Shown: positions 1-64,000 of the stretch, one piece after another
How positions within the stretch are numbered: position 1 is the first letter of the stretch
How the letters are laid out: each line of letters begins with the position of its first letter
Assembly: GCA_963545485.1 (NCBI GenBank)
Contig: CAUUJG010000005.1
Coordinates: 5,890 to 69,889 of the forward strand
Source of the DNA: an uncultured Clostridia bacterium
Lineage (GTDB): Bacteria; Bacillota; Clostridia; Christensenellales; CAG-917
Direction of reading: 5' to 3'
Length of the DNA: 64,000 bases
Notes under the pieces: generated by a model
Databases searched by the model: none
What the model saw: the letters and a program-made list of their open reading frames with translations, nothing else
Told to the model about the DNA's origin: nothing
Made by a program: the position numbers and the translations under genes

Positions 1-8
1 ATAGTCTG

Positions 9-1520
9 TTATGCCAACAGACTATGTCCTGTCATTTCTTTAGGAATTTTCATTCCAAGTAACTCAAGCATTGTTGGTGCAATATCACATAATTTTCCAT
101 CTTTAAGCTTGTGATTGTCTCCAACTAAAATCAATGGAACAGGATTGGTTGTATGAGCTGTGAATGGAGTTCCGTCATCATCAAACATATGATCTGCATT
201 TCCATGATCTGCTGTTATCAAAACCTTGCCTCCTTTTGCAATAATTGCATCAGTTACTTGCTTTGTACATTCATCAACAGCTTTAACAGCTTTTCTTGCA
301 GCATCAAAAATGCCAGTATGCCCTACCATATCACAATTTGCAAAGTTCAAAATCATTACATCATACTTTCCGCTATTTATAGCTTCAACAGCCTTATCAG
401 CAACTTCATATGCACTCATTTCAGGTTTTAAATCATATGTAGTAACTTTAGGTGAAGGAATTAATATTCTGTCTTCTCCCTCATTAGGTGCTTCAACTCC
501 TCCATTAAAGAAAAATGTCACATGGGCATATTTTTCAGTTTCGGCAATTCTGAACTGCTTCTTATCATTTTTAGCCAAATACTCTCCCAATGTATTTTCA
601 AGATTCCTTGGCTTAAATGCGATTCTAACATTCTTAAATGTGGCATCATATCTGGTGAATCCCACATAAAAAGGTTCTAAATATCCACCTTTTCTTTCAA
701 AGAAGCTGAAATCTTTTTCTGCAAGAGCTCTACTTATTTCTCTTGCTCTATCTGGTCTATAATTAAAGAAAATTACACTATCACCTTTTTGAATAGTTGC
801 AATTGGATGCCCATTTTCTTGTATTGATGTAGGGATAACAAATTCATCAGTTATATTGTTCTTGTAACTTTCCTTTATAGCTGCGATTACATCAGTAGAT
901 GTGTTGCCTTCTCCTTGAGTTAAGAGGTTATATGCTTTTTCAACTCTTTCCCAACGGTTGTCTCTATCCATTACATAAAAGCGTCCACAAATACTTGCTA
1001 TCTTCCCAACGCCTACCTTATCAATATATCCCTGCAGTTCTGTAAGAAATATTTCACCTGATGTCGGTGGAGTGTCACGACCATCAAGAAAACAATGTAT
1101 AAACACATTCTCTACTTTTTCTTTGGCAGCCATATCTATCAATGCTTTCAAGTGATCAAAATAGCTATGTACTCCGCCAGTTCCAAGAAGTCCCATAATA
1201 TGCAATTGTTTTCCATTTTTTGCATTATTCATTGCTGCAAGCAGTTCATCATTTTTAAAAAATGTACCTTCATCAATCTCTTTTGATATTTGAGTTAAAT
1301 CCTGATATACAATTCTACCTGCTCCCATATTCAGATGCCCGACTTCGCTATTTCCCATCTGTCCATCCGGTAATCCAACATTCAGTCCACTCGCTTGTAA
1401 TGTAGATACTGAAGCATGTTTCTTAATTTCATCTAAACAAGGAGTTCCTTGTACATATATTGCATTTGCCGGTGTCTCTGGAGCTATCCCGAAACCATCC
1501 ATTATTATCAATCCGACCAT
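9..1520 (-). CDS. gpmI: 2,3-bisphosphoglycerate-independent phosphoglycerate mutase
   Basis: 503-aa ORF with MDGFG, NSEVGHLNMGAGR and TADHGNA motifs typical of iPGM. It is the last gene of a pgk-tpiA-gpmI operon. Confidence 0.95.
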   Translation of the reverse strand: MVGLIIMDGFGIAPETPANAIYVQGTPCLDEIKKHASVSTLQASGLNVGLPDGQMGNSEVGHLNMGAGRIVYQDLTQISKEIDEGTFFKNDELLAAMNNAKNGKQLHIMGLLGTGGVHSYFDHLKALIDMAAKEKVENVFIHCFLDGRDTPPTSGEIFLTELQGYIDKVGVGKIASICGRFYVMDRDNRWERVEKAYNLLTQGEGNTSTDVIAAIKESYKNNITDEFVIPTSIQENGHPIATIQKGDSVIFFNYRPDRAREISRALAEKDFSFFERKGGYLEPFYVGFTRYDATFKNVRIAFKPRNLENTLGEYLAKNDKKQFRIAETEKYAHVTFFFNGGVEAPNEGEDRILIPSPKVTTYDLKPEMSAYEVADKAVEAINSGKYDVMILNFANCDMVGHTGIFDAARKAVKAVDECTKQVTDAIIAKGGKVLITADHGNADHMFDDDGTPFTAHTTNPVPLILVGDNHKLKDGKLCDIAPTMLELLGMKIPKEMTGHSLLA

Positions 1521-1543
1521 CTATATATCCCTTCTTTTATCTT

Positions 1544-2299
1544 TTATTTATTATATTTTACGACTTGTGAAAAATCCAAAGCTTTAAGAGATGCTCCTCC
1601 AATCAAACCGCCATCTATTTCTTCCATTGCCATAAGTTCTTTTGCATTCTTAGGATTCATGCTTCCGCCGTACTGTATTCTCATTTTGTCAGCTTCTGAT
1701 TGACCATACAATTTTGCAATTGTATCTCTAACGATTTTAATAGTGTCATTTGCTTGCTGTGCTGTTGCCGTTTTTCCTGTTCCTATCGCCCATACTGGTT
1801 CATATGCGATAACAATATTATTCAAATCTTTTACATCAATGTCTGCAAATGCTCCCGTTGTCTGCCTGACAAGTACCTCTTCTACTTTGTCGCCTTCTCT
1901 TTCAGCTAAAGTCTCACCTATACATATAATAGGCTTTAACCCTGCTACCAATGCAGCTTTTGCTCTTTTGTTGACGGTTTCATCAGTTTCATTAAAATAC
2001 TGTCTTCGTTCGCTGTGCCCTATAATTACATACTTTACCCCAAGTTCTTTGAGCATCTCTGCACTGATTTCTCCAGTATATGCTCCTTTTTCAGCCCAGT
2101 GAACATTTTCCGCTCCAACTGATATATTGCTATTTTTTGTAAGCTCTATGGCTTTTGCAAGAGATGTAAATGGTGCACATATTACAACTTCACAATCCGC
2201 ATCGGCTACTAGAGGCTTTAGATCCTTTAGCAATTCCTCTGTTTGTGCAATTGTATTATTCATTTTCCAGTTTCCTGCTATTATTGGTTTCCTACTCAT
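1544..2299 (-). CDS. tpiA: triosephosphate isomerase
   Basis: 251 aa with AGNWKMN, IIGHSERR and AYEPVWAIGTG signature motifs. Confidence 0.96.
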   Translation of the reverse strand: MSRKPIIAGNWKMNNTIAQTEELLKDLKPLVADADCEVVICAPFTSLAKAIELTKNSNISVGAENVHWAEKGAYTGEISAEMLKELGVKYVIIGHSERRQYFNETDETVNKRAKAALVAGLKPIICIGETLAEREGDKVEEVLVRQTTGAFADIDVKDLNNIVIAYEPVWAIGTGKTATAQQANDTIKIVRDTIAKLYGQSEADKMRIQYGGSMNPKNAKELMAMEEIDGGLIGGASLKALDFSQVVKYNK

Positions 2300-2323
2300 T
2301 TTTTATTTCCTCCAAATTTTTAT

Positions 2324-3622
2324 TTATTTGTTATTTAAACATGCAATGCCCGGCAACTCTTTTCCTTCAAGAAATTCAAGCGAAGCTCCACCACCAGTTG
2401 ATATGTGTGATATCTTATCTGCATATCCTAAAATTGCAACTGCCGCAGCACTATCTCCACCACCGATAATTGTTGTTGCCTTTGCTTTTGATAAAGCTTC
2501 TGCGATAGCTTCTGTTCCTTTCGCAAAAGTTGGCATTTCAAATACACCCATAGGTCCATTCCATACAACCGTCTTTGCTTTTAAAATTTCATCACTAAAT
2601 AACTTAATTGATTTTGGTCCTATATCAAGTCCCTGCCACCCTTCTGGAATATTTCCTTCTACAACTTTCGTATTTGCATTATTATCAAATGCATCCGCAA
2701 TAATATTATCGACTGGCAATAATAACTTTACTCCTTTTGCTTTTGCTTTCTCTAACAATGTCTTTGCTAATTCAATTCTATCTGATTCAAGAAGTGAGTC
2801 TCCTACATTTTTTCCTAATGAATTAAGGAATGTATACGCCATCCCACCACCAATAATTATTGTATCGCATTTTTCAATAAGGTTTTCTATTACCTTAATT
2901 TTGTCGCTAACTTTGGCTCCTCCCAAGATTGCAACCAATGGTCTCTTTGGATTGTTGATTGCAGACCCAAGAAACTCAAGTTCTTTTTCTATGAGGAATC
3001 CACTGACTGCATCTTTTACAAATCCATACTGTACGATACCTGCTGTTGTCGCATGGGCTCTATGTGCAGTTCCAAAAGCATCATTTACATATATATCGCA
3101 AAATTCTGAAAGTTTTTTACACAATTCTGCGTCGTTCTTTTCTTCACCCTTCTCAAATCTTGTATTCTCTAAAAGAACACATTCTCCATCTTTTAATGCT
3201 GCAACCTTCTTTTTTGCGTCTTCTCCAACTAGGTCTTCAGCAAATGTAACCTTATTATTCAAAAGTTGATTTAATCTTTCTGCAACAGGTTTTAAAGTAA
3301 ATTTTTCCTTATCTGTTTTTAGTGCTTTCTCCAAAAATTCTTTTGTCTTGGCTTCTTTTTCATTCTCAGGTAGGCTTTCAACTAGTTTCTTTTCTTTTTT
3401 TGTTAAACCAAAACCCTCAGAAAATATATTGTGAGGCTTCCCCATATGTGAGCAAAGAATTACTTTTGCTTCATGCTCCATCAAATATTTTATAGTTGGA
3501 AGTGCCCCATTAATTCTATTTTCATCCGTTATCTTGCCATCCTTCATAGGTACATTAAAATCAACTCTTACAAGGCATCTTTTGCCTTTCACATTAATAT
3601 CTTTAACTGTTTTCTTATCCAT
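2324..3622 (-). CDS. pgk: phosphoglycerate kinase (with lineage-specific ~37-aa insertion)
   Basis: 432 aa with [26 protein letters not shown] and [14 protein letters not shown] motifs. There is extra Lys/Glu-rich sequence between SHMGKP and FTLKPVA. Confidence 0.95.
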
Positions 3623-3879
3623 TTGGAATTCTCCTTAAAAATTATTTATTAATTATAACATGCTCAAAACGGCATTCTCAATTTTTTTAAGCACTGTTTA
3701 TGTTTATTTTATTAACAACATGTTTTTTATTTCTTATATAAATATTCTATATTGTTAGTGTTTTAGACATTCTAATCCGATATATATTGTTTAAAGTAAC
3801 TCGTTATAACTTCTCACTAATATTTTTTAACATCGTATAAATTGACTACCACTTATTCTTGGTTTAAATTAATTAACGG

Positions 3880-5385
3880 ATGGATAAACGACTTATTATA
3901 TTTGATACTACCCTTAGAGATGGCGAGCAATCTCCTGGCTGTTCTATGCATTTAAAAGAAAAACTTGATTTTGCAGAAGCTTTAGAATCTCTCGGCGTTG
4001 ATGTCATAGAAATAGGTTTCCCAGCAAGTTCTAAAGAGGACTTCATTTCATGTGTAGAAATATCCAAAGTCCTAAAAAATTCTTCAATTGCCGCTTTATG
4101 TCGTTGCAATAAAGCTGACATAGAAAAAGCATACGAGGCAATTAAAGATGCAAAAAAACCTAGGTTACATGTATTTATAGCCACATCCGATATCCATTTA
4201 AAATCAAAACTGCACATTTCTCGTGATGAATGTATTCAAAAAATATTTGAAAGCACAAGATTTGCAAAATCTCTTGTATCAGATATCGAATTTTCTTTTG
4301 AAGACGCAACAAGGACGGATGTTTCATTTTTAATTAAAGCCGCAAAGACGGCAGTATCAGCCGGAGCGAATACTGTAAACTTTCCAGACACTGTAGGATT
4401 CAGCTTCCCAGAAGAAATGACTGTGATGATTTCAGCTTTAAGAAAAGAGCTCCCAAGTAATATTATAATATCCACACATTGTCATAATGATCTAGGGCTT
4501 GCAGTTGCAAATAGTATTGCCGCTATTAAAAGTGGTGCCGAACAAGTTGAGTGTACCGTCGGTGGAATTGGTGAACGTGCAGGAAATGCTGCTCTTGAAG
4601 AAATTGTCGTTGCTCTTAAAGTAAAAGGCTATCCAATTAAACATAATATAGACTTCTCTAAAATATATAAGACATCCAGACTGCTTTCTTCTATTCTTGG
4701 AAGAAAAATTTCTCCAAACAAACCGATTGTAGGTGCAAATGCCTTTATACACGAATCCGGCATACATCAACATGGAATAATACAAGATAAAGAAACATAC
4801 CAAATAATAAACCCTGAAGATGTAGGTATTTTTGAAAACAATCTTGTTTTAGGTAAGCATAGTGGGAGACATGCATTTTTAAATTTACTAAATGAAATGG
4901 GTTATCAACTAGAACAAAACGAAGTTGATTTTTATTTTGATAAATACAAAAACCTCGCTGAAAAGAAAAAAACTATAACAAGAAATGATATTGATGCTCT
5001 ACTTGTAGGTATTGGAAAAAGAAAAATTAAAAGGCTATTCTCTCTTCTGGACTATGAAATAACCGCATATTCATCCTCTTCTAATGCAACTATTACTTTA
5101 GAAACTAATGGAACAAGGATTACAGAAAGAATGACAGGCGACGGACCTGTAGATGCAGCTTTTAAAGCAATACTTTCAATAATCGGAGAAAATTTTAATC
5201 TTGTAGACTACAATGTTAATTCAATCACTGAGGGTAAAGATGCTTTAGGTGAGGCTATCGTCAGACTAAAATTCAATGATAGAACTTTATCAGGCAAAGG
5301 AGTATCCACAGATGTACTGGAAGCTTCTATTCTTGCTTATCTTGATGCTGCAAACAAGCTAATTGAGGTTGAATATGAAAATTGA
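3880..5385 (+). CDS. leuA: 2-isopropylmalate synthase
   Basis: 501 aa with LRDGEQSPG and HCHNDLGLAVANS (HMGL-like TIM barrel) plus a C-terminal LeuA-dimer-type regulatory region. Confidence 0.88.
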   Translation: MDKRLIIFDTTLRDGEQSPGCSMHLKEKLDFAEALESLGVDVIEIGFPASSKEDFISCVEISKVLKNSSIAALCRCNKADIEKAYEAIKDAKKPRLHVFIATSDIHLKSKLHISRDECIQKIFESTRFAKSLVSDIEFSFEDATRTDVSFLIKAAKTAVSAGANTVNFPDTVGFSFPEEMTVMISALRKELPSNIIISTHCHNDLGLAVANSIAAIKSGAEQVECTVGGIGERAGNAALEEIVVALKVKGYPIKHNIDFSKIYKTSRLLSSILGRKISPNKPIVGANAFIHESGIHQHGIIQDKETYQIINPEDVGIFENNLVLGKHSGRHAFLNLLNEMGYQLEQNEVDFYFDKYKNLAEKKKTITRNDIDALLVGIGKRKIKRLFSLLDYEITAYSSSSNATITLETNGTRITERMTGDGPVDAAFKAILSIIGENFNLVDYNVNSITEGKDALGEAIVRLKFNDRTLSGKGVSTDVLEASILAYLDAANKLIEVEYEN

Positions 5386-6901
5386 ATTTCTTGATACAAC
5401 TCTTCGTGATGGTGCTCAATCAGAAGGAATTTCATATTCCAAGCTAGATAAAAAAATAATATCAGATCTGCTTATTAATTTCGGCATAGACTACATTGAG
5501 TGCGGTGATCCCTCTTCCAATCCTAAAGACAAAGAATTCTTTAAAACTTATTCTTTCAACAAGTATGTAGCTTTTTCTGGTACTCACAGAAAAACAATAT
5601 CCGTATCAGAGGATCCTTCAATACAAACTCTAATAGAAGCAAATACGAAATACTGCACAATATTTGGGAAATCAGGAATATTGCTTGCAAAAAAAATTCT
5701 AAATATTTCAGAAAGTGAAAATTTAAAACTAATTAACGATACGATTTCATATTTGGTTTCAAAAGGAAAAACTGTTTTCTATGATGCAGAACATTTTTTT
5801 GATTCATACAAAAGCAACCGTAAATATGCTTTAAAAACTATTGAAACAGCTTATTCAGCAGGTGCTGATGCTATAGTCCTCTGTGATACGAATGGTGGTA
5901 CTCTTCCAGAAGACATTAAAACTGCTGTAAAAGATGTGAAAACTTTATTCCCAAAAATGAAAATTGGAATTCATACACACAATGATATCGGCTGTGCAGA
6001 TATATCTTCAATTGCTGCAATTGAAGCTGGAGCAACACATATTCAGGGAACTTTTTTAGGATTTGGTGAAAGATGCGGAAATGCAAATTTGTCTAATATT
6101 ATTCCAACTCTCGTTTTTAAACTTGGATTTAATTTGGATGTAAAAATGGAAACCCTAACTTCAACAGCTAGAGAAATCGCAAATATATCAAATATAAATC
6201 TAAATCCACATATGCCATATGTGGGCAATTCTGCATTTACGCATAAAGCCGGAACTCATACAGATGGAATTTTAAAAATGCCTCACTCTTTTGAGCATAT
6301 AACTCCATCTGCAGTGGGCAACAGCAGTCATATACTATTGAGTGAAATTTCAGGAAAAGCTGCAATGGCAAGAAAACTTTCAAGCATCCTTCCTAATATT
6401 GAAAAAACTGATGCTCGTGTTGAAAAAATTCTTAAAGTCATAAAAGAAATGGAACTAAATGGATATCAGTTTGAAGGTGCAGATGCCAGTCTTCTTTTAT
6501 TAGCTAAAAAAGAATTAAAGATATTCAAACCTTCATTTAAACTAATTAATTACTCTATAACCTCTAATGAAAATAAAAATATAGCAACTGTTACAATAGA
6601 AGTTAATAACAAGCAATATACAAACACAAGTGAAGGGAATGGACCAGTTCACGCCCTTGATAAAGCTCTAAGAAGTACTCTCTTTGGAGTTTATCCCCAA
6701 ATAAATGACTTCAAGCTTGAAGACTACAAAGTTCGTGTAATTGATTCCAATATGGCTACCGGTGCTCTAGTACGAGTTGTTATAACATCGAAAGATTCAA
6801 CAAATATATGGAAAACCGTCGGAGTGTCGACCGATGTAATTAAAGCTTCTTGGTTTGCTTTGTCTGATAGTTTTGAATTTAAGCTACAAAAAATTAAGTA
6901 A
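5375..6901 (+). CDS. citramalate synthase / LeuA-family paralogue
   Basis: LRDGAQSEG and HTHNDIGCA motifs with a C-terminal regulatory domain. The ATG at 5375 is preceded by GAGG and overlaps the leuA stop by 11 nt. The ORF track starts at a TTG at 5363. Confidence 0.8.
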   Translation: MKIEFLDTTLRDGAQSEGISYSKLDKKIISDLLINFGIDYIECGDPSSNPKDKEFFKTYSFNKYVAFSGTHRKTISVSEDPSIQTLIEANTKYCTIFGKSGILLAKKILNISESENLKLINDTISYLVSKGKTVFYDAEHFFDSYKSNRKYALKTIETAYSAGADAIVLCDTNGGTLPEDIKTAVKDVKTLFPKMKIGIHTHNDIGCADISSIAAIEAGATHIQGTFLGFGERCGNANLSNIIPTLVFKLGFNLDVKMETLTSTAREIANISNINLNPHMPYVGNSAFTHKAGTHTDGILKMPHSFEHITPSAVGNSSHILLSEISGKAAMARKLSSILPNIEKTDARVEKILKVIKEMELNGYQFEGADASLLLLAKKELKIFKPSFKLINYSITSNENKNIATVTIEVNNKQYTNTSEGNGPVHALDKALRSTLFGVYPQINDFKLEDYKVRVIDSNMATGALVRVVITSKDSTNIWKTVGVSTDVIKASWFALSDSFEFKLQKIK

Positions 6902-6903
6902 TT

Positions 6904-7137
6904 TTATTTCTTTAAAGCATTTGTTATATAATCAACAACATCGCCCACACCGCTAAAATTGAGAACTACAGAATTATCAAATTCCATTCCAAATTCATCT
7001 TCAGCACACATTAATAATTCAACTATATCCAAACTGTCTATTCTCAAATCATCAACAAATTTTGTTTTAAGCGTAATCCTATCAGGGTCAATATTTAACT
7101 GCTCTGCCATCATCTTACGTATCTTTTCAAAAATCAT
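6904..7137 (-). CDS. acpP: acyl carrier protein
   Basis: 77-aa acidic protein with the phosphopantetheine attachment motif DSLDIVEL. Confidence 0.85.
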   Translation of the reverse strand: MIFEKIRKMMAEQLNIDPDRITLKTKFVDDLRIDSLDIVELLMCAEDEFGMEFDNSVVLNFSGVGDVVDYITNALKK

Positions 7138-7612
7138 TTTCCACCGCCTCTAATGAAATTTCATAACCTTTTATTTCTTGTTTTTCACTGCACACTGAAA
7201 GATAATATTTTTCATATAAAATAAATGTTTCATATGTAAGTGAATTATCTACTGGTTCCTTTTTTATTCCTGTCCCCAAATACTTATAATATGCTTCATG
7301 CTTTGTCCATTCTTTATAAAATGTATCCAAACAATCAGCCTTTATAAATTTAATCTTATTATAGTCCCTTTCCCTTCCCCACTCAATATCGATACCAACA
7401 TTTCTATCTGACATTGCTATCGCTGTAACATCTTCACTATGTGACAAAGAAAAATATATATTCGCACAACTAAGTCTAGGTTTTTTAGCAAACTCTCTAA
7501 TTATCTTAACATCATCTTTAATTTCACAACCGTTCAAGGCAATAAAATTCATGTATGCAAAACGAACCAGCTTATCACTGTTCACTTTACCTTTGACTAT
7601 AAAGATAATCAC
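7127..7612 (-). CDS. 4'-phosphopantetheinyl transferase family protein
   Basis: 161 aa with GIDIE and WTKHEAYYKYLG (W-x-x-KEA-x-x-K) PPTase motifs. It overlaps the downstream ACP gene by 11 nt. Confidence 0.7.
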   Translation of the reverse strand: MIIFIVKGKVNSDKLVRFAYMNFIALNGCEIKDDVKIIREFAKKPRLSCANIYFSLSHSEDVTAIAMSDRNVGIDIEWGRERDYNKIKFIKADCLDTFYKEWTKHEAYYKYLGTGIKKEPVDNSLTYETFILYEKYYLSVCSEKQEIKGYEISLEAVENDF

Positions 7613-9130
7613 TTAATTATTTATCCTTCCGTATATATTGTTTAAATCATAGTAGTACCCGGTATCAATTGTTCCCATCTGTTCATATATAACTCTAAAC
7701 TTCCAATTTCCGTCAGATGTTCCCGGAATATTCATCCTTGTATCTCCACCGTAACCCAACAAATCCTGAATCGGAATAATCACCATTCCGGCTGATGACC
7801 GTATTAATGTTTTTATGACAGCTTTATTTGACTGACATTCTCTTCCCCCTATGCCCCAACCTGAGCCATAAAAATCACAATACTTTAAAGCAAAAGATCT
7901 TGCTCCTTCATTTTGATTATACAGCCAATCAAGCAATGTAGTGTTGTCATGTGTCCCAGTATATGCAACACAATTTTTAATATAATTATGTGGAATATGA
8001 ATATTCATAGTTCCATCAAATGCGAACTGAAAAATTCTCATTGTTGGCAATCCGGTATTATCCAAAAATTCTCTGCACTTCTCATCAAGATTCCCAAGAT
8101 CTTCAAGAATTATTTCTTTATCACTATTATCCTTTATAAATAAATTTACAAGTTCTTTTCCTGGTCCCTGTTTCCATTTGCCATTCTCAGCAGTTATATT
8201 CCCATATGGTATCTCAAAATAATTATATAGTGCTCTGGCATGATCGATTCGCAATGAATCATACATATTAAATGCGTGTTTTACTCTACTTCTCAAAAAT
8301 GCATATTCATCTTCCTTCATGTTTTTAAAGTTATATATAACATTACCCCAAACCTGCCCGTCTTTTGCAAAAGCATCACCCGGCACACCTGATACATATC
8401 GTGGAAGATCTGTTTTAGGATCCAATGCAAAATCTTTTTGATTAGCCCATACATCAGCTGAGTCCGTTGCAACATAGTACGGCAAATCTCCAATTATCTT
8501 AATTCCTCTTGCATTTGCTTTCTCCTTTATTGCATTCCACTGTTTAAAAAACTCATATTGTTCAAAAAAATAGAACTGCACATCGTTTTCATGTTTTTTA
8601 TAATATGATTCTATCGCTTCAGCATTATGTTCCTTTAAACCTTTTTCCCAAGTTGTCCAATCAGTTGAATGATATTTTGCTATATGCATAAAAAGAGCAT
8701 AATCTTTTAACCACTTCTCTTTTGTTGAGAATGTTAATATTTCTTTTCTTAACTTCTCATCAACTCTTAAATATGCCTGCCATAAATATCTTTCAGAGTT
8801 ACTATACGCAAACGCATAATCGACATTATATGGTTGACCGCTATATTTATAACTTTCAACTTCTTCCGGTGATAGCAAACCATCACGCATTAATCCTAAT
8901 GGAGAAATGTACAACCTATTTCCTGCAAAAGATGAGAGTCCTGAATATGGAGAATTTCCAGCTCCTATTATAGTTATAGGCAACACTTGCCAACATTGAC
9001 ATCCCATATCAACAAGTAAATCAATAAAAGTATCAGCATCTTTTGAAAAACACCCTATGCCAAATTCACTTGGCAAAGATGATATATTCATTAAAACACC
9101 CATTTGTCTCTTGAGTTCTTTTTGCATCAA
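7613..9130 (-). CDS. malQ: 4-alpha-glucanotransferase (GH77 amylomaltase)
   Basis: 505 aa with conserved GH77 blocks (LRIDHARAL, GDLPYYV, EDLG, YTGTHDN). Confidence 0.92.
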   Translation of the reverse strand: MMQKELKRQMGVLMNISSLPSEFGIGCFSKDADTFIDLLVDMGCQCWQVLPITIIGAGNSPYSGLSSFAGNRLYISPLGLMRDGLLSPEEVESYKYSGQPYNVDYAFAYSNSERYLWQAYLRVDEKLRKEILTFSTKEKWLKDYALFMHIAKYHSTDWTTWEKGLKEHNAEAIESYYKKHENDVQFYFFEQYEFFKQWNAIKEKANARGIKIIGDLPYYVATDSADVWANQKDFALDPKTDLPRYVSGVPGDAFAKDGQVWGNVIYNFKNMKEDEYAFLRSRVKHAFNMYDSLRIDHARALYNYFEIPYGNITAENGKWKQGPGKELVNLFIKDNSDKEIILEDLGNLDEKCREFLDNTGLPTMRIFQFAFDGTMNIHIPHNYIKNCVAYTGTHDNTTLLDWLYNQNEGARSFALKYCDFYGSGWGIGGRECQSNKAVIKTLIRSSAGMVIIPIQDLLGYGGDTRMNIPGTSDGNWKFRVIYEQMGTIDTGYYYDLNNIYGRINN

Positions 9131-10404
9131 TCTTCCACCCTTATCACCGCAGCTACAGATTCAACTCCAACTAATTGTGAAATTTCATCAAGTGCATTCT
9201 TCATAGATTTCTCTCTTGTTTCATGTGTAATGAAAAGAATAGATACATTTTTCTTTTTTGAGTCTTTCTGTACAAGAGACTTAATTGATATCTTATTCTT
9301 TGAGAAAACTGCGGCAATTGCACTTAATATACCTTCATTATCATCAACCAAAATCCTAACATAATATTTAGAAATGAAATTATATTCAAAATCGTTTTTG
9401 TCTATGTCAAGAACTTCTTCCCATGCATAACGTCTATGTTCAGTTACCGTAGCTGCATATACAATATCGCTCACAATTGCACTTCCTGTTGGAAAAGAGC
9501 CTGCACCTCTACCATACAACATTACATCATCAACATTATCCCCATGCATAAAGAGAGCATTAAATGAACCTTGAACTTGAGCCAATGGATGTTCACTTGG
9601 TATAAAGGCAGGATGAACTCTCGCTTCAATTTTACCATCAATACACTTTGAAATTGCCAATAACTTCAATGTATATCCCATATCTGTGCCAGCTTCCATA
9701 TCTTCTAACGAAATATTTGAAATGCCTTCTCTATATATCATATCTATAGGCACCCTTTTCTTATATGCCAATGAACTTAATATGCTGTTTTTATACATCG
9801 CATCAAAACCATCAACATCAGCAGATGGGTTCGCTTCTGCATATCCAAGCTTCTGTGCATCTTTTAAACATGTAGCATAATCAACTTTCTCTTTTATCAT
9901 CCTTGATAAAATATAGTTAGTTGTACCATTTACAATACCTTTCAATGAAACTATATTATTACCCTGCATACTTTCTGTTAAAGCTCTAATCACAGGAACA
10001 CCACCAACACAGCTGGCTTCAAAATATATTCCTGCATTCCCTTCTCTTGCGGCTTTTTCTAATTCAGACCAACTTTTTGCCAGCATTTCTTTATTTGCCG
10101 TTACTATGCTTTTCCCACTTTTTAAACACTTTATCAAAAATGTTTTTGCGGGATCAATTCCACCAAAAAATTCCGCAACAATTTGAATATTCTTATCTTC
10201 CACTATTTCATCAATACTTTTCGCAACCATTGATTTCGGGATCTTAAGTTCTTTTAATCTCTCTTGATTTTTTTCAAGCACTTTCACAACTTCTATCTCT
10301 ACTTTATCATTGTTTGCAATATATTCTCTTTTGTTATGCAAAATACGATATGTGCCACTTCCAACTACACCTAATCCCAGCAACGCAACTTTTACCTGTT
10401 TCAC
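9127..10404 (-). CDS. hom: homoserine dehydrogenase
   Basis: 425 aa with an N-terminal GLGVVGSG Rossmann motif, a central homoserine-DH catalytic region and a C-terminal ACT-like domain. Confidence 0.92.
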   Translation of the reverse strand: MKQVKVALLGLGVVGSGTYRILHNKREYIANNDKVEIEVVKVLEKNQERLKELKIPKSMVAKSIDEIVEDKNIQIVAEFFGGIDPAKTFLIKCLKSGKSIVTANKEMLAKSWSELEKAAREGNAGIYFEASCVGGVPVIRALTESMQGNNIVSLKGIVNGTTNYILSRMIKEKVDYATCLKDAQKLGYAEANPSADVDGFDAMYKNSILSSLAYKKRVPIDMIYREGISNISLEDMEAGTDMGYTLKLLAISKCIDGKIEARVHPAFIPSEHPLAQVQGSFNALFMHGDNVDDVMLYGRGAGSFPTGSAIVSDIVYAATVTEHRRYAWEEVLDIDKNDFEYNFISKYYVRILVDDNEGILSAIAAVFSKNKISIKSLVQKDSKKKNVSILFITHETREKSMKNALDEISQLVGVESVAAVIRVED

Positions 10405-10414
10405 TAATTATCTC

Positions 10415-11185
10415 CTATCTATTAATTTCATAAATATATCTTAACCCTTTCAGTGACAATGCTCGATCAATTACATCAATGAGTTGCGGTTCCACATTAT
10501 GTATCAACTCGCTTAGCCCACCTGTTGCTACAACCTTAGCATCTTTCATTCCATTAATTTCTTTATATTTATCAATCATGTATTTTACCATTCCGGCATA
10601 TCCATATACTATTCCACTTTGCATACATGCAACTGTTGATCGTCCTACTATATTTTCAGGCTTTATAAGCTCAACTCTTGGCAATTTCACCGCCGTATTT
10701 ACCAAAGACTCAGCAGATGTTTTTATCCCAGGTGCAATTGCCCCACCAAGAAAAACTCCATCACCAGTAACCAAATCAAATGTTGTAGCTGAACCAAAAT
10801 CAATTATAATTGCCGGTCCACCATATTCTTTATATGTTGCTAAAGCTCCAATAATTCTATCAGAACCTAACATACTCAAATTGGTATATTGTATTTTAAT
10901 TCCAACATTTATATCACTTGAAACCATCAATGGCTTTTTCTGAATATAATATTGACACATGTGTTCAAGTGTGTAATTTAGCATCGGTGCAACCGAAGAT
11001 ATTACTGTATCATCTATATCGCTGAAGGAAAGATTTTCCTGCGAAAGCAGATCATAAAGAACCATACCATATTCATCTGATGTCCTAGAAGCAGTCGTTG
11101 ATAATCTCCATGAAGCTTTTAATTTCTTTTTATCAAAAATGCCTATTTTAAGATTTGTATTCCCTACATCTATTGCTAAAAGCAT
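10415..11185 (-). CDS. coaX: type III pantothenate kinase
   Basis: 256 aa with LLAIDVGNTN at the N-terminus and the IIDFGSATT and ATGG ASKHA-fold motifs of CoaX. Confidence 0.92.
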   Translation of the reverse strand: MLLAIDVGNTNLKIGIFDKKKLKASWRLSTTASRTSDEYGMVLYDLLSQENLSFSDIDDTVISSVAPMLNYTLEHMCQYYIQKKPLMVSSDINVGIKIQYTNLSMLGSDRIIGALATYKEYGGPAIIIDFGSATTFDLVTGDGVFLGGAIAPGIKTSAESLVNTAVKLPRVELIKPENIVGRSTVACMQSGIVYGYAGMVKYMIDKYKEINGMKDAKVVATGGLSELIHNVEPQLIDVIDRALSLKGLRYIYEINR

Positions 11186-11298
11186 CTAATATTCTCCTAA
11201 TCACGAGTTTCATTATACCACACGAAAGATTACGAAATAAACGCAAAAACAGATCGATAGATCGGTTAATAAAAATATCTATTTGTGTTAACTTACAG

Positions 11299-11904
11299 CT
11301 ACATCTCTTGCATATATCTCTTTTCAGCAATATCCCAATTGACAAGCTCCCACCATGCAGATAAATAATCTGGTCGTTTATTTTGATATTTGAGATAATA
11401 AGCATGTTCCCACACATCATTTGTTATTACGATATTATATCCATCACTGAATGGAGTATCCTGATTTAAGTGATTTACAATAAAAAGTTCTCCATCTTTT
11501 TCTACTAGACTGACCCATCCGGATCCAAACTGTCCCTTTCCTTTATCTTCAAATTGCTTTTTAAATTCAGCAAAACTTCCAAATTTCTTTTCTATTGCTT
11601 TTTTTAGATTCCCAATAGGTTCTTTTGCTCCACCTGGAGTCATTACTTCCCAGTAGATCGTATGATTAAAATGTCCGCCTCCATGATTCTTTACAGCTGT
11701 CCTTTTATCAGCTGATATTTTATCAAGATTTCTCAAAATATCTTCAATCTTTCTATCTTCCCATCCTGTTCCCGCTAAAGCATTATTAAAATTTGTTACA
11801 TAGCCCTGGTGATGTTTGTCGTGATGTATGGCAACTGTCTCCTTATCTATGACTGGTTCAAGAGCATCATTTGCATATTTAAGCGGCTCCAATATAAATG
11901 CCAT
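11299..11904 (-). CDS. sodA: Fe/Mn superoxide dismutase
   Basis: 201 aa with HHDKHH, the metal ligands and the DVWEHAYYL signature. Confidence 0.95.
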   Translation of the reverse strand: MAFILEPLKYANDALEPVIDKETVAIHHDKHHQGYVTNFNNALAGTGWEDRKIEDILRNLDKISADKRTAVKNHGGGHFNHTIYWEVMTPGGAKEPIGNLKKAIEKKFGSFAEFKKQFEDKGKGQFGSGWVSLVEKDGELFIVNHLNQDTPFSDGYNIVITNDVWEHAYYLKYQNKRPDYLSAWWELVNWDIAEKRYMQEM

Positions 11905-12050
11905 TTTTAATTCCTCCTCCCTCTTTCTGACTTAATTATATATTTTTATTTTTAATTTTTTCAATAATCCAATTTCATTAATTAGCTAATTCGTACTATT
12001 CATTTACATTGCCTTTATAACCAATAATTGAATATAATTAGTTTGCTTTT

Positions 12051-12139
12051 GGAGATGTATCGAAGTGGTTATAACGGGGCTGACTCGAAATCAGTTAGGG
12101 AGCAATCCCTCGGGGGTTCGAATCCCTCCATCTCCGCCA
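12051..12139 (+). tRNA. tRNA-Ser (anticodon CGA), CCA encoded
   Basis: Acceptor GGAGATG pairs with CATCTCC. The anticodon loop is CTCGAAA, there is a long variable arm (TAGGGAGCAATCCCTCG), the T-loop is GGTTCGAATCC, and discriminator G precedes CCA. Confidence 0.9.
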
Positions 12140-12279
12140 CGCACCCAAAATTGCTACCTGATCATATCGAATTTACCCCAAATATTGCCCCTACACGCCC
12201 TAGTTTTAACGATTTAGTTTCTTTCGATGACATTATCAACGGCGAGTGGAGAGACCTGAGATTGCGAGGAAATGGTTAT
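12140..12279 (+). repeat. island repeat copy R1 (B segment only), abutting the tRNA-Ser 3' end
   Basis: The core ...cccaaaattgctacctgatcatatcgaattt...cattatcaacggcgagtggagagacct...ggaaatggttat recurs at 15499, 17700 and 24697, and in diverged form near 22130. Confidence 0.9.
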
Positions 12280-12326
12280 GTGAGAGAGTAAAAATAATTA
12301 CTAATTGTCTTGACTTGGGGAGCATA

Positions 12327-12995
12327 TTAATTTTCTACTTCCGCAATCATTTTCGTTAATTTGTGATATCTACAATATGAAGTTTCTTCGTTGCTTGTTT
12401 CTCCACCTAAATCAATTATCGCCTGACCTATTATTGCCCTCTTTGATGGCTTGCTGTTATTTAGAATTTCCAGCTTGGTATCTCTTTCTAATATAGACAA
12501 TGTCCCCCGATTGTTTGTCGTACCATAATATGTCTTCCCTGTTAAGGATGACGTGAATTCAATATCTTTGAAATGATGTCTCTTTATTGACATCTCGGAT
12601 TCTTCTTCTGCTACATCATTTTCTAATTCTTGTTCTTCAGTAATATCAATTTTCTTTAAATTGTCTACTAGCCCATTTATTTCGGCAATTGCCTCAAGAA
12701 TTTTATATGCTTCTTCAGCAGTCATAGCGTAGAATTCCCTCTTCCTTTCTTTGTTATTATATATTTCTCTTGCTCTTAAATTAGGATTAAGTTGATCAAT
12801 TAAGTCGTGAATCTTTATGTCTGTTAATCTTTTTTCAACTTCATAATAGGCATATAATCTGAAGGCAAATGGTATACATGAACTGCTATTTAAAGTATTT
12901 ACTCTTTCTTTTACGTCATCCGCATAACCAATCTTGACATACTGCGGAAAAGAAGGATTTGTTAAAATATAAATAACTCCTGCTTTATTTTTCAA
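12327..12995 (-). CDS. GIY-YIG / T5orf172 (MUG113)-type domain protein
   Basis: 222 aa. The N-terminus GVIYILTNPSFPQYVKIGYADDVKERVNTLN... fits the GIY-YIG-like T5orf172 fold. The C-terminal half is unassigned. Confidence 0.6.
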   Translation of the reverse strand: MKNKAGVIYILTNPSFPQYVKIGYADDVKERVNTLNSSSCIPFAFRLYAYYEVEKRLTDIKIHDLIDQLNPNLRAREIYNNKERKREFYAMTAEEAYKILEAIAEINGLVDNLKKIDITEEQELENDVAEEESEMSIKRHHFKDIEFTSSLTGKTYYGTTNNRGTLSILERDTKLEILNNSKPSKRAIIGQAIIDLGGETSNEETSYCRYHKLTKMIAEVEN

Positions 12996-13271
12996 AATAG
13001 CTTACCTCTTTTATATGTCCATCTTTTCTATTTTTATTTTTTGAATCGTCCTTTCTCATTATTTCCAACATCTCCTATTTTTTCTACAGCTCTATCGTAA
13101 CATAATAACGGAACTTTTCACTAACGCCAAAATCGCCCGATAGAATTAGACGGGAACAAAAAATCAGCAGACAATATTTGCCTAATTACTCAATTCAAGA
13201 ATAGACCTGTTCGATAACCATTTCAAAACAATAGCAATCAGTTATAATATATTGAGTGATAAAAATGAACC

Positions 13272-14237
13272 ATGAGGAGGATGAGGATGAAAAAACGACT
13301 ACTTTCAATGAAAGCCGACGGATTTTATGGGATTTGGTATCCGAATTCCAAGAGAGAAAGTCACTGCGGTATGATACTTATGCTTGGTGATTCTTCGGAC
13401 GGCAGGATGGTTTGTGCCGGGGTAAAATGGGTGCATGGGCAAGGACTTCATGCACTTTCACTTTCGCCTGGGAAAAAGGATCTCGGTCGACACAATTATC
13501 CGTTGGAATTCGTGGGAAAGGCGATTGAATTCCTTCGAACTCAAGGCTGTGAGAAAATCGGAATTTGCGGAGTATCTGCAACGGGGATAACAGTTCTTCT
13601 TGCCGCATCTTATTATTCGGACATCAGTCTTACCATAGCAATGACTCCTGCGGATTTTGTCATGGAGGGGTATTATAGGGACGGTGCGGACGGTGCTCAC
13701 GAGCGACCGGGAGATCATGAATCCTCCGTGTCATGGGAGGGAAAACCTTTGCCGTATTTGCCTTATGCTTACAGACATCCGGAGTATTGGAAAAAAATTA
13801 AAGAAGAGTCCAAAGCGGGCGGTGATTTGATCGCAGCTCGAAAGATGTTTGATGAATCGGAACGTCGTCATCCCGTCACCGAAGAAGAAACGATTAAAAT
13901 AGAACGTATTCACGGGAAGATGGTTTGTATCGGAGCGGAAGATGACGTTTTGTGGGATACCTGCAAATATATTCGAAGAATGCAGCGGAGACTGGAACGG
14001 CTCCCACACAACTGTGATTTCGAGGCATTGACTTATGAACACGGGACACATTTTATATTTCCGGAATTCATGTTGAAACGGATATTTCCGATCGGCTCGG
14101 GACTTCTGATGGGATTTATATTTAAGGCGGCAAGAGAATATCCGAAGGAATGCAAAGAGACAAGATTGGATATTGACAGGAGACTTATGCGGATAATCAG
14201 TAAATGGTCAAACGAAAAAAAAAAGAAAAGCCATTAA
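13272..14237 (+). CDS. alpha/beta hydrolase, BAAT / acyl-CoA thioester hydrolase C-terminal-like
   Basis: 321 aa with a nucleophile elbow GVSATG and a C-terminal HGTHF. GC content is clearly higher than the flanks. The likely true start is the ATG at 13287, 6 nt after AGGAGG. Confidence 0.6.
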   Translation: MRRMRMKKRLLSMKADGFYGIWYPNSKRESHCGMILMLGDSSDGRMVCAGVKWVHGQGLHALSLSPGKKDLGRHNYPLEFVGKAIEFLRTQGCEKIGICGVSATGITVLLAASYYSDISLTIAMTPADFVMEGYYRDGADGAHERPGDHESSVSWEGKPLPYLPYAYRHPEYWKKIKEESKAGGDLIAARKMFDESERRHPVTEEETIKIERIHGKMVCIGAEDDVLWDTCKYIRRMQRRLERLPHNCDFEALTYEHGTHFIFPEFMLKRIFPIGSGLLMGFIFKAAREYPKECKETRLDIDRRLMRIISKWSNEKKKKSH

Positions 14238-14334
14238 TTTCCAGCTTAATGACATCGGTCTTTAACCGAGGCTGTCGATTTTTTAATGACCCCATCAAAA
14301 ATCTATCAAAATTAACACATCAATTCATGAAAAA

Positions 14335-14435
14335 TAAAAAAGCACCTATTTCTAGATGCCATAGTATTAAAGTCTTCACCATATTCTCCCAACAACTCAA
14401 CTCATCAATAATCGACAATCTAACCCACTCAATTA
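14335..14435 (+). repeat. island repeat fragment (A segment only)
   Basis: aaaaaagcacctatttctagatgccatagtatta..cttcaccatattctcccaacaactcaactcatcaataa... matches the A segments at 15349, 17540 and 24530. Confidence 0.85.
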
Positions 14436-14535
14436 ATAAAAACCCCCATCAAAAAACATTATCAAGGATGATACGCTACTAGACTTTTATTAATGACTTT
14501 TTCGCTACATGAGATTTTTTGTTAAAAGTTTTCTA

Positions 14536-15210
14536 TTAGATGAAATTTACTCTTCGATCTATTTCTTCATGCCATTCATCATCGTAATCTTTATAAAACC
14601 TAAAAAGACCTTTAAACGATTTCTTATTATTATTTAAATATGACCTTGAAAACTGGCAGTTGATACGTTGCAGACTTTCACAATTATAAAATGCCTCATC
14701 CTCAATACTTTTCACTGAACTTGGGATTATTATTTCTGAAATTGATGTCCCAAGAAATGCTGCAGCACCTATCTTTTCTAATCCTTGATTTAGCGTTATA
14801 GTTTTCAAATTTTTACAATAATAAAATGCATTTGTCCCTATTATTTTTATCCCATTTCCAAATGCAACCTCTCTTAAATTTGTACATTGATTAAAAGCAT
14901 GAGATTGAATTTCTTCTACTGAATTTGGAATATTCACTTTTTCAATATATTCCTTAAACATAAATGCCCTTTCGGATATTCTATTTATTGGATACCCTTT
15001 ATATTTTGTAGGGATATTTACATTTTCTCCAACACCTATGTATTCTTTTATTGAGTACCCGTTAGCAACTCTTTCCATTTTAAAATTTTTTTCTATATCT
15101 GCATCAGTCATAATCTTCTTTGTAGTCGCTCCATTTGAACAACCAAACAATGACATTGATAGTAGTAAAATTAAAGATATAAACAATGCTAACTTGATTT
15201 TTTTATTCAT
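14536..15210 (-). CDS. lipoprotein with BspA-type leucine-rich repeats
   Basis: 224 aa with a signal peptide and lipobox (LFGCSNG). Repeats follow the pattern I.IP.SV..I...AF..C..L. It is a paralogue of the C-terminal half of 15703-16890. Confidence 0.75.
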   Translation of the reverse strand: MNKKIKLALFISLILLLSMSLFGCSNGATTKKIMTDADIEKNFKMERVANGYSIKEYIGVGENVNIPTKYKGYPINRISERAFMFKEYIEKVNIPNSVEEIQSHAFNQCTNLREVAFGNGIKIIGTNAFYYCKNLKTITLNQGLEKIGAAAFLGTSISEIIIPSSVKSIEDEAFYNCESLQRINCQFSRSYLNNNKKSFKGLFRFYKDYDDEWHEEIDRRVNFI

Positions 15211-15242
15211 AAAACTCCCCTCGAAAATAAATTATTAAAAAC

Positions 15243-15273
15243 ATTCTACCCCCCCCCCATTTTAATTTGTCAA
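15243..15273 (-). promoter_or_regulatory. sigma-A-type promoter with a G10 tract inside the spacer
   Basis: The minus strand reads TTGACA(15273-15268)-AATTAAAAT-G10(15258-15249)-TAGAAT(15248-15243). The spacer is 19 nt. RBS GAGGGGAG and the ATG at 15210 follow. Confidence 0.65.
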
Positions 15274-15632
15274 TACCATAGTGAATTTTAAGTTATGAAA
15301 GACACATGAAATAGCCATTCAAAAATTAATCAAGAGACTCATAGAAAATAAAAAAATACCTATTTCTAGATGCCATAGTATTAGAGGCTTCACCATATTC
15401 TCCCAACAACTCAACTCCTCAATAACCGACCATCTACCCCACTTAATCACCCAAATTCAATGCCTCATTCCACAAGTATTATTAAACTTAATCTATGCGC
15501 CCAAAATTGCTACCTGATCATATCGAATTTGCCCAAAATATTGCCCCTACGCGCCCTAGTTTTGATGGTTTCGATTCTTTCGATGACATTATCAACGGCG
15601 AGTGGAGAGACCTTAGAATGCGAGGAAATGGT

Positions 15633-15669
15633 TATAAATAAAATATGGACATCGGTGAGGACATCCATA
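15633..15669 (-). terminator. intrinsic terminator at the end of repeat B
   Basis: The minus strand reads TATGGATGTC-CTCACC-GATGTCCATA (10-bp stem including 2 G-U pairs) followed by TTTTATTTAT. It lies 34 nt after the stop of 15703-16890. Confidence 0.6.
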
Positions 15670-15702
15670 GTTATAATTTTGATATTGATTTAATTTTTTG
15701 TT

Positions 15703-16890
15703 CTATCCGTTTACCCAGTTGATTATAGATTCTTTTTCAAGTAGTCCTCTAAATTTACTCTCATTAGCTTGAACATAACTTTTCTTTAACTTACATTCTA
15801 TTGACCTAAGTTTATCGCAAAAGTTAAATGCCCTTTCTCCTATCTCTTCTACTGTACTTGGAATTGTTATTTCTTCGATACCTGTTTCATGAAACGCACT
15901 TGGTTCTATTTCTTTTAAGCCTTCATTTAGAGTCACTTTTTTAAGATTTGAACAACCCGCAAAAGCAAGTTTTCCTATTTTTTCTAATGTGCTTGGCATT
16001 CTTATTTCTTCGATACCTGCTCCAGCAAACGCTACTTGTTCTATTTCTTTCAATCCTTCATTTAGAGTCACTTTTTTAAGATTTTTACACCCCCAAAAAG
16101 CACCGCCTCCTATCTTTTCTAATGTACTTGGCATTGTGACTTTTTCTATATTGCTATCGAAAAATATTTTAGCTCTTGTCTTTTTACACGTTAATGGTTT
16201 AGTTAATTTCTTTAGAAAAGCTACTTCCTTTAAAAAATCAGAAAACGCTCCTTCTATTATTTCTATTATTTTATAACCTTTATAAATACTAGGAATTCTT
16301 ACATCTGTTGCTTCTCCCTTATATTTCGTTATTACCAATCCGTTTGGAACTCTTACTATTTCAAACAACTTTTTTATCTCGGCATCGGTCATCTTTATTT
16401 CAACTTCTTGATCCAAATCAAAATCTTCACTAGGGGATTTCTTAATATGAGCAAGTCCCAAATTACTATTTAACGCAAGTAATTCCATCTTCTTCTTTTC
16501 AAATTCTTCTTGAGTTATTATGCCAAGATCAAGTAACTCTTTTAATTTTCTTAGTTTAGTAATATTTTCTGCTGGCATGTTGTTTTGTGTTGTTTCTCGT
16601 GCCACATTCTTTTTATTCTTAATATCTTCATCTTTAGAATTTGCCACCATAAATAAAGCCACAACTGGAACAATGGGAATAAAAAACCCTACTATCAAAA
16701 GTATCCATATCGTATTATCATTTACAGATTTATTTTTTTTATTTTTGCCGTACTCAACAGTTACAACTATATGAAAGACAAAAGCTATTGTGACCAGAAT
16801 ATGCCCTATACCTATTATTAACGTTAGATAGCCCACTATATATAAGATAGCTGCATCTTTTGCCATTTTTTTAAGTTCATGTGATTCCAT
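15703..16890 (-). CDS. membrane protein with SHOCT domain and BspA-type LRR domain
   Basis: 395 aa. The N-terminal 2-3 TM region and the LRKLKELLDLGIITQEEFEKKKMELL (SHOCT) motif are paralogous to 16925-17407. The C-terminal LRRs are paralogous to 14536-15210. Confidence 0.75.
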   Translation of the reverse strand: MESHELKKMAKDAAILYIVGYLTLIIGIGHILVTIAFVFHIVVTVEYGKNKKNKSVNDNTIWILLIVGFFIPIVPVVALFMVANSKDEDIKNKKNVARETTQNNMPAENITKLRKLKELLDLGIITQEEFEKKKMELLALNSNLGLAHIKKSPSEDFDLDQEVEIKMTDAEIKKLFEIVRVPNGLVITKYKGEATDVRIPSIYKGYKIIEIIEGAFSDFLKEVAFLKKLTKPLTCKKTRAKIFFDSNIEKVTMPSTLEKIGGGAFWGCKNLKKVTLNEGLKEIEQVAFAGAGIEEIRMPSTLEKIGKLAFAGCSNLKKVTLNEGLKEIEPSAFHETGIEEITIPSTVEEIGERAFNFCDKLRSIECKLKKSYVQANESKFRGLLEKESIINWVNG

Positions 16891-16924
16891 TTCCCCTACT
16901 CCAAGTTAATTACTATAGTACATG

Positions 16925-17407
16925 TCATGCTAGTAGTTCATTTTTCTTCTTATCAAATTCCTCTTGAGTTATTATTCCTGAATCAAGCAACTCTTTTAGT
17001 TGTTTTAGTTTTTCAAAGTTATCAACTGTTTCTTCCCCTTTAGAGTTTTCAGCAGACATATTATTTGTAGTTTCTCCACTCAACTTTTTAGAATTTGCAA
17101 CTAAAAACAAAGCTACAATTTCAACAATATGCACAAAAAATCCGATTATCAATAATATAAAAACAGTATCTTTGCTATCTTTAGAAAATCTTCCATACTC
17201 AACTGTTACGATTATATGAAGTATAAAACTAACTAAATACATCGCACTAGCTATCGAATAAGTGATGACATATGCTATCACCATTCCCTTAGGATTTGCA
17301 GTTACGAGTGCCATAGCTATTATAAGTCCTACTATAATTAACACAAAAACTAGAATTTTTAGTATTGCAGTATTCTTTGCAAGTTTTTTGATTTTATTAA
17401 TTTCCAT
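16925..17407 (-). CDS. membrane protein with C-terminal SHOCT domain
   Basis: TM helices plus LKQLKELLDSGIITQEEFDKKKNELLA. The ATG at 17407 is preceded by GGAGGAA. The track ORF starts at a TTG at 17419. Confidence 0.75.
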   Translation of the reverse strand: MEINKIKKLAKNTAILKILVFVLIIVGLIIAMALVTANPKGMVIAYVITYSIASAMYLVSFILHIIVTVEYGRFSKDSKDTVFILLIIGFFVHIVEIVALFLVANSKKLSGETTNNMSAENSKGEETVDNFEKLKQLKELLDSGIITQEEFDKKKNELLA

Positions 17408-17435
17408 TATTTCCTCCAAAATTTAATATATTAAA

Positions 17436-17466
17436 ATCTTACCCCCCCCCCATTTAATTTTGTCAA
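17436..17466 (-). promoter_or_regulatory. sigma-A-type promoter with a G10 tract inside the spacer
   Basis: The minus strand reads TTGACA(17466-17461)-AAATTAAAT-G10(17451-17442)-TAAGAT(17441-17436). The spacer is 19 nt. RBS GGAGGAA and the ATG at 17407 follow. Confidence 0.65.
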
Positions 17467-17832
17467 TAGTTGAGTGAATTCGAGGTTATGAAAACATATG
17501 CAGTGGTCATTCAAATTAATATGATAATTCTTGGAAAAATAAAAAAGCCCCTATTTCTAGAAGCCATAATTTGAGAACATTCACCATATTCTCCCAACAA
17601 CTCAACTCATCAATAACCGCACATCTAACCCACTCAATTGACCAAATTCAACACCTCTGCTCCACAAGTATTATTAAGCTTAATCTACAAACCCACGCAC
17701 CCAAAATTGCTACCTGATCATATCGAATTTACCCAAAATATTGCCCCTATGTGCCCTTGTTTTGATGGTTTGATTTCTTTTGATGGGATTATCAACGGTG
17801 AGCGGAGAGACCTTGGAATTGAGGGAAATGGT

Positions 17833-17869
17833 TATAATAAAATATGGACATCGTGTTGGGACATCCATA
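17833..17869 (-). terminator. intrinsic terminator at the end of repeat B
   Basis: The minus strand reads TATGGATGTC-CCAACAC-GATGTCCATA followed by TTTTATTAT, downstream of res. Confidence 0.55.
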
Positions 17870-17961
17870 CTCTTAATATTTTTCTTTATTTGATTATAAA
17901 CTCTCCCCCTAACAAACTATTTCATAAATCCTAATTGTTTTGTCATATGGCACATCACCAT

Positions 17962-20175
17962 TTAGAAAATTTTTTCTATTGGCATCCATCTATTGTCTGA
18001 CATTTTCAATACGAACTCAGTGTTGTTGATATAAAGGTTATTGTCGACGTCACGAACAAAACCCCAACTTAGATGTTTTTCATTTGCATATTTCTTAAGT
18101 GCATTAAATTTATTACCAATCTGGGCATCTATATTCTTGTTTGTTCCAGCAATCTCGCCACCTTTTGTTTCAATAACCCACACCGTCCCATCTTTCTTTT
18201 TTACAATATAGTCTGGATAAAATAACCATTGTTTTTGAACAGCATCGATATATACAATTGAAAAATATTGTTGACCAGAATCGCCGTTTTTATACACCCA
18301 ATCAATATCATCTCTTCTTTCACAATACTGTTCAAATAATTGCTCACAAGTGCTTCTAATCAATCTCGTATTAAATTCAGATGTGTACCCATCATAGGCA
18401 TTACTCAATATGTCAATGACCTTTTTAGTAGTTGGATCGTATTTAAAAAAATCTTCAACTAGCATATGGAAGGTTGATGTTTTCACAAACAAATCCATTC
18501 TGCCCTGTTTAACCATTCCAGCTGTTACTTCTTTGAATTCTTCTTTTAGTTTTTTTTCATTGTTGATTATAAAGGCATAGAAGAAATCTGTATCGAGATT
18601 GAGCAGTTTCTTATATTTGTTTGTTTGTTTTTTGAACAAGCGTTCTAGAATTGCTTTTGTCTGTTTTGTTTCAAGACCAATGACTTTTTTAAGTTCATCA
18701 GTAGCATGTAACAAATAAATACCATGTTTATGCGTATTCACCTTTCTTTTAGTTTCAATTACTCGTGCTGTCTCATCACCTACTGTCTCTGTTTTTACAT
18801 AAGTACCAGTCAGTGTTTGACCAAGCAATGAATCGCCAAATACATATCCAGCATTTTCAAGTTTTAGTTGATTTTGTTTTTTATCGGCGGTTAGCTTGTA
18901 TTTCTCCACAAAGAAATCGTATATCTTATTCGAGACATCACGCTCCCCCATTATTGATAAATCACGATCACGAACTTGTTTTTCGAGCTCAAATGTTTTG
19001 CATTTATCCTTTAGAAATAGACGCCTCGTTTCGTACGCCTTATCCATTTGTTCAAGCAATCCGTTTTTCCAAATCTCGTCGAATGTATATACGAAGCAAT
19101 AGTCAAGAAGATTATCTTCATAATGTTTCGCTTCTGGCATCCTTCTAATTCTACCGATTGTTTGAATCTCAAATTGCTCACTCATTCCCTCACGAAGTTT
19201 CACTAGGATCTTTGCACGTGGACAATCCCAACCTGTGCTGATAGCTTGTTTCATGAGTAAAAAGACTGGTGTTGCATCATTGTCGGTCAAATTCTCAGGC
19301 AAATCCCGCTTGTCCTCGCTCATCCACTTACTAACAAATCCGTTCTCATATGTATAACCCATATCCCTAAGTTTTTGTTCTACTGCTTCTATTGTTTCTG
19401 GTTGTCCGTTTGGAAATTGAATTAATACAAGAGGTCTGATTTTCTTTTCTATTTCATTGTATCGTTTTTGAATAGCTTTTCTCTTTTCATCTGCAAGTTC
19501 TAATAACCTATCATAGTCATTATCTATTACTTCCCCACGCTCAATGCCTTCATTGACTGACAGTGCTTTTGTTATTAACCCTGCGTCAATCACCCTTCTT
19601 TCGTCAATTTCATAGTACTCAAACCTTTTATTCTCTCTAGCAGTGGCACTCATCCTTATTATGTGTTTGGCAGTGAAAGAGTCAATTATTGCATTTGCTT
19701 TCGCAGTATTATTGGAGTGTTCCTCATCAATTATAATGATAAAATATATATTGTTGCACCTTGCTTCATCAATTCTATCATACAATGTTTTCCGTTCACT
19801 CTCGGTTATTGCCCTATTACCAGTCTTCGTCACTAATTCCCAATTAATAAATGTCGTGCTTCCCGCTGTAAAACCGCTGGTTAAGGCATCATTTAATGTT
19901 TGTGCTTTCATGGTTGGGGCTATTTTTAGCATCTTTCGACGGCTTTGTTCCTCGAGGTCTCCTTTGCCAGGACATAACCATATAAAAGCAACATTTTTGT
20001 CAACTTTATTAAAAAACTCGTTTATGTAATTGATGAGAATTATTGTTTTACCTGAACCAGTAGGTGATTTAATCGTTACAGTCGGTTTATGATTCCCTGT
20101 CGTTAATTCAATTAACTTTATTACCGCATCTTCCTGAAAATCAAAAAGTTTGATATTCACATTTCCACTTACCAT
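17962..20175 (-). CDS. res: Type III restriction enzyme, Res subunit (SF2 helicase plus PD-(D/E)xK nuclease)
   Basis: 737 aa with Walker A SPTGSGKT, DEEH box IIIDEEH, a helicase C-terminal QTIGRIRR motif, and a C-terminal PDYIV...VIETKGG nuclease motif. The start overlaps the mod stop (ATGGTAA). Confidence 0.85.
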   Translation of the reverse strand: MVSGNVNIKLFDFQEDAVIKLIELTTGNHKPTVTIKSPTGSGKTIILINYINEFFNKVDKNVAFIWLCPGKGDLEEQSRRKMLKIAPTMKAQTLNDALTSGFTAGSTTFINWELVTKTGNRAITESERKTLYDRIDEARCNNIYFIIIIDEEHSNNTAKANAIIDSFTAKHIIRMSATARENKRFEYYEIDERRVIDAGLITKALSVNEGIERGEVIDNDYDRLLELADEKRKAIQKRYNEIEKKIRPLVLIQFPNGQPETIEAVEQKLRDMGYTYENGFVSKWMSEDKRDLPENLTDNDATPVFLLMKQAISTGWDCPRAKILVKLREGMSEQFEIQTIGRIRRMPEAKHYEDNLLDYCFVYTFDEIWKNGLLEQMDKAYETRRLFLKDKCKTFELEKQVRDRDLSIMGERDVSNKIYDFFVEKYKLTADKKQNQLKLENAGYVFGDSLLGQTLTGTYVKTETVGDETARVIETKRKVNTHKHGIYLLHATDELKKVIGLETKQTKAILERLFKKQTNKYKKLLNLDTDFFYAFIINNEKKLKEEFKEVTAGMVKQGRMDLFVKTSTFHMLVEDFFKYDPTTKKVIDILSNAYDGYTSEFNTRLIRSTCEQLFEQYCERRDDIDWVYKNGDSGQQYFSIVYIDAVQKQWLFYPDYIVKKKDGTVWVIETKGGEIAGTNKNIDAQIGNKFNALKKYANEKHLSWGFVRDVDNNLYINNTEFVLKMSDNRWMPIEKIF

Positions 20176-21889
20176 GATTCTCCAACCTCCTTCATTTCAA
20201 AATCAAAATAATAATCTGGAATTGTTTGTATTTTCACTTTATCAAAAAGCTCTATCTGCTTAGTCGATAACAAAACTTCTCTAGAAATGTATATACACTC
20301 TGGAAAATTGTTTTTATCCCATTTTGCTTCCAAATCGTCTGCAGCACTATCGTTTAATAAAACAACATATTTCTTGCCGTCAATCTTTATTCCATTTTCA
20401 AGTTGTATCATTTCACATACGTGTTCAAGTAAGGCATCTAATAAAAAGTCCTCATCTCGTGATACAAAATCTGTCTTGTAATATTTTAAATTATGTGGTA
20501 ACTCCTTCTGAATATTCTTAAGCCTTTGATAGGTGACTTCCTCGCAAATTTTATTCTCATTATTCGTGCAAAGTATATATCTGCGATTCCCGCCATCTTC
20601 TTTGTTTAATTCAATCACTGCATGACCTGTTGTACCTGAACCCGCAAAAAAATCTAAAATTATTGTGGGTTCGCTATTCTTTGTTTCTGCACTTTTAATC
20701 AAGCGTTTTAATAACTTTAATGGTTTTGGATAATCAAATTTACCTCGACCTAATATTTTGATGACTTCATTGTTCCCGTTTGTTGAATCAGTAATTATAT
20801 TTTTTAAATTCGTAGAGAACATGTCTCTAATTTTTGTAAATATCCTAAATGTGTCTCCGTCCTTTTGAAAATGAAGATTTTCTACATCTTCACAAACTTT
20901 TTTTTCAGACCATCTCCATGCATGAAATTTATGTATACCATCTGCATTGTTGTGAGGTTTTATCAAAACAAAATTTGGATCTATTTTTTTTACTACTTCT
21001 CCATCATCTATCTTGGCAGTAATTACTTCTTTCGTTCTATCATTATAATAAATGTTATAAACTAAATTTGGTCTAGTTTCTTCATTGAAGGCAGAGTTCG
21101 TGTTAAATAACTCATTTTTAATCACATACTCACTTATTTTGTCTTTATATATTCTATATTCATTGTTTTTATAAATTGAAGGCATTTCTGTCGACAATTC
21201 TCTTATGTCTCCCTTAAAAGTATGAATATTTTCACCTGTTGCCGCATATAACAAAATATTTTCATATGTCTTGACAGCTCCACCACGCCCAATTTGTCTA
21301 CCTTTAGAATTATTTATCCATACAAAATCTGAAATAAAATTTTGTTCACCAAATATAGAATCACATAAAAGTTTTAAATTATACAACTCGTTATCATCAA
21401 TACTGATAAAAATAACACCGTTTTCTTTTAGTAATTGTTTTGCTATGCATAATCGTTTTGCCATAAAAGATAGCCATTTTGAATGTCTATAGCCATCTTC
21501 TTCTCCAACCATTGCATCATCATAAATAAATTCCTTCCCCGTGTTGTATGGCGGATCAATATAAATTACATCAATTTTTCCCTTATGTGTTTTTTGTAAT
21601 AAATACAGAGAGTGTAAATTGTCTCCCTCTAGTAGAAAATTATACCCCCCCCCCGCACATTGCTTATTATTTTTTCTTTTACTTCGGTAAAAACAGGAAT
21701 ATTGCCCCGTATATTATCATCAACTGTTTCTGTATGTTCCTCCCAAACCAAACCATACTTTTTACTTTTCAAAGCACTCTCAATTTCCCCAATTGCTACA
21801 AGGGACTCATCATCTGTCTTATTTTGTTCTTTAAGTTGTTGAAGAAAATTTAGCATCTTTTCTCTCTTCAGTTTTGATATATTCCCCAT
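20169..21889 (-). CDS. mod: Type III R-M Mod N6-adenine methyltransferase, frameshifted at a G10 tract (phase-OFF as assembled)
   Basis: The ORFs 21629-21889 and 20169-21512 are two pieces of one gene. With G11 or G8 the frame reads ...RGGGGYNFLLEGDNLHSLYLLQKTHKGKIDVIYIDPPYNTGKEFIYDDAMVGEEDG..., running into the 447-aa ORF that carries motif I (LDFFAGSGTTGHA). Confidence 0.85.
21645..21654 (-). repeat. homopolymeric G10 (C10 on the plus strand) inside the mod coding sequence
   Basis: Counted directly as 10 consecutive C at 21645-21654. The reading frame breaks immediately downstream (TAG at codon 87). Confidence 0.95.
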
Positions 21890-22049
21890 TTTTGCTCCTT
21901 ATTCTTTTTTATTGGCGAAAACATGCCAAACTTTAATACATATTAATTAAATAAGAGAGAAATATCAATTTAATTTATTAGTGACGACTGCCATGAGCCC
22001 GCATCACACGGTTGTCCAATAGAATTTAGTTTGATTAAAATATTTTGAT

Positions 22050-22305
22050 AACGGTACATCTAATTCACCTAATACAAGACATCCCCCACTCCAAATCCCT
22101 TATCAAGAATATTCTACAAACCCACCGCCAACAAATCACTAACGGATAATATCAAAACTAGCCCAAACATTGCCCCTACATGCCCTAGATTTCGTGACTT
22201 TGATGTTTATGACTACATTATTCACCGTGAGATACTAACCCCTTAAATAATAGGAAATGATTATGTATGGGAATAAAATATGGGCATCGGTTAGGACATC
22301 CATTT
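22050..22305 (+). repeat. island repeat copy R4 (diverged A+B)
   Basis: Retains ...ctacaaacccac...cattgcccctacatgccctag...attat.caccgtgag...ggaaatgattatg...aaaatatgggcatcggttaggacatccat in the same order as the other copies. Confidence 0.7.
22272..22303 (-). terminator. intrinsic terminator at the end of repeat B
   Basis: The minus strand reads ATGGATGTC-CTAACC-GATGCCCAT followed by ATTTTATT. It lies 16 nt after the stop of 22319-22849. Confidence 0.5.
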
Positions 22306-22318
22306 CAACTATTTTATT

Positions 22319-22849
22319 TTAGTCAATATCTTCTTTGACATTTATGATTTTCCCTATCAAACATTTCTTCCCAATCAGTCTATTCAAAATGTCTAGCCCT
22401 GACTTATGCATCTCGATTCCAGCGTTAGAAAAACAATACTCCGTTAAAACAATAGGCATTATACCCTTTTCAAACAAGTCTACCGCTATCTTTAGAACAC
22501 AACAATCAGTATCAACTCCACAGACATGTACTTTATTTGGCACTCTGTTATTGTTTAATTTTTTAAGTAAATCTATAAAGTCATTATTAACGCAAGTATA
22601 TACTTCCTTATCAACTACTTCATCTGCTTTAATTCCATCAACCAAATCGATATCTGGATTCTTTGAAAGTTTATCCCAGTTTAAATATTTCCTAAAAGGG
22701 CTTTCTTCCTTATTTATAAATCTAGTGGCTACTACTTTATCAAAACTGCCATTCCTAGTTAGGGCTATAATTTTATCCGCTACCTCTCTAGTTTCATTCG
22801 TTTGGCAAAACCCATTCTGTATATCCACTACAATTAAAATCTTATTCAT
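22319..22849 (-). CDS. isochorismatase-family cysteine hydrolase (nicotinamidase-like)
   Basis: The protein starts MNKILIVVDIQNGF (catalytic Asp block) and contains VCGVDTDCCV (nucleophile Cys block). The ATG at 22849 lies 7 nt after the upstream gene's TGA, with RBS GAGGGA overlapping that stop. Confidence 0.8.
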   Translation of the reverse strand: MNKILIVVDIQNGFCQTNETREVADKIIALTRNGSFDKVVATRFINKEESPFRKYLNWDKLSKNPDIDLVDGIKADEVVDKEVYTCVNNDFIDLLKKLNNNRVPNKVHVCGVDTDCCVLKIAVDLFEKGIMPIVLTEYCFSNAGIEMHKSGLDILNRLIGKKCLIGKIINVKEDID

Positions 22850-22856
22850 TAATCCC

Positions 22857-24083
22857 TCATTTATTTTTATAGTTAAATAATACTGTAGCAATTGCAACCG
22901 CCAATAAGGCAATAAATAATATCCAATTTCTCCAACTAAATTGACTTTTCACGATATCCCAAACTGTTTTATACAATGATGACGCTGTGAAAACTGCTAG
23001 GAATATATCAACCACCACTTTGTTCTTTTTCTTCCTGTCTAGATTTTGTGCCTCTTTTATTTTCTTTTGAATACTTATTTGATTTGCTACTGATTTATAT
23101 AATTGTTTGACTTCTGATGTAGCTATTACCTTTTCAAGTATTGTTTTATACAGTGAACTCATATTGGCACTTATTCCATTCTCTAACTCTGAATGTGAGT
23201 ATTCAATTAAACTTGCTAGCCTTTGCAAACTCTCCATACTGCATGTACTAGTCTTGGTTATGTTGTCCATACAATTGTCGGCAATAAACCATCTAGATTG
23301 GATATATGCCTCTACTTTAATTAACTCAGAAATCAATGGTATGTTCAAAACTTCTTCATAGCTTGTTAAATTTCTTTCTGCCTCAACTGCTACACCAGAC
23401 CAAGAGTAATATGATAAGGCATTGTCTGCTTCCAATACGTACTTTACTTTTTCTGCTTTACTTGCTTTTATATTTTTATCTATATTTGCCCATTCACTAT
23501 TAGTAGTAACTTTGTTAAAAATCTTTGACTCCATTAAGTGATTAATTTCATTTTCGTTCAATGCATTCTTATTAATCAAATAAACTGTCAACACATACGA
23601 CAACCCATCGGCTTTATATGTTTTTGCCCCTGAAAATTTTCTAGTATGTGGAATCAATTTTTTCTTTACGCCCTCGCCTACTATCTTCCAACATAAATCA
23701 CGGAACAACTCCATCATCTTTTTCTCTTCTGCAAAAATTTCCTTATCTTCGAAACGATTCAATATTGCTGCTTGAGATACTTCTTTTTGATAGTTTGCTA
23801 ATAAAGCCTTGCTATATGTAAAAATTGATTTGTCGGTATTCTTCAGTGCGTTACCATCAAAGTCTGAAAGCACGAATATCCCCACTCCATTAGACAGGAC
23901 ATAACATTTTAAATGTGGCAACAAACTTGCAATGCAAATAGATGAGTCCACAAGGTCACTATTATCAAATGAAATCCCATCAACAGTCTGCCCTAAATAT
24001 TTTAAAGTGATATTGTCTTTTACCTCTATTCCATATTCTTTAGCTATATTTATGAGGTTTTGATTGAATGATTTTGCGAACAC
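22857..24083 (-). CDS. hypothetical protein with a C-terminal transmembrane anchor
   Basis: 408-aa ORF with no motif I can assign. The C-terminus has WILFIALLAVAIATVLF (TM). The start is a GTG without a visible SD, so the 5' end is uncertain. Confidence 0.5.
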   Translation of the reverse strand: MFAKSFNQNLINIAKEYGIEVKDNITLKYLGQTVDGISFDNSDLVDSSICIASLLPHLKCYVLSNGVGIFVLSDFDGNALKNTDKSIFTYSKALLANYQKEVSQAAILNRFEDKEIFAEEKKMMELFRDLCWKIVGEGVKKKLIPHTRKFSGAKTYKADGLSYVLTVYLINKNALNENEINHLMESKIFNKVTTNSEWANIDKNIKASKAEKVKYVLEADNALSYYSWSGVAVEAERNLTSYEEVLNIPLISELIKVEAYIQSRWFIADNCMDNITKTSTCSMESLQRLASLIEYSHSELENGISANMSSLYKTILEKVIATSEVKQLYKSVANQISIQKKIKEAQNLDRKKKNKVVVDIFLAVFTASSLYKTVWDIVKSQFSWRNWILFIALLAVAIATVLFNYKNK

Positions 24084-24289
24084 TGAATTTTTGAATTATT
24101 GACACTTAAACAATCATTGAAAATACACCCTAAATCAAAAGGGATAATGTGCACTTGTTGAATTGGGTTGCTTTCTATTACAAATTGCCTAGTCACATAT
24201 TTATTATACAACCTAAAATTAAATTTTCTATCACTGAATATACTAAAGTAATGGCTAGTTCATAAGCTTCGTAGTCACAACATCAACAA

Positions 24290-24335
24290 AATAAAAAAGC
24301 ACCTATTTCTAGATGCAATTTTATGAGAGCCTCGA
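24290..24335 (+). repeat. island repeat fragment (start of A)
   Basis: aaaataaaaaagcacctatttctagatgcaattttatgagagcc matches the first ~45 nt of the A segments. Confidence 0.7.
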
Positions 24336-24529
24336 GCCCTGGTCTTATAAACCCAGTTTTTAACGACTGGCTGTTCTCTCGTTACGACCTCAATCGTACC
24401 ACGCTTTTTTACGGCGTCAAATCGTAAATAAAATATAAAGGAGCTTTATAAAAATGTCAAGATGTCGTTGAAAAACAAATCTCCTAAGAGGACATTAAAG
24501 AGTTATCAATATTAATATGACACATCATG

Positions 24530-24872
24530 GAAAATGAAAAACGCCTACTTATAGATGCCATAGTATTAGAGCCTTCACCATATTCTCCCAACAACTCAAC
24601 TACACAATAACCGCATATCTAACCCACTCAAATATCCTAATTAAACACCCCCACCCCATATGTATTATTGAACATGCTCTACAAACGCACAACGACAAAA
24701 TTGCTACCTGATCATATCGAATTTACCCCAAATATCACCCCTGTGTGCCCTTGCTTTGATGATTAGGATTCTTACGATGGCATTATCAACAAAAAGTGGA
24801 CTAACCCTAGAATGGCAAAAATAATTGTGTGGAGAATAAAAAATACGGACATCAATTGGGAGATCCATATGC
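24530..24872 (+). repeat. island repeat copy R5 (A+B)
   Basis: ...cttatagatgccatagtattagagccttcaccatattctcccaacaactcaac...caaaattgctacctgatcatatcgaatttacccc...cattatcaac...acggacatcaattgggagatccata. Confidence 0.88.
24838..24869 (-). terminator. intrinsic terminator at the end of repeat B
   Basis: The minus strand reads TATGGATCTCCCAATTGATGTCCGTA (imperfect stem) followed by TTTTTT. It lies 21 nt after the stop of 24890-26104. Confidence 0.5.
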
Positions 24873-24889
24873 TTGAAACTCTACACCTA

Positions 24890-26104
24890 TCATTTGTTTT
24901 TATTGATTTGCTTAATTAAGTAGTTCAAAAGCACTTCACTGTAGTCCATTGGTATATCCTTTGTATGCTTATATAACGCATTACAAAAATCTAGGTAATA
25001 CGGATCATTGACATTTTTTGAAACTAAATAATTATAAATATCTCTGTATCTTATTTCTTTATATAACTTACTACCCTCATATAATGACAAATCTAGTTTG
25101 TTATGATTCGGTAAAAATAGAAAATACGATGCTCTTTTATGTTTCTCTCTAGCATAGTTCTCAGCGAAACTATAATACTTTGATAATTGAGATTGTATCA
25201 AACAACCATCACTAAAATCATGTCGATATGAAACTCCATTAATTCCCGATTTTATTTTGTTTTCAATAATAAGAATATTCGTATCGTCTTCAATCCATAA
25301 ATCAATATTATGAAACTCTCTTTTTATACTATATGTAGGATTTATATTGATATTTAAAATTTCTCTTGCGAAGTCTACAAATAAATAGCTGTATTTACTA
25401 AAAAAATAATTGAACATATTTGAGAAAGACAATTCATCATCCTCTTTGCCGATTAAGGTTAAAAAATTAAAATGATTATTATGTTTCTCGTTATCTATTC
25501 TAGTTATTATTTCACACCAAATCTCCTCGTCATTAATCATCCTCATAATTTCATTAAAGGAATCAGGTGTACTAATGTCGTCAACATACATATGCAGTGA
25601 CTGCTTTGCGAAACGTTTGTCCGCCATTTTATAAGAAACAATACAGTCACTAACTGTTTTATTGTAATGCGAATCTAATATAAAGATTTGTCTCTTCGGA
25701 TACAACAGTTTCTCTGATTTAAAAGTTATAGGCACCCATTCTTCTGTATCTTTTATGTAAGGAACTCCGCCATAATTAATAGGATGTTTTTTAGTATATT
25801 CTTTTAGCTCATGTGAACAAATTCCAAGTTTTTCTTTTAACCTGCATCCTTTTGCATGCACCAACTGACTTTCATCATTTAAGATACTAACCCCTATTAC
25901 TTCAAAACACCCAGTTTCATATAATCTCGTGTGAATAACTGCACGAACCGTATTATCATACCTTGAATTAAACAAGCCTTGAGGATTAATAAAGCAATAA
26001 TTTATTCCCTCATCTGAATGAAGTAAATTTATAACCTCGCCACCACCAATACCACGAGTCAAATACTCTCCAGCATACATTCTATTAATAATAATTGAAT
26101 TCAT
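24890..26104 (-). CDS. PD-(D/E)xK nuclease-family protein with an unassigned N-terminal domain
   Basis: The C-terminal half has NIDLWIEDDTNILIIENKIKSG...QLSKYY (D...E-x-K core). The ATG at 26104 overlaps the upstream TAA (TAATG) and is preceded by GAGAGGA. Confidence 0.65.
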   Translation of the reverse strand: MNSIIINRMYAGEYLTRGIGGGEVINLLHSDEGINYCFINPQGLFNSRYDNTVRAVIHTRLYETGCFEVIGVSILNDESQLVHAKGCRLKEKLGICSHELKEYTKKHPINYGGVPYIKDTEEWVPITFKSEKLLYPKRQIFILDSHYNKTVSDCIVSYKMADKRFAKQSLHMYVDDISTPDSFNEIMRMINDEEIWCEIITRIDNEKHNNHFNFLTLIGKEDDELSFSNMFNYFFSKYSYLFVDFAREILNININPTYSIKREFHNIDLWIEDDTNILIIENKIKSGINGVSYRHDFSDGCLIQSQLSKYYSFAENYAREKHKRASYFLFLPNHNKLDLSLYEGSKLYKEIRYRDIYNYLVSKNVNDPYYLDFCNALYKHTKDIPMDYSEVLLNYLIKQINKNK

Positions 26105-26622
26105 TATATTTCCTCTCTCGAGACATAACACATTGATGCTTTCTCATCTGGTAGCACTAAATAAAACTCCACATCAAACTCGTCAATAAGTTCTCTTAGT
26201 TTTTCATACACTTTAGATCCAACACATTCATGCTTATAGCCGTGATGACCCGTTCCCAAACTAACACTAATAATATTTTTATAACCCCTTTGGGCAGCAC
26301 TATTGAATATTAAATAATAACTATCAAGCAATTCCACATAAGGATTTGTTGATTCAAAGAACTTCGGACAATAGATATGTAAAATATCCACATTTAAACC
26401 AAAATCTGGCGTGAATCGTATCTCATTCACTTCCATATTTTTAGTAAATTTTTTTTGACAATAATCTTCTAATTCTCGCATGCCTGCTCGTTTATATGTT
26501 TGTCCACAAATGCCACTGCCATATAACATATATTTATTATTGCTATTAACGATTAAATCTTTGCCACCCAAATAGTCGAATAAAGTGCCAGTTACTATGT
26601 GCAGTTTGTTAGTTCTTTCCAT
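26104..26622 (-). CDS. macrodomain (ADP-ribose binding/hydrolase) protein
   Basis: 172 aa with IVNSNN...GSGICGQ and ISVSLGTGHHGY blocks. These correspond to the macrodomain NAAN...GGGV and ISFP.IStG.yG motifs. Confidence 0.7.
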   Translation of the reverse strand: MERTNKLHIVTGTLFDYLGGKDLIVNSNNKYMLYGSGICGQTYKRAGMRELEDYCQKKFTKNMEVNEIRFTPDFGLNVDILHIYCPKFFESTNPYVELLDSYYLIFNSAAQRGYKNIISVSLGTGHHGYKHECVGSKVYEKLRELIDEFDVEFYLVLPDEKASMCYVSREEI

Positions 26623-26701
26623 AAATTACCTTTGAGCATATATTACGTCACTAATGTCAAACATCTTTGCAATGCACACCTTTACTTTATTCCTTATATT
26701 T

Positions 26702-28108
26702 TTACAGCAACCTCTTGTATATATCTAACATACTTTCCATTTGATATTTTAATAGCCAAGCGACATCATTATATTCACTTGTTTTCTTTATTGTTTCTAA
26801 TAACTTTGGATAATATCTCTCAGTTTCTTTTATCATTTGAAACATCCTCTCCTTACTAAGTCCCCACGACATTGTTGTTAAGTTATTGCAACGATCAATA
26901 CACTTTGTTATTGATGCCTTTACATTGCAGCAAATTGTATTGTAGTACATTTCCATATCGCTTTCAGTTGTATTCTCTTTTGATTTCCTTCTTGTCATAA
27001 GTCTTACTATTTCTTTCGATTCGTCTCCAACTGGTAACTCACGCTCTTCCTTCCCGCAATCTTCAATTACATCGTGTAAAAGTATTGCGGAAATTAACGC
27101 ATCATCTCTAATCCCCATTGCCAGTGCGTGACAAGCCATATTTAAGGGATGATATATGTAAGGAACTTCTGAGTTTTTTCTTGTTTGTCCATAATGTGAT
27201 TCTACTGCATACTCAATACTCTTTAATGTATCATTCAAGTTGCATTTCTTTGCTACTCGCTCAACATATTCCCTCATGTGTTCCCAATCATATATTGCTT
27301 CCTTTGTTTTAAAATCTTTCCCTTTTATACCAATCCTTCGAATTTCTTCAACACCCACAATTTGCAATTTTCTTATCCCCTGTCTGAATTTTTCAAATTT
27401 GTTTGCACGTCTAAAAGGTAATGTTGGAAAGATTGTCGCACACATTGCTGTTAGAATACCTATAGGTATACACAATCTCACCATAAAATTTATTAATTCT
27501 ACCTTCATATTACTATTTAAATTTTGCAAGTAACCGCCACTTAATACCAAAAACAATGGGAAAATAAAAGTTGAAAATATTTGTAAAACTACTATTGCAC
27601 CCTTCCATTCATAAGTTTTTTTATTTCTCAAAATTTCTATTTCACTAGCAATTGCATCTAGTGCTTTTTCATCTGCTGTGTCTACTTTTTTAGCTATAAG
27701 TAGTTCATTTAAGACTCTTGCTTCTTCTAAATCTGATTCCCCTATAAGTGGGTCGACTTCAACTGCTTTTTTTAAGGTTATATTAGCATTAATACAAAAC
27801 CATAAACCCACAATGAAAAATAAGATAACACAAACTATAAAAACATAAAATTCCTTTATGGTCCCAACTTTGAGAGCAAACACTCTTATTCCTTCTACAC
27901 CTATAATGATAAGCAAAATCGAACACAAAACTGAATAAATAATACCCTGTATTTTTCTTTCCTTTCTACTCTTTTCAAATCCACTTTCTTCTAATTTTTC
28001 ATTAAATGCAGGTTTCTTTCCTTTAGACTGTTTTTTCTCTTCTTTTTTCCTTTTTTCCTCATTGTTTAGTTTTTTAACATACTGTTTTGCTAATTCTTCC
28101 ACCAACAT
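26702..28108 (-). CDS. multi-pass membrane protein with a C-terminal SpoT/RelA-type HD hydrolase domain
   Basis: 468 aa with a Lys/Glu-rich N-terminus and about 6 predicted TM helices. The C-terminal part has YIYHPLNMACHALAMG...LLHDVIEDCG (the H...HD...ED pattern of (p)ppGpp-hydrolase-type HD domains). Confidence 0.65.
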   Translation of the reverse strand: MLVEELAKQYVKKLNNEEKRKKEEKKQSKGKKPAFNEKLEESGFEKSRKERKIQGIIYSVLCSILLIIIGVEGIRVFALKVGTIKEFYVFIVCVILFFIVGLWFCINANITLKKAVEVDPLIGESDLEEARVLNELLIAKKVDTADEKALDAIASEIEILRNKKTYEWKGAIVVLQIFSTFIFPLFLVLSGGYLQNLNSNMKVELINFMVRLCIPIGILTAMCATIFPTLPFRRANKFEKFRQGIRKLQIVGVEEIRRIGIKGKDFKTKEAIYDWEHMREYVERVAKKCNLNDTLKSIEYAVESHYGQTRKNSEVPYIYHPLNMACHALAMGIRDDALISAILLHDVIEDCGKEERELPVGDESKEIVRLMTRRKSKENTTESDMEMYYNTICCNVKASITKCIDRCNNLTTMSWGLSKERMFQMIKETERYYPKLLETIKKTSEYNDVAWLLKYQMESMLDIYKRLL

Positions 28109-28295
28109 AAATCCTCCTCAAAAATACAAGTTTTGTTATATATAAAATCTTGTGGCACATATTAATTAAATTAGCCTCAAAGTAAATCCCTAATTCCTCT
28201 CAATCTATTCCTAAAAATCATATCACGCATTAATTTTTCAAACTATTCGTAGCTTCAATATTATTTTTACACAACAATTCTTACATTCCCAACTT

Positions 28296-28664
28296 TCATA
28301 GTTCTAATTTAATTCCTTTTCCCCTCAGATTTTCTATACACTCAATTAGATACTCTTTATTATGTTCTTTGTAAATTGGACTTTCTAAAACTTTTTCTTC
28401 AAGAATATTGTAATTTTCTGTTCTCTTCCCTCTATAATTCTTATCTCTCCACTCTTTAGAAACTTTATACCCTCTTTTTTCCATTTCATCCATAACTACT
28501 GAATGATAAATAAATAAGTAATATGGAGAATATGAAAATACATAATCTACTATTTTATGTTTCTTTTGCCATCCATTTCCCCTAAGTGCACAGCATTCTC
28601 TATGTTGTCCAAGAAGCTGGTTTTTAGGCAATAGATGAATGATTTGTTCATGCCATAGTCTCAT
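28296..28664 (-). CDS. pyrimidine-dimer DNA glycosylase (T4 DenV / TIGR02328-like)
   Basis: 122 aa. MRLWHEQIIHLLPKNQLLGQHRECCALRGNGW matches the conserved N-terminus of the DenV-like family. Confidence 0.7.
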   Translation of the reverse strand: MRLWHEQIIHLLPKNQLLGQHRECCALRGNGWQKKHKIVDYVFSYSPYYLFIYHSVVMDEMEKRGYKVSKEWRDKNYRGKRTENYNILEEKVLESPIYKEHNKEYLIECIENLRGKGIKLEL

Positions 28665-28665
28665 T

Positions 28666-29051
28666 TTATTCTCCTCTTAATAAAGTGGATTCTTGTAAAT
28701 ATTTATTTGGATATTTCTTTAGCAAATTATTGATATATTCAATTAACGATTCCTGATTATTATTTTGTCTCATATATTCTTCCAGTATGCTAAATAACCC
28801 TTGTTTTTCCACTTCAGTTGCTTGATTCTTAAAATATCCCCATATGTGAAAAATGGCATTCTTAAAATCTTTTTTACTTTCTTTTATATTCCTTGCCTTT
28901 TGTATTCTTTCATTAAGGATCAAAATATCAACTTCTTTTTCTTTCAGATACTCTCTATTTCTAAGTACACTTTATGTGATTTGCTTAATACATAATATTT
29001 ATTTTTTACCCATAGCTCTTCACATTCTCTTTTTATATTCTTGTGGTTCAC
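28666..29051 (-). pseudogene. DUF1722 (YbgA-like) gene, apparently frameshifted
   Basis: An N-terminal piece (GTG 29051 to TGA 28944, ...ELWVKNKYYVLSKSHKVYLEIESI*) and a C-terminal piece (ORF 28666-28923, ...HIWGYFKNQATEVEKQ...YL) lie in adjacent frames. The RBS AGAGGG precedes 29051. Confidence 0.5.
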
Positions 29052-29252
29052 ATTAGCCCTCTTTCCAAATATGAAAATAATACATCTATATAATGTTTCA
29101 AATTTTATAAAACAAAAACTTTAAATTCTTACCATTCATAACCTAATTTATAAACTTATATAACGTCACAAACCCTGTTAATTTTTCGAAATTTGCAATA
29201 CTAAATATATATTTGATTCTCCTGTTTCAAATCATAACTACAAATAATTCAG

Positions 29253-29801
29253 CTAATCTCCATTTATAAATATACAATCATCTACTACAACTTCATTCAA
29301 AGCAACTTTACTATAAAAATATTTCTCTTCATCTTTATATCTGTCTGTAACAAATATTAAGTTTTTATTTTTAGAACCTATTAGCAACCTATTTTCATCA
29401 ATTTGATTCTCAATAAACGGTCCATCTATCAAAAGATCTACGCTATTAACTAGTGCATTATCTAAACAATCTATATTTTTACCTGAAAACATAATTATTC
29501 CCAGCCCCAGCTCTTTAATTGCTTTATTAAATTCAATTAACCCCTGCTGTAGAGATGGTTCACCACCACTTAAAGTAACTCCTTCTATATCAAAATTTCT
29601 CTTTGCCTCTTTAACAATATCTATCAGCTTGCCTAATGTGACGATATGTTTAGGTAATAACTCCTGTAAATCTTTATTGCAACAACCTTTGCAATTAATA
29701 TTGCAACCCTGAAACCAAATACAGCATCTATTAAAAGGACCTTCAGTTTTTGTAAATAACTTTATATGTGCAATGTTAAACTTTATTTTATTTAAATCCA
29801 A
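29253..29801 (-). CDS. NrdG-like radical-SAM activase (4Fe-4S single-cluster domain)
   Basis: 182 aa with the CX3CX2C cluster GCNINCKGC, and with GVTLSGGEP and VDLLIDGPF...LLIGSKNKN blocks as in anaerobic RNR activases. It overlaps the upstream AAA+ gene by 14 nt. Confidence 0.75.
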   Translation of the reverse strand: MDLNKIKFNIAHIKLFTKTEGPFNRCCIWFQGCNINCKGCCNKDLQELLPKHIVTLGKLIDIVKEAKRNFDIEGVTLSGGEPSLQQGLIEFNKAIKELGLGIIMFSGKNIDCLDNALVNSVDLLIDGPFIENQIDENRLLIGSKNKNLIFVTDRYKDEEKYFYSKVALNEVVVDDCIFINGD

Positions 29802-31713
29802 AATTCAATCCTGACTTCCCAACTGAAGCAATTAATTTACTATTTGGGAGCAAATTCAAAATCTCTTTATTTTCAAATAAGAATATCCCCAACGGCTCAA
29901 TTAATTTCTGATCTATTGCGTTTAAGATATCACGCCCGCCTTTCATTAAATCTACTTCAGAAATTATGTAATTAATCGCAGTTATTTCATCTTCAAATTC
30001 GAACCTCAGTTTGTATTTTTCTTTTATTTCATCTATTAATGGCATCATCTTTGATCTACAAATCTTATATTGAAATCCCTTATCCTGAATAAAGTTAAAT
30101 GGCACAATATTACTATATCCAATTCTTCCCAACAATTCTGGTCTCTGCAATTTAGTATCAAAGTATTCTTTAACAACATCAATAAATTGTTGAGCAACGA
30201 CCTTCTTATCTTCATTCGGTCTAACGACACTGCTACCCAAATTTGATGTAAACACTATAACGGTATTGCCAAAATAGACTGTCTGTCCCTTTGAATCTGT
30301 TAATCTACCATCTTCTAGTATTTGCAAAAATATATCCAGTATCCTTGGATTTGGTTTTGCTGCTTTCTCAATTTCGTCAAACAATATAACGCTAAACGGA
30401 TGTTCTTTAACTGCATTGGTGAGTTGCCCTCCTTCCTCATATCCTACATATCCCGGAGGTGCACCAATCAACTTTTGATCACTATTCTGTCCCGCATATT
30501 CAGACATATCGAATCTAATACACGCCTGTTCGTCTCCAAATAAAAATTTTGCTAAAGCCTTACATAATTCTGTTTTACCTACACCTGTTGGTCCAACAAA
30601 AAATAAAACTCCTTTGGGGGTAGACTTTGACGATTTCTTATGAATTCCTGTTAGCCCCATGTACGCCTTTATTACCGCTCTTTCAACTTTTTTAATTGCG
30701 TCTTCTTGTCCTACGACCTGTTTTTCTAATTCTTTTTGGATATTCTTTACTCTCTTATATTCTAACTTCTCCCATGGATTATCTTTCTCGCCATATTTAA
30801 AGAGATAAAATAGTTTTTCAAAACTTGTTTTTTCTTCTTTTCTAGACATTCTCGCCAATTGAATTATTTCTCTGTTAGTAAAGTCTTCTAGTAAATCAAT
30901 ACAATTCAGATTCTCATCATCTAAAAGTGTTTTTGTTTCTTCTTTCAATTCTATTTCAAATCCTGTGCTGATTTTCTTTATCATCCTTTTGCGTTCTTCT
31001 CTATCTGGTTTTTGAAGTGTAATGATTTCAACCTCTGGATTGTCACGGTATAACGATATTGGTATAGAAGATGCACTATTGAGCAATATGACTACAACAC
31101 TCTCATTGCAATCTGGTGATATATATTGAACTTTTCTATCCTTTATTGACTTGCTCAATAAAGTTATATTTTCTCTTTCTTCATCATTTAGATGATCACT
31201 ATCAAACAAGTATTCAGACCAATTAATTATAAAAGCACTCTTTTGTTTAGTATCAACTAAATTCTTATAAATTATGTTGAATATATCTGTCGGCGATTTG
31301 AATTGTGCATCGGCTGGTCGTCTATTTTGCCTTACTATTTGAGTACGTCCTACAACATTCCCATGTCTATCATATGCATCCTCAAAGTAGTCATCGTCGT
31401 CGATTAAATCGTAATCAAACGTATCGTCGTCCAAACCACTTATGTCATATGCGTCTCCCTCTAGATTGATCTTCGTGTCTACCAATTTTAAGCTATCCCC
31501 TATGCCAACTGCTCCTTCAATTCGATCCCAATATATGATTTCTCTATATTCCATCTCTTTGAACATGTTTTCTAAGTACTCGCGTAACGTGACAATCTTA
31601 GCTCTGCTTCCACTATCTGATAAATATACATCTCCAATATTGCCATCAATTATGAGACACTTTTTAATACCAGCATTTCTCTTAATTTTATTAAAACTGT
31701 TCTCTAATGACAT
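29788..31713 (-). CDS. ClpB-D2-like AAA+ ATPase with a divergent N-terminal half
   Basis: 641 aa with Walker A GPTGVGKT, GAPPGYVGYEEGGQLT, Walker B ILFDEIEKA, sensor FTSNLG and LEDGRLTD. The N-terminal ~330 aa lacks a P-loop and contains an acidic stretch (DDDTFDYDLIDDDDYFEDAYD). Confidence 0.8.
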   Translation of the reverse strand: MSLENSFNKIKRNAGIKKCLIIDGNIGDVYLSDSGSRAKIVTLREYLENMFKEMEYREIIYWDRIEGAVGIGDSLKLVDTKINLEGDAYDISGLDDDTFDYDLIDDDDYFEDAYDRHGNVVGRTQIVRQNRRPADAQFKSPTDIFNIIYKNLVDTKQKSAFIINWSEYLFDSDHLNDEERENITLLSKSIKDRKVQYISPDCNESVVVILLNSASSIPISLYRDNPEVEIITLQKPDREERKRMIKKISTGFEIELKEETKTLLDDENLNCIDLLEDFTNREIIQLARMSRKEEKTSFEKLFYLFKYGEKDNPWEKLEYKRVKNIQKELEKQVVGQEDAIKKVERAVIKAYMGLTGIHKKSSKSTPKGVLFFVGPTGVGKTELCKALAKFLFGDEQACIRFDMSEYAGQNSDQKLIGAPPGYVGYEEGGQLTNAVKEHPFSVILFDEIEKAAKPNPRILDIFLQILEDGRLTDSKGQTVYFGNTVIVFTSNLGSSVVRPNEDKKVVAQQFIDVVKEYFDTKLQRPELLGRIGYSNIVPFNFIQDKGFQYKICRSKMMPLIDEIKEKYKLRFEFEDEITAINYIISEVDLMKGGRDILNAIDQKLIEPLGIFLFENKEILNLLPNSKLIASVGKSGLNFGFK

Positions 31714-31726
31714 TCTTCACTCCTTC

Positions 31727-32848
31727 TTAGTCTTGAGTTTGTCTTCCCTTATTGGAATCCTCAAAAAAGCGTCTTTGTTTTAATTTCTTTAGTGGCTCAT
31801 CGTGATATACGGTTTCGCTTACTATATGTATGCCATATATTTCTTCTAATATTTTCAAGAATGGTTCTATATCATTTGTGCAAGTTCCGCCCTCATACCC
31901 ATCAAAATGATACATAAATTTGCCGTCTAGTTTTACTTCAAATTCAGCCATTTGCCCTGAAGGTTTTTGTGCAACCATCTTAACTACGTCTTTTTTTCTA
32001 TCAATTTTAATATTGTTTTTTGTATCTACTACAAATCCAGTTTCTCTTATCGCCTTAATAATTGCCTTTAGCGTCGCATTTCTTGTGCGTTCTTTAACAA
32101 TTTCTCGATATGTTGCACTAAATACTTCTCTTGTTCCAAAGTAATCTTGTATTGCAAATTCAGATACATTGTTCTCTCTTAACTTATTTCTACAATACTC
32201 CTTTATTTCCTCTCTTATATATCCATTGAGACTATTTGCTCTCCGTTCTGCTTTGCTTTTAATTTTCTTAAATGTTAGATCTGCATTAATCGGTCTCATC
32301 AACTCTCTATATACCAACTCCCGAATAGTTACACTCTTTATATTTTTTGCTTCTTCTAGTTTTTTAACAAATGCCTTTGTGTTTAACTCTGGTTTTTCTC
32401 TGAGCATCTCCTCAATATGAAGAAGCCCATCTCCATATATTTTTTTATCAAGCATTATCTTCATCAGTTCAATTTCAACTCCAAGGACACCAATGACGTC
32501 TCTTGATAAGTCATTCGATATGTCTCGAAGTTGGTTATATATTTCTGCCAATTCTTTTTCCTCTTTTGTTCTGTTATACCTTACATCCGCATTAAATCTT
32601 TTAGTCTTCAAGTCTCTATTTAATTCAAAAGCAGCTCGTGCTTTTTTGGTTCTCTTAATAATTTTTTCTCTATATTGCAAAAGATACTTTTTATATTCTA
32701 TGACCTTGTCTTCCCCAATTTTTTCGCCAACACGATCTAAATGACGAAGCATTTCTGTTATACGCTCTAACGCCTCTAAGGCAACTTGACACTCCACCTC
32801 ATTCTCAACCGCCAATGCTTCAAAATTAACCATTACTCTTCTACTCAC
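31727..32848 (-). CDS. hypothetical coiled-coil protein (first gene of the three-gene operon)
   Basis: 373 aa, Lys/Glu/Arg-rich and predicted helical through about 270 aa, then a compact C-terminal domain (...[28 protein letters not shown]...). AAGGAG lies 13 nt upstream of the downstream ATPase start. Confidence 0.55.
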
Positions 32849-33065
32849 AACACACTCCCATAGCTGGCTTTATGCACAGCTCAAAAATATACTCTCCGTT
32901 TTCTACGATACATATTACTTGCTTACAAATTTCAGAATTACCGCACTAATTTATATGAACAAAACCGATCTTCCATTCTTGTACGGCATTGATATAACTT
33001 GCAAAATCATATCTCATTTTATATCATCATCATATCACAAATTTACATTAAAAAAAGAGGTAAAA

Positions 33066-34451
33066 ATGTCTACATTAACAATGGATAAGCTTGTTGCACT
33101 TGCAAAGAATAGAGGCTTCGTATTCCCTGGAAGTGAAATATATGGTGGTCTAGCTAATACTTGGGATTATGGTCCTCTAGGAGTTGAATTAAAGAACAAT
33201 GTAAAATCAGCATGGTGGAAAAAATTCGTAAAGGAATCGCCATATAATGTTGGTGTTGATTGTGCAATTTTAATGAATCCTACTACTTGGCAAGCTAGTG
33301 GACATCTCGGTGGATTTTCTGACCCACTCATGGATTGTAAAGAATGCAAGTCAAGACATAGAGCCGATAATCTTGTTGAAGATTATCTTAAAAAGAAAAA
33401 GATAAATCAAAATGTTGCAACTTTATCTAACGATGAATTGGAAAATTTAATTGAAAAATATAACATTGCTTGCCCTGTGTGCGGAAAACATAATTTCACA
33501 AAAATACGAAAATTTAATTTAATGTTCAAAACTTTTCAAGGTGTAAATGAGGATACAGCAAATACTATTTACTTGAGACCTGAAACTGCACAAGGAATTT
33601 TTGTTAATTTCAAAAATGTGCAAAGAACATCAAGAAAAAGAGTCCCTTTCGGTATAGCCCAAATTGGGAAAAGCTTCCGTAACGAAATAACTCCAGGAAA
33701 CTTCACTTTCCGTACTCGTGAATTTGAACAAATGGAATTAGAATTTTTCTGCAAACCTGGAACTGATTTAGAATGGTTTGATTATTGGAAAAACTTCTGT
33801 ACTCAATGGTTATATGATTTAGGTATAAAAAAAGAAAACTTAAAACTTCGTGACCACGATAAGACAGAGCTCTGTTTCTACTCAAAGGCAACAACAGACT
33901 TTGAATTTTTATTTCCTTTTGGTTGGGGTGAATTATGGGGTATTGCTGATAGAACAGACTATGACCTCTCTCAACATATGAAAACCAGTTCGAAAGATTT
34001 ATCATATATTGATCCTGTAACTAATGAAAAATATATACCGTATGTAATTGAGCCTTCATTAGGTGTTGATAGAATGGTACTTGCATTTTTGTGTAACGCA
34101 TACGCAGAAGAACAAATTGATGAAAATGATTCTCGTGTCGTTTTAAAATTACATCCTGTGCTAGCTCCTGTAAAAGTGGCGGTTCTACCACTTCAGAAAC
34201 AACTTAATGAAAAAGCAGAAGAATTATTTAAAGCAATCTCAGCTAATTACAATTGCGAGTTTGATACCAGCGGATCTATTGGAAAAAGATATAGACGTCA
34301 AGACGAAATTGGCACTCCATTCTGTGTAACTGTAGACTTTGAATCATTAGAAAATGACACTGTAACTATAAGAGAGCGTGATACAATGTGCCAAACTAGA
34401 GTAAGTATATCTGAATTAGAAAGTTATTTACAAAAAGCTTTCAAGTATTAA
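33066..34451 (+). CDS. glyQS: glycine--tRNA ligase (dimeric class II)
   Basis: The protein starts [39 protein letters not shown]. The ATG at 33066 is preceded by AGAGG. The track ORF starts further upstream at 32919. Confidence 0.93.
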
Positions 34452-35047
34452 GCGAATAATTCCGGATTCTTTTCTATTGGATCGATTTCGGTTTTTGGCA
34501 AATCAATTATTCTAATTCCGCCTTTAAATACCAGTTTCCTTTGCCATACAACAAGTATGCAATTAAATATGCCTAAAACAATAAATACCATTGCAATAAT
34601 GATGACAAAAATATAAAAGACAATCGCTCCTTTTTGACCCATGCCTTTAAGGAAATATTCAGACATTTCAGTTGCTGTAAATCTTTTTGCTGCTTCTGAT
34701 GGTTGCTGTAATGCCATTTTTGTTAAACCGATAAATGATGGAATCAATGTAAAAGTTAAAAATACATTTAAAATAGTAATAAATACACTTAAAATGTTTC
34801 TCACAATTTTATTTTTTAACATTGATGCTGCTGTGGTGAATGTAGTTATACTTGTAGACATCGTTGCCAAAATAATCAAAAATCGATAAATCATTTTAGG
34901 TAAATCATCAAATGCTGGGAATATGTGTCCCTTATCTCCTGGTTTAGATGTAACTGTCGATATGAATAACAGTCCAAAAATAATCATAACTGTCGCTATT
35001 AAAATGAATACTATTTTGGTTAATTCTGCTTGTTTTTCTCTACTCAT
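34448..35047 (-). CDS. hypothetical membrane protein
   Basis: 199 aa with about 5 hydrophobic helices and no assignable motif. Confidence 0.5.
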
Positions 35048-35194
35048 AGAAGAAATATATTAATTTGCTAGTGATATGTCAAATTAGGTAGTTTAATCAA
35101 TTCATAAAAATTGATTTTCAAATTCCAGATAAAATATAACCACACTCTTATATTTACTTAGCAATTAATCGATTTTTTTCTACTTCACTTATTC

Positions 35195-38100
35195 TTACTT
35201 CTTTCCCCTTTCTTTATCATTCTTTCTTAATATGACAATAATAATTGCAACTGTGATCCCTATCAAAGCGACTATAGATATTGTTATTCCAGCGACTGCT
35301 CCTTTACTCAACTTTGTGTTTGTTTGACTATTTTTATTATCTCTAGTCTTCTTCTTTTTGTATTGTAACTTCCCAAAATCTAAGGTGATTTCATTGTAGT
35401 TTTTATTGCCCTTTACTCTCATCCTCACTTTTCCTTCTAATCTTTTTTCTTTATTATATTCTTTCCAAATATTATCTTTTTCATCAAAGTACTCAGCTCT
35501 TAATCCATCTTCAAAATCAAACTTCCCTTTCTCAAAAGTATATTTCGGATCAATCGGTATAATTTTATATTTACCATAAACTACATTTTTTTCATTTGCA
35601 AAAACATAATTATCTTTATCTGATATTTCAAAAGTTATCGAATATTCACCTACATTCAAGCCCTTATCCGCTGATGAATTGTAGTATTTATTTGCATATA
35701 TCGGTTCTATCTCTTTTCCACTATATTCATATTCTTGTATATATTCAGGAACCTTTATCTTTTTCTTTTGAACATTAATATTCAATTTGTACTTAATCTG
35801 ATAATCATAGAAGTTAAAAATTAATTCAACACTTTTTGTTGTTGCAAACAAGTATGTTCCCATCGGATAATTTACTTTTATATTTTCAATAAATGTCTCT
35901 ATTCCGCCATTTATTTTAGCCGTAACCTTTTCAATTAAAACTACATCTTCTGTATGTAATGTTTTGTTATATATTACTTCCATTATCTCAATCTCTGGTT
36001 CTGTTATCATACAAGTTTCATAATGAATATCTCCATCAGCAAATGTGAAGTTTTTATCTTTATGAGAAACTCCTACTTGATAGCTACCTATGTTCTTTTG
36101 TTCAGCATTTATAAACTCATATATGTCATTACCCCTTGCAAAATTTTGCACCTGTCCGCTGTATCTCAACATTGATGTAATCTGTGAATTATCAAATAAA
36201 AGTTGTTTTTTTGAAACGCTTATTTCTTTAACAACTTTATATTCCTTATCTTGATACTTAACAAAAAAAGTTAACTGTTTTGTGTTGTATTCTACTTTCT
36301 TTTCTAACACCCTAAGCAATTGCACATTAGCTGGATCCCCATTGCTTACAGTTACTTCGTAATCATCTAACTTTACTTCATCTAGAGTTGTGTATTTTGT
36401 CTTTCCTTTTATATCCACTCCTAATTCATCAAATGTAAAATTGTGCTGAAAATCAAGGAAAAATACATATTGATATTGTCTTCTCTCCTCAAGCGACATT
36501 CCTTTTGTTGCTCTATTTGTTTCTTGATATTGGTATTTATTTAAACCTCCTTCGCTATTAAACTTTTTAAACCTTCCAACTTCATCAATGTTAATAATTT
36601 CTTTATTACCATCTTTATCAATTAATTGAACAACTTTCTGCTCATCTGCACCTGATCCAAAAATTCCCACATCCAACTTTGAATACTCTGAAGTTGCATC
36701 ATATGAAATCGGAGTCAATATGTCTGGATAATTGCGAACATACTTATCTTTAATCCCATAATGTCTACCAAAAACTCCTGCAAATGTTGTTTTCTCATTT
36801 GCAATCCATACAAGTCTAAGTATTCTTTCAACTTTCGAATTATCATTTAATGTAAATACAATTTTTTTATATACGACTTGCTCTTTTTGTTCATCAAATG
36901 GGATTTCTATTTTCGCCTCACCGTTTTTTTTAACGAATGGTTTATCCCCTTTGCCATCAAAATTGTATTCCTTTATTTCAGAGTATAGTGTTGGCTTAAG
37001 CGTTAATGTCCCTTTTGTCGATTCCTCATTAATGACAGTTATAGGCTTCTCTGAATCAACATGCTGATATGTCGTCATATTCAAATGATTATTTGAACTG
37101 TTTGTTGCTAAAAATTCTGCAAAATCAACAATATGTAATTGTCTATACTGGACATGTTTTTGTCCAGATTTGTTATATTCAATTTTTACATTATAACTTT
37201 TCGATGCTAATGAGTTATCTTCTTTTTGAATTACACTAATACTATTGCCGAAAACATTTATATTGAATTTATGCGTTATATCTTTATTCCCATCCAATAC
37301 TTGTATGTTTAATTCATCACTCCCTGGAGCTTTATATGTAATATTAATTTTCTGATTTTTTGTAAAGATATTATTATTTTTAAACTTACCTTGTTCAGAT
37401 ACAAAATTCACGCTTGAATTATTTTTATTAACAATTTTGTTATCAACATAATCAACTGGTCCTCTTTCAGATATAACTTGCTCGCCTTTATTTACAAATC
37501 TATAACCCGCAACATCTAGTTGATTGTCAGCATTTTCAACATACTTATAAGGCACATATACAACTGAATCTCCTTTATGGTATGAATTACTGTTCATCCC
37601 TATAAAAGCTCCTTTATAGGTTTTCCCTTTAAATTCATATTTGTATTCATCATCAAATCCAATTAATGATATGGCATGATCCTCATTAGCACTTGGTTTC
37701 TTTTCTTCAAGATTTACCGTTTCACCACTGTTCAGTGTATTTAGCTTATATATATAATTTTTAATTTCATAAAAAACTGAACTTTCATGATATATGTGTT
37801 TTTTTATCTTCGCTACTTTGTTTTCTCCACTTATTCTTACCGGCTCAATCATCTCGCCAAGCCCTTTCAATTTTAATTTATTCAAATAGCTATTAATTCT
37901 TTTCGCCGTTCCCTTATTTTTTCTTGGATTACCATTGGCATAAAATAAAAGCTCATATGGAAACTGATTTTCAAAATATGAAAACCCATCCTTCTCATCA
38001 TCATCTCTATCTTCGTCCCTAGACATTGCATAATGATGTGTGCTGAAAGGCGATCCCGAACCTACCTCTTTTGTATAAAATGCATATCCTGCCTCAGAAA

Positions 38101-38359
38101 GGCTAATATATTCATTAAGGTGTTTCGCATAAAGTGTCTCTACTGATCTTGTACTTGCGAAATCCCAACATAATCCCATCTTTCCTTGATTTTTATTTAA
38201 TACATAATAGTCATCAAGAATTGAATAGTAACCTGGCAAAGATGCTTCTGATCCCGCCTGTTGTGGTCTTAGTCCCATACCTAATGTCGCTATTATCGCT
38301 ATAATACAAATTATTAAAATCAAAAAACTACTAATTCTACTTTTTTTCATAAATTCCAA
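35195..38359 (-). CDS. large membrane-anchored surface protein with an N-terminal papain-like (C1) peptidase domain
   Basis: 1054 aa with an N-terminal signal/TM. It has QGKMGLCWDFAS (Cys), DHAISLIGFDDE (His) and GMNSNS (Asn) blocks. A long beta-rich region follows, then a C-terminal TM (AVAGITISIVALIGITVAIIIVIL) and a basic tail. Confidence 0.65.
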   Translation of the reverse strand: MEFMKKSRISSFLILIICIIAIIATLGMGLRPQQAGSEASLPGYYSILDDYYVLNKNQGKMGLCWDFASTRSVETLYAKHLNEYISLSEAGYAFYTKEVGSGSPFSTHHYAMSRDEDRDDDEKDGFSYFENQFPYELLFYANGNPRKNKGTAKRINSYLNKLKLKGLGEMIEPVRISGENKVAKIKKHIYHESSVFYEIKNYIYKLNTLNSGETVNLEEKKPSANEDHAISLIGFDDEYKYEFKGKTYKGAFIGMNSNSYHKGDSVVYVPYKYVENADNQLDVAGYRFVNKGEQVISERGPVDYVDNKIVNKNNSSVNFVSEQGKFKNNNIFTKNQKINITYKAPGSDELNIQVLDGNKDITHKFNINVFGNSISVIQKEDNSLASKSYNVKIEYNKSGQKHVQYRQLHIVDFAEFLATNSSNNHLNMTTYQHVDSEKPITVINEESTKGTLTLKPTLYSEIKEYNFDGKGDKPFVKKNGEAKIEIPFDEQKEQVVYKKIVFTLNDNSKVERILRLVWIANEKTTFAGVFGRHYGIKDKYVRNYPDILTPISYDATSEYSKLDVGIFGSGADEQKVVQLIDKDGNKEIINIDEVGRFKKFNSEGGLNKYQYQETNRATKGMSLEERRQYQYVFFLDFQHNFTFDELGVDIKGKTKYTTLDEVKLDDYEVTVSNGDPANVQLLRVLEKKVEYNTKQLTFFVKYQDKEYKVVKEISVSKKQLLFDNSQITSMLRYSGQVQNFARGNDIYEFINAEQKNIGSYQVGVSHKDKNFTFADGDIHYETCMITEPEIEIMEVIYNKTLHTEDVVLIEKVTAKINGGIETFIENIKVNYPMGTYLFATTKSVELIFNFYDYQIKYKLNINVQKKKIKVPEYIQEYEYSGKEIEPIYANKYYNSSADKGLNVGEYSITFEISDKDNYVFANEKNVVYGKYKIIPIDPKYTFEKGKFDFEDGLRAEYFDEKDNIWKEYNKEKRLEGKVRMRVKGNKNYNEITLDFGKLQYKKKKTRDNKNSQTNTKLSKGAVAGITISIVALIGITVAIIIVILRKNDKERGKK

Positions 38360-38725
38360 TTATCACTACTTTAATATTTTTCATTACAATCTATTTTTAA
38401 TGTAAGATTATTTTACTCTATTTTATTTATGTTTCCTTATTTTAAATATATCGTCAATCATTTTCCTTTTGTATCAAACAATCTATGTCGACAAAATATA
38501 TATCTAAAATTCCACAGATGAAAACTTAAATTACTGCACTCTATCCACTATTATACAAACTAATTAAATTATATAATATCTTTTGAATTTATTATTCGAT
38601 TACTTATCCTCAGTATCTGATAATCACATTTCGCACTGACTCACAAAGAATAGAAACATTCGTATACTACCTAACAAAATTATATATTTTAAGCATTGAA
38701 TATTTTTTAATTTGTTTTTATTTTA

Positions 38726-39067
38726 TCAGTTTAGACTGCCTGTTTTGACTAAATTTACATTCAAATCAAGAATATTATTTATTACGACATCACCTTGGTC
38801 TAAATTATCTTCTGCTCTGACTGTTTTGAGACATTCCATCAAGTCTTTTATTTTATTTTTTGGAATCAAATCGTTTGTTTTAACCGATATAACCCTATTT
38901 GTTCTTGTAAATACAAGTGATGTAAAGGACCGCATTGGACATGTATACTCTGCAATGCCGTATATTTCACCTCGCTTACAGCTATTCCCTGCAACTACAA
39001 TTTTTCCTTCTCTTTCAATTATTTTTAAACTACATCCAATGGGACACATTATGCAAGTTGTTTCCAT
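38726..39067 (-). CDS. DUF1667 domain protein
   Basis: 113 aa with CIMCPIGC...GNSCKRGE Cys motifs. It sits in the typical position after two FAD oxidoreductases. Confidence 0.75.
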   Translation of the reverse strand: METTCIMCPIGCSLKIIEREGKIVVAGNSCKRGEIYGIAEYTCPMRSFTSLVFTRTNRVISVKTNDLIPKNKIKDLMECLKTVRAEDNLDQGDVVINNILDLNVNLVKTGSLN

Positions 39068-40305
39068 TATTCACCTTCAACATTTATATAAATATCAGAA
39101 GTAAAATTACATGATACAGTTATCTTTTCCATTTCTCCGGGAGATAAAACTAAATAACTTTTTGAAAATACAACTTCATCTTTCATTCTCACTTTCAACT
39201 TTGCCTTCTTAATTACCTTATTAACTCTAAAATAAATATCTACTTTTTTATCCCCTTTATGTATCATTTCTGGGAGTGCATAAATAAGGTTGCTGTCTGG
39301 ATGAACTTCTATCATATCTCCATGAATGTATTCGCCTTTCGCATACTTGGCTGCATTCATTCCCGCTATAGCTGATTCATTACTTACATTATCAACAAGA
39401 TCATGAACATGAAGAGTATTACCACAAACAAAAACTCCATCAATAGATGTCATTCTATTTTCATCTACAAGTACACTTTTTGTAACGGCACATTGTTTTG
39501 CTCCCATCTTCTTTAAAATCTCACAATATGGTATTAATCCAACTGACAACAACAATGTATCTGCCTTAATACTTTTTTCTTTCCCCATAATAGGCTGCTT
39601 ATTGGCATCCACAGGGGCATACATAATTTCGCTTATTCTTTCTTTTCCCTTTATTCCAGTTACTGTATGTGAGTATAAAATTGGAATATTAAAATCCTCC
39701 AAACACTGCACAATATTCCGCTTCAATCCAGATGAGTAGTCCATCAGTTCTATAACCATTTTGACATTAGCCCCCTCAAGCATCATTCTACGTGCCATAA
39801 TAAGACCTATATCTCCGCTCCCAAGTATCACAATTTCTTTTCCTACGAGATACCCCATGATGTTACAAATCTTTTGAGCAGCACCTGCCGTATATATTCC
39901 ACTTACTCTATCGCCATTTAAAAATATTGAACCAGCACCTCTTTCTCTACATCCGGTTGCAAAGACAACAGCCTTTGCTTTAACTGTTCTATATCCTTCA
40001 CTCTTTGAAATGAATGTCACTTCCTTATCCTTAGATACTGAAGTACAAAGTGTTGAAACCAAAACATCCACATCTGTCTTATTTAACTCATTGATAAACC
40101 TAGAGGCATACTCTGGACCAGTTAATTCTTCTTTAAAATAATGGAGTCCAAATCCTGCATGTATGCACTGATTTAAAATTCCTCCAAGAGTATCTTCCGA
40201 CTCAATAAGTAAGGTGAGACAATTATTTTTTGAACTCTCGATAGCTGCCGCCAAACCGGCTGGTCCTCCACCTATTACAACTACATCGTATTCATTTTTA
40301 ATCAT
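39067..40305 (-). CDS. FAD/NAD(P)-dependent pyridine nucleotide-disulfide oxidoreductase
   Basis: 412 aa with VVVIGGGPAGLAAA and a second dinucleotide-binding motif, VILGSGDIGL. Confidence 0.8.
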   Translation of the reverse strand: MIKNEYDVVVIGGGPAGLAAAIESSKNNCLTLLIESEDTLGGILNQCIHAGFGLHYFKEELTGPEYASRFINELNKTDVDVLVSTLCTSVSKDKEVTFISKSEGYRTVKAKAVVFATGCRERGAGSIFLNGDRVSGIYTAGAAQKICNIMGYLVGKEIVILGSGDIGLIMARRMMLEGANVKMVIELMDYSSGLKRNIVQCLEDFNIPILYSHTVTGIKGKERISEIMYAPVDANKQPIMGKEKSIKADTLLLSVGLIPYCEILKKMGAKQCAVTKSVLVDENRMTSIDGVFVCGNTLHVHDLVDNVSNESAIAGMNAAKYAKGEYIHGDMIEVHPDSNLIYALPEMIHKGDKKVDIYFRVNKVIKKAKLKVRMKDEVVFSKSYLVLSPGEMEKITVSCNFTSDIYINVEGE

Positions 40306-41782
40306 CGGGTAACCCCTTTATTCTAGATACAGCAACTTCACTTCCTATGTTATCTTTTCTTATTTGATCTATAGATATATTTAGTTCTCTTGAAAGTATT
40401 TCTATTATCTTAGGCTGACAAAATCCACCCTGACATTTCCCCATACCTGTTCTGAGTCTTTTTTTAATCGCATCTACCGTCTTTGCTGGAAATGGTGAAT
40501 GAATTGCTTCAACAATTTCATGTTCACTTACCTTTTCACATTTACAAACTATATTCCCCCATGTTTCATCTTGTCTAATTAATTCCGTTGCTTCTTTGGC
40601 TTGCATCTCTACAATTCTTTTCTTTTTAGGCATCTGAACAATTACATCTTTTTTTTCTTTATATTTTCCTTCAAAGGCAATTGCTTTCGAAATATATTTT
40701 GCTATAGCCGGGGCACTTGTTAATCCTGGAGAACAAATTCCAATAGCCATAAAATAATGTTTATCATATTGTGATGCTCCGACTATAAAGTCATCCCCAA
40801 TTATAGTTCTCACTCCAGCATATACTTTTAATGTATTTGCCATGTTCGGTTTTGAGTACATTCTCTTGATTCCTTCAGCTATCTCTTTTATACCTTCTGA
40901 AGTTGTTCGTGCATCCCCCTTTGTCGTTAAAGTTGATGTAGGTCCATATATTACATTCCCATCCGCAGTAGGGGCAACAAGTATGCCCTTTCCTTTTTCT
41001 GTTGGTAAAGGGAAAAGAACTTTAGAAACATTTGCTCTTTCTGATACATCTAACAAACAGTATTCACCTCTTCTATATGTTGTCTCGTAATGTTCATAAT
41101 TTAACATGTCATTAATGTTTGCACCTTCCGCTCCAGCTGCATTGACCAGAAACTTGCATCTCAAAAATCCACGTGGTGCAGATATGCCAAAATAAATGTC
41201 ATCATCCCTTCCACCCTTCAAAAGTGCACAAACTCTATCATCTGTCATGATCTTAGCACCATTAAGCACTGCACGATCCGCATACGCAATCGCTAACTGA
41301 TATGGAGAAACTATTCCTGCCGTTTTTGCATATAACCCATACTTAATATTTGGAGTTAAATTTTTTTCCAATTGGTGCAACTGTTCACCTTCAACAATCT
41401 CAGTCTCCACACCATTTTGTTTACCTTGTTTTTGAAGTTTTATTAAGATATCTTTCTGATCTTCTTCTGCTAATACTAAGGAACCGCATTGCTCGCCTGG
41501 AACATTCAATTCCTTTATTACTTGCCACATCATTTTGTTGCCTTCAACATTATAAAGTGCCTTTAATGTATCCGGATTACAATCATACCCAGCATGTACT
41601 ATTCCGCTATTTGCACCACTTGAACCCGTTGCCACATCATGAGCTTGTTCAATGAGTCCAACTTTCATCTTATATCTTGCCAACGAGTCCAGTATCGCTG
41701 TTCCTATAATGCCACCACCGATTATAAGACAATCAAATTCATTGTCTTTTAATTTTTTCCCCATACATAAATAATTATACAA
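40298..41782 (-). CDS. FAD-dependent glycerol-3-phosphate dehydrogenase/oxidase-like protein with a BFD-like [2Fe-2S] domain
   Basis: 494 aa with CLIIGGGIIGTA (FAD) and a C-terminal CKCEKVSEHEIVEAI...GKCQGGFC (BFD-like) region. Confidence 0.75.
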   Translation of the reverse strand: MYNYLCMGKKLKDNEFDCLIIGGGIIGTAILDSLARYKMKVGLIEQAHDVATGSSGANSGIVHAGYDCNPDTLKALYNVEGNKMMWQVIKELNVPGEQCGSLVLAEEDQKDILIKLQKQGKQNGVETEIVEGEQLHQLEKNLTPNIKYGLYAKTAGIVSPYQLAIAYADRAVLNGAKIMTDDRVCALLKGGRDDDIYFGISAPRGFLRCKFLVNAAGAEGANINDMLNYEHYETTYRRGEYCLLDVSERANVSKVLFPLPTEKGKGILVAPTADGNVIYGPTSTLTTKGDARTTSEGIKEIAEGIKRMYSKPNMANTLKVYAGVRTIIGDDFIVGASQYDKHYFMAIGICSPGLTSAPAIAKYISKAIAFEGKYKEKKDVIVQMPKKKRIVEMQAKEATELIRQDETWGNIVCKCEKVSEHEIVEAIHSPFPAKTVDAIKKRLRTGMGKCQGGFCQPKIIEILSRELNISIDQIRKDNIGSEVAVSRIKGLPDD

Positions 41783-41812
41783 ATGCTCTTTTTTAAAAAC
41801 AATATTGAACTT

Positions 41813-44032
41813 TTAAAAATTATTATCGATAAAGAATGCTACTTTTTTTGTAGTCTCATCCTTACCCATTAATAACTGTTCAACTGTGTACTGTGACACT
41901 CCAATGTACTTCTTTGCCAACCTATCCGACTTAATCATAGGTCCCAACAGCTGACATTTTACATTTTCGTCATTCTTCTCATATATAACACTTTTGCTAC
42001 TTCTGTATAGATTGCATTTTGTCTCATAAGTCATTTCACATTCTAATTTATTATCTTTAAAATATCTTTTTCTAAACGCTGTTGTTCTAACTTCGGCTGT
42101 TACTAAAACTGTTTTCTTAATCTTGATATCTGTTTTCAGCAACTTAATAACCACATCGTTAAATATACCATATCCATATATATGAGCTATATGAGTATAC
42201 CCCTTTGAATTTAAATAATCTCTTATTTCAGTTGCACTGTTCTCATGAGAAATATAATTTGAAGTATTTTCTCCAAATCCCCTGAATAATGGAATTATAA
42301 TATGATATTCGTCTCTCAAACTCTTTACTAAACATGACTGTTCATTTAAATTCGCAAAACTCGGATGACATAATATAATATGTTTTTTTGAACATATACC
42401 AAATTCTTTAAATGCTATCGTCTTACTTTCATCGTTTCTTTTTCTTTCAACATATAGTGAAGATTTTTCTATTATATCTCCAAATGCAGTATATTTGTCT
42501 TTTTTTATTTTTACTAATGCTTGTTTGACAATATTGAACTCATCCTCTATCGACTTCTTTACATCTGGTTTTATCTTTCTGTTTGTTACATACGAAATCA
42601 CAAACAACATTAATGTAGATAAAAGAAATCCTGGGATCAATTCATATACTTGCCATATTCCTCCAAGTCGTGATAATCCATATTTAAACACTACGGTGGT
42701 AACCACTCCGGTTATAATTGATGCCACTGCTCCATACTTGTTAATCTTTTTTGAATAGAGTGAAAATAAAATTACAGGACCAAATGAAGCACCAAGTCCT
42801 CCCCATGCATACTTAACTAATTCAAATATTGAACTATGTTCGTTGAGTGCTATTAAAAATGCAACTATAGCCAAAAGAATAATTAACAACCTTCCAAGTC
42901 TTATCATTTTTTTATCACTTACTTCTTTACCATTCTTTTGCTTAATTTCGTAATATATATCATTCACAACAGCACTAGAGGCAACTAGTAACTGACTGTC
43001 TGCCGTTGACATAACCGCTGCAATAGTTGCTGATATAATTACTCCTGCAAAAATCGGATGAAGCAATTTTGATGAAAGGTCTATAAAAATTCTTTCCGGA
43101 TTATCTGATGATTTAATATATCCAAAAGCCATTATGCCCATAATAATTGTAGCTAACACAGATATGGTCACCCATACTGACGCTATTAATATTGATGACT
43201 TTGTCTTCCTCGAATCTTTAATTGCCATAAACCGAACAAGGACATGAGGCATACCAAAATAACCAAGCCCCCACGCAAGACCTGTAACAACGGTCATCCA
43301 ACTGAATTCATCTCCATGTCTTGGAATTATTGAAAATGCTTTTACCAACGATTCTTTCGTCTGTATTTTTTGTACGGGATCCATTCCTGCTAAAGCTATA
43401 ATAGGAACAGTAACGATCGCAAAGAACATCAACAATCCTTGAAAAAGATCTGTCCAACTTGCAGCAAGAAATCCACCAAGCATAACATATGATGTTATCA
43501 CTGTTACACCAATAACTAACGCTATTTTATAATCAATCCCAAATAGATTTTTAAACAACACAGCACTCGCAGAAAACATAGATGCTGCATAGACTGTAAA
43601 GAAAATACACAATGCAAATGCTGATACAATTTTCAACAAACCTGAGTTTTCTTTAAATCTATTTTTTAAATAACTTGATATTGTCTTTGCATCTCCAGAT
43701 ACCTGGGTATATACTCTCAACCTTTTCGCTACTAAAAGCCAATTCACCATAGTACCAATCAATACCCCTAATGCGGTCCATATTGCCTCTTTTGTCCTTC
43801 CTATATTTGTAAGCATTCCCGCATATGCAAGCCCTGGTAATCCCATAAGCATCCATCCACTCATATCAGATGCTTCTGCCGATAACGCTGTCACCCATGG
43901 ATTAAGTTTTCTTTCACCTAATACAAAATCATCATTTGATATTTTCTTTCGATAAAATATAAATCCGACTACCAACATTGCAGCCATGTAAACAATTAAT
44001 ACAACTAAATTTATAATTTTATCTTTTGTCAT
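41813..44032 (-). CDS. putP: sodium:solute (proline) symporter fused to a ~240-aa cytoplasmic C-terminal domain
   Basis: The first ~490 aa match the SSS/PutP family (ALSAEASDMSGWMLMGLPG...). The C-terminal part resembles an alpha/beta-hydrolase fold but has GYGIF where the GxSxG elbow would be. Confidence 0.75.
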   Translation of the reverse strand: MTKDKIINLVVLIVYMAAMLVVGFIFYRKKISNDDFVLGERKLNPWVTALSAEASDMSGWMLMGLPGLAYAGMLTNIGRTKEAIWTALGVLIGTMVNWLLVAKRLRVYTQVSGDAKTISSYLKNRFKENSGLLKIVSAFALCIFFTVYAASMFSASAVLFKNLFGIDYKIALVIGVTVITSYVMLGGFLAASWTDLFQGLLMFFAIVTVPIIALAGMDPVQKIQTKESLVKAFSIIPRHGDEFSWMTVVTGLAWGLGYFGMPHVLVRFMAIKDSRKTKSSILIASVWVTISVLATIIMGIMAFGYIKSSDNPERIFIDLSSKLLHPIFAGVIISATIAAVMSTADSQLLVASSAVVNDIYYEIKQKNGKEVSDKKMIRLGRLLIILLAIVAFLIALNEHSSIFELVKYAWGGLGASFGPVILFSLYSKKINKYGAVASIITGVVTTVVFKYGLSRLGGIWQVYELIPGFLLSTLMLFVISYVTNRKIKPDVKKSIEDEFNIVKQALVKIKKDKYTAFGDIIEKSSLYVERKRNDESKTIAFKEFGICSKKHIILCHPSFANLNEQSCLVKSLRDEYHIIIPLFRGFGENTSNYISHENSATEIRDYLNSKGYTHIAHIYGYGIFNDVVIKLLKTDIKIKKTVLVTAEVRTTAFRKRYFKDNKLECEMTYETKCNLYRSSKSVIYEKNDENVKCQLLGPMIKSDRLAKKYIGVSQYTVEQLLMGKDETTKKVAFFIDNNF

Positions 44033-44097
44033 TATTCCTTTAATAAAAATGCGAGCTCAATTTATAAACTGACTTTATTCTATGATACAACTACAAT

Positions 44098-45051
44098 TTA
44101 ATCAGATACTGAATATAAAAATGCCGCTCCTATTATGCCTGCATCATTCTTAAGTTCTGAAGTTACAACTTTTACTTCTGGAACATATCCCTTAGCAAAT
44201 TTATGTTCATCAATATACTTTTGAATAGAGTCGGTCAACCTTTTGCCTTCATTTGAAATCGCTCCACCAATAATAATATACTCGGGAACAAATAAAGTAT
44301 GTAATGTCAATGCCCCAATAGCAACATACTTTAAAAATTGCTCTATTATTTGTGTGCCCAGAGGATCGCCTTCTCGTTCCGCTATAAATGCCGTTCTTCC
44401 AGTTCCCTTACCCTCTGTAACTTTTGCAAGAATACTATCTGGATTTTTGTCAATCACTGCTTGTGTCTGCTTTGAAAGTGCTCGTATTGATGCGTATGAT
44501 TCAAAATGTCCTTTCTCTCCGCAACCACATGTTTCGCCATCTACATCAATTATCATATGACCGCCTTCCGAACCAAGGCTTCCTCTACCCTTTAAAGGTC
44601 TACCACTTGAGATTATCCCAGTCCCTATACCAGTACCTATCGTTATAAGAACACAATCTTCACTACCACTCGCTACACCAAACTTTGATTCCGCAAGAAC
44701 TGCACAATTTGCATCATTGCTAACAAATATATTGTTATATTTCAATATATTTTTCAGTTTTTCAACCAAATTGATTTTAACCAGATTTATATTGCAACAA
44801 TACTCAACTGTCCCATGTGAATCATCGCACAATCCAGGTATGCCAATACCTATCGATTTAAGATCAGAAATTTTAAGTTTCCCTTCTTTTAAGGTTTCTT
44901 TTATTAAATTTGCTATATCTTTAATTATATTTTCACAAGATTCATGTGCTCTTGTAGAAGCAACTTTCTTAAGTATAATTTTCCCATCAAGATCTACTAT
45001 GCCAGCTTTAATACTCATTCCACCGACATCAACACCAAGACTATACATCAA
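44098..45051 (-). CDS. glk: ROK-family glucokinase
   Basis: 317 aa with GVDVGGMSIKAG, NDANCA and the Zn motif CGCGEKGHFESYAS. Confidence 0.88.
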   Translation of the reverse strand: MMYSLGVDVGGMSIKAGIVDLDGKIILKKVASTRAHESCENIIKDIANLIKETLKEGKLKISDLKSIGIGIPGLCDDSHGTVEYCCNINLVKINLVEKLKNILKYNNIFVSNDANCAVLAESKFGVASGSEDCVLITIGTGIGTGIISSGRPLKGRGSLGSEGGHMIIDVDGETCGCGEKGHFESYASIRALSKQTQAVIDKNPDSILAKVTEGKGTGRTAFIAEREGDPLGTQIIEQFLKYVAIGALTLHTLFVPEYIIIGGAISNEGKRLTDSIQKYIDEHKFAKGYVPEVKVVTSELKNDAGIIGAAFLYSVSD

Positions 45052-45887
45052 AACTCCGCTGTATCCGGATGCGACCCGTACGCATTTCCTGAATACTTAT
45101 CCAATTTATTTATTTCATCAACCGTTAGCTTAAAATCAAATATATTTATATTTTCAGCTATTCTTTCTTTGTGTACTGATTTAGGTAACGGAACTGTTCC
45201 TTTATCAATACAATATCGTATTAACACTTGAGCCTCTGTCTTCCCATACTTTTTTGCTATATCAAAGATTAATTTTTTCTTAAACTCGTTACCCCTAGCA
45301 ATTGGAGCCCATGCTTGTACAATTAACTTATTCTTCATTGACAAATCAACAGCCTCCTCTTGAATATATCCAACATGAAATTCAATTTGATTAACCATAG
45401 GTTTTACTTCACATTCACTAAGTAATGCTTGCAAATGGTGTGGCAAAGAATTACATACACCGATTGCCTTTATAACCCCTTCTTTATATAATTTTTCAAA
45501 TGCTCTCCATGTATCCAGCAATTTTGTAGGAAACTCCTTTCTGAATGGAAATGGTGCTGGCCAGTGAACTAAATACAAATCTACATAATCTGTGCCAAGC
45601 TTCTTTAAAGATCCAGCAAATGCCTTCAATGTATTATCATATCCTTGATGTGAGTTCCATACTTTAGTTGTTAAAAAGAGCTCTTTTCTATCAATTCCGG
45701 AGCGTCTAATCCCTTCTTTTACTCCATTTTCATTTTGATAAAATTCAGCCGTATCAATCTGTCTATACCCGCACTCTATTGCAATTTTTACTGACTCTGC
45801 ACACACATCTCCATCTGGCGTTAAATATGTTCCAAATCCTATTTCTGGCATTTTATATCCATTAGCTAGAACTTTATTTCCAATCAT
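45048..45887 (-). CDS. aldo/keto reductase
   Basis: 279 aa with MPEIGFGTY, IDTAEFYQNE and YVDLYLVHWP motifs. Confidence 0.9.
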   Translation of the reverse strand: MIGNKVLANGYKMPEIGFGTYLTPDGDVCAESVKIAIECGYRQIDTAEFYQNENGVKEGIRRSGIDRKELFLTTKVWNSHQGYDNTLKAFAGSLKKLGTDYVDLYLVHWPAPFPFRKEFPTKLLDTWRAFEKLYKEGVIKAIGVCNSLPHHLQALLSECEVKPMVNQIEFHVGYIQEEAVDLSMKNKLIVQAWAPIARGNEFKKKLIFDIAKKYGKTEAQVLIRYCIDKGTVPLPKSVHKERIAENINIFDFKLTVDEINKLDKYSGNAYGSHPDTAEF

Positions 45888-46894
45888 ATTATTTTAACCC
45901 CCAACATTTGTGAAAGAACCTTTTTATTATTGAAAAACTTTGTACCTCCAAGAACGGTTGCATTGTCAATATCATTTAATAACGATATTTTTAATTCAAG
46001 TGCTTTCTGAAAATATTCGATCAACCCCGGAATTTTAACAGAATTTCCGGTTAAGAATATTCCTTTTCTAGAAATTTCTGAGGCAAGCTCTGGTGCTGTT
46101 TCAGATATTACCAACATCACAACCTCTATAATGTCATTAATTCTTGGAATAACTGCCTCTCTCATAAATTTTGCCGTCATTGTTAATGTTTTAATCTCAC
46201 CACTCGTTCCACCACCGGTTATTGGATATGAACCATCATCATTTAAATATAAAGATAAGGCTGTTTTCTTTAATGTTTCTATTGTTGTGTTGCCAATCTT
46301 CACTCCATACTGAATGTTTGCTTTATCTATAATTGCCTGATTGAACGCATCTCCTGCAATATTTAGCGTATATCCATTAACAATACCTCTATTAGTTACA
46401 GCACAAACCTCTGTCTTCCCTCCACCAATATCAACAAATAATCCTCCTATCGTTTCTGCTTCTGCTAATAACGAGATTGGAGACTCAACAACAATTATTT
46501 CCTTTATTCCAGCTTTAAAAAAACATTTTTCTACAATTCTTCTTTCTGAATTGCTCATTGCGGATGTTATAGATATGATTGCTTTGATTGTAGGCATCAT
46601 TACTTTTCGGTTATATATTTTTCTTAAAAAAAACTTAACAAGTTTTATAAATATTTCTTCGTTTACGATAATACCTTCTTTAACAGGTTCTACAATATTG
46701 ACTCCGCCCATTGACTTACTAATAATACTAACTGCTGAAAATCCGGCTTCAACTATTTCGTTTTTATTTTTTACTTTTTGGACTATTGCCACACATGGTT
46801 CACATAACAAAAGCCCTGAACCTCTCTGTGCAACTCTGAATGTCTTACTCCCCAAATCAATGGATAACTCTATCATATTTCCCCTTTTAGGCAT
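45884..46894 (-). CDS. mreB: MreB/Mbl-like actin-family protein (divergent)
   Basis: 336 aa with IDLGSKT and FVDIGGGKTEV phosphate-binding motifs and the LTGNSVKIPGL adenosine motif. Confidence 0.7.
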   Translation of the reverse strand: MPKRGNMIELSIDLGSKTFRVAQRGSGLLLCEPCVAIVQKVKNKNEIVEAGFSAVSIISKSMGGVNIVEPVKEGIIVNEEIFIKLVKFFLRKIYNRKVMMPTIKAIISITSAMSNSERRIVEKCFFKAGIKEIIVVESPISLLAEAETIGGLFVDIGGGKTEVCAVTNRGIVNGYTLNIAGDAFNQAIIDKANIQYGVKIGNTTIETLKKTALSLYLNDDGSYPITGGGTSGEIKTLTMTAKFMREAVIPRINDIIEVVMLVISETAPELASEISRKGIFLTGNSVKIPGLIEYFQKALELKISLLNDIDNATVLGGTKFFNNKKVLSQMLGVKII

Positions 46895-46895
46895 T

Positions 46896-47480
46896 CTAAT
46901 CGGCTAATTTTATCATTTTTGCCAATTTTTCTTTTGGTAATCCAACTATATTTGTATAACTACCTATATACTTTTCAACTACTGCACCATCCTGTATTCC
47001 ATAACTGCCAGCTTTATCCAATGGCTGATATTTTTCTATATATTCATCGATCATCTTAGTATTCATTCTCTTTAGCTTAACTCTTGAGCATTTAGTGAAT
47101 GAAATGGTTTTTTTATCACTGAATATCCATACTCCAGTATATACTTTATGCCACCTGCCCGACAATTCTTTAAGTATCCTAAATGCATCTTCCCCATCTC
47201 TTGGTTTTGTATATACTTTATCTTTATATACAATCGTGTCGGCAGATATGACAATGCTATTCTTATTCTCCTTGTACACTTCAATTCCCTTTTTATACGC
47301 AATATCGAGAACCATTTTTCTAGGTCCGATTGCTTTAGTCTTTTCTTCTGTCGGAATTACCTTTTTTTCAAAATTAATACCAAGATCATGAAGAATCTCT
47401 GCCCGCCTTGGAGAATTAGAAGCAAGTATAATATTTTTAGAGAATTTCAAGCCCTTTCCCAAATGCATTTTTAAAATCAT
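46896..47480 (-). CDS. maf: Maf-like nucleoside triphosphate pyrophosphatase
   Basis: ILASNSPRRAEIL and KAGSYGIQ motifs. The exact start is uncertain because it overlaps the ppx end. Confidence 0.88.
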   Translation of the reverse strand: MILKMHLGKGLKFSKNIILASNSPRRAEILHDLGINFEKKVIPTEEKTKAIGPRKMVLDIAYKKGIEVYKENKNSIVISADTIVYKDKVYTKPRDGEDAFRILKELSGRWHKVYTGVWIFSDKKTISFTKCSRVKLKRMNTKMIDEYIEKYQPLDKAGSYGIQDGAVVEKYIGSYTNIVGLPKEKLAKMIKLAD

Positions 47481-48960
47481 TGGATGTAGTTAAGGCTGTC
47501 TTTATCTCAATCGAGCAATCTGCACCTTCTTTTTGCTCTGTCTTAATTATTACACTGTCACCAAGAACATCGCACGCCATATCTGTTATAACCTGACTCA
47601 TACTTCTATCAAAAGCTTTTGCTATTCTCAAAAGCACATTTAGCTGCTTGATATACATGATATCCGTCTCATTAATCAGTTCACGATATCTTATAATTTC
47701 TTCTTTTGATATTGCTTCAGTCTGATTCCCTTGCACAACAATTGCTGCCATAAGCATTTCTTTATGAGTAAGCCCATATATATTGCTGTTCAAAATAATA
47801 TATCCGCTATGCAACTTATGATTATAAAATTTAATCCTCATTCCACTATCTGACAATAAAGCTGCAGTTCTCAATATCTTCTGACAATTTCTTGGCATTT
47901 TATGAAGAACCCTTATTTGTCTATACAACTGCATTGCCAAATCATATACATGTTCAGCATGCTGAATATTTACATCAAAATATTTCATATGTGTATAAAG
48001 CGAATGTCCCAAAATGTCTGGTATCGGTCTTTCAAATACACTAGTTGATGCGTGTCTAAACATAGCTCCTTCTCTTAAGCCACAACCACCTATTGTGATG
48101 TTGTTAAATGAGAAGTTTTTAAATAATGCATTCATAATCGACAAAGCTGATGGGAATATATCTGCTCTTCCCTGTGACAATCCCTTGATCTGCATCGTAC
48201 TATTTATGTCAAGTTTACTTATAGTTTCATGAATTGTTTTAAAATCATTCATTGACATTTCATAATTGTGAGTCATATTGATAGGATATCTTCTTATTAG
48301 TCTAGAAATTCTACCTAAATTTCTAAATGCACCACCTATTCCAATAAATGTTGCATCCTTATCAACATTTTTAAGCCAATCTATTTTTGAGAATTCTTCT
48401 GCCATGAATTCTTCTATTTTACGATTTCGTTCAACAGGATCATCTATTCCCTTTACCATATCTGTCATACTTACAGTTCCGTATGGAATTGATGCACTAT
48501 TTATTAAACATCTGCGATTGTAATGAAAAAGCGTTGTGGAACCACCACCCATTTCCATAACAAAACCTTTAGAAATATCCATTGAATTTATTACACCGTT
48601 GTAAATTAACATTGTGTGTTCTTCAACACTAAGAACTTTAATCTTAATTCCGCATGTCATAGTAACTTCATCAAGAAAACTTTTCTGATTTTTAGCCCTA
48701 CGCACTGCTGAGGTGGCATAGGCATAAATTCTATCCACTTTATTTGCTTCGCATAATTTTCTAAACATTGTGAGAGTTTTTATTGTCTGATCTATCCTGT
48801 GCGGTTTAATAAAACCATCTCCATTCCAATCCAGGTCCTGTCCCAAGCGGATATTTTCTTTCAGTTCATCAAACACGACAAAGAAACCACCTTCCAGAAC
48901 ATTTACGAGCACTAATCTTGCCGAATTCGAACCGATATCGATAATTCCTATTTTTTCCAT
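47437..48960 (-). CDS. ppx: Ppx/GppA-family exopolyphosphatase
   Basis: 507 aa with GIIDIGSNSARLVL at the N-terminus (ASKHA fold) and a C-terminal HD-like region. Confidence 0.88.
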   Translation of the reverse strand: MEKIGIIDIGSNSARLVLVNVLEGGFFVVFDELKENIRLGQDLDWNGDGFIKPHRIDQTIKTLTMFRKLCEANKVDRIYAYATSAVRRAKNQKSFLDEVTMTCGIKIKVLSVEEHTMLIYNGVINSMDISKGFVMEMGGGSTTLFHYNRRCLINSASIPYGTVSMTDMVKGIDDPVERNRKIEEFMAEEFSKIDWLKNVDKDATFIGIGGAFRNLGRISRLIRRYPINMTHNYEMSMNDFKTIHETISKLDINSTMQIKGLSQGRADIFPSALSIMNALFKNFSFNNITIGGCGLREGAMFRHASTSVFERPIPDILGHSLYTHMKYFDVNIQHAEHVYDLAMQLYRQIRVLHKMPRNCQKILRTAALLSDSGMRIKFYNHKLHSGYIILNSNIYGLTHKEMLMAAIVVQGNQTEAISKEEIIRYRELINETDIMYIKQLNVLLRIAKAFDRSMSQVITDMACDVLGDSVIIKTEQKEGADCSIEIKTALTTSNDFKNAFGKGLEIL

Positions 48961-49108
48961 CCTGTATTACTCCCTGTTCGCTAAAAGCCAACTGCATATA
49001 TTTTAACAACTATGAATATAAATCACAATATGGAACTTTCTCTTTTTATTGCTTAAGATGTTTTTTTAGTTTATTATATATAAGTTAATTTAAATATATG
49101 GAGCTGAC

Positions 49109-52100
49109 ATGACAAAATTAAAATTTAAAAATGCTTTAAGATTTTTCTGTATAGTAGTTTCGGCACTTGTTATTTCTGCAATGATGTTCGTTGCTTGCAC
49201 AAAAAAAACGAAACCTTCTCAGCAGACGAAACCTAACACTCCTGCCCAACAGGAAGAAATGACCAAAGATCTAATTCTTCCGAACTCTGACTTTAAGGTT
49301 ACAGAAGCCAAAGACAATAAGTACCCTGCAAATATTAAAAGCTGGTCAAAGAAAAACATCCGTGGAAATATTGAAAGCAAAATAAATGCCGGTGCTATAG
49401 AAACTGCTCCAGAGAAATACAAAGAACACTCAAAGTCATGGGGAGATGAAAAAGGAGATAATTCTGAACTGTATTCAAAAATCAAAAGCAATTCTAATCT
49501 TCCTTCAAAACTCGCCATGATTCATACCCCTAAAGTTAAAAAAGAAGATGACAGTAAATATGAAGGTGCCTCGGCTTATTCATTATCTAATGAATTTGAA
49601 CTTGAAGGTGGATATTTATATAAATTTTCAATTGATGTAATGACTGATCAGTTGGAAGGCTATGAAGAAACAAATGACTATTACAAAGAAAAAGTAAAAA
49701 AGCCTGGTGCTTGGCTCTCATTAACAAACTCAACAAGATCAACTTTCAGGCACATAAATACAAATGGAACATGGAAAACATACACATTCTATATGCAAGC
49801 TCCATCAAGCGATGCAAAATCAAAGCTAAAATTTGAAATGTCATTAGGTAACTTAGATCGACCATCTTCATTTGAAAAAGGTTATCTCACATCTGGATAT
49901 GCGTTCTTTGGAAATTTAAAGATAGAAAAAATTGCTAAAGACAAAATGTCTCAAGTTATGAATGAAGCAAAAGCATCGGATAAAGAGGTTACAAGAATTA
50001 CAGATTTGCGTTTCCTTAATGGCGATTTCAAACACTATAACGATACATATATTTCTCAAGGTTCTGCTCCTGACTTTTTTACAACAAGACGTGGTACAGA
50101 TAAGAATGATCCTAATCCTCCTGATGTTTCTGCCAGAAACCTTGTAATGGATTCAGATAAGTTCATACAAAGGTGGGATAACTTTGGTAACGATTTTTAT
50201 TCTCCTGCAGGACCTACTGGAGTATTAAGAAAAAATTCTGCTCAATTCTCAGAATTATATAAAGCTAATGACATTGTTAAAAATATGCCATCCGGAGTAG
50301 ATGGTAGATACTACATCATGTCGCAGTCTCTTATGTCAGCACAAGAGCTACAAACCAAAAATAAGATTGTACTTGAACCTCACAAAAAATACAGAATCTC
50401 AATGTGGTTATACACATACAATATTCACGGTGCTGGCGTTGACCTAGTTCTAAGAGGTGCAAATACAAAAGACATCGTAATTAAAGGCATATCAAAAAAT
50501 CAAAGCAAATTTGACACTGTTAAAGAAGGATATCTTGATCCGGGTCGTGATCCGTTTGCAACAGATGGTAGATCAAATGGTGGGTGGAAAGAATATATTT
50601 TTGAAATTGAATCAAATCTCTCTTATTCACAAGAATATACACTAGGGGTAGCTCTTGGTAGTGGCGGTCCTAAGGCTAATAAAGCAATTAAATACAATCA
50701 TTTTACCAATGACGGTAAAATTGCAGAAAAAACATTGTATAACGGAAATGGAACATTTTCCTCCGGTTATGCTTTTGTTGCTGGCATGAAGTTTGAAACC
50801 ATTGATTCTCTTTCAATTGCTCCAAACGCCACTGAAGATACAATAACTGGAAACTACTATGTTGACGGTGATGATAAACAAAAAATCGCTGTAAGGTTGG
50901 AAAATACAAATACTAATACCAACACAAATCACAGCGACAACTTCTCCTATAATCTTGACGTAGATAATAAATTTGCGAAAGGAACAGAAGGGATTCCTGG
51001 TGGTTGGAAACTTAAAGAACCCAAAAATGAGAATGATGATTATTTGATTCAACCTTCATGGGCAAAGGCCGGTCTTGTGGATTTAAAAAATCCTACATAC
51101 AATGATGAATTAAAAAAACAGCTCGGTGATACAAAACTCCCTGAACTTCCATTTGATACTCCAAACAATAAAGTAATGATGTTATCCATGAAGAATAACC
51201 AGTCATCTTTATTTATGGACACAAAAGATGGATTTGAACTTAACCCCCTATCATCAACAAGAGTGTCATTCTATATGCACACTGCACTAGCTGATAAAAA
51301 TCTCAAAAATGCATATGTACAACTAATATCAAAAGACGAAAACGGAAAAGAAAAAGTTCTCTCTACTTTCAGTGATTTTAAAACTCATGACAAAAATAAT
51401 TTTTATAATAACTGGCGTGAGATATCAATGTATATAAACAATACAAGCCGTAAAAAATTAAAATATTATCTCCGTGTCTCTTTGGGTAAAGCCGATAAAC
51501 GTTTTGCTCATGCTGATTCAGCACTCGGCACAATGTTCTTCACGCAGCCTACATTTACAGATATAAGCGAAAATGTATACTCAACTGTTTCTGCAAGTGG
51601 AGACGCAATTAAAAAATACGAAGATAAATCTTCTGTAAGAGAACAGATTTCAAACACTTCTTTTAATCAATTTGATAATAAAAATGGTCGTGCAGATATT
51701 GATGAAAATGGACACTTGAAAAACGGAACAGCTGATCCTAAAGGATGGGAGATTTCAGATAAAACATTAAAAGATCCTAACCTTGTTAATGGTGTCGTTG
51801 AATATGAGAGAGATAGCTCTACTTATCCTGGAACAAATCCTGCTGTAAATAGATTCAAAAAGGGTCATAATATCGACAATGTCTTCGGTGCTGACAGTAA
51901 TTTATTTGATAAACCTTATGCAGATGAAGATCTTGATACTAATCCAAAATACAGCGACAGCTATACATATGATGTAGATAAATATGGCTATAATGGACCT
52001 AATATGCTAGCGATGGGTAGCAAAAATGATTCAACAAAGTTTTCTTTTGGATATACTTCAAGCAAAAAAACTCTTGACGCAAATTCATTCTATGAAATTA

Positions 52101-53578
52101 CCGTTTATGCAAAGAGTGTAAAAAATGCAAATTTCTCCATGTACATAACAAATAGCAGCGGTGTTACTCCAATCGGTCCATCAAAGAAGCTTCTTGTTCA
52201 AAAAGGCACAACTCAAATGACTGCTTACAAATTTTACATCAGAACAGGTGTTGATTCGGTAACAATGCAACTTAATTTCTGGCTTGGCTACAATGAAAAG
52301 AAGTTCTCTGCTGATGATATAGGTGACTCAAGTATATCTCCTAAAAGTAGTGGCTATGCCCTATTCGATCATGTAAGTTTAAACAAAATAGATGAAAAAT
52401 CATTTAATGATGCAGCTATTGATGCAAAAACTGCAAAACTTGAACTTTCAAGATCAAACTTCGATATTACCGATGTTGATCCTTCAAAGAGAAATGAACT
52501 TAAGAATCCTACAGATTGGACAACTGAAGCTGATGACACTAAAAAATCATCAACTGGTTTATTAACCTCAAATGATGCTGAACTAGATAAGAAAGAAGAT
52601 GTTGAAGATACTGAAATAGATGAATCAAAATACTTCAAATCATTTGGAAAAGAAAAATATACTGATGATAAATTCAAACCAACCCAAGATGAACTTGTTG
52701 ATGCAAAATCTGATTATCCAGGTCTATCTGACACAGAAATTTCAAAGATACTAAGTATCAAAAAATATACAGCTTACATCAAGAAACATTGGTTAGAAGC
52801 TACAAGTGACAATGTTCGCACATCAAACAGCAATAACAATTCAAACTTCACTATCTATAACAGTGAAGAAACTACAACTGTTGTTAAAAAGAAAAACTTT
52901 AAGCTTGAAAAAGAAAGCACATATAAGATTTCTATTACTTTGCGTACAAAGATTGTTCGTAACGAAACTGATACTGATGAAGATTTCAAAAAGCGTGGTG
53001 CTTATCTAAAAATGAAATTTAATTCAAATGATAACTCTCCTGTAGAGTTTGAAGCTATTCAGACTGAAACATATAAGACATATACATTCTATTTGAGAAC
53101 CCAAAATACAGATGTCTCTCAAGTTTCTCTCATGATGTCATTAGGTCGTCAAAATGCTAAGAAAGAGGATAATATTGCACAAAGAACTGCAGGATGGGCA
53201 TTCATTGACACTGTATCCATTCAAAAAGTTTCAAATGAAGAGTTCGATGAATCAAAGAATAATGAATATACGATTTCAAGAAAATTAAATGACAAAGCTG
53301 AAAAAGGTTCAAAAGACAAAACACCTGATGTAAATAGTAATAAACCTAAAGCAAGATTTAATACTGAGATGCTCTGGTGGATGATTCCAACTATTATCCT
53401 CGGTGTACTTATTATTGTTGTTCTAGTAATTGCAATTTACAACAAAGTACACAAAAAGACCGGCAAAGGCTTTATGGAATACATGCGAGATGATATATCT
53501 GATTCCGCTCTAGAAGATAAACATAAGCTCTATGAAAGTTTTGATGATGATTCTCCAGGATCGACAGATACTAAATGA
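49109..53578 (+). CDS. very large lipoprotein / surface protein built from five related ~250-300-aa modules, with a C-terminal TM anchor
   Basis: 1489 aa with lipobox FVAC. The module signature W(K/R).Y.F(Y/E)...L...(S/V)LG...G(Y/W)A(F/L)(F/I)...(I/F)..(I/V) recurs five times. The C-terminal TM is WWMIPTIILGVLIIVVLVIAIY. Confidence 0.7.
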   Translation: MTKLKFKNALRFFCIVVSALVISAMMFVACTKKTKPSQQTKPNTPAQQEEMTKDLILPNSDFKVTEAKDNKYPANIKSWSKKNIRGNIESKINAGAIETAPEKYKEHSKSWGDEKGDNSELYSKIKSNSNLPSKLAMIHTPKVKKEDDSKYEGASAYSLSNEFELEGGYLYKFSIDVMTDQLEGYEETNDYYKEKVKKPGAWLSLTNSTRSTFRHINTNGTWKTYTFYMQAPSSDAKSKLKFEMSLGNLDRPSSFEKGYLTSGYAFFGNLKIEKIAKDKMSQVMNEAKASDKEVTRITDLRFLNGDFKHYNDTYISQGSAPDFFTTRRGTDKNDPNPPDVSARNLVMDSDKFIQRWDNFGNDFYSPAGPTGVLRKNSAQFSELYKANDIVKNMPSGVDGRYYIMSQSLMSAQELQTKNKIVLEPHKKYRISMWLYTYNIHGAGVDLVLRGANTKDIVIKGISKNQSKFDTVKEGYLDPGRDPFATDGRSNGGWKEYIFEIESNLSYSQEYTLGVALGSGGPKANKAIKYNHFTNDGKIAEKTLYNGNGTFSSGYAFVAGMKFETIDSLSIAPNATEDTITGNYYVDGDDKQKIAVRLENTNTNTNTNHSDNFSYNLDVDNKFAKGTEGIPGGWKLKEPKNENDDYLIQPSWAKAGLVDLKNPTYNDELKKQLGDTKLPELPFDTPNNKVMMLSMKNNQSSLFMDTKDGFELNPLSSTRVSFYMHTALADKNLKNAYVQLISKDENGKEKVLSTFSDFKTHDKNNFYNNWREISMYINNTSRKKLKYYLRVSLGKADKRFAHADSALGTMFFTQPTFTDISENVYSTVSASGDAIKKYEDKSSVREQISNTSFNQFDNKNGRADIDENGHLKNGTADPKGWEISDKTLKDPNLVNGVVEYERDSSTYPGTNPAVNRFKKGHNIDNVFGADSNLFDKPYADEDLDTNPKYSDSYTYDVDKYGYNGPNMLAMGSKNDSTKFSFGYTSSKKTLDANSFYEITVYAKSVKNANFSMYITNSSGVTPIGPSKKLLVQKGTTQMTAYKFYIRTGVDSVTMQLNFWLGYNEKKFSADDIGDSSISPKSSGYALFDHVSLNKIDEKSFNDAAIDAKTAKLELSRSNFDITDVDPSKRNELKNPTDWTTEADDTKKSSTGLLTSNDAELDKKEDVEDTEIDESKYFKSFGKEKYTDDKFKPTQDELVDAKSDYPGLSDTEISKILSIKKYTAYIKKHWLEATSDNVRTSNSNNNSNFTIYNSEETTTVVKKKNFKLEKESTYKISITLRTKIVRNETDTDEDFKKRGAYLKMKFNSNDNSPVEFEAIQTETYKTYTFYLRTQNTDVSQVSLMMSLGRQNAKKEDNIAQRTAGWAFIDTVSIQKVSNEEFDESKNNEYTISRKLNDKAEKGSKDKTPDVNSNKPKARFNTEMLWWMIPTIILGVLIIVVLVIAIYNKVHKKTGKGFMEYMRDDISDSALEDKHKLYESFDDDSPGSTDTK

Positions 53579-53590
53579 ATAAACTAAAAT

Positions 53591-53617
53591 AAGAGCCAAG
53601 TGGCTCTTATTTTTTTA
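53591..53617 (+). terminator. rho-independent terminator
   Basis: AAGAGCCAAGTGGCTCTT inverted repeat followed by ATTTTTTT, 13 nt after the stop of the 1489-aa gene. Confidence 0.8.
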
Positions 53618-53725
53618 TATTCTCTTCCATATATCTGCCTTCATTCGTCAATGACTCCAAAATCTTTAAAAATCATTCTTAACAATCTCTGCATAATTAT
53701 GGTATTTTAAATAGAGGTGAAAATT

Positions 53726-54772
53726 ATGAATATTCCAGAGTATATTTCTAAAGAAAGAATCCCGGTGTCTACACCGGAAAGTATTGTTGATAAAAACGGC
53801 AATGCAATATTTGGCACTTTTGATACGCAGTTTAAAAACTTGAATCTACTTGATTGTAAAAAACCATGCGGTATAGCATCCAATAAATCGAGACTTACCG
53901 AGTGGGAAGCATTTGAAGTGAATTTTGATGAATGTAGTATAGTAAGTGCTGTATATAATACTGCGGCATTAGGATTCTCTATTATTGTCTTCTATGATAA
54001 AAAAACTAAAAAAGTATATTCATGGCAGAACTATGGGAAAACACATGTCGCATCAAATTTAATAAATGACAACTCTTATTTCAAAACAAAAAAATCAGAT
54101 GTATATATAGAAAATCATTTAGATATTGGCAAAGCCTTTGCAAGAGAAAGTGCAATAAATAAAAAATTCGGTAGCATTAAATTTGAAATCACTGCAGAAA
54201 GAGTCTCCCCTATCTCAAATGTTTCAATTCCATTTGGAAAAAATAAGCCTTTATATTCAGAAAAAGACTTTTTCAAAGCAAGTGGCTATGTTGAAGTGAA
54301 TGGAAAAAGATACGAGTCAAATGCAAATAGTACTGCTATAATTGATGACCATAAAGGATACTATCCGTTCAAAGCTCACTATGACTGGCTTACGACCATG
54401 GGTAAAATAAAAATTGACGGCACAGATCAATATTTTGGTTTCAATTTAACAAGAAATCAATCAATCGATCAGGATAAATATAATGAAAATATTGTTTGGT
54501 TAGAAAATTCAGCTTTTCCTCTAACTCCAGTGTCCTTTATTCATGATAAAAAGAATAAAAATGTCTGGTATGTAAAAGATGAGAAAGGTCTTGTAGATAT
54601 CAAATATGTAATAGATGGAAAGTTCAGAATTGGATTGCATTTACTCTTCATTGATATTTCTTATGATTTAGTTTTTGGAACTATCTATGGAACAATAAAA
54701 GACTACAACGGTAAAGAATATAAATTAGACGGTTTAACTGGTATAGGCGAAGACAAGACAACTAGAATTTAA
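53726..54772 (+). CDS. conserved hypothetical protein (possibly DUF2804-like)
   Basis: About 348 aa. The ATG at 53726 follows AGAGGTG, while the track ORF starts at a GTG at 53717. The family assignment is from memory of size and composition only. Confidence 0.45.
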   Translation: MNIPEYISKERIPVSTPESIVDKNGNAIFGTFDTQFKNLNLLDCKKPCGIASNKSRLTEWEAFEVNFDECSIVSAVYNTAALGFSIIVFYDKKTKKVYSWQNYGKTHVASNLINDNSYFKTKKSDVYIENHLDIGKAFARESAINKKFGSIKFEITAERVSPISNVSIPFGKNKPLYSEKDFFKASGYVEVNGKRYESNANSTAIIDDHKGYYPFKAHYDWLTTMGKIKIDGTDQYFGFNLTRNQSIDQDKYNENIVWLENSAFPLTPVSFIHDKKNKNVWYVKDEKGLVDIKYVIDGKFRIGLHLLFIDISYDLVFGTIYGTIKDYNGKEYKLDGLTGIGEDKTTRI

Positions 54773-54846
54773 ACTATTACGTACTATTTTTATAGATCAT
54801 TATCACATGTCGCATTTTCATGTAAGATTTATTTTGTTCTATTTTG

Positions 54847-54871
54847 AACCTGTCAAAAATCCTGACAGGTT
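54847..54871. terminator. perfect 9-bp hairpin between convergent genes
   Basis: AACCTGTCA-AAAATCC-TGACAGGTT. There is no clear U-tract on either strand. Confidence 0.4.
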
Positions 54872-54916
54872 GGAATTGATAATAAATATTACTGCATCCC
54901 ACTAATTCTCGTATTA

Positions 54917-55840
54917 CTAGCCAACAGTATCCATTTTTTCTTTTTCTACCACATCACGCTTAACTGCGTATTTATATTTCTTTGCTCCAACCATCTCTGA
55001 AATATCGCTTATAGCTACAAATGCAGATGGGTCAATTTTTGCTATTATATCTTTAATTCTCACCACTTCAAATCTATTTACAACACAATACAACATCTTC
55101 ATATTTTCGTTACTAAAATACCCTACACAATCTAATACTGTAACACCCCTTCTAAGCTCTTCAGATATTGTATGTGCTATTTCTTCTTTTTTAGTTGTAA
55201 TGATTGTACACCCTTTAGCTTTATCAAATCCCTCAACAATAAAGTCAACCACCTTCAAACCAACAGCATATGAAACTACGGAATAAAGCCCTACTTTAAA
55301 TTGATTTAAAACAATACTCGCTATAGCATATAAAATAATATTAAACGCCATTACAAACTGTCCTATAGACATTCCAAGCTTCCTTGCAAAACATATTCCC
55401 ATAACTTCAATTCCATCAATTGCACCTCCATATCTGATCGTTAATCCACTTCCAAATCCAGATAGAAGTCCTCCAAAAACTGTTGCAAGGAACATGTCTC
55501 CCTTAATTGCTTTCAACACCACATTATCTATAAAAAATACACTTTTAAATAAAGCTGACCACACTGTATACGATATGATTGCAACTATTGAATAAATGAT
55601 GAATCTAAAATTCAACTTCTTAAACCCTAATAAAAATAAAGGTAAGTTAAAGCAAACAAGCAGTATGGCTATATGTGCCTTGGGAGCTACTGCTGATATG
55701 AATATTGAAAGTCCTGATATACCGCCATCAATTACTCCAAACGGCTGCAAAAAAAGAATTACACCCACAGCATTAATAAAACCAGCTATTATAAGCATCA
55801 AAACATTAACTGGAGAAATTCTAGTTTCTTTTTTGTTCAT
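54917..55840 (-). CDS. YitT-family membrane protein (DUF2179 C-terminal domain)
   Basis: 307 aa with 5-6 TM helices, GGISGLSIF and a C-terminal soluble domain typical of YitT. Confidence 0.8.
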   Translation of the reverse strand: MNKKETRISPVNVLMLIIAGFINAVGVILFLQPFGVIDGGISGLSIFISAVAPKAHIAILLVCFNLPLFLLGFKKLNFRFIIYSIVAIISYTVWSALFKSVFFIDNVVLKAIKGDMFLATVFGGLLSGFGSGLTIRYGGAIDGIEVMGICFARKLGMSIGQFVMAFNIILYAIASIVLNQFKVGLYSVVSYAVGLKVVDFIVEGFDKAKGCTIITTKKEEIAHTISEELRRGVTVLDCVGYFSNENMKMLYCVVNRFEVVRIKDIIAKIDPSAFVAISDISEMVGAKKYKYAVKRDVVEKEKMDTVG

Positions 55841-55841
55841 A

Positions 55842-56567
55842 CTAAATAACCATATAAAGTTTTAATACTTCATCAATCTGACCGACCAATTTTTCAAAAA
55901 GTCCATCATACGAAAGACATCGTCTAATTGCCGTCCACATAGCTTTAATAAGTTCCGTATCTCTTGTGTCCATTGCTATTGTAAACCCTTCCATCATTCT
56001 TGTGTATTCATTTCTGGACACTTTCCCAAGTCTAGTTGTCTCTCTAAGATTCTGAGTCAATTTATCAACATAGTATGCTAACTGCTGTCTTATTCCTTCA
56101 TTTACAAAATCAATTTCTCTAGAATCTTGTTCAACTGGTTTTGTTACACCTTCAACTATTACTCTGCATAATTTGTTTGAGAACGGTATTAATACTTCTT
56201 CGTAGAATTTTCTAAAACTTTTTTGTTCATTTTCAGCCGGAAAATATATTTTAAGGAACTGCAACAAATCTATTGTATTATTATCAAATTCAACTAAAAG
56301 ATTTAAAGTGAATACAACACACTCATTATCTCCAACTGGCAAACTAAATATGTTCCGTCCCTGCACCTCATGCATCGCTTTTTTCTTTAAAGCAACATAA
56401 CTAGTAGCTTCGCTACATTCTCTTACTGTATTTTTGATATCATCATAATATGCAATACATCTTAATAACCGTTTAATTTTCTTATCAACCACTAACAAAC
56501 TACATTTTTTTAAGTCATCAAATGCCATTACTAATGCTTCAATTGCTTCGCTGTTTATCTCTCTCAT
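55842..56567 (-). CDS. hypothetical protein
   Basis: 241-aa ORF adjacent to and co-oriented with the YitT gene. No motif recognised. Confidence 0.5.
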   Translation of the reverse strand: MREINSEAIEALVMAFDDLKKCSLLVVDKKIKRLLRCIAYYDDIKNTVRECSEATSYVALKKKAMHEVQGRNIFSLPVGDNECVVFTLNLLVEFDNNTIDLLQFLKIYFPAENEQKSFRKFYEEVLIPFSNKLCRVIVEGVTKPVEQDSREIDFVNEGIRQQLAYYVDKLTQNLRETTRLGKVSRNEYTRMMEGFTIAMDTRDTELIKAMWTAIRRCLSYDGLFEKLVGQIDEVLKLYMVI

Positions 56568-56617
56568 TTAAAAAATCCTTGCCATAGAAATTCGTTTAAT
56601 TTATAATAACACAATAC

Positions 56618-56691
56618 TGGAGCGTGGTGTAGTGGTAGCACACGAGACTCTGACTCTCTTGGTGTAGGTTCGATTCCTATCGCTCCTGCCA
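56618..56691 (+). tRNA. tRNA-Gln (anticodon CUG), CCA encoded
   Basis: Cloverleaf folded by hand. Acceptor GGAGCG pairs with CGCTCC, with T1 opposite T72. The D-stem is GTGT/GCAC, the anticodon loop CTCTGAC, the variable loop 4 nt, the T-arm GTAGG-TTCGATT-CCTAT, and discriminator G precedes CCA. Confidence 0.8.
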
Positions 56692-56697
56692 CAATTT

Positions 56698-56719
56698 GAA
56701 CCTTTTGGGTTCTTTTTTT
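56698..56719 (+). terminator. rho-independent terminator after tRNA-Gln
   Basis: GAACC-TTTTG-GGTTC followed by TTTTTTT. Confidence 0.7.
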
Positions 56720-56749
56720 ATTTCAATTTTAAATTACATCAATCTCAAA

Positions 56750-58702
56750 CTATGCTGTAAGCATTGTCCCAATTTGCTTTTTCATATTTCTGATATTAGA
56801 TGCACTTATCTTCAAATTAATGCTGTTCTTTACTATTTCAAGCTGTCTCAATGTATTGTTTGCATTACTTACATTGCTCATGCCATTCATATATAAAGAT
56901 TGCTTTTTCATTTTATTCATTAAATTAGCAACCTTACCATACTCTCTCACTGAGACAAGTTCTTTCTTCATCTTTTTAAACATTTTTAGGTTATTATATT
57001 CTATCTTAACAAACGCTGGTCTCTTATCGACAACTGCTCTTCTTCCAGGTATTTCCTTAAAATCAACCGAATCTCCCTTAATTTTTTCCATCGCTTCTGC
57101 ATGCAATTTTTTACTTAATGGATAAAATATCATAACAATAGCCATTAACGCCGCTGATATTGCTCCTATTATAAACACTAATCTGAACCAATTATTTGCT
57201 ATATTAATCTTTTCCGATGTATATCTAAACGCTTTAAGTGCTTCAGCCGACAAATTTTCAGGGATCTGATAATCATATGGTTCATACCCAACAGCTTTCT
57301 GCAGTGGATACATAATAAGTCTTCCAATCGAAACAATAAATATTGGCATTGTTAATAAAAAGTTTTGCACATGCCCTTCATATCGTCTTCCACTTATACT
57401 TTGTTGATAGTCACATATGTCTCCCAACATAATAGGAATAAGCAATATTTCCGGAGTTATTCTCGCAAGGAAAAAAGCTAAAGTAATTATTACTGCCGAC
57501 GGTGTTCCGTCTGGAATTCTATGAAGTCCCACTACTCCTAATGTTCCATACGATAATGCCATTAATCCCGTAAATATAACCAATATTAATCGCTTACTCA
57601 TAAATCTGCTAAGTATTGGCAACATAATCATCGCCACAGTTACGCCAAAGCCTATAATTGTTAGAGGTAGACCACTTAAATCAAGTGCTAACTTTACAGT
57701 CGGTGCAAGCTTTGTTTGCAATATGATCCCCAAAAATTCCAGAGGAATAATTTTTAATGAACCGACTGTTAACGCCAGTGAAAATATAATTAGCGGTTTA
57801 TTTGCAAATAAAGATTTCATTGTTGTTTTAAAATCCATCTTAGCCTGTTTTTCCGCCTTTACAACAAAAACTCTCTCTCTCACTCTTATAATTAGTAGCA
57901 TGAATAAAACACCTAAAATAGTGCTTATAAATCCTACGATTCTAGCTTCCCATAATTCACTACCCAAATACTTTGCACAAAATGTTCTTAATGGTCCTCT
58001 GATTACCTGCAATATACTTGGAGCCGCTCCAAATATAAGTTGTATAGGGCTCATTATATCTATTCTTTCTTGTTGATGTGATGTTATAACGGTAGGGAAT
58101 GTCTGATACATGAACATTATAAAATTGTTTATTACTATGACCGGAACAAATGTTAAATAAACATAGAGAACTCGCATCCCACCATCACGAAATTCAGGCA
58201 TAAGCGAAATCAATATAGTAAATATTCCTGCTGCTGGTAAAACCGCAAGCATATACGGTTTATATTTTCCATATTTGGTATTTGTCTTTTCAAACATTCT
58301 CGCTAAAATTGGCTGTACTGCAAAATTCATAAGTGCAGCCAATAACCCAATTACGTATGCATGAATGCTAGAAACTTTATAATAATATGCAATATTTACT
58401 ATAGTAGCTAAACTGTATATCCACGATGTTAAAAACGATACCCCTACTCCAAATCCCGAATAAGCTACAATTTCCTTAAGTGGAAGTTGCCTTCCTCTAC
58501 TAATAGGTCTTGACCAAAACTTAACAAATGTTGAGCCTATTTCTTTTAATGCAGCTTTTGGACCTTTCCCATATAGTCTTGCCTTTAACGGCAAATTAGC
58601 TTTCCCAAAATGCGGATTATATATCTGTCTTCCATTTATTCTTTTTGATAAATTGGTAGTATCACTATCTGCAACATTGTCTTTTACAGCACTTAAACTC
58701 AT
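56750..58702 (-). CDS. MFS/GPH-family transporter with an extended C-terminal tail
   Basis: 650 aa with about 12 TM helices and sequence features resembling glycoside-pentoside-hexuronide symporters. The ~150-aa hydrophilic C-terminus is unassigned. Confidence 0.55.
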   Translation of the reverse strand: MSLSAVKDNVADSDTTNLSKRINGRQIYNPHFGKANLPLKARLYGKGPKAALKEIGSTFVKFWSRPISRGRQLPLKEIVAYSGFGVGVSFLTSWIYSLATIVNIAYYYKVSSIHAYVIGLLAALMNFAVQPILARMFEKTNTKYGKYKPYMLAVLPAAGIFTILISLMPEFRDGGMRVLYVYLTFVPVIVINNFIMFMYQTFPTVITSHQQERIDIMSPIQLIFGAAPSILQVIRGPLRTFCAKYLGSELWEARIVGFISTILGVLFMLLIIRVRERVFVVKAEKQAKMDFKTTMKSLFANKPLIIFSLALTVGSLKIIPLEFLGIILQTKLAPTVKLALDLSGLPLTIIGFGVTVAMIMLPILSRFMSKRLILVIFTGLMALSYGTLGVVGLHRIPDGTPSAVIITLAFFLARITPEILLIPIMLGDICDYQQSISGRRYEGHVQNFLLTMPIFIVSIGRLIMYPLQKAVGYEPYDYQIPENLSAEALKAFRYTSEKINIANNWFRLVFIIGAISAALMAIVMIFYPLSKKLHAEAMEKIKGDSVDFKEIPGRRAVVDKRPAFVKIEYNNLKMFKKMKKELVSVREYGKVANLMNKMKKQSLYMNGMSNVSNANNTLRQLEIVKNSINLKISASNIRNMKKQIGTMLTA

Positions 58703-59156
58703 TTTTCCCTTGTCTCAATTCCTTAAAAAATTCTTTTAGAACTGTTGCACATTCATCTTCTCTTATCCCCTTATGAATGCCTACCATATGAGTATATAGT
58801 TTATTAGACTCCAAAGCAATATGAGTATTTGTTGCTCCTTTTTTATCGTCATCTGTTCCATAGTAAATATTTTCTATTCTCGACTGACAAATTGCCGCAA
58901 AACACATTGCACAAGGCTCCAATGTAACATATATATCACACCCATCAAGATGCCAGTTGCGTAACTTTCTACTCGCCTTTCCAATAGCTACCATCTCTGC
59001 ATGCAATATGGCACAGCCTTTTTTTTCTTTTTGATTATATCCCTTAGCTATTATTTTATTATCCTTAACGATAAGTGCCCCTACGGGAACATCTCCGTTC
59101 TTTGCTGCCTTATGTGCCAAGTCTATACAAATACCCATATAATCTTCGTGTGTCAT
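58665..59156 (-). CDS. tadA: tRNA-specific adenosine deaminase
   Basis: 163 aa with the HAEMVAI and PCAMCFAAI zinc-binding deaminase motifs. Confidence 0.9.
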   Translation of the reverse strand: MTHEDYMGICIDLAHKAAKNGDVPVGALIVKDNKIIAKGYNQKEKKGCAILHAEMVAIGKASRKLRNWHLDGCDIYVTLEPCAMCFAAICQSRIENIYYGTDDDKKGATNTHIALESNKLYTHMVGIHKGIREDECATVLKEFFKELRQGKNEFKCCKRQCCR

Positions 59157-59611
59157 TTATGATATGCACTATTATTTAAAATTGATAATGCCCTATAAAT
59201 CTGTTCCAGCATCATCACTCTAAATAGCTGATGTGGAAATGTCATTTTTGAAAAGGATATTTTTTCATCTGCATCTTCCAAAATTTCTTCACTCAGCCCT
59301 GTGCTTCCCCCTATTATTATGCTTATTTCATTCTTTCCAGATATTTGTAATTTTTCTATTTCTCTTGCAAATTCAAGGCTATTTTTCTGAACCCCGTCAA
59401 TTGCGGTTGCTATAACGTAGCCTTTTATTTTTGTTTTGATTTGTTTCCCCTCAATTTCTTTTATCTCAATATCTGATTTATTAAAATTACCTTCATTTAT
59501 TTCTATGATATTTAATATACACCATGGCTTAAGTCTCTTAATATATTCATTTACAGCATCTCTTAAATATGGTTCCTTTATCTTTCCAACACATATTAAA
59601 TTGATTTTCAT
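59153..59611 (-). CDS. rlmH: 23S rRNA (pseudouridine1915-N3)-methyltransferase
   Basis: 152 aa of the SPOUT family, starting MKINLICVGKIKE and carrying IIGGSTGL...SFSKMTFPHQL. Confidence 0.9.
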   Translation of the reverse strand: MKINLICVGKIKEPYLRDAVNEYIKRLKPWCILNIIEINEGNFNKSDIEIKEIEGKQIKTKIKGYVIATAIDGVQKNSLEFAREIEKLQISGKNEISIIIGGSTGLSEEILEDADEKISFSKMTFPHQLFRVMMLEQIYRALSILNNSAYHK

Positions 59612-60615
59612 AATACGGTACTACCCCATACAAGCGTTAGTGTTGCCATTGATACTCCTATAAGTATTGTAATGTAATAGGGAATATTGTTCTTCCATTC
59701 TCCTTGATAGTATCTGTTTTTATCTTTAGGGTCATATTCTCCCGTCTTTATTGCTCTATATCTCATCCATACAAATACTCCGATCATACCTATTACACAC
59801 CCTGTAACCAGAAGGGAAAACTTTGCGAGGTCTGCTACAGTACCTCCCGGCAAGAATGCATTCCTGATTTTCAATAACCATGGCATCGTCCCAGTATCAC
59901 CTGCATACTGATATAAAACTTGTAACCCATTGTTTAAGAAATGTATGAGCACACCACCCCAAATTGAACGGGAATAAAACATACACAAACCAACTAAAAT
60001 CCCAAAGAAAAATGTATATCCAGTTTGTCTAATATTTTGATGCATTAACGAAAATAATAAGGCACTTCTCAATACAAATACATGCCCACGGTCTTTATAT
60101 GCAGAAAATAAAAGTCCTCTATTAAACATTTCTTCTCCAATGGCAGGAGATATTGCCGTTAAAAATATTGATGCAATTAGTGCCTGAACTGTTATAATTT
60201 TGTCATCGTTAGTAGGGAACACATATCCGAAAGGAGAAAGTACAAAGTAATAGAAAATAAGATTAACTACAACTACCAGCGGTCCCGAAAAAACGAATAT
60301 CAAAAATGCCTGCAGAAATTTTGTAAAAGAAAATTTATTAACTCCAAAGTCACTATACCATTTCGATGTATCATCTTTATTTATTTTTTTATGTATCAAA
60401 TATGCAGATATTGTTACAGCTGTAAAAAAGACCCACTGTATCAACATCGTAAAGACGGCATCACTTTTAAGCCCACTAGGATCATTCTTGTCGTTAAATG
60501 CCGGTAGCTGTAGTACAAAACTTGTAATTATACGCACCATAAGTGTAGCTATAGTTATGAAAAAATATATTATATTAACATTTCTCTGCCTTATTTTTAA
60601 CACATCATTCATCAT
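59608..60615 (-). CDS. CPBP-family intramembrane glutamic endopeptidase
   Basis: EEMFNRG, FSLMH and HFLNN motifs in a polytopic membrane protein. Confidence 0.85.
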   Translation of the reverse strand: MMNDVLKIRQRNVNIIYFFITIATLMVRIITSFVLQLPAFNDKNDPSGLKSDAVFTMLIQWVFFTAVTISAYLIHKKINKDDTSKWYSDFGVNKFSFTKFLQAFLIFVFSGPLVVVVNLIFYYFVLSPFGYVFPTNDDKIITVQALIASIFLTAISPAIGEEMFNRGLLFSAYKDRGHVFVLRSALLFSLMHQNIRQTGYTFFFGILVGLCMFYSRSIWGGVLIHFLNNGLQVLYQYAGDTGTMPWLLKIRNAFLPGGTVADLAKFSLLVTGCVIGMIGVFVWMRYRAIKTGEYDPKDKNRYYQGEWKNNIPYYITILIGVSMATLTLVWGSTVL

Positions 60616-61697
60616 TTACCTGCAATGGTTATTATTGTCACCGCCACCAAACTTGCACCACCTAATGCAAAAACTATATACATACTCAGCATTGACTGTT
60701 TTTTTGTTCCTATATATGGAACATTATGAAGATCTTCAAGCTTACTGTCCAAATTTTTCCAGCCTTGCTTTGAAAAAAAACCTCCAAAAAACTCTATCAA
60801 TCCTCTGCCAAAAGGTTTTCTAATTGTTTGAACCTTAAAAGGCATTTCACCTTTTTCTATATCATATTCCCCATCATTAAGGTATATAATCCGCTCAGCA
60901 TATCCTTCTCTAGTTATATAATAAAAAGCATACATTAACATTAATAAAATTGGTAGTCCTATAAGTATTGCTACGAAGTCAGTCGCATAAAGCCAGTTCC
61001 CAATTTTATCAAGATTTATTTTATCTTGTAAATATGAACTATATATAATTACTATAAGATTATTCAAAAAATGCATTATTATTGTTGCAAATATTGAGCC
61101 AGATATTAACAGAACAATAGCTAAAACTATTCCAAAAATAAACTGATATACAGTTTGTAAAATATTCATATGAAATAATGAAAACAACAATGCCGAAAGC
61201 AATATTGCCTTTTTAGCACCCATTGTTTTAAATCCCGAAAATACTGCTCCTCTAAACAGAATCTCTTCACCAAATGCCGGAATTATTGCAATGCAAAGTA
61301 CAGATAAGAAAAAGTATCCAACACTCCCCGAGTATATCTGCGGTCCTATTATTTTTTGTCCGCCTACGGCTTGTGAAATAAGATTCATTATCTTTACAAT
61401 CCAACCTTGTATTGGAAGAAAAGTTATTATACAAAATATAACTATAAGTGGAATTAACAATAAACTTAACGGCTTTATCGGTTTTTTAAATTGTCCAACT
61501 TCAACAGTATCAACTTTAAAAAATGCACTACACCCAAAGAACACAACAATTAAAATTATTGAAACTGTATTCGCTAAAATTGCCGCAAGAATTGAAAAAT
61601 TTAATCTTATTAATATTCTTTCAAGGATGGTTATGATTAACTGTGCGATTATATAATATATAATTGCTACATTTACAGTTATATATTTATTTTTCAT
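60612..61697 (-). CDS. CPBP-family intramembrane glutamic endopeptidase
   Basis: EEILFRG, FSLFH and HFLNN motifs. It is a tandem paralogue of the downstream gene. Confidence 0.85.
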   Translation of the reverse strand: MKNKYITVNVAIIYYIIAQLIITILERILIRLNFSILAAILANTVSIILIVVFFGCSAFFKVDTVEVGQFKKPIKPLSLLLIPLIVIFCIITFLPIQGWIVKIMNLISQAVGGQKIIGPQIYSGSVGYFFLSVLCIAIIPAFGEEILFRGAVFSGFKTMGAKKAILLSALLFSLFHMNILQTVYQFIFGIVLAIVLLISGSIFATIIMHFLNNLIVIIYSSYLQDKINLDKIGNWLYATDFVAILIGLPILLMLMYAFYYITREGYAERIIYLNDGEYDIEKGEMPFKVQTIRKPFGRGLIEFFGGFFSKQGWKNLDSKLEDLHNVPYIGTKKQSMLSMYIVFALGGASLVAVTIITIAGK

Positions 61698-62448
61698 ACC
61701 TTATAGTTCTCCCGCACCACATAGCAGAAAGTTCAACATCAAAATCTTTTAATTTTCCCCATACAGTTTCAAGTGCCCTTCTCGGTTCATTATTATTTTC
61801 ACTTAAATGTCCAAGTATGAATTTCTTTACTCCTCTTTCAGCAAGACGACTACAAACATGTGCAGCCTCATCATTGCTCATATGTCCTCCATCTCCCATT
61901 ATTCTCATTTTTAATGACTGATCATAAGGTCCATATTTCAACATCTGCATATCGTAGTTGGATTCTATAAACACCTCATTACACACCCCAAGTGCATCGA
62001 TTATACTTTCTGTTACTTTCCCTACATCAGTACATATACCAACTTTTGATTCGTGATCTGATAAAACATAACCAAATGTCGGATATGCATCATGAATAAC
62101 CGCAAAAGGTTTCACATATACATTCTCTATGTAAAATCCATCACAAAAACTATCTTTTACCTCTATATGATTTTTTTCAATATCTTTGCATCTCAACTCA
62201 CTAAAATGTTCTTTATCTATATATACTCGAGATTTATTTGCAACCAACTTTATGCCACTAAAATGATCACAGTGAGTATGAGTTATTAAAACTCCAATTA
62301 CATCAGAAAATGTCTTACCAATTTTTTCTAACCCTTCTCTCACTCTCTTACATGAAATCCCTGCATCAACAATAACGATTCCATTATCTGCAATAACTAG
62401 GTGCGAATTCCCCTTGCTGCTACTTGCAATAGAATGAATTCTAAGCAC
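61687..62448 (-). CDS. MBL-fold metallo-hydrolase
   Basis: 253 aa with the THTHCDH motif and downstream His/Asp ligands. Confidence 0.85.
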   Translation of the reverse strand: MLRIHSIASSSKGNSHLVIADNGIVIVDAGISCKRVREGLEKIGKTFSDVIGVLITHTHCDHFSGIKLVANKSRVYIDKEHFSELRCKDIEKNHIEVKDSFCDGFYIENVYVKPFAVIHDAYPTFGYVLSDHESKVGICTDVGKVTESIIDALGVCNEVFIESNYDMQMLKYGPYDQSLKMRIMGDGGHMSNDEAAHVCSRLAERGVKKFILGHLSENNNEPRRALETVWGKLKDFDVELSAMWCGRTIRYEK

Positions 62449-64000
62449 TATTTGAATCCATCCTTCAATGAAACTATACTGTTAAACTCTTTGTCATTTC
62501 TCTTAACATAGTATCCTTTTCTAATAAACTGGAATCTTTCTCCATGTTTTGCTGTTGATAAGAATGCCTCACCCTTTGCTTTAATTACCTTCAAAGAATC
62601 CTTATTGATCCTATCCATATAATCACCTTCAGCTTCATCGATGAGATAATCAAATTCATTTATAGTTAGATCTATTGCATTTTCTACACTTACCCAATGA
62701 ATTGTGCCTTTTACTTTGATGTTCGCACCTTCTTCACCAGATTTTGTACCTTCCAATACCCTTACATGCACTTCAGATACTTCACCACTCTTATCTTCTT
62801 TATGAGAAACATACTCAATAACATATGCTCCTTTCAATCGTACCACACCATCCTTTTTTAACCTGAAATATTTTGGTGGCGGATTTGTTGAAAAATCTTC
62901 TCTTTCAATATATATCTCTTTTGTTAATAATGATTTATGCTTCCCAGCATTTTCAATCTGTGGATTGTTATCTATTTCCATTTCCTCAGAGTTTTCCAAA
63001 TTATCTATAACTACCTTCAATGGGTCCAATACCACCATCGCTCTAGTCGCTGTATTGTTAAGATTTTCTCTAACACAATGCTCAAGTAGCTTTATAGACA
63101 CCTCACTATCTGCTTTTGCAACACCTATACGGTTACAAAAATCCTTAATTGCCTCCGGAGGATAACCTCTTTCTCTCAACCCAGATAATGTTGACATTCT
63201 TGGATCATTCCATCCCCAAACAATATGCTCGTCTACAAGTTTCTTCAAGAACCTTTTACTCATAACTGTATTTTCAAGATTTAACCTTGCGAACTCTATT
63301 TGTCTAGGTCTTTTTTCAAATCCGGTATTGGCAACAACCCAATCATATAGTGGACGATGATTTTCAAACTCCAACGAACAAAGAGAGTGTGTAATCCCTT
63401 CAATTGCATCTTCTAATGGATGTGCAAAGTCATACATAGGATAAATAACCCACTTATCTCCAGTTCTATGATGTGTGCAGCGATTAATTCTATATATAAC
63501 AGGATCCCGCATATTAATATTTGGAGAAGCCATATCTATCTTTGCTCTCAAAACTTTTTCTCCATCCCTATACTTTCCGTTTTTCATCTCATCAAACAGC
63601 TTGAGATTTTCCTCCACAGTACGATTCCTATATGGACTATTTGTGCCAGGAACTTCAAATGTTCCTCTTGTTTCTTTTATTTCTTCCGCACTAAGATCAC
63701 ATACATATGCCTTGCCCGATTTGATCAACATACATGCACATTCATACATTTTGTCAAAATAATCTGAAGCATACAATTCTCTATCCCACTTAAATCCCAA
63801 CCAGCTTATATCCTCTTTTATTGAATTTACATACTCAACATCTTCCTTACTTGGATTTGTATCATCAAATCTCAAGTTGCATTCTCCATGATACTTTTCC
63901 TTAACACCAAAATTTATACACAGTGCTTTTGCATGACCTATATGTAGATATCCATTTGGCTCCGGTGGAAATCTAGTTATGATTTTTTCGTGCTTATTTT
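62448..64000 (-). CDS. glnS: glutamine--tRNA ligase (5' end beyond the window)
   Basis: The reading frame continues upstream of the track ORF to the window edge (...FPPEPNGYLHIGHAKALCINFG...NLRFDDTNP). The VMSKR (KMSKS) motif and the GlnRS-type C-terminal beta-barrel region are present. Confidence 0.9.
   Translation of the reverse strand, partial: NKHEKIITRFPPEPNGYLHIGHAKALCINFGVKEKYHGECNLRFDDTNPSKEDVEYVNSIKEDISWLGFKWDRELYASDYFDKMYECACMLIKSGKAYVCDLSAEEIKETRGTFEVPGTNSPYRNRTVEENLKLFDEMKNGKYRDGEKVLRAKIDMASPNINMRDPVIYRINRCTHHRTGDKWVIYPMYDFAHPLEDAIEGITHSLCSLEFENHRPLYDWVVANTGFEKRPRQIEFARLNLENTVMSKRFLKKLVDEHIVWGWNDPRMSTLSGLRERGYPPEAIKDFCNRIGVAKADSEVSIKLLEHCVRENLNNTATRAMVVLDPLKVVIDNLENSEEMEIDNNPQIENAGKHKSLLTKEIYIEREDFSTNPPPKYFRLKKDGVVRLKGAYVIEYVSHKEDKSGEVSEVHVRVLEGTKSGEEGANIKVKGTIHWVSVENAIDLTINEFDYLIDEAEGDYMDRINKDSLKVIKAKGEAFLSTAKHGERFQFIRKGYYVKRNDKEFNSIVSLKDGFK

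Follow-up and report, generated by a model that had tools for sequence, protein, structure and literature searches.

Organization of the locus

Three genes of the minus strand are found side by side in the 64-kb window (the whole stretch of DNA analysed, from an uncultured Clostridia bacterium). They encode an HD protein, a macrodomain protein and a two-domain nuclease, and are followed by a non-coding repeat. The features discussed below are:

26702..28108, minus strand: HD gene, third gene of the cassette; 468 aa, with a C-terminal RelA/SpoT-type HD domain (HD_4)
26622..26104, minus strand: macrodomain gene; 172 aa, Pfam Macro PF01661
26117-26112, minus strand: GAGAGG, a Shine-Dalgarno-like motif 7 nt 5' of the nuclease ATG
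26102..26106, minus strand: TAATG stop/start overlap, read from the sequence
26104..24890, minus strand: ORF of the two-domain nuclease; 404 aa plus stop
25490..26104, minus strand: N-terminal domain of the nuclease, residues 1-205, beta-rich and family-specific (AF2 model)
24893..25435, minus strand: PD-(D/E)xK (PDDEXK_4) catalytic domain, residues ~224-404 (Pfam, alignment, AF2 model)
24480..24880, minus strand: non-coding junction repeat 3' of the nuclease, which the island has in at least five copies
24688..27332, minus strand: block shared with other genomes (BLASTN), reaching from the HD domain through the macrodomain and nuclease genes into the first part of the junction repeat

The macrodomain and nuclease ORFs had been proposed in a preliminary description of this DNA, which did not state their strand. 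Both exist, and are not chance readings, since 393 homologues of the nuclease and 180 of the macrodomain protein were found, with best E-values, near-identical copies excluded, of 1e-185 and 1e-75, respectively. The overlap reported between them is genuine. The TAA stop codon of the macrodomain gene (26106-26104) shares a base with the ATG of the nuclease gene (26104-26102), and the same TAATG joins the two genes at the loci L001, L002, L091 and L092. The domains recognized at the time, a macrodomain and a PD-(D/E)xK core, are borne out by Pfam, by alignment and by the AF2 model.

The two genes had been taken as a unit, but the unit that moves includes three. The shared block is about 95% identical at the nucleotide level to the metagenome-assembled genomes L001 and L002, against 73-86% for their core flanks. 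In both genomes the block directly adjoins tRNA-Ser(cga), and its position in the island differs from that in the window. HD, macrodomain and nuclease genes thus make up a mobile cassette, inserted in a variable, repeat-punctuated island beside tRNA-Ser. The HD protein features an unusual membrane-like N-terminal half and a C-terminal HD_4 hydrolase domain, includes the motifs PYIYHP and LLHDVIED, and matches TIGR00691 (E=2.7e-16), HD_4 (25.6 bits) and phrog_990 (5e-19). Other lineages, too, often have a gene of the HD_4 type further upstream of the nuclease gene.

The macrodomain protein

The 172-aa protein is matched by Pfam Macro PF01661 with E=6.4e-10 and 39.4 bits, above the cut-off of 22. 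It contains the tracts IVNSNN, GSGICGQ and SLGTGHHGY, and the closest PDB sequences are TTHA0132, E. coli YmdB, AF1521 and macrodomains of the MacroD type. IVNSNN..GSGICG and GTGHHGY align with IVNAAN..GGGVDG and STGVYGY of YmdB, and are invariant in the subfamily. Both predicted ADP-ribose-binding loops, N-x6-GxG (loop 1) and GxG-aromatic (loop 2), are present. The Asp of the YmdB loop is replaced by Cys, and alphavirus macrodomains likewise read GGGVCGA or GAGVCGA in their sequences (PMC12421852). The protein and its relatives form a distinct subfamily, marked by the loops GSG[IV]CG and GTG.HGYKH and strongly conserved, 43 alignment columns being invariant. Most members are not accompanied by the nuclease. 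They are found, for example, in front of a gene for a KAP NTPase, or without such company on elements that bear a recombinase.

The nuclease and its family

The 404-aa protein contains the tracts IDLWIED, IIENKIKS and QLSKYY. It scores 22.1 bits against Pfam PDDEXK_4 (PF14281), marginally under the cut-off of 22.3; 39 of the 57 aligned family members are matched by the same profile, with a best E-value of 1e-10. Residues E224, D268, E281, N282, K283, Q306 and Y310 are invariant in the family alignment, and the motifs of the core are laid out as E224, D268, E281-x-K283 and Q306xxxY310. In the AF2 model of the full 404-aa protein (pLDDT 86.3) the predicted elements are a helix (224-237), three strands (259-264, 267-272, 276-282), a second helix (306-320) and a last strand (324-331), and the catalytic residues fall on these alpha-beta-beta-beta-alpha-beta elements, in the order of the PD-(D/E)xK core. 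Weak Foldseek matches to PD-(D/E)xK nucleases (R2 endonuclease, BspD6I, McrC, Bax1 and Hjc) were obtained. The PDDEXK_4 family was entered as 'Unknown' in the 2012 survey of the superfamily.

The nuclease belongs to a large, uncharacterised family, horizontally scattered and fixed in its two-domain architecture. The profile of the N-terminal domain matches at least 901 clusters at 50% identity, and the nuclease homologues are mostly ~400-430 aa and full length. Ten relatives of extended architecture were scanned; none has a second known domain, and in nine the N-terminal domain is followed by PD-(D/E)xK. Fusions of the nuclease to a macrodomain were looked for among the longer homologues (490-757 aa), whose extensions are DUF7662 or unassigned and in no case a macrodomain. 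The family is patchily spread in Clostridia, Bacilli, Campylobacter, Saccharibacteria, Alphaproteobacteria, Treponema and Methanobrevibacter. Viral contigs yielded three matches to the nuclease in 2.9 million, plasmid and phage collections none to either the nuclease or the macrodomain protein, and a metagenome scan with the single protein a near-identical contig only.

The genes flanking the family loci are heterogeneous. Among 147 of them, 123 Pfam families are represented, the commonest four times; no methyltransferase is among the commonest families, and no partner gene is conserved across the loci. The 8 kb around 80 species-level loci have been searched for macrodomain genes, by phmmer and by an HMM of the subfamily, and these were found in three only (L001, L002 and L004). 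Many family members lack any coupled upstream gene. In Saccharibacteria the upstream genes lie on the opposite strand, and in other clades they are unrelated housekeeping or regulatory genes. Conserved linkage of macrodomain and nuclease, which the preliminary description had suggested measuring as co-occurrence, thus largely fails at the level of the family, as neighbours are otherwise unrelated and the macrodomain subfamily is mostly found elsewhere.

The N-terminal domain of the nuclease

Modelled alone, the N-terminal domain is predicted with confidence (pLDDT 90.6, pTM 0.89), and residues G12, G21, E23, N26, D31, Y36, G43, Y111 and W196 are invariant in the family alignment. These N-terminal ~200 aa had been left unassigned, and the searches agree. 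Foldseek comparison of the full-length and N-domain models with PDB and BFVD gave nothing significant for this domain (no match with E<0.3), the family profile detected nothing significant for it among PDB sequences, and Pfam searches at E<=5 over 57 members revealed neither a recurring family nor any resemblance in sequence to the known SRA and EVE families. The weak Foldseek matches are to 2p5d (MJECL36, of the EVE type), YTHDF2 and ZmASCH, with E-values of 0.3-3.6 and TM-scores of ~0.4 or less. As the fold is without assignment, target recognition by the domain is a conjecture.

Type IV restriction enzymes such as those of the MspJI family have a PUA-like reader fused to a PD-(D/E)xK nuclease. 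The 404-aa protein is similarly built, a non-catalytic domain of ~200 aa preceding a C-terminal D...ExK nuclease, and similarly encoded by a stand-alone gene, patchily distributed and free of a methyltransferase partner. Its N-terminal domain matches EVE, YTH and ASCH folds weakly and SRA or EVE sequences not at all. Shedu (SduA) also combines an N-terminal domain and a PD-(D/E)xK nuclease in one protein, and for this reason a comparable regulatory logic is plausible. The nuclease is however of the DUF4263 type in Shedu and of the PDDEXK_4 type here, no Shedu or DUF4263 match was obtained with PADLOC or Pfam, and the N-terminal domain, variable and devoted to sensing in Shedu, is fixed across the present family.

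The N-terminal domain might read an ADP-ribosylated or otherwise modified base, in the PUA-like manner of type IV enzymes, while the macrodomain would remove the ADP-ribose from nucleic acid, thereby shielding the cell's own DNA or RNA or finishing a repair. Macrodomains such as DarG do remove ADP-ribose from DNA. The three weak structural matches all being PUA-like families, the many invariant aromatic residues of the domain and the lack of a methyltransferase among the commonest flanking families fit this hypothesis. We regard it as improbable, because the fold matches are insignificant (E>=0.3, TM<=0.40), a macrodomain gene is missing beside most family members, and the cassette encodes no ADP-ribosyltransferase.

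The gene slot upstream of the nuclease

The picture changes among close relatives of the nuclease (59-99% identity). Four lineages of these have a macrodomain gene in the slot directly before the nuclease gene, and two macrodomain families are represented:

Lineage 1, the 64-kb window, L001 and L002: macrodomain and nuclease
Lineage 2, L091/92: macrodomain 70% identical
Lineage 3, L104/105: nuclease 68% and macrodomain 55% identical; the macrodomain is not sister to that of the window
Lineage 4, L004: nuclease 64% identical; macrodomain of the MacroD/YmdB type (E=6e-41)

The pairing noticed at the outset is therefore recurrent, in four lineages of the nearest clade, but is not a trait of the family, in which a macrodomain gene accompanies three of the 80 loci. 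Recurrence in four lineages with two macrodomain families favours a functional link between the two proteins. The nuclease-linked macrodomains belong to more than one clade, and this suggests that macrodomains have been recruited repeatedly.

In at least eight lineages the same slot is occupied by an unrelated protein of ~97 aa, here called X, whose gene either overlaps the nuclease gene or is separated from it by 14 bp at most. X is not a truncated macrodomain, as it has no similarity to macrodomains. A homologue search with X found six close relatives only, none of them annotated.

A small upstream gene overlapping the gene of an effector is an order reminiscent of type II toxin-antitoxin pairs. 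The nuclease would be the toxin, neutralised through binding by the macrodomain protein, or by X in the sister lineages; the alternation of non-homologous proteins in the slot, and an RHH-like ORF of 89 aa found further upstream in L104, are in line with this scheme. An antitoxin/toxin arrangement was one of the options initially proposed; an obligate one is unlikely, as many family members stand alone and so few loci host a macrodomain gene. The orientation of the upstream genes in Saccharibacteria and their unrelated nature in other clades speak against it as well, and the ADP-ribose-binding loops of the macrodomain are under strong purifying selection, needless in a mere binding partner. 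Of the explanations considered, this is the one to which we give least credit.

Relationship to known systems

The preliminary description did not recognize the two genes as a named system, and PADLOC supports it, since the macrodomain protein is not matched and the nuclease is matched only in part, by the core of PDC-S26. No description of the macrodomain-nuclease pair was found in the literature. PDC-S26, an uncharacterised single-gene candidate for phage defence in PADLOC, has been merely listed in a survey of pipolins. Its PDDEXK_4-type core is homologous to that of the present family, of which 49 of 57 members hit PDC-S26 models (E=3e-11 at best), and each of the two occurs in islands as a single gene. 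The similarity does not extend to full length. Residues 228-360 of the 404-aa protein match positions 52-183 of 413 (E~9e-4), so that only ~130 of the 400-413 profile positions are aligned and the N-terminal domain is left uncovered. In addition, the core is N-terminal in PDC-S26 (positions ~52-183) and C-terminal in the 404-aa protein.

The cassette recalls DarTG, as its macrodomain gene is closely joined to that of a potentially harmful enzyme directed against nucleic acids. The analogy, drawn in the preliminary description, breaks down at the toxin. Neither DarT (DUF4433) nor any other ADP-ribosyltransferase is encoded by the neighbouring genes according to Pfam and PADLOC, and PADLOC reports no DarTG match. 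The macrodomain protein is not a DarG-type antitoxin. It consists of the macrodomain alone in 172 aa, is MacroD/AF1521-like rather than DarG/TARG1-like, and lacks the C-terminal domain that binds DarT. Thoeris is set apart by the absence of a TIR (ThsB) domain nearby, by the macrodomain being a separate protein not fused to the effector, and by the lack of a PADLOC match.

In toxSAS-SAH systems the antitoxins are small alarmone hydrolases (SAH). The association of a RelA/SpoT-type HD protein with a macrodomain protein, both of kinds that reverse nucleotide-derived toxic modifications, is reminiscent of these antitoxins and of orphan erasers (PMC11825919); no cognate synthetase or transferase toxin adjoins the cassette, however, and the HD protein has its membrane-like N-terminal half. 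The HD_4 and macrodomain proteins might be stand-alone erasers or immunity enzymes, acting on alarmone-synthetase and ADP-ribosyltransferase toxins of phages, mobile elements and competitors, and the nuclease an unrelated restriction-like gene that shares their cassette and transcript. Counter-defence by orphan erasers that resemble antitoxins has been documented (PMC11825919), and ADP-ribosyl hydrolases have come under discussion as modules that counter toxic attack (PMC11833690). The macrodomain subfamily and the nuclease family are mostly apart, the former being found on recombinase-bearing elements beside effectors such as the KAP NTPase, and the island is itself an array of unrelated cassettes. 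On the other hand, tight coupling (overlap or a 7-bp gap) persists while the macrodomains diverge to 55-70% identity, a second, unrelated macrodomain family holds the same position in L004, the polyphyly of the linked macrodomains suggests repeated recruitment, and a small coupled gene is nearly always present upstream of the nuclease in this clade. Independent cargo is accordingly a serious alternative, though one we rate below the reading preferred here.

Proposed function of the cassette

The explanation we prefer, at a level of confidence midway between doubt and acceptance, is that of a nuclease cassette of the defence type, to which the macrodomain is an optional accessory, working by a mechanism that we infer as follows. 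The nuclease would be the core component, a self-contained, restriction-like endonuclease. Its C-terminal PDDEXK_4 domain would be a metal-dependent phosphodiesterase, probably acting on DNA. The beta-rich N-terminal domain would supply recognition of the target or of a trigger, as the family needs neither a methyltransferase nor any other conserved partner. Genomic context and distribution suggest the role in defence.

The macrodomain protein would be a facultative accessory, co-transcribed and translationally coupled with the nuclease. By binding or hydrolysing an ADP-ribose adduct or ligand, it may tune or protect the nuclease, and could do so either by erasing an ADP-ribose-linked trigger or by reversing an inactivating ADP-ribosylation. 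The two proteins may also be no more than shared cargo, given that 77 of the 80 loci lack the macrodomain gene and that its subfamily is mostly found elsewhere.

The most novel version considered is that of a two-component immune module made up of the nuclease and a partner, the macrodomain protein or X. The nuclease, endowed with a novel N-terminal sensor fold, would be under the control of a signal or adduct linked to ADP-ribose. The signal might be an ADP-ribosylation that phages inflict on nucleic acid or on the nuclease itself, or a small molecule derived from ADP-ribose, and the interchangeable upstream partners would be alternative trigger-erasers or sensors. We deem this version unlikely, and less so than the reading of an ADP-ribosylated base.

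If the recruitment of macrodomains reflects real coupling, ADP-ribose erasure would be wired to a nuclease effector with no cognate ADP-ribosyltransferase, a logic that known DarTG and Thoeris do not cover. If the genes are merely co-resident, the cassette is an ordinary one for a defence island. In either case, a family of at least 901 clusters in bacteria and methanogens, without described function and with a confidently modelled N-terminal domain unlike solved structures, is a reasonable target for the discovery of defence systems and restriction enzymes.

The junction repeat and the island

The junction repeat ends in a terminator-like hairpin. An ORF of 52-54 aa found in it was discarded as protein-coding, because codon-position bias is missing and two copies have in-frame stops. 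The repeat was also discarded as a structured RNA; no Rfam family matches at the gathering threshold, and fold z-scores are +0.75 and +0.93. Other genes of the island fit a setting of defence: those of a type III-like Res/Mod pair, and that of a ClpB-like ATPase matching PDC-M37B/DolB.

Overlapping macro and nuclease genes

The macrodomain gene (macro) and the gene encoding the PD-(D/E)xK protein (nuclease) are located on the same strand of the window:

26622-26104, minus: macro ORF, 172 aa
26104-24890, minus: nuclease ORF, 404 aa, ATG at 26104-26102

The TAATG overlap reported in the preliminary description is correct, because the macro stop codon TAA (26106-26104) and the nuclease ATG have one base in common; only the strand had to be corrected, to minus. 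The last part of the macro gene contains a Shine-Dalgarno-like motif, GAGAGG, which precedes the nuclease ATG by 7 nt. The macro protein is assigned to Pfam Macro (E=6.4e-10, above cut-off), the nuclease scores 22.1 bits against PDDEXK_4, marginally below the cut-off of 22.3, and neither received a specific name from NCBIfam or PHROGs. Homologues are counted in hundreds for both, so the ORFs are not chance: these are two real genes, translationally coupled.

Domains of the nuclease

Twenty-five columns are invariant in the alignment of 57 full-length nuclease relatives (28-68% identical), and include E224, D268, E281-N282-K283 and Q306...Y310. In the AF2 model (pLDDT 86.3) these named residues are found on helix 224-237, strands 259-264, 267-272 and 276-282, helix 306-320 and strand 324-331; as modelled, the order of these elements is that of the PD-(D/E)xK core. 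PDDEXK_4 is matched by 39 of the 57 relatives (best E=1e-10), and a Foldseek search of the PDB returned weak matches only, to the PD-(D/E)xK enzymes R2 endonuclease, BspD6I, McrC, Bax1 and Hjc. In the nuclease, a catalytic-looking PD-(D/E)xK domain is fused to a family-specific domain, made of the N-terminal 205 residues (N-domain).

Modelled alone, the N-domain is predicted confidently (pLDDT 90.6, pTM 0.89), and no structure in PDB or BFVD matches it significantly. Its best PDB matches (E 0.3-3.6, TM <=0.40) are 2p5d (MJECL36, an EVE-type protein), YTHDF2 and three ZmASCH entries. As these weak matches to the model are all PUA-like folds, they provide a lead and not an assignment. An N-domain-only profile retrieved 901 clusters at 50% identity (E<=1e-3). 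In nine of ten longer relatives scanned the N-domain is followed by a PD-(D/E)xK model (PDDEXK_4 in eight, PDDEXK_9 in one), the tenth gave no significant match, and further known domains were found in none; N-domain and nuclease domain thus make up a fixed unit. DUF7662 is fused N-terminally in some family members (homologous proteins P0037 and P0040, and locus L008:284-1810, are listed for longer forms), and others, of 530-757 aa, carry extensions of no assigned family.

The nuclease family and its neighbours

A scan of one genome per species identified 160 nuclease relatives; the best 80 were retained. These are hosted by Clostridia, Bacilli, Erysipelotrichaceae, Acholeplasmataceae, Campylobacter, Treponema, Fibrobacter, Alphaproteobacteria, Gastranaerophilales, Saccharibacteria, Elusimicrobia and Methanobrevibacter. 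Three loci only were found among 2.9 million viral contigs, and no match in plasmid or phage record collections. Neighbours are highly varied: the 147 genes flanking the nuclease at non-redundant loci belong to 123 Pfam families, the commonest of which, AAA_14, occurs four times, and DNA methyltransferases are not among the commonest. Genes directly upstream encode Vsr, an EEP-family enzyme, a WYL regulator, DUF6994 and a racemase, among others, and Saccharibacteria loci have no coupled upstream gene. A macro lies <=8 kb from the nuclease in only 3 of the best 80 loci, and a subfamily HMM (E<=1) did not raise this count. The nuclease family has no obligate partner.

The pair had been proposed as a candidate module, possibly a toxin/antitoxin, and this proposal holds in part. 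The pair is indeed unnamed, and recurs in a subclade, but is not a conserved two-gene system at the family level. A classical toxin-antitoxin pair is very unlikely: no such pair is evident, and the many family members found on their own speak against it.

DarTG has been rejected, as DarT is absent from the locus and macro is not of DarG type, Thoeris because there is no TIR, and Shedu because there is no DUF4263. In PADLOC, macro had no match; models of PDC-S26, an uncharacterised defence candidate, are matched, partially, by 49 of 57 nuclease family members (best E=3e-11). Since the match covers the nuclease core only, and domain order differs, the nuclease is not a full-length PDC-S26 member.

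Genes upstream of the nuclease in the nearest clade

Unlike in the family as a whole, macro is found directly upstream of the nuclease in four lineages of the nearest clade, formed by relatives 59-99% identical (L numbers denote loci of related copies):

Window, L001, L002, L081: macro and nuclease genes overlap
L091/L092: macro 70% identical, nuclease N-terminus 91%; same overlap as in the window
L104/L105: nuclease 68% identical; macro of the same subfamily, 55%; 7-bp gap
L004: nuclease 64% identical; a different macro, MacroD/YmdB-type (Pfam E=6e-41); 51-bp gap

By closeness to the window macro, the L104 macro ranks 42nd to 115th of 123 in the subfamily, no nearer than stand-alone macros, and therefore the macro-nuclease association looks to have been recruited more than once. 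At least eight further lineages (L005, L006, L083, L084/85, L106, L107, L109, L108) carry in this slot a protein of ~97 aa unrelated to macro, X, whose gene overlaps the nuclease gene or is separated from it by gaps <=14 bp. X coordinates are:

L005:4018-4311
L006:7676-7984
L083:3699-3989
L084:3584-3880
L106:2692-2988
L107:2031-2315
L109:2693-3004
L108:1579-2991 (X is the C-terminal domain of a 470-aa protein)
L008:1803-2264

X features the motif DYLYGFDE.EP..SPYRFGN, has no Pfam match, and a search retrieved only six close homologues. Neither macro nor X is found in L003/L082 and L007. In the nearest clade the slot has been repeatedly filled, by X or by macros from two families. Another small family, Y (109-122 aa; likeness judged by eye from the sequences), is found upstream of macro in L104 (1028-1357), and in L012 (7366-7734) it immediately precedes the nuclease.

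The locus is an island-borne PD-(D/E)xK nuclease with optional accessory genes. With about an even chance, the nuclease would be a DNA endonuclease of defence type, self-contained, which macro would modulate or protect. It is possible, with lower probability, that the genes are independent cargo, eraser or immunity enzymes sharing a transcript with a restriction-like nuclease. The locus is of interest mainly for the large uncharacterised nuclease family, whose N-terminal fold has no significant match, and for the apparent convergent recruitment of macro.

The macro subfamily

Macro belongs to a tightly conserved subfamily (~165 aa, 43 invariant columns in 30 sequences). Its loops, DLIVNS.N.YM.YGSG[IV]CG and SLGTG.HGYKH, align with those that bind ADP-ribose in YmdB and TTHA0132, a YmdB Asp being replaced by Cys; the GVCGA motif is also present in alphavirus macro sequences (PMC12421852). 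The predicted ADP-ribose-binding loops are intact. It is unlikely that the pair serves to restrict or repair nucleic acid that has been ADP-ribosylated.

Subfamily members picked regardless of the nuclease stand alone on a resolvase-bearing element, lie upstream of a KAP NTPase, adjoining a serine recombinase, or adjoin housekeeping genes; linkage to the nuclease was seen only for the 70%-identical member. The subfamily is rare in viral contigs (two loci) and had no match in plasmid or phage records. In L096-L099 (about 2005-6151) the macro of this subfamily is flanked by a PH_gly_zipper protein and an 842-aa KAP NTPase; the element also carries a large serine recombinase, and this may be another macro-plus-effector arrangement.

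The mobile cassette and the tRNA-Ser island

A RelA/SpoT-type HD_4 gene is found just upstream of macro, X or Y in the window, L001, L002, L091/92, L005, L006, L084/85 and L012. The block spanning the HD domain, macro, nuclease and repeat start (window 27332..24688) is ~95% identical to L001 and L002. Identity to the window is only 73-86% in the core flanks of these MAGs, which comprise tRNA-Ser, superoxide dismutase and what lies beyond. The block directly adjoins tRNA-Ser(cga) in L001 and L002; the distance in the window is about 12.5 kb, and five other cassettes lie between. The block moves horizontally as one three-gene unit; of the two-gene unit initially described, the coupling holds, but the mobile unit is larger by the HD gene. 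Because the upstream recombination breakpoint falls inside this gene, HD domains differ at their N-termini:

Window 26702-28108, minus: membrane-like 258-aa region fused
L001, 808-1623: HTH_3 domain fused
L002, 1335-1910: none, HD domain stands alone

Judged by sequence, the HD domain of these near-identical cassettes is RelA/SpoT-type, small-alarmone-hydrolase-like.

The variable island (about 12051-32850) is bounded by tRNA-Ser(cga) on one side and by a class II aminoacyl-tRNA synthetase gene on the other. Same-strand gene cassettes are split by a 190-400-nt non-coding repeat, present in at least five copies:

12134-12330: repeat
15280-15700: repeat
17470-17900: repeat
22060-22310: repeat
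24480-24880: repeat
14280-14460: partial copy
24260-24360: partial copy

The first copy abuts the tRNA-Ser 3' end. Full copies begin with ATGGA(T/C)(G/A)TCC..GATGTCCAT and end in a terminator-like hairpin. GC content is uniform (~0.31-0.34), no integrase was seen in the island, and related MAGs host different cassette sets at the same tRNA. Other island genes encode a type III-like Res/Mod pair, an isochorismatase-family protein, BspA-type LRR proteins, a DenV-like glycosylase and a ClpB-like ATPase.

Adjoining the cassette, the gene for the DenV-like pyrimidine-dimer DNA glycosylase is paired with a DUF1722 gene (28296-28923, minus). At 17962-21889 (minus) genes for a type III-like restriction helicase (ResIII) and an N6_N4 DNA methylase overlap. 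The Pfam match of the methylase begins at profile position 20, and upstream of the methylase is a separate ORF of 86 aa; a split or truncated methylase is therefore possible. At 29253-32848 (minus) a small radical-SAM/4Fe-4S protein with weak pVip-model matches overlaps the 641-aa ClpB-like AAA_2 ATPase, which matches DolB and the PADLOC candidate PDC-M37B (E=5e-33), and is preceded by a 373-aa protein of no family. Together these genes may represent a candidate defence operon distinct from the cassette.

Follow-up and report, generated by a model that had tools for sequence, protein, structure and literature searches.

What might a Clp-like ATPase do when it is encoded together with a radical-SAM enzyme of the type that activates glycyl-radical enzymes and with a protein that matches nothing described? 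The question is raised by three tightly coupled minus-strand genes, here called g1, g2 and g3, at positions 29253-32848 of the window, by which we mean the whole 64-kb stretch of an uncultured Clostridia genome analysed here (64,000 nucleotides). The original prediction had taken them for a self-contained three-gene system within a defence island, resembling Dodola and having the radical-SAM gene as an obligatory component. The coordinates, the 13-nt gap with its AAGGAG and the 14-nt overlap were all as it gave them, every motif that it quoted for g2 and g3 was located, and the trio proved to be a conserved, co-inherited unit. The nature of that unit had to be revised, as described below.

Table 1. 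Features of the g1-g2-g3 locus, in window coordinates.
Feature	Position	Strand	Description
g1	31727..32848	(-)	373 aa; GTG start, GGGAG just upstream
g1 residues 1-245	32114..32848	(-)	variable helical region
g1 residues 246-373	31730..32113	(-)	conserved small alpha/beta domain and tail
g1/g2 spacer	31714..31726	(-)	13 nt; holds AAGGAG ribosome-binding site
g2	29788..31713	(-)	641-aa two-module AAA+ protein
g2 residues 1-303	30805..31713	(-)	degenerate D1-like AAA+ module without Walker A
g2 residues 304-317	30763..30804	(-)	near-invariant inter-module linker LFKYGEKDNPWEKL
g2 residues 318-612	29878..30762	(-)	ClpB/ClpC-type D2 ATPase
g2/g3 overlap	29788..29801	(-)	14 nt
g3	29253..29801	(-)	182 aa; TTG start; radical-SAM, glycyl-radical-enzyme activase type
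g1-glyQS intergenic region	32849..33065	.	presumed divergent promoters, function inferred

The overlap between g2 and g3 indicates that translation of g3 is coupled to that of g2. In most related loci the two genes overlap or lie only a few nucleotides apart (about 10 nt in L036/L037). The N-terminus of g1 (MSR...) agrees with those of other family members. On the far side of the intergenic region, glyQS probably begins at the methionine of MSTLTMDK..., at about 33066. A promoter consensus scan of the region between them found a single weak site, on the plus strand (32999-33027); the g1 strand had none, and the region gave no Rfam match.

The g1 protein is a member of a new family comprising at least 429 clusters at 50% identity. 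No match was obtained in Pfam, PADLOC (E<=0.1), PHROG or the PDB sequences, and the C-terminal domain has no significant match to a known fold (best PDB match E 0.01). The AF2 model (pLDDT 80.5) has helices spanning residues 12-269, which, together with the conserved domain at 246-373, bears out the earlier description of a helical protein with a small C-terminal domain. A profile of this domain recovered 362 cluster representatives at E<=1e-10, in nearly all of which it is C-terminal. Its core motif is YEGxxCxxD, and the wide family shows no variation at R256, F272, F315, G320, C323, D326, Y338 and P352. Neither the g1 nor the g2 family alignment contains a conserved instance of the canonical glycyl-radical motif RVxG[FYW], in agreement with the original prediction. 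In the GY pair at g1 residues 317-318, G317 is variable; the invariant glycines are G271, G298, G309 and G320.

The two parts of g1 differ in conservation. Between the window and loci L009/L016, residues 1-245 are 42-45% identical in amino acid sequence and the C-terminal part 77-80%. Between L009 and L014 the surroundings from glyQS to g3 are 95-99% identical, and the g1 N-terminal region just 79-86%. The N-terminal region is thus a hotspot of divergence at the strain level, and we propose that it is the specificity or sensor part of the protein. In one sublineage (L033/L034) a frameshift splits g1, in two independent assemblies; both halves are still open.

Across every clade of the Firmicutes/Mollicutes-type set, g2 keeps 55-87% identity. 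As predicted, it combines an N-terminal half lacking a P-loop with a second half of the ClpB D2 type, the latter matching ClpB D2 in the PDB at 1.2e-55 and Pfam AAA_2 at 1.3e-49 (residues 366-531). Like ClpB, ClpC and Hsp104, this half has all the motor motifs and a GYVG pore loop: Walker A (GPTGVGKT, 374-381), pore loop (GYVGY, 421-425), Walker B (LFDEIEKA, 444-451), TSN (489-491) and GGR (592-594). These are invariant, distant relatives included. The match to TIGR03346 covers model positions 553-832 only and, at 251 bits, stays below the cut-off of 1232. Clp matches are confined to g2 residues 305-617, and the protein therefore has neither the Clp N-domain nor the ClpB middle domain. It also differs from ClpB, which has two active AAA+ rings, in that its D1 has no P-loop. 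Direct reading of residues 489-531 revealed no ClpP-docking IG[FL] loop.

Homologues of the N-terminal half of g2 are confined to the g2 family. Its AF2 model (pLDDT 70) gave 78 Foldseek matches in the PDB at E<=1e-3, the top-listed of which are AAA+ ATPases (proteasomal Rpt subunits, ATAD1, katanin, FtsH and PCH-2/TRIP13). Judged from this model, the half is an AAA+ fold without a P-loop, and it retains the AAA-type motif PDREER at residues 236-241. The poly-acidic stretch noted in the original prediction is present, as an insertion at residues 95-115, but is restricted to near-identical copies of the window g2; sister-clade copies have few acidic residues at this site.

The g3 protein matches Fer4_12 (1e-23) and Radical_SAM (6e-9) in Pfam. 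It shares with NrdG and PflA a small fold, alignable from end to end, and the motifs GPxxR (21-25), Cx3Cx2C (33/37/40; CNINCKGC, 33-40), GGEP (79-82; SGGEP, 78-82), DGxF (DGPF, 126-129) and GSxN (142-145; GSKNKN, 142-147). Having the Cx3Cx2C cluster, the GGE SAM motif and an N-terminal G-P-x-x-R, it is a predicted activase. C33, C37, C40, G79, G80, P82, G21, P22 and R25 are invariant in 20 g3 members and E. coli NrdG. The match to the NrdG model TIGR02491 spans positions 2-152 of 154 but, with 71.7 bits, falls short of the cut-off of 126.1. Other activase models are likewise missed (TIGR02495, 57.7/131.15; TIGR02826, 43.9/151.7; NF008335, 48.3/199; PflA family, 58.8/231.75). A further difference from NrdG and PflA is a family-specific C-terminal extension of about 30 aa, with NGD at its end. 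The gene is also coupled to an AAA+ gene and never lies beside a glycyl-radical enzyme: it directly follows g2 in 65 of the 66 related loci with full flanks, so that it belongs to the trio as predicted, and nrdD is never its neighbour. No glycyl-radical enzyme adjoins the operon in any related locus with called genes. The window itself, as the original prediction had it, encodes no enzyme of the NrdD/PFL type; its ORFs of at least 600 aa are otherwise assigned or have no Pfam match.

One motif scan yielded 237 metagenome loci. In 58 of the 66 related loci with full flanks, the three genes are the end of a complete operon of five, contiguous and co-oriented, in the order MkoA-like SF1 helicase, HEPN-motif protein of about 730 aa, g1, g2 and g3. 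Where gene calls exist, the second gene and g1 share about 20 nt. The same operon surrounds very distant g1 relatives, only 20-30% identical. In 7 loci the trio stands alone; all are of the window's clade and in each it lies beside glyQS. The remaining locus is missing g3, and its lineage (L039/L040) carries g1 and g2 behind the helicase and a second gene that is short, without a radical-SAM gene, so that g3 is not the obligatory component it was thought to be. The five-gene operon is widespread in gut anaerobes, its hosts being anaerobic Firmicutes and Mollicutes-type bacteria. We found no published description of it in the literature searched, and it appears to be undescribed.

The operon helicase aligns with positions 402-1099 of the 1112 in the PADLOC MkoA profile (8e-95). 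The second gene matches no PADLOC model, MkoB included, and its hits to family HMMs are repeatedly sub-threshold (DUF4145, 0.0075-0.039; RiboL-PSP, 0.004). Its helical C-terminal domain carries the Rx4-6H motif of HEPN RNases, with R695, N696 and H700 (RNxxxH) conserved in 100% of 57 distinct copies, and we regard the product as a putative RNase. The parent operon thus begins like Mokosh type I (MkoA helicase plus MkoB PLD nuclease), with an MkoA-like helicase directly followed by the gene of a predicted nuclease-type partner. It differs in that this partner has a HEPN RNxxxH motif rather than PLD, and in attaching g1, g2 and g3. Neighbourhoods of the relatives contain Abi_2, PDDEXK_4, SNF2/PLD with a methyltransferase, hsdS fragments, Cas1-Cas2 and a conjugative element. 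From the helicase homology, the gene neighbourhood and the evolutionary pattern we infer a defence role, the parent being a Mokosh-related anti-phage or conflict system.

In a neighbour-joining tree of g2, the trio clade is a single branch nested among five-gene clades, which indicates that the helicase and HEPN genes were lost. Neither is present in the 64-kb window (no homologue of either gene, by tblastn for the helicase and thus no MkoA homologue), nor within 10 kb on either side of the trio in seven loci of the clade. The trio is therefore a reduced, vertically inherited derivative of the five-gene operon, fixed beside glyQS, and the proposal of a self-contained three-gene system gives way to a trio-only form peculiar to one derived clade. 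It is still under purifying selection: within the clade all three genes have dN/dS values of 0.03-0.15, dS running from 0.35 to saturation, and the window, L009-L011, L014-L016 and L042 all have unbroken reading frames. Nor is the trio a module of the defence island in which it had been placed. Comparison with L033 puts it in a conserved backbone, glyQS-trio-coaX, outside the variable insert of about 18 kb (about 11186..29252) that separates g3 from coaX and mixes defence-type with ordinary genes. No killing or nuclease effector is recognisable in the trio.

We consider it most likely that the locus encodes a reduced conflict system, related to Mokosh, in which the AAA+/radical-SAM module has a protein as its target. 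This explanation as a whole, comprising the reduction from five genes, the Mokosh-related parent and the protein-acting mechanism proposed below, we hold with slightly better than even confidence. It is unlikely that the trio is instead a complete, autonomous defence system and that the helicase and HEPN genes seen elsewhere are a separate adjacent one. Persistence alone under purifying selection and continuing strain-level allelic replacement in g1 would suit such autonomy, but the contiguity, common orientation and second gene/g1 overlap of the parent operon, its maintenance across clades with very distant g1 proteins, and the company that helicase, second gene, g1 and g2 keep even without g3 all speak for one system. 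A non-immune role appears rather improbable as well. Here the Clp-like ATPase would help the activase to install or restore the radical on a metabolic enzyme encoded elsewhere, in a form of chaperone-assisted maturation or repair. The conserved backbone setting from glyQS to coaX, the NrdG-like character of g3 over its full length and the need of known activases for unfolding of the substrate glycine loop are in keeping with this idea; the constant linkage to an MkoA-like helicase and a HEPN-motif protein, the hypervariability of g1, the defence-type or mobile neighbours and the lack of an adjacent glycyl-radical enzyme in any locus with called genes are not.

Loss of the helicase and predicted RNase, and the g1 frameshift found in two independent assemblies, might also mark the trio as a decaying remnant without a function of its own. 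Against this stand the low dN/dS in all three genes with synonymous sites near saturation, the intact frames and the open halves of the split g1, and we think such decay very unlikely. Cooperation in trans with a helicase gene and a HEPN gene at another site in the genome has, in our estimation, a very slender chance, given that neither gene occurs in the window or near the seven clade loci and that the operon is never otherwise seen split. Least credible by far is an ordinary Dodola (DolA DUF6414 plus DolB ClpB-like) or PDC-M37 system accompanied by a stray nrdG that serves a distant nrdD. In these systems, too, a Clp-type AAA+ ATPase has an uncharacterised partner, g2 matches PDC-M37B (5e-33, about 110 bits) and, more weakly, DolB (2e-20; g2 residues 309-494 and profile positions 117-280 of 375 only), and the best families of g3 are NrdG. 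The g2 matches, however, are confined to the ATPase core at about residues 276-494, and this common core is all that the Dodola analogy rested on; g2 has its own dead-D1 N-terminal half, and the PADLOC models of these systems include no radical-SAM or helicase component. DolA was rejected as an identity for g1, which has no PADLOC or Pfam match and in whose family none of 35 members matches DUF6414. PDC-M37 was rejected on the core-only match of g2 and the failure of g1 and g3 to match its models, and a stray nrdG on the position of g3 after g2 and its scores below every NrdG cut-off. Thus g1 is no DolA homologue beside a non-conserved activase, and the linkage to the ATPase is not strain-specific, two outcomes for which the original prediction had allowed.

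For the reduced Mokosh-related system that we favour, a mechanism can be proposed in three steps, in decreasing order of support. Protein g2 would form a Clp-like ring that remodels or threads a protein, its D1 tier being dead and its D2 tier, with an intact pore loop, being driven by ATP. Specificity would come from g1, its fast-evolving, recombining helical N-terminal region recognising something and its conserved C-terminal domain docking on g2 or being processed by it. More speculatively, g3, with SAM and a [4Fe-4S] cluster, might abstract hydrogen from a protein backbone site exposed by g2. This site would belong either to a client protein or to g1, where the G309 hairpin and the invariant region around G320/C323 are the candidates. 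In PflA, the DGxGxR motif adjoins the bound substrate glycine loop. The output of the module might be a protein radical or an irreversible modification, which in the five-gene form would accompany or govern the arm made up of helicase and HEPN RNase. The g3-less lineage L039 retains the YEGxxCxxD motif of g1 and all motifs of g2; this conservation is independent of g3 and weakens the idea of g1 as its substrate. Further observations sit less easily with the favoured explanation: the trio has no recognisable effector, g1 has no canonical glycyl-radical motif, the trio-clade genes lie in a conserved backbone, and g1 is frameshifted in L033/L034.

Radical-SAM enzymes can be components of antiviral systems, as pVips, Ophion (OpnA) and the HXS maturase show. 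The g3 protein matches the pVip profiles weakly (1e-7), through the generic core, and is of the protein-activase rather than the nucleotide-dehydrating type; the partner genes in Ophion are PHP and PRTase. We know of no described defence system that joins a radical-SAM enzyme of the protein-activase kind to an unfoldase. That g1-g2-g3 is a new kind of immune module, in which the unfoldase hands a segment of g1 or of a phage protein to the radical-SAM enzyme and the resulting protein radical or damage signals or kills, is a tentative idea that we consider doubtful; such a module could act alone in the window's clade or joined to a Mokosh-type helicase and HEPN RNase arm. If the five-gene operon is anti-phage, it adds a large anaerobe-specific family, as the size of the g1 family and the number of metagenome loci show, and it would make both a Clp-like unfoldase and a radical-SAM enzyme of the protein-activase type part of immunity. 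The window's clade is a natural experiment on the AAA+/radical-SAM module, which has long persisted there without the helicase and predicted RNase and so offers a way to examine what the module does by itself. Defence screens in aerobic E. coli would overlook oxygen-sensitive systems from gut anaerobes. The source habitats of the operon (gut, rumen and digesters) are all anaerobic, which is consistent with an oxygen-labile enzyme.

The genes g1, g2 and g3, which encode a helical protein, a Clp-like AAA+ ATPase and a NrdG/PflA-like radical-SAM protein respectively, are on structural and evolutionary grounds very probably the reduced form of a five-gene operon. The original prediction described three minus-strand ORFs, and their positions, the 13-nt AAGGAG spacer and the 14-nt overlap are all as claimed; every motif it quoted for the second and third genes was found in the proteins. 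It also took the trio to be a system in its own right. The trio is indeed a conserved, linked unit, but not a self-contained one: what the window carries is the cut-down form of a five-gene, Mokosh-related operon.

Features of the trio and its surroundings (window coordinates)
Feature	Position	Strand	Size	Remarks
g1	31727..32848	-	373 aa	GTG start behind GGGAG; N-terminus MSR... as in all homologues
g1/g2 spacer			13 nt	contains AAGGAG
g2	29788..31713	-	641 aa	
g2/g3 junction			14 nt	overlap
g3	29253..29801	-	182 aa	TTG start
Insert absent from L033	11186..29252		~18 kb	mixed cargo
tRNA-Ser(cga)	12051..12139			within insert
res	17962..20175		737 aa	type III restriction subunit; within insert
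mod	20169..21512			type III R-M; within insert
LeuA/HMGL-like paralogues	3880..6901	+	501 + 512 aa	tandem
glyQS, mechanical ORF	32919..34451	+		begins at TTG
Papain-like protein	35195..38359	-	1054 aa	weak match to Peptidase_C1, N-terminal only
SSF transporter	41813..44032		739 aa	
Unknown protein	49109..53578	+	1489 aa	no Pfam match

Related loci were gathered in three ways: exact proteins were looked up, genomes were scanned with g3, and metagenomes were scanned with the C-terminal motif of g1. A set of tblastn queries served to score them. The locus scan used g1 alignment A4, the wide alignment A6 being too divergent. Sixty-six loci had enough flank on both sides to enter the census. Five contiguous, co-oriented genes (helicase, second gene, g1, g2, g3) were found in 58 of the 66, and the trio alone in 7, the window and the rest of its clade. 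The remaining locus, L039 (duplicate L040), is missing g3; it keeps the helicase, a short second gene, g1 and g2, with Cas1-Cas2 alongside. The predicted link between activase and AAA+ pair is real, and it is widespread among the related loci. In the distant L039 variant (L039:5616-13618, and L040) the helicase is 1279 aa, the second gene 131 aa and the g1 relative 545 aa, and the operon adjoins Cas1, Cas2 and a 926-aa gene.

The SF1 helicase of the five-gene loci is 1300-1640 aa long and is matched by the PADLOC MkoA model at 8e-95. The second gene product is mostly about 730 aa (412-536 aa in distant relatives) and has no family match above threshold. However, residues R695, N696 and H700 are conserved in 100% of 57 distinct copies (L001:5816-8023 and 56 others); this C-terminal RNxxxH corresponds to the Rx4H motif of HEPN proteins. 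The remainder of the ~730-aa protein matches no family, and sub-threshold matches to DUF4145 and RiboL-PSP-HEPN recur in divergent copies. The conserved motif indicates that the second gene encodes a putative HEPN-type RNase. No homologue of the helicase or second gene was found in the 64-kb window by tblastn. Three long ORFs of the window (1489, 739 and 737 aa) were considered as the missing genes and gave no tblastn match; the first is unrelated to the operon helicase, and the other two are assigned in the table.

In a neighbor-joining tree of g2 the trio clade forms one branch nested among five-gene clades, for which a single loss of both upstream genes would be the simplest history. Within the trio clade, dN/dS ranges from 0.09 to 0.15 for g1, 0.03 to 0.10 for g2 and 0.04 to 0.11 for g3, at synonymous divergences from 0.35 up to saturation. 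Such low ratios at high synonymous divergence mean that selection has kept all three genes long past the loss.

The g1 protein has no family match in Pfam, PADLOC, NCBIfam or PHROG, and no significant sequence or fold match in the PDB or BFVD (Foldseek, E<=1e-3). An AF2 model (pLDDT 80.5) shows helices over residues 12-269, a small alpha/beta domain at 280-349 and a disordered tail. Weaker Foldseek matches are to the spermine synthase N-domain/AdoMetDC-like, TBP-like and designed ferredoxin folds, which indicate a generic alpha/beta sandwich and nothing more. A likeness of the g1 C-terminal domain to DUF2997/DUF1257 was considered and discarded, as Pfam searches with 35 family members (E<=5) gave no consistent match. 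A profile of the g1 C-terminal domain matches 429 representatives of clusters at 50% identity, of which 362 have E<=1e-10. The conserved domain is C-terminal in nearly all of them, and R256, F272, F315, G320, C323, D326, Y338 and P352 are invariant across the wide family. Four distant relatives (P0351, P0413, P0420 and P0344; 463-656 aa) carry 2-3 tandem helical modules of ~110-130 residues each, of the form '...YLxRIRENTxxF...Y..L..QGL..YLPEEF...DPExARDLS...', ahead of that domain.

Evolution of g1 is much faster than that of its neighbors. Between the window and the sister loci L009 and L016, identity is 42-45% in the N-terminal part of g1, 77-80% in its C-terminal part and 86-91% in g2 and g3. 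The DNA of L009 and L014 is 95-99% identical from glyQS to g3, including the C-terminal part of g1, and 79-86% identical over g1 codons ~16-215; the drop is limited to locus coordinates 10049-10650. This pattern is the one expected under allelic replacement and suggests that the g1 helices may form an exchangeable specificity domain. In a glyQS-linked sublineage represented by two independent assemblies (L033:2434-3553 and L034:2749-3868), g1 is frameshifted near codon 228 into ORFs of 228 and 119 aa, with g2 and g3 intact.

The ATPase core of g2 is matched by Pfam AAA_2 (residues 366-531, 1.3e-49), and residues 318-612 correspond to a ClpB/ClpC-type D2 module, the second AAA+ module of these proteins (PDB sequence match, 1e-55). 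Its Walker A and B motifs, GYVG pore loop, sensor-1 and GGR are invariant even in relatives of 40% identity. Homologues of the N-terminal 320 residues are confined to the g2 family. The AF2 model of this part (pLDDT 70) has 78 Foldseek matches at E<=1e-3, those listed at the top being AAA+ ATPases; the sequence has no P-loop and retains an AAA-type PDREER motif. From the AAA+-like fold, the absent P-loop and the intact D2 motifs, g2 therefore appears to combine a dead D1 tier with a live D2 tier. Unlike ClpB it lacks both the Clp N-domain and the middle domain, and no ClpP-docking loop was seen on direct reading of the sequence.

For g3, the Pfam matches are Fer4_12 (1e-23) and Radical_SAM (6e-9), the top PDB sequence match is PflA (5e-5) and the top PHROG match is the phage NrdG family. 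The cluster cysteines C33/C37/C40, the GGEP SAM motif, DGxF and GSxN are invariant in 20 family members, as are G21, P22 and R25 of the activase G-P-x-x-R motif. The alignment of g3 covers positions 2-152 of the 154 in the NrdG model, at 71.7 bits where the curated cut-off is 126.1, and g3 falls under every other NrdG and PflA cut-off as well. In the related loci g3 is never accompanied by NrdD, and g2 is its constant company; it is not an NrdG in the family sense. A C-terminal extension of ~30 residues ending in NGD is common to the g3 family and absent from E. coli NrdG. Consistent with the original prediction, the window holds no glycyl-radical enzyme, all ORFs of at least 600 aa being otherwise assigned or without a Pfam match. 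Of the described defense systems, Dodola comes to mind for the ATPase, but this is not Dodola: DolA is absent and the DolB match of g2 spans the ATPase core alone. PDC-M37 fails on the same grounds, its partner missing and its match confined to the core. The helicase is the one component that the parent operon has in common with Mokosh. Ophion (rSAM, PHP and PRTase) has partner genes that differ from g1 and g2, and the FtsH ternary systems are likewise distinct from this gene set. Together with pVips and the HXS system, Ophion is evidence that radical-SAM enzymes have a place in defense, although all three are of other types than g3. Our literature search, incomplete in coverage, brought up no report of these genes in combination. 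The module of AAA+ protein, activase and g1 appears to lack a described counterpart, the helicase tying its parent to Mokosh and the Clp-type ATPase recalling Dodola-type pairs.

What the analysis establishes is the gene set with its conservation, the identities of the domains, the intact motor and radical-SAM motifs, the loss of the upstream genes, the purifying selection and the divergence hotspot in g1. By inference, the parent operon is somewhat more likely than not a conflict or anti-phage system, because its helicase is homologous to MkoA, a HEPN-motif protein stands where the nuclease partner would be, g1 is hypervariable, the system is confined to anaerobic habitats, and its neighbors elsewhere include Abi_2, PDDEXK_4, SNF2/PLD with a methyltransferase, hsdS fragments, Cas1-Cas2 and a conjugative element. 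In such a system g2 would be a ring-shaped protein remodeler, and g1 would recognize through its variable helices and dock through its conserved C-terminal domain. The g3 protein, produced in step with g2, might then take hydrogen from a protein backbone site exposed by g2, a radical step that we regard as doubtful. A candidate substrate is g1 itself, whether around G320/C323 or in the G309 hairpin, though it has no canonical glycyl-radical motif. Its GYEG was compared with the CGYLG of NrdD and dropped, G317 being E or K in many members; G320 and G309 are left as speculative glycyl-radical sites. A search of the g3-less L039 locus for lost g1 or g2 motifs found none lost; that lineage retains the G320, C323 and G309-region residues, which speaks against g1 as the substrate.

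In the trio clade the genes are always divergent from glyQS. The window and L033 are colinear through glyQS, the trio, coaX, hom and onward, save for an insert between g3 and coaX. Its cargo comprises an Fe/Mn superoxide dismutase, the tRNA, a BAAT-like hydrolase, an isochorismatase, the type III pair, T5orf172, BspA-LRR/SHOCT, PDDEXK_4-like, Macro and HD_4/TM genes, an unknown protein of 408 aa, and small genes of the Pyr_excise and DUF1722 families. In L009 the same site holds SNF2/PLD and a methyltransferase, and in L014 it holds LRR proteins. Thus the trio edges a variable hotspot and is not a movable module of an island. One five-gene operon elsewhere (L038:14418-19736) lies immediately upstream of Replic_Relax and T4SS-coupling-protein-like genes, which places it on a conjugative or mobilizable element. 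Translation of glyQS probably begins at the ATG near 33066 (MSTLTMDK...), not at the TTG of the mechanical ORF. Rfam detected no T-box or other element in the 217-nt leader between glyQS and g1, and a promoter and terminator consensus scan gave fewer sites than shuffled sequence. The 1054-aa papain-like protein occupies the same position just past glyQS in L009 and L014, where an SLFN_AlbA_2 gene lies between, and the tandem LeuA/HMGL-like pair is also present in L033.
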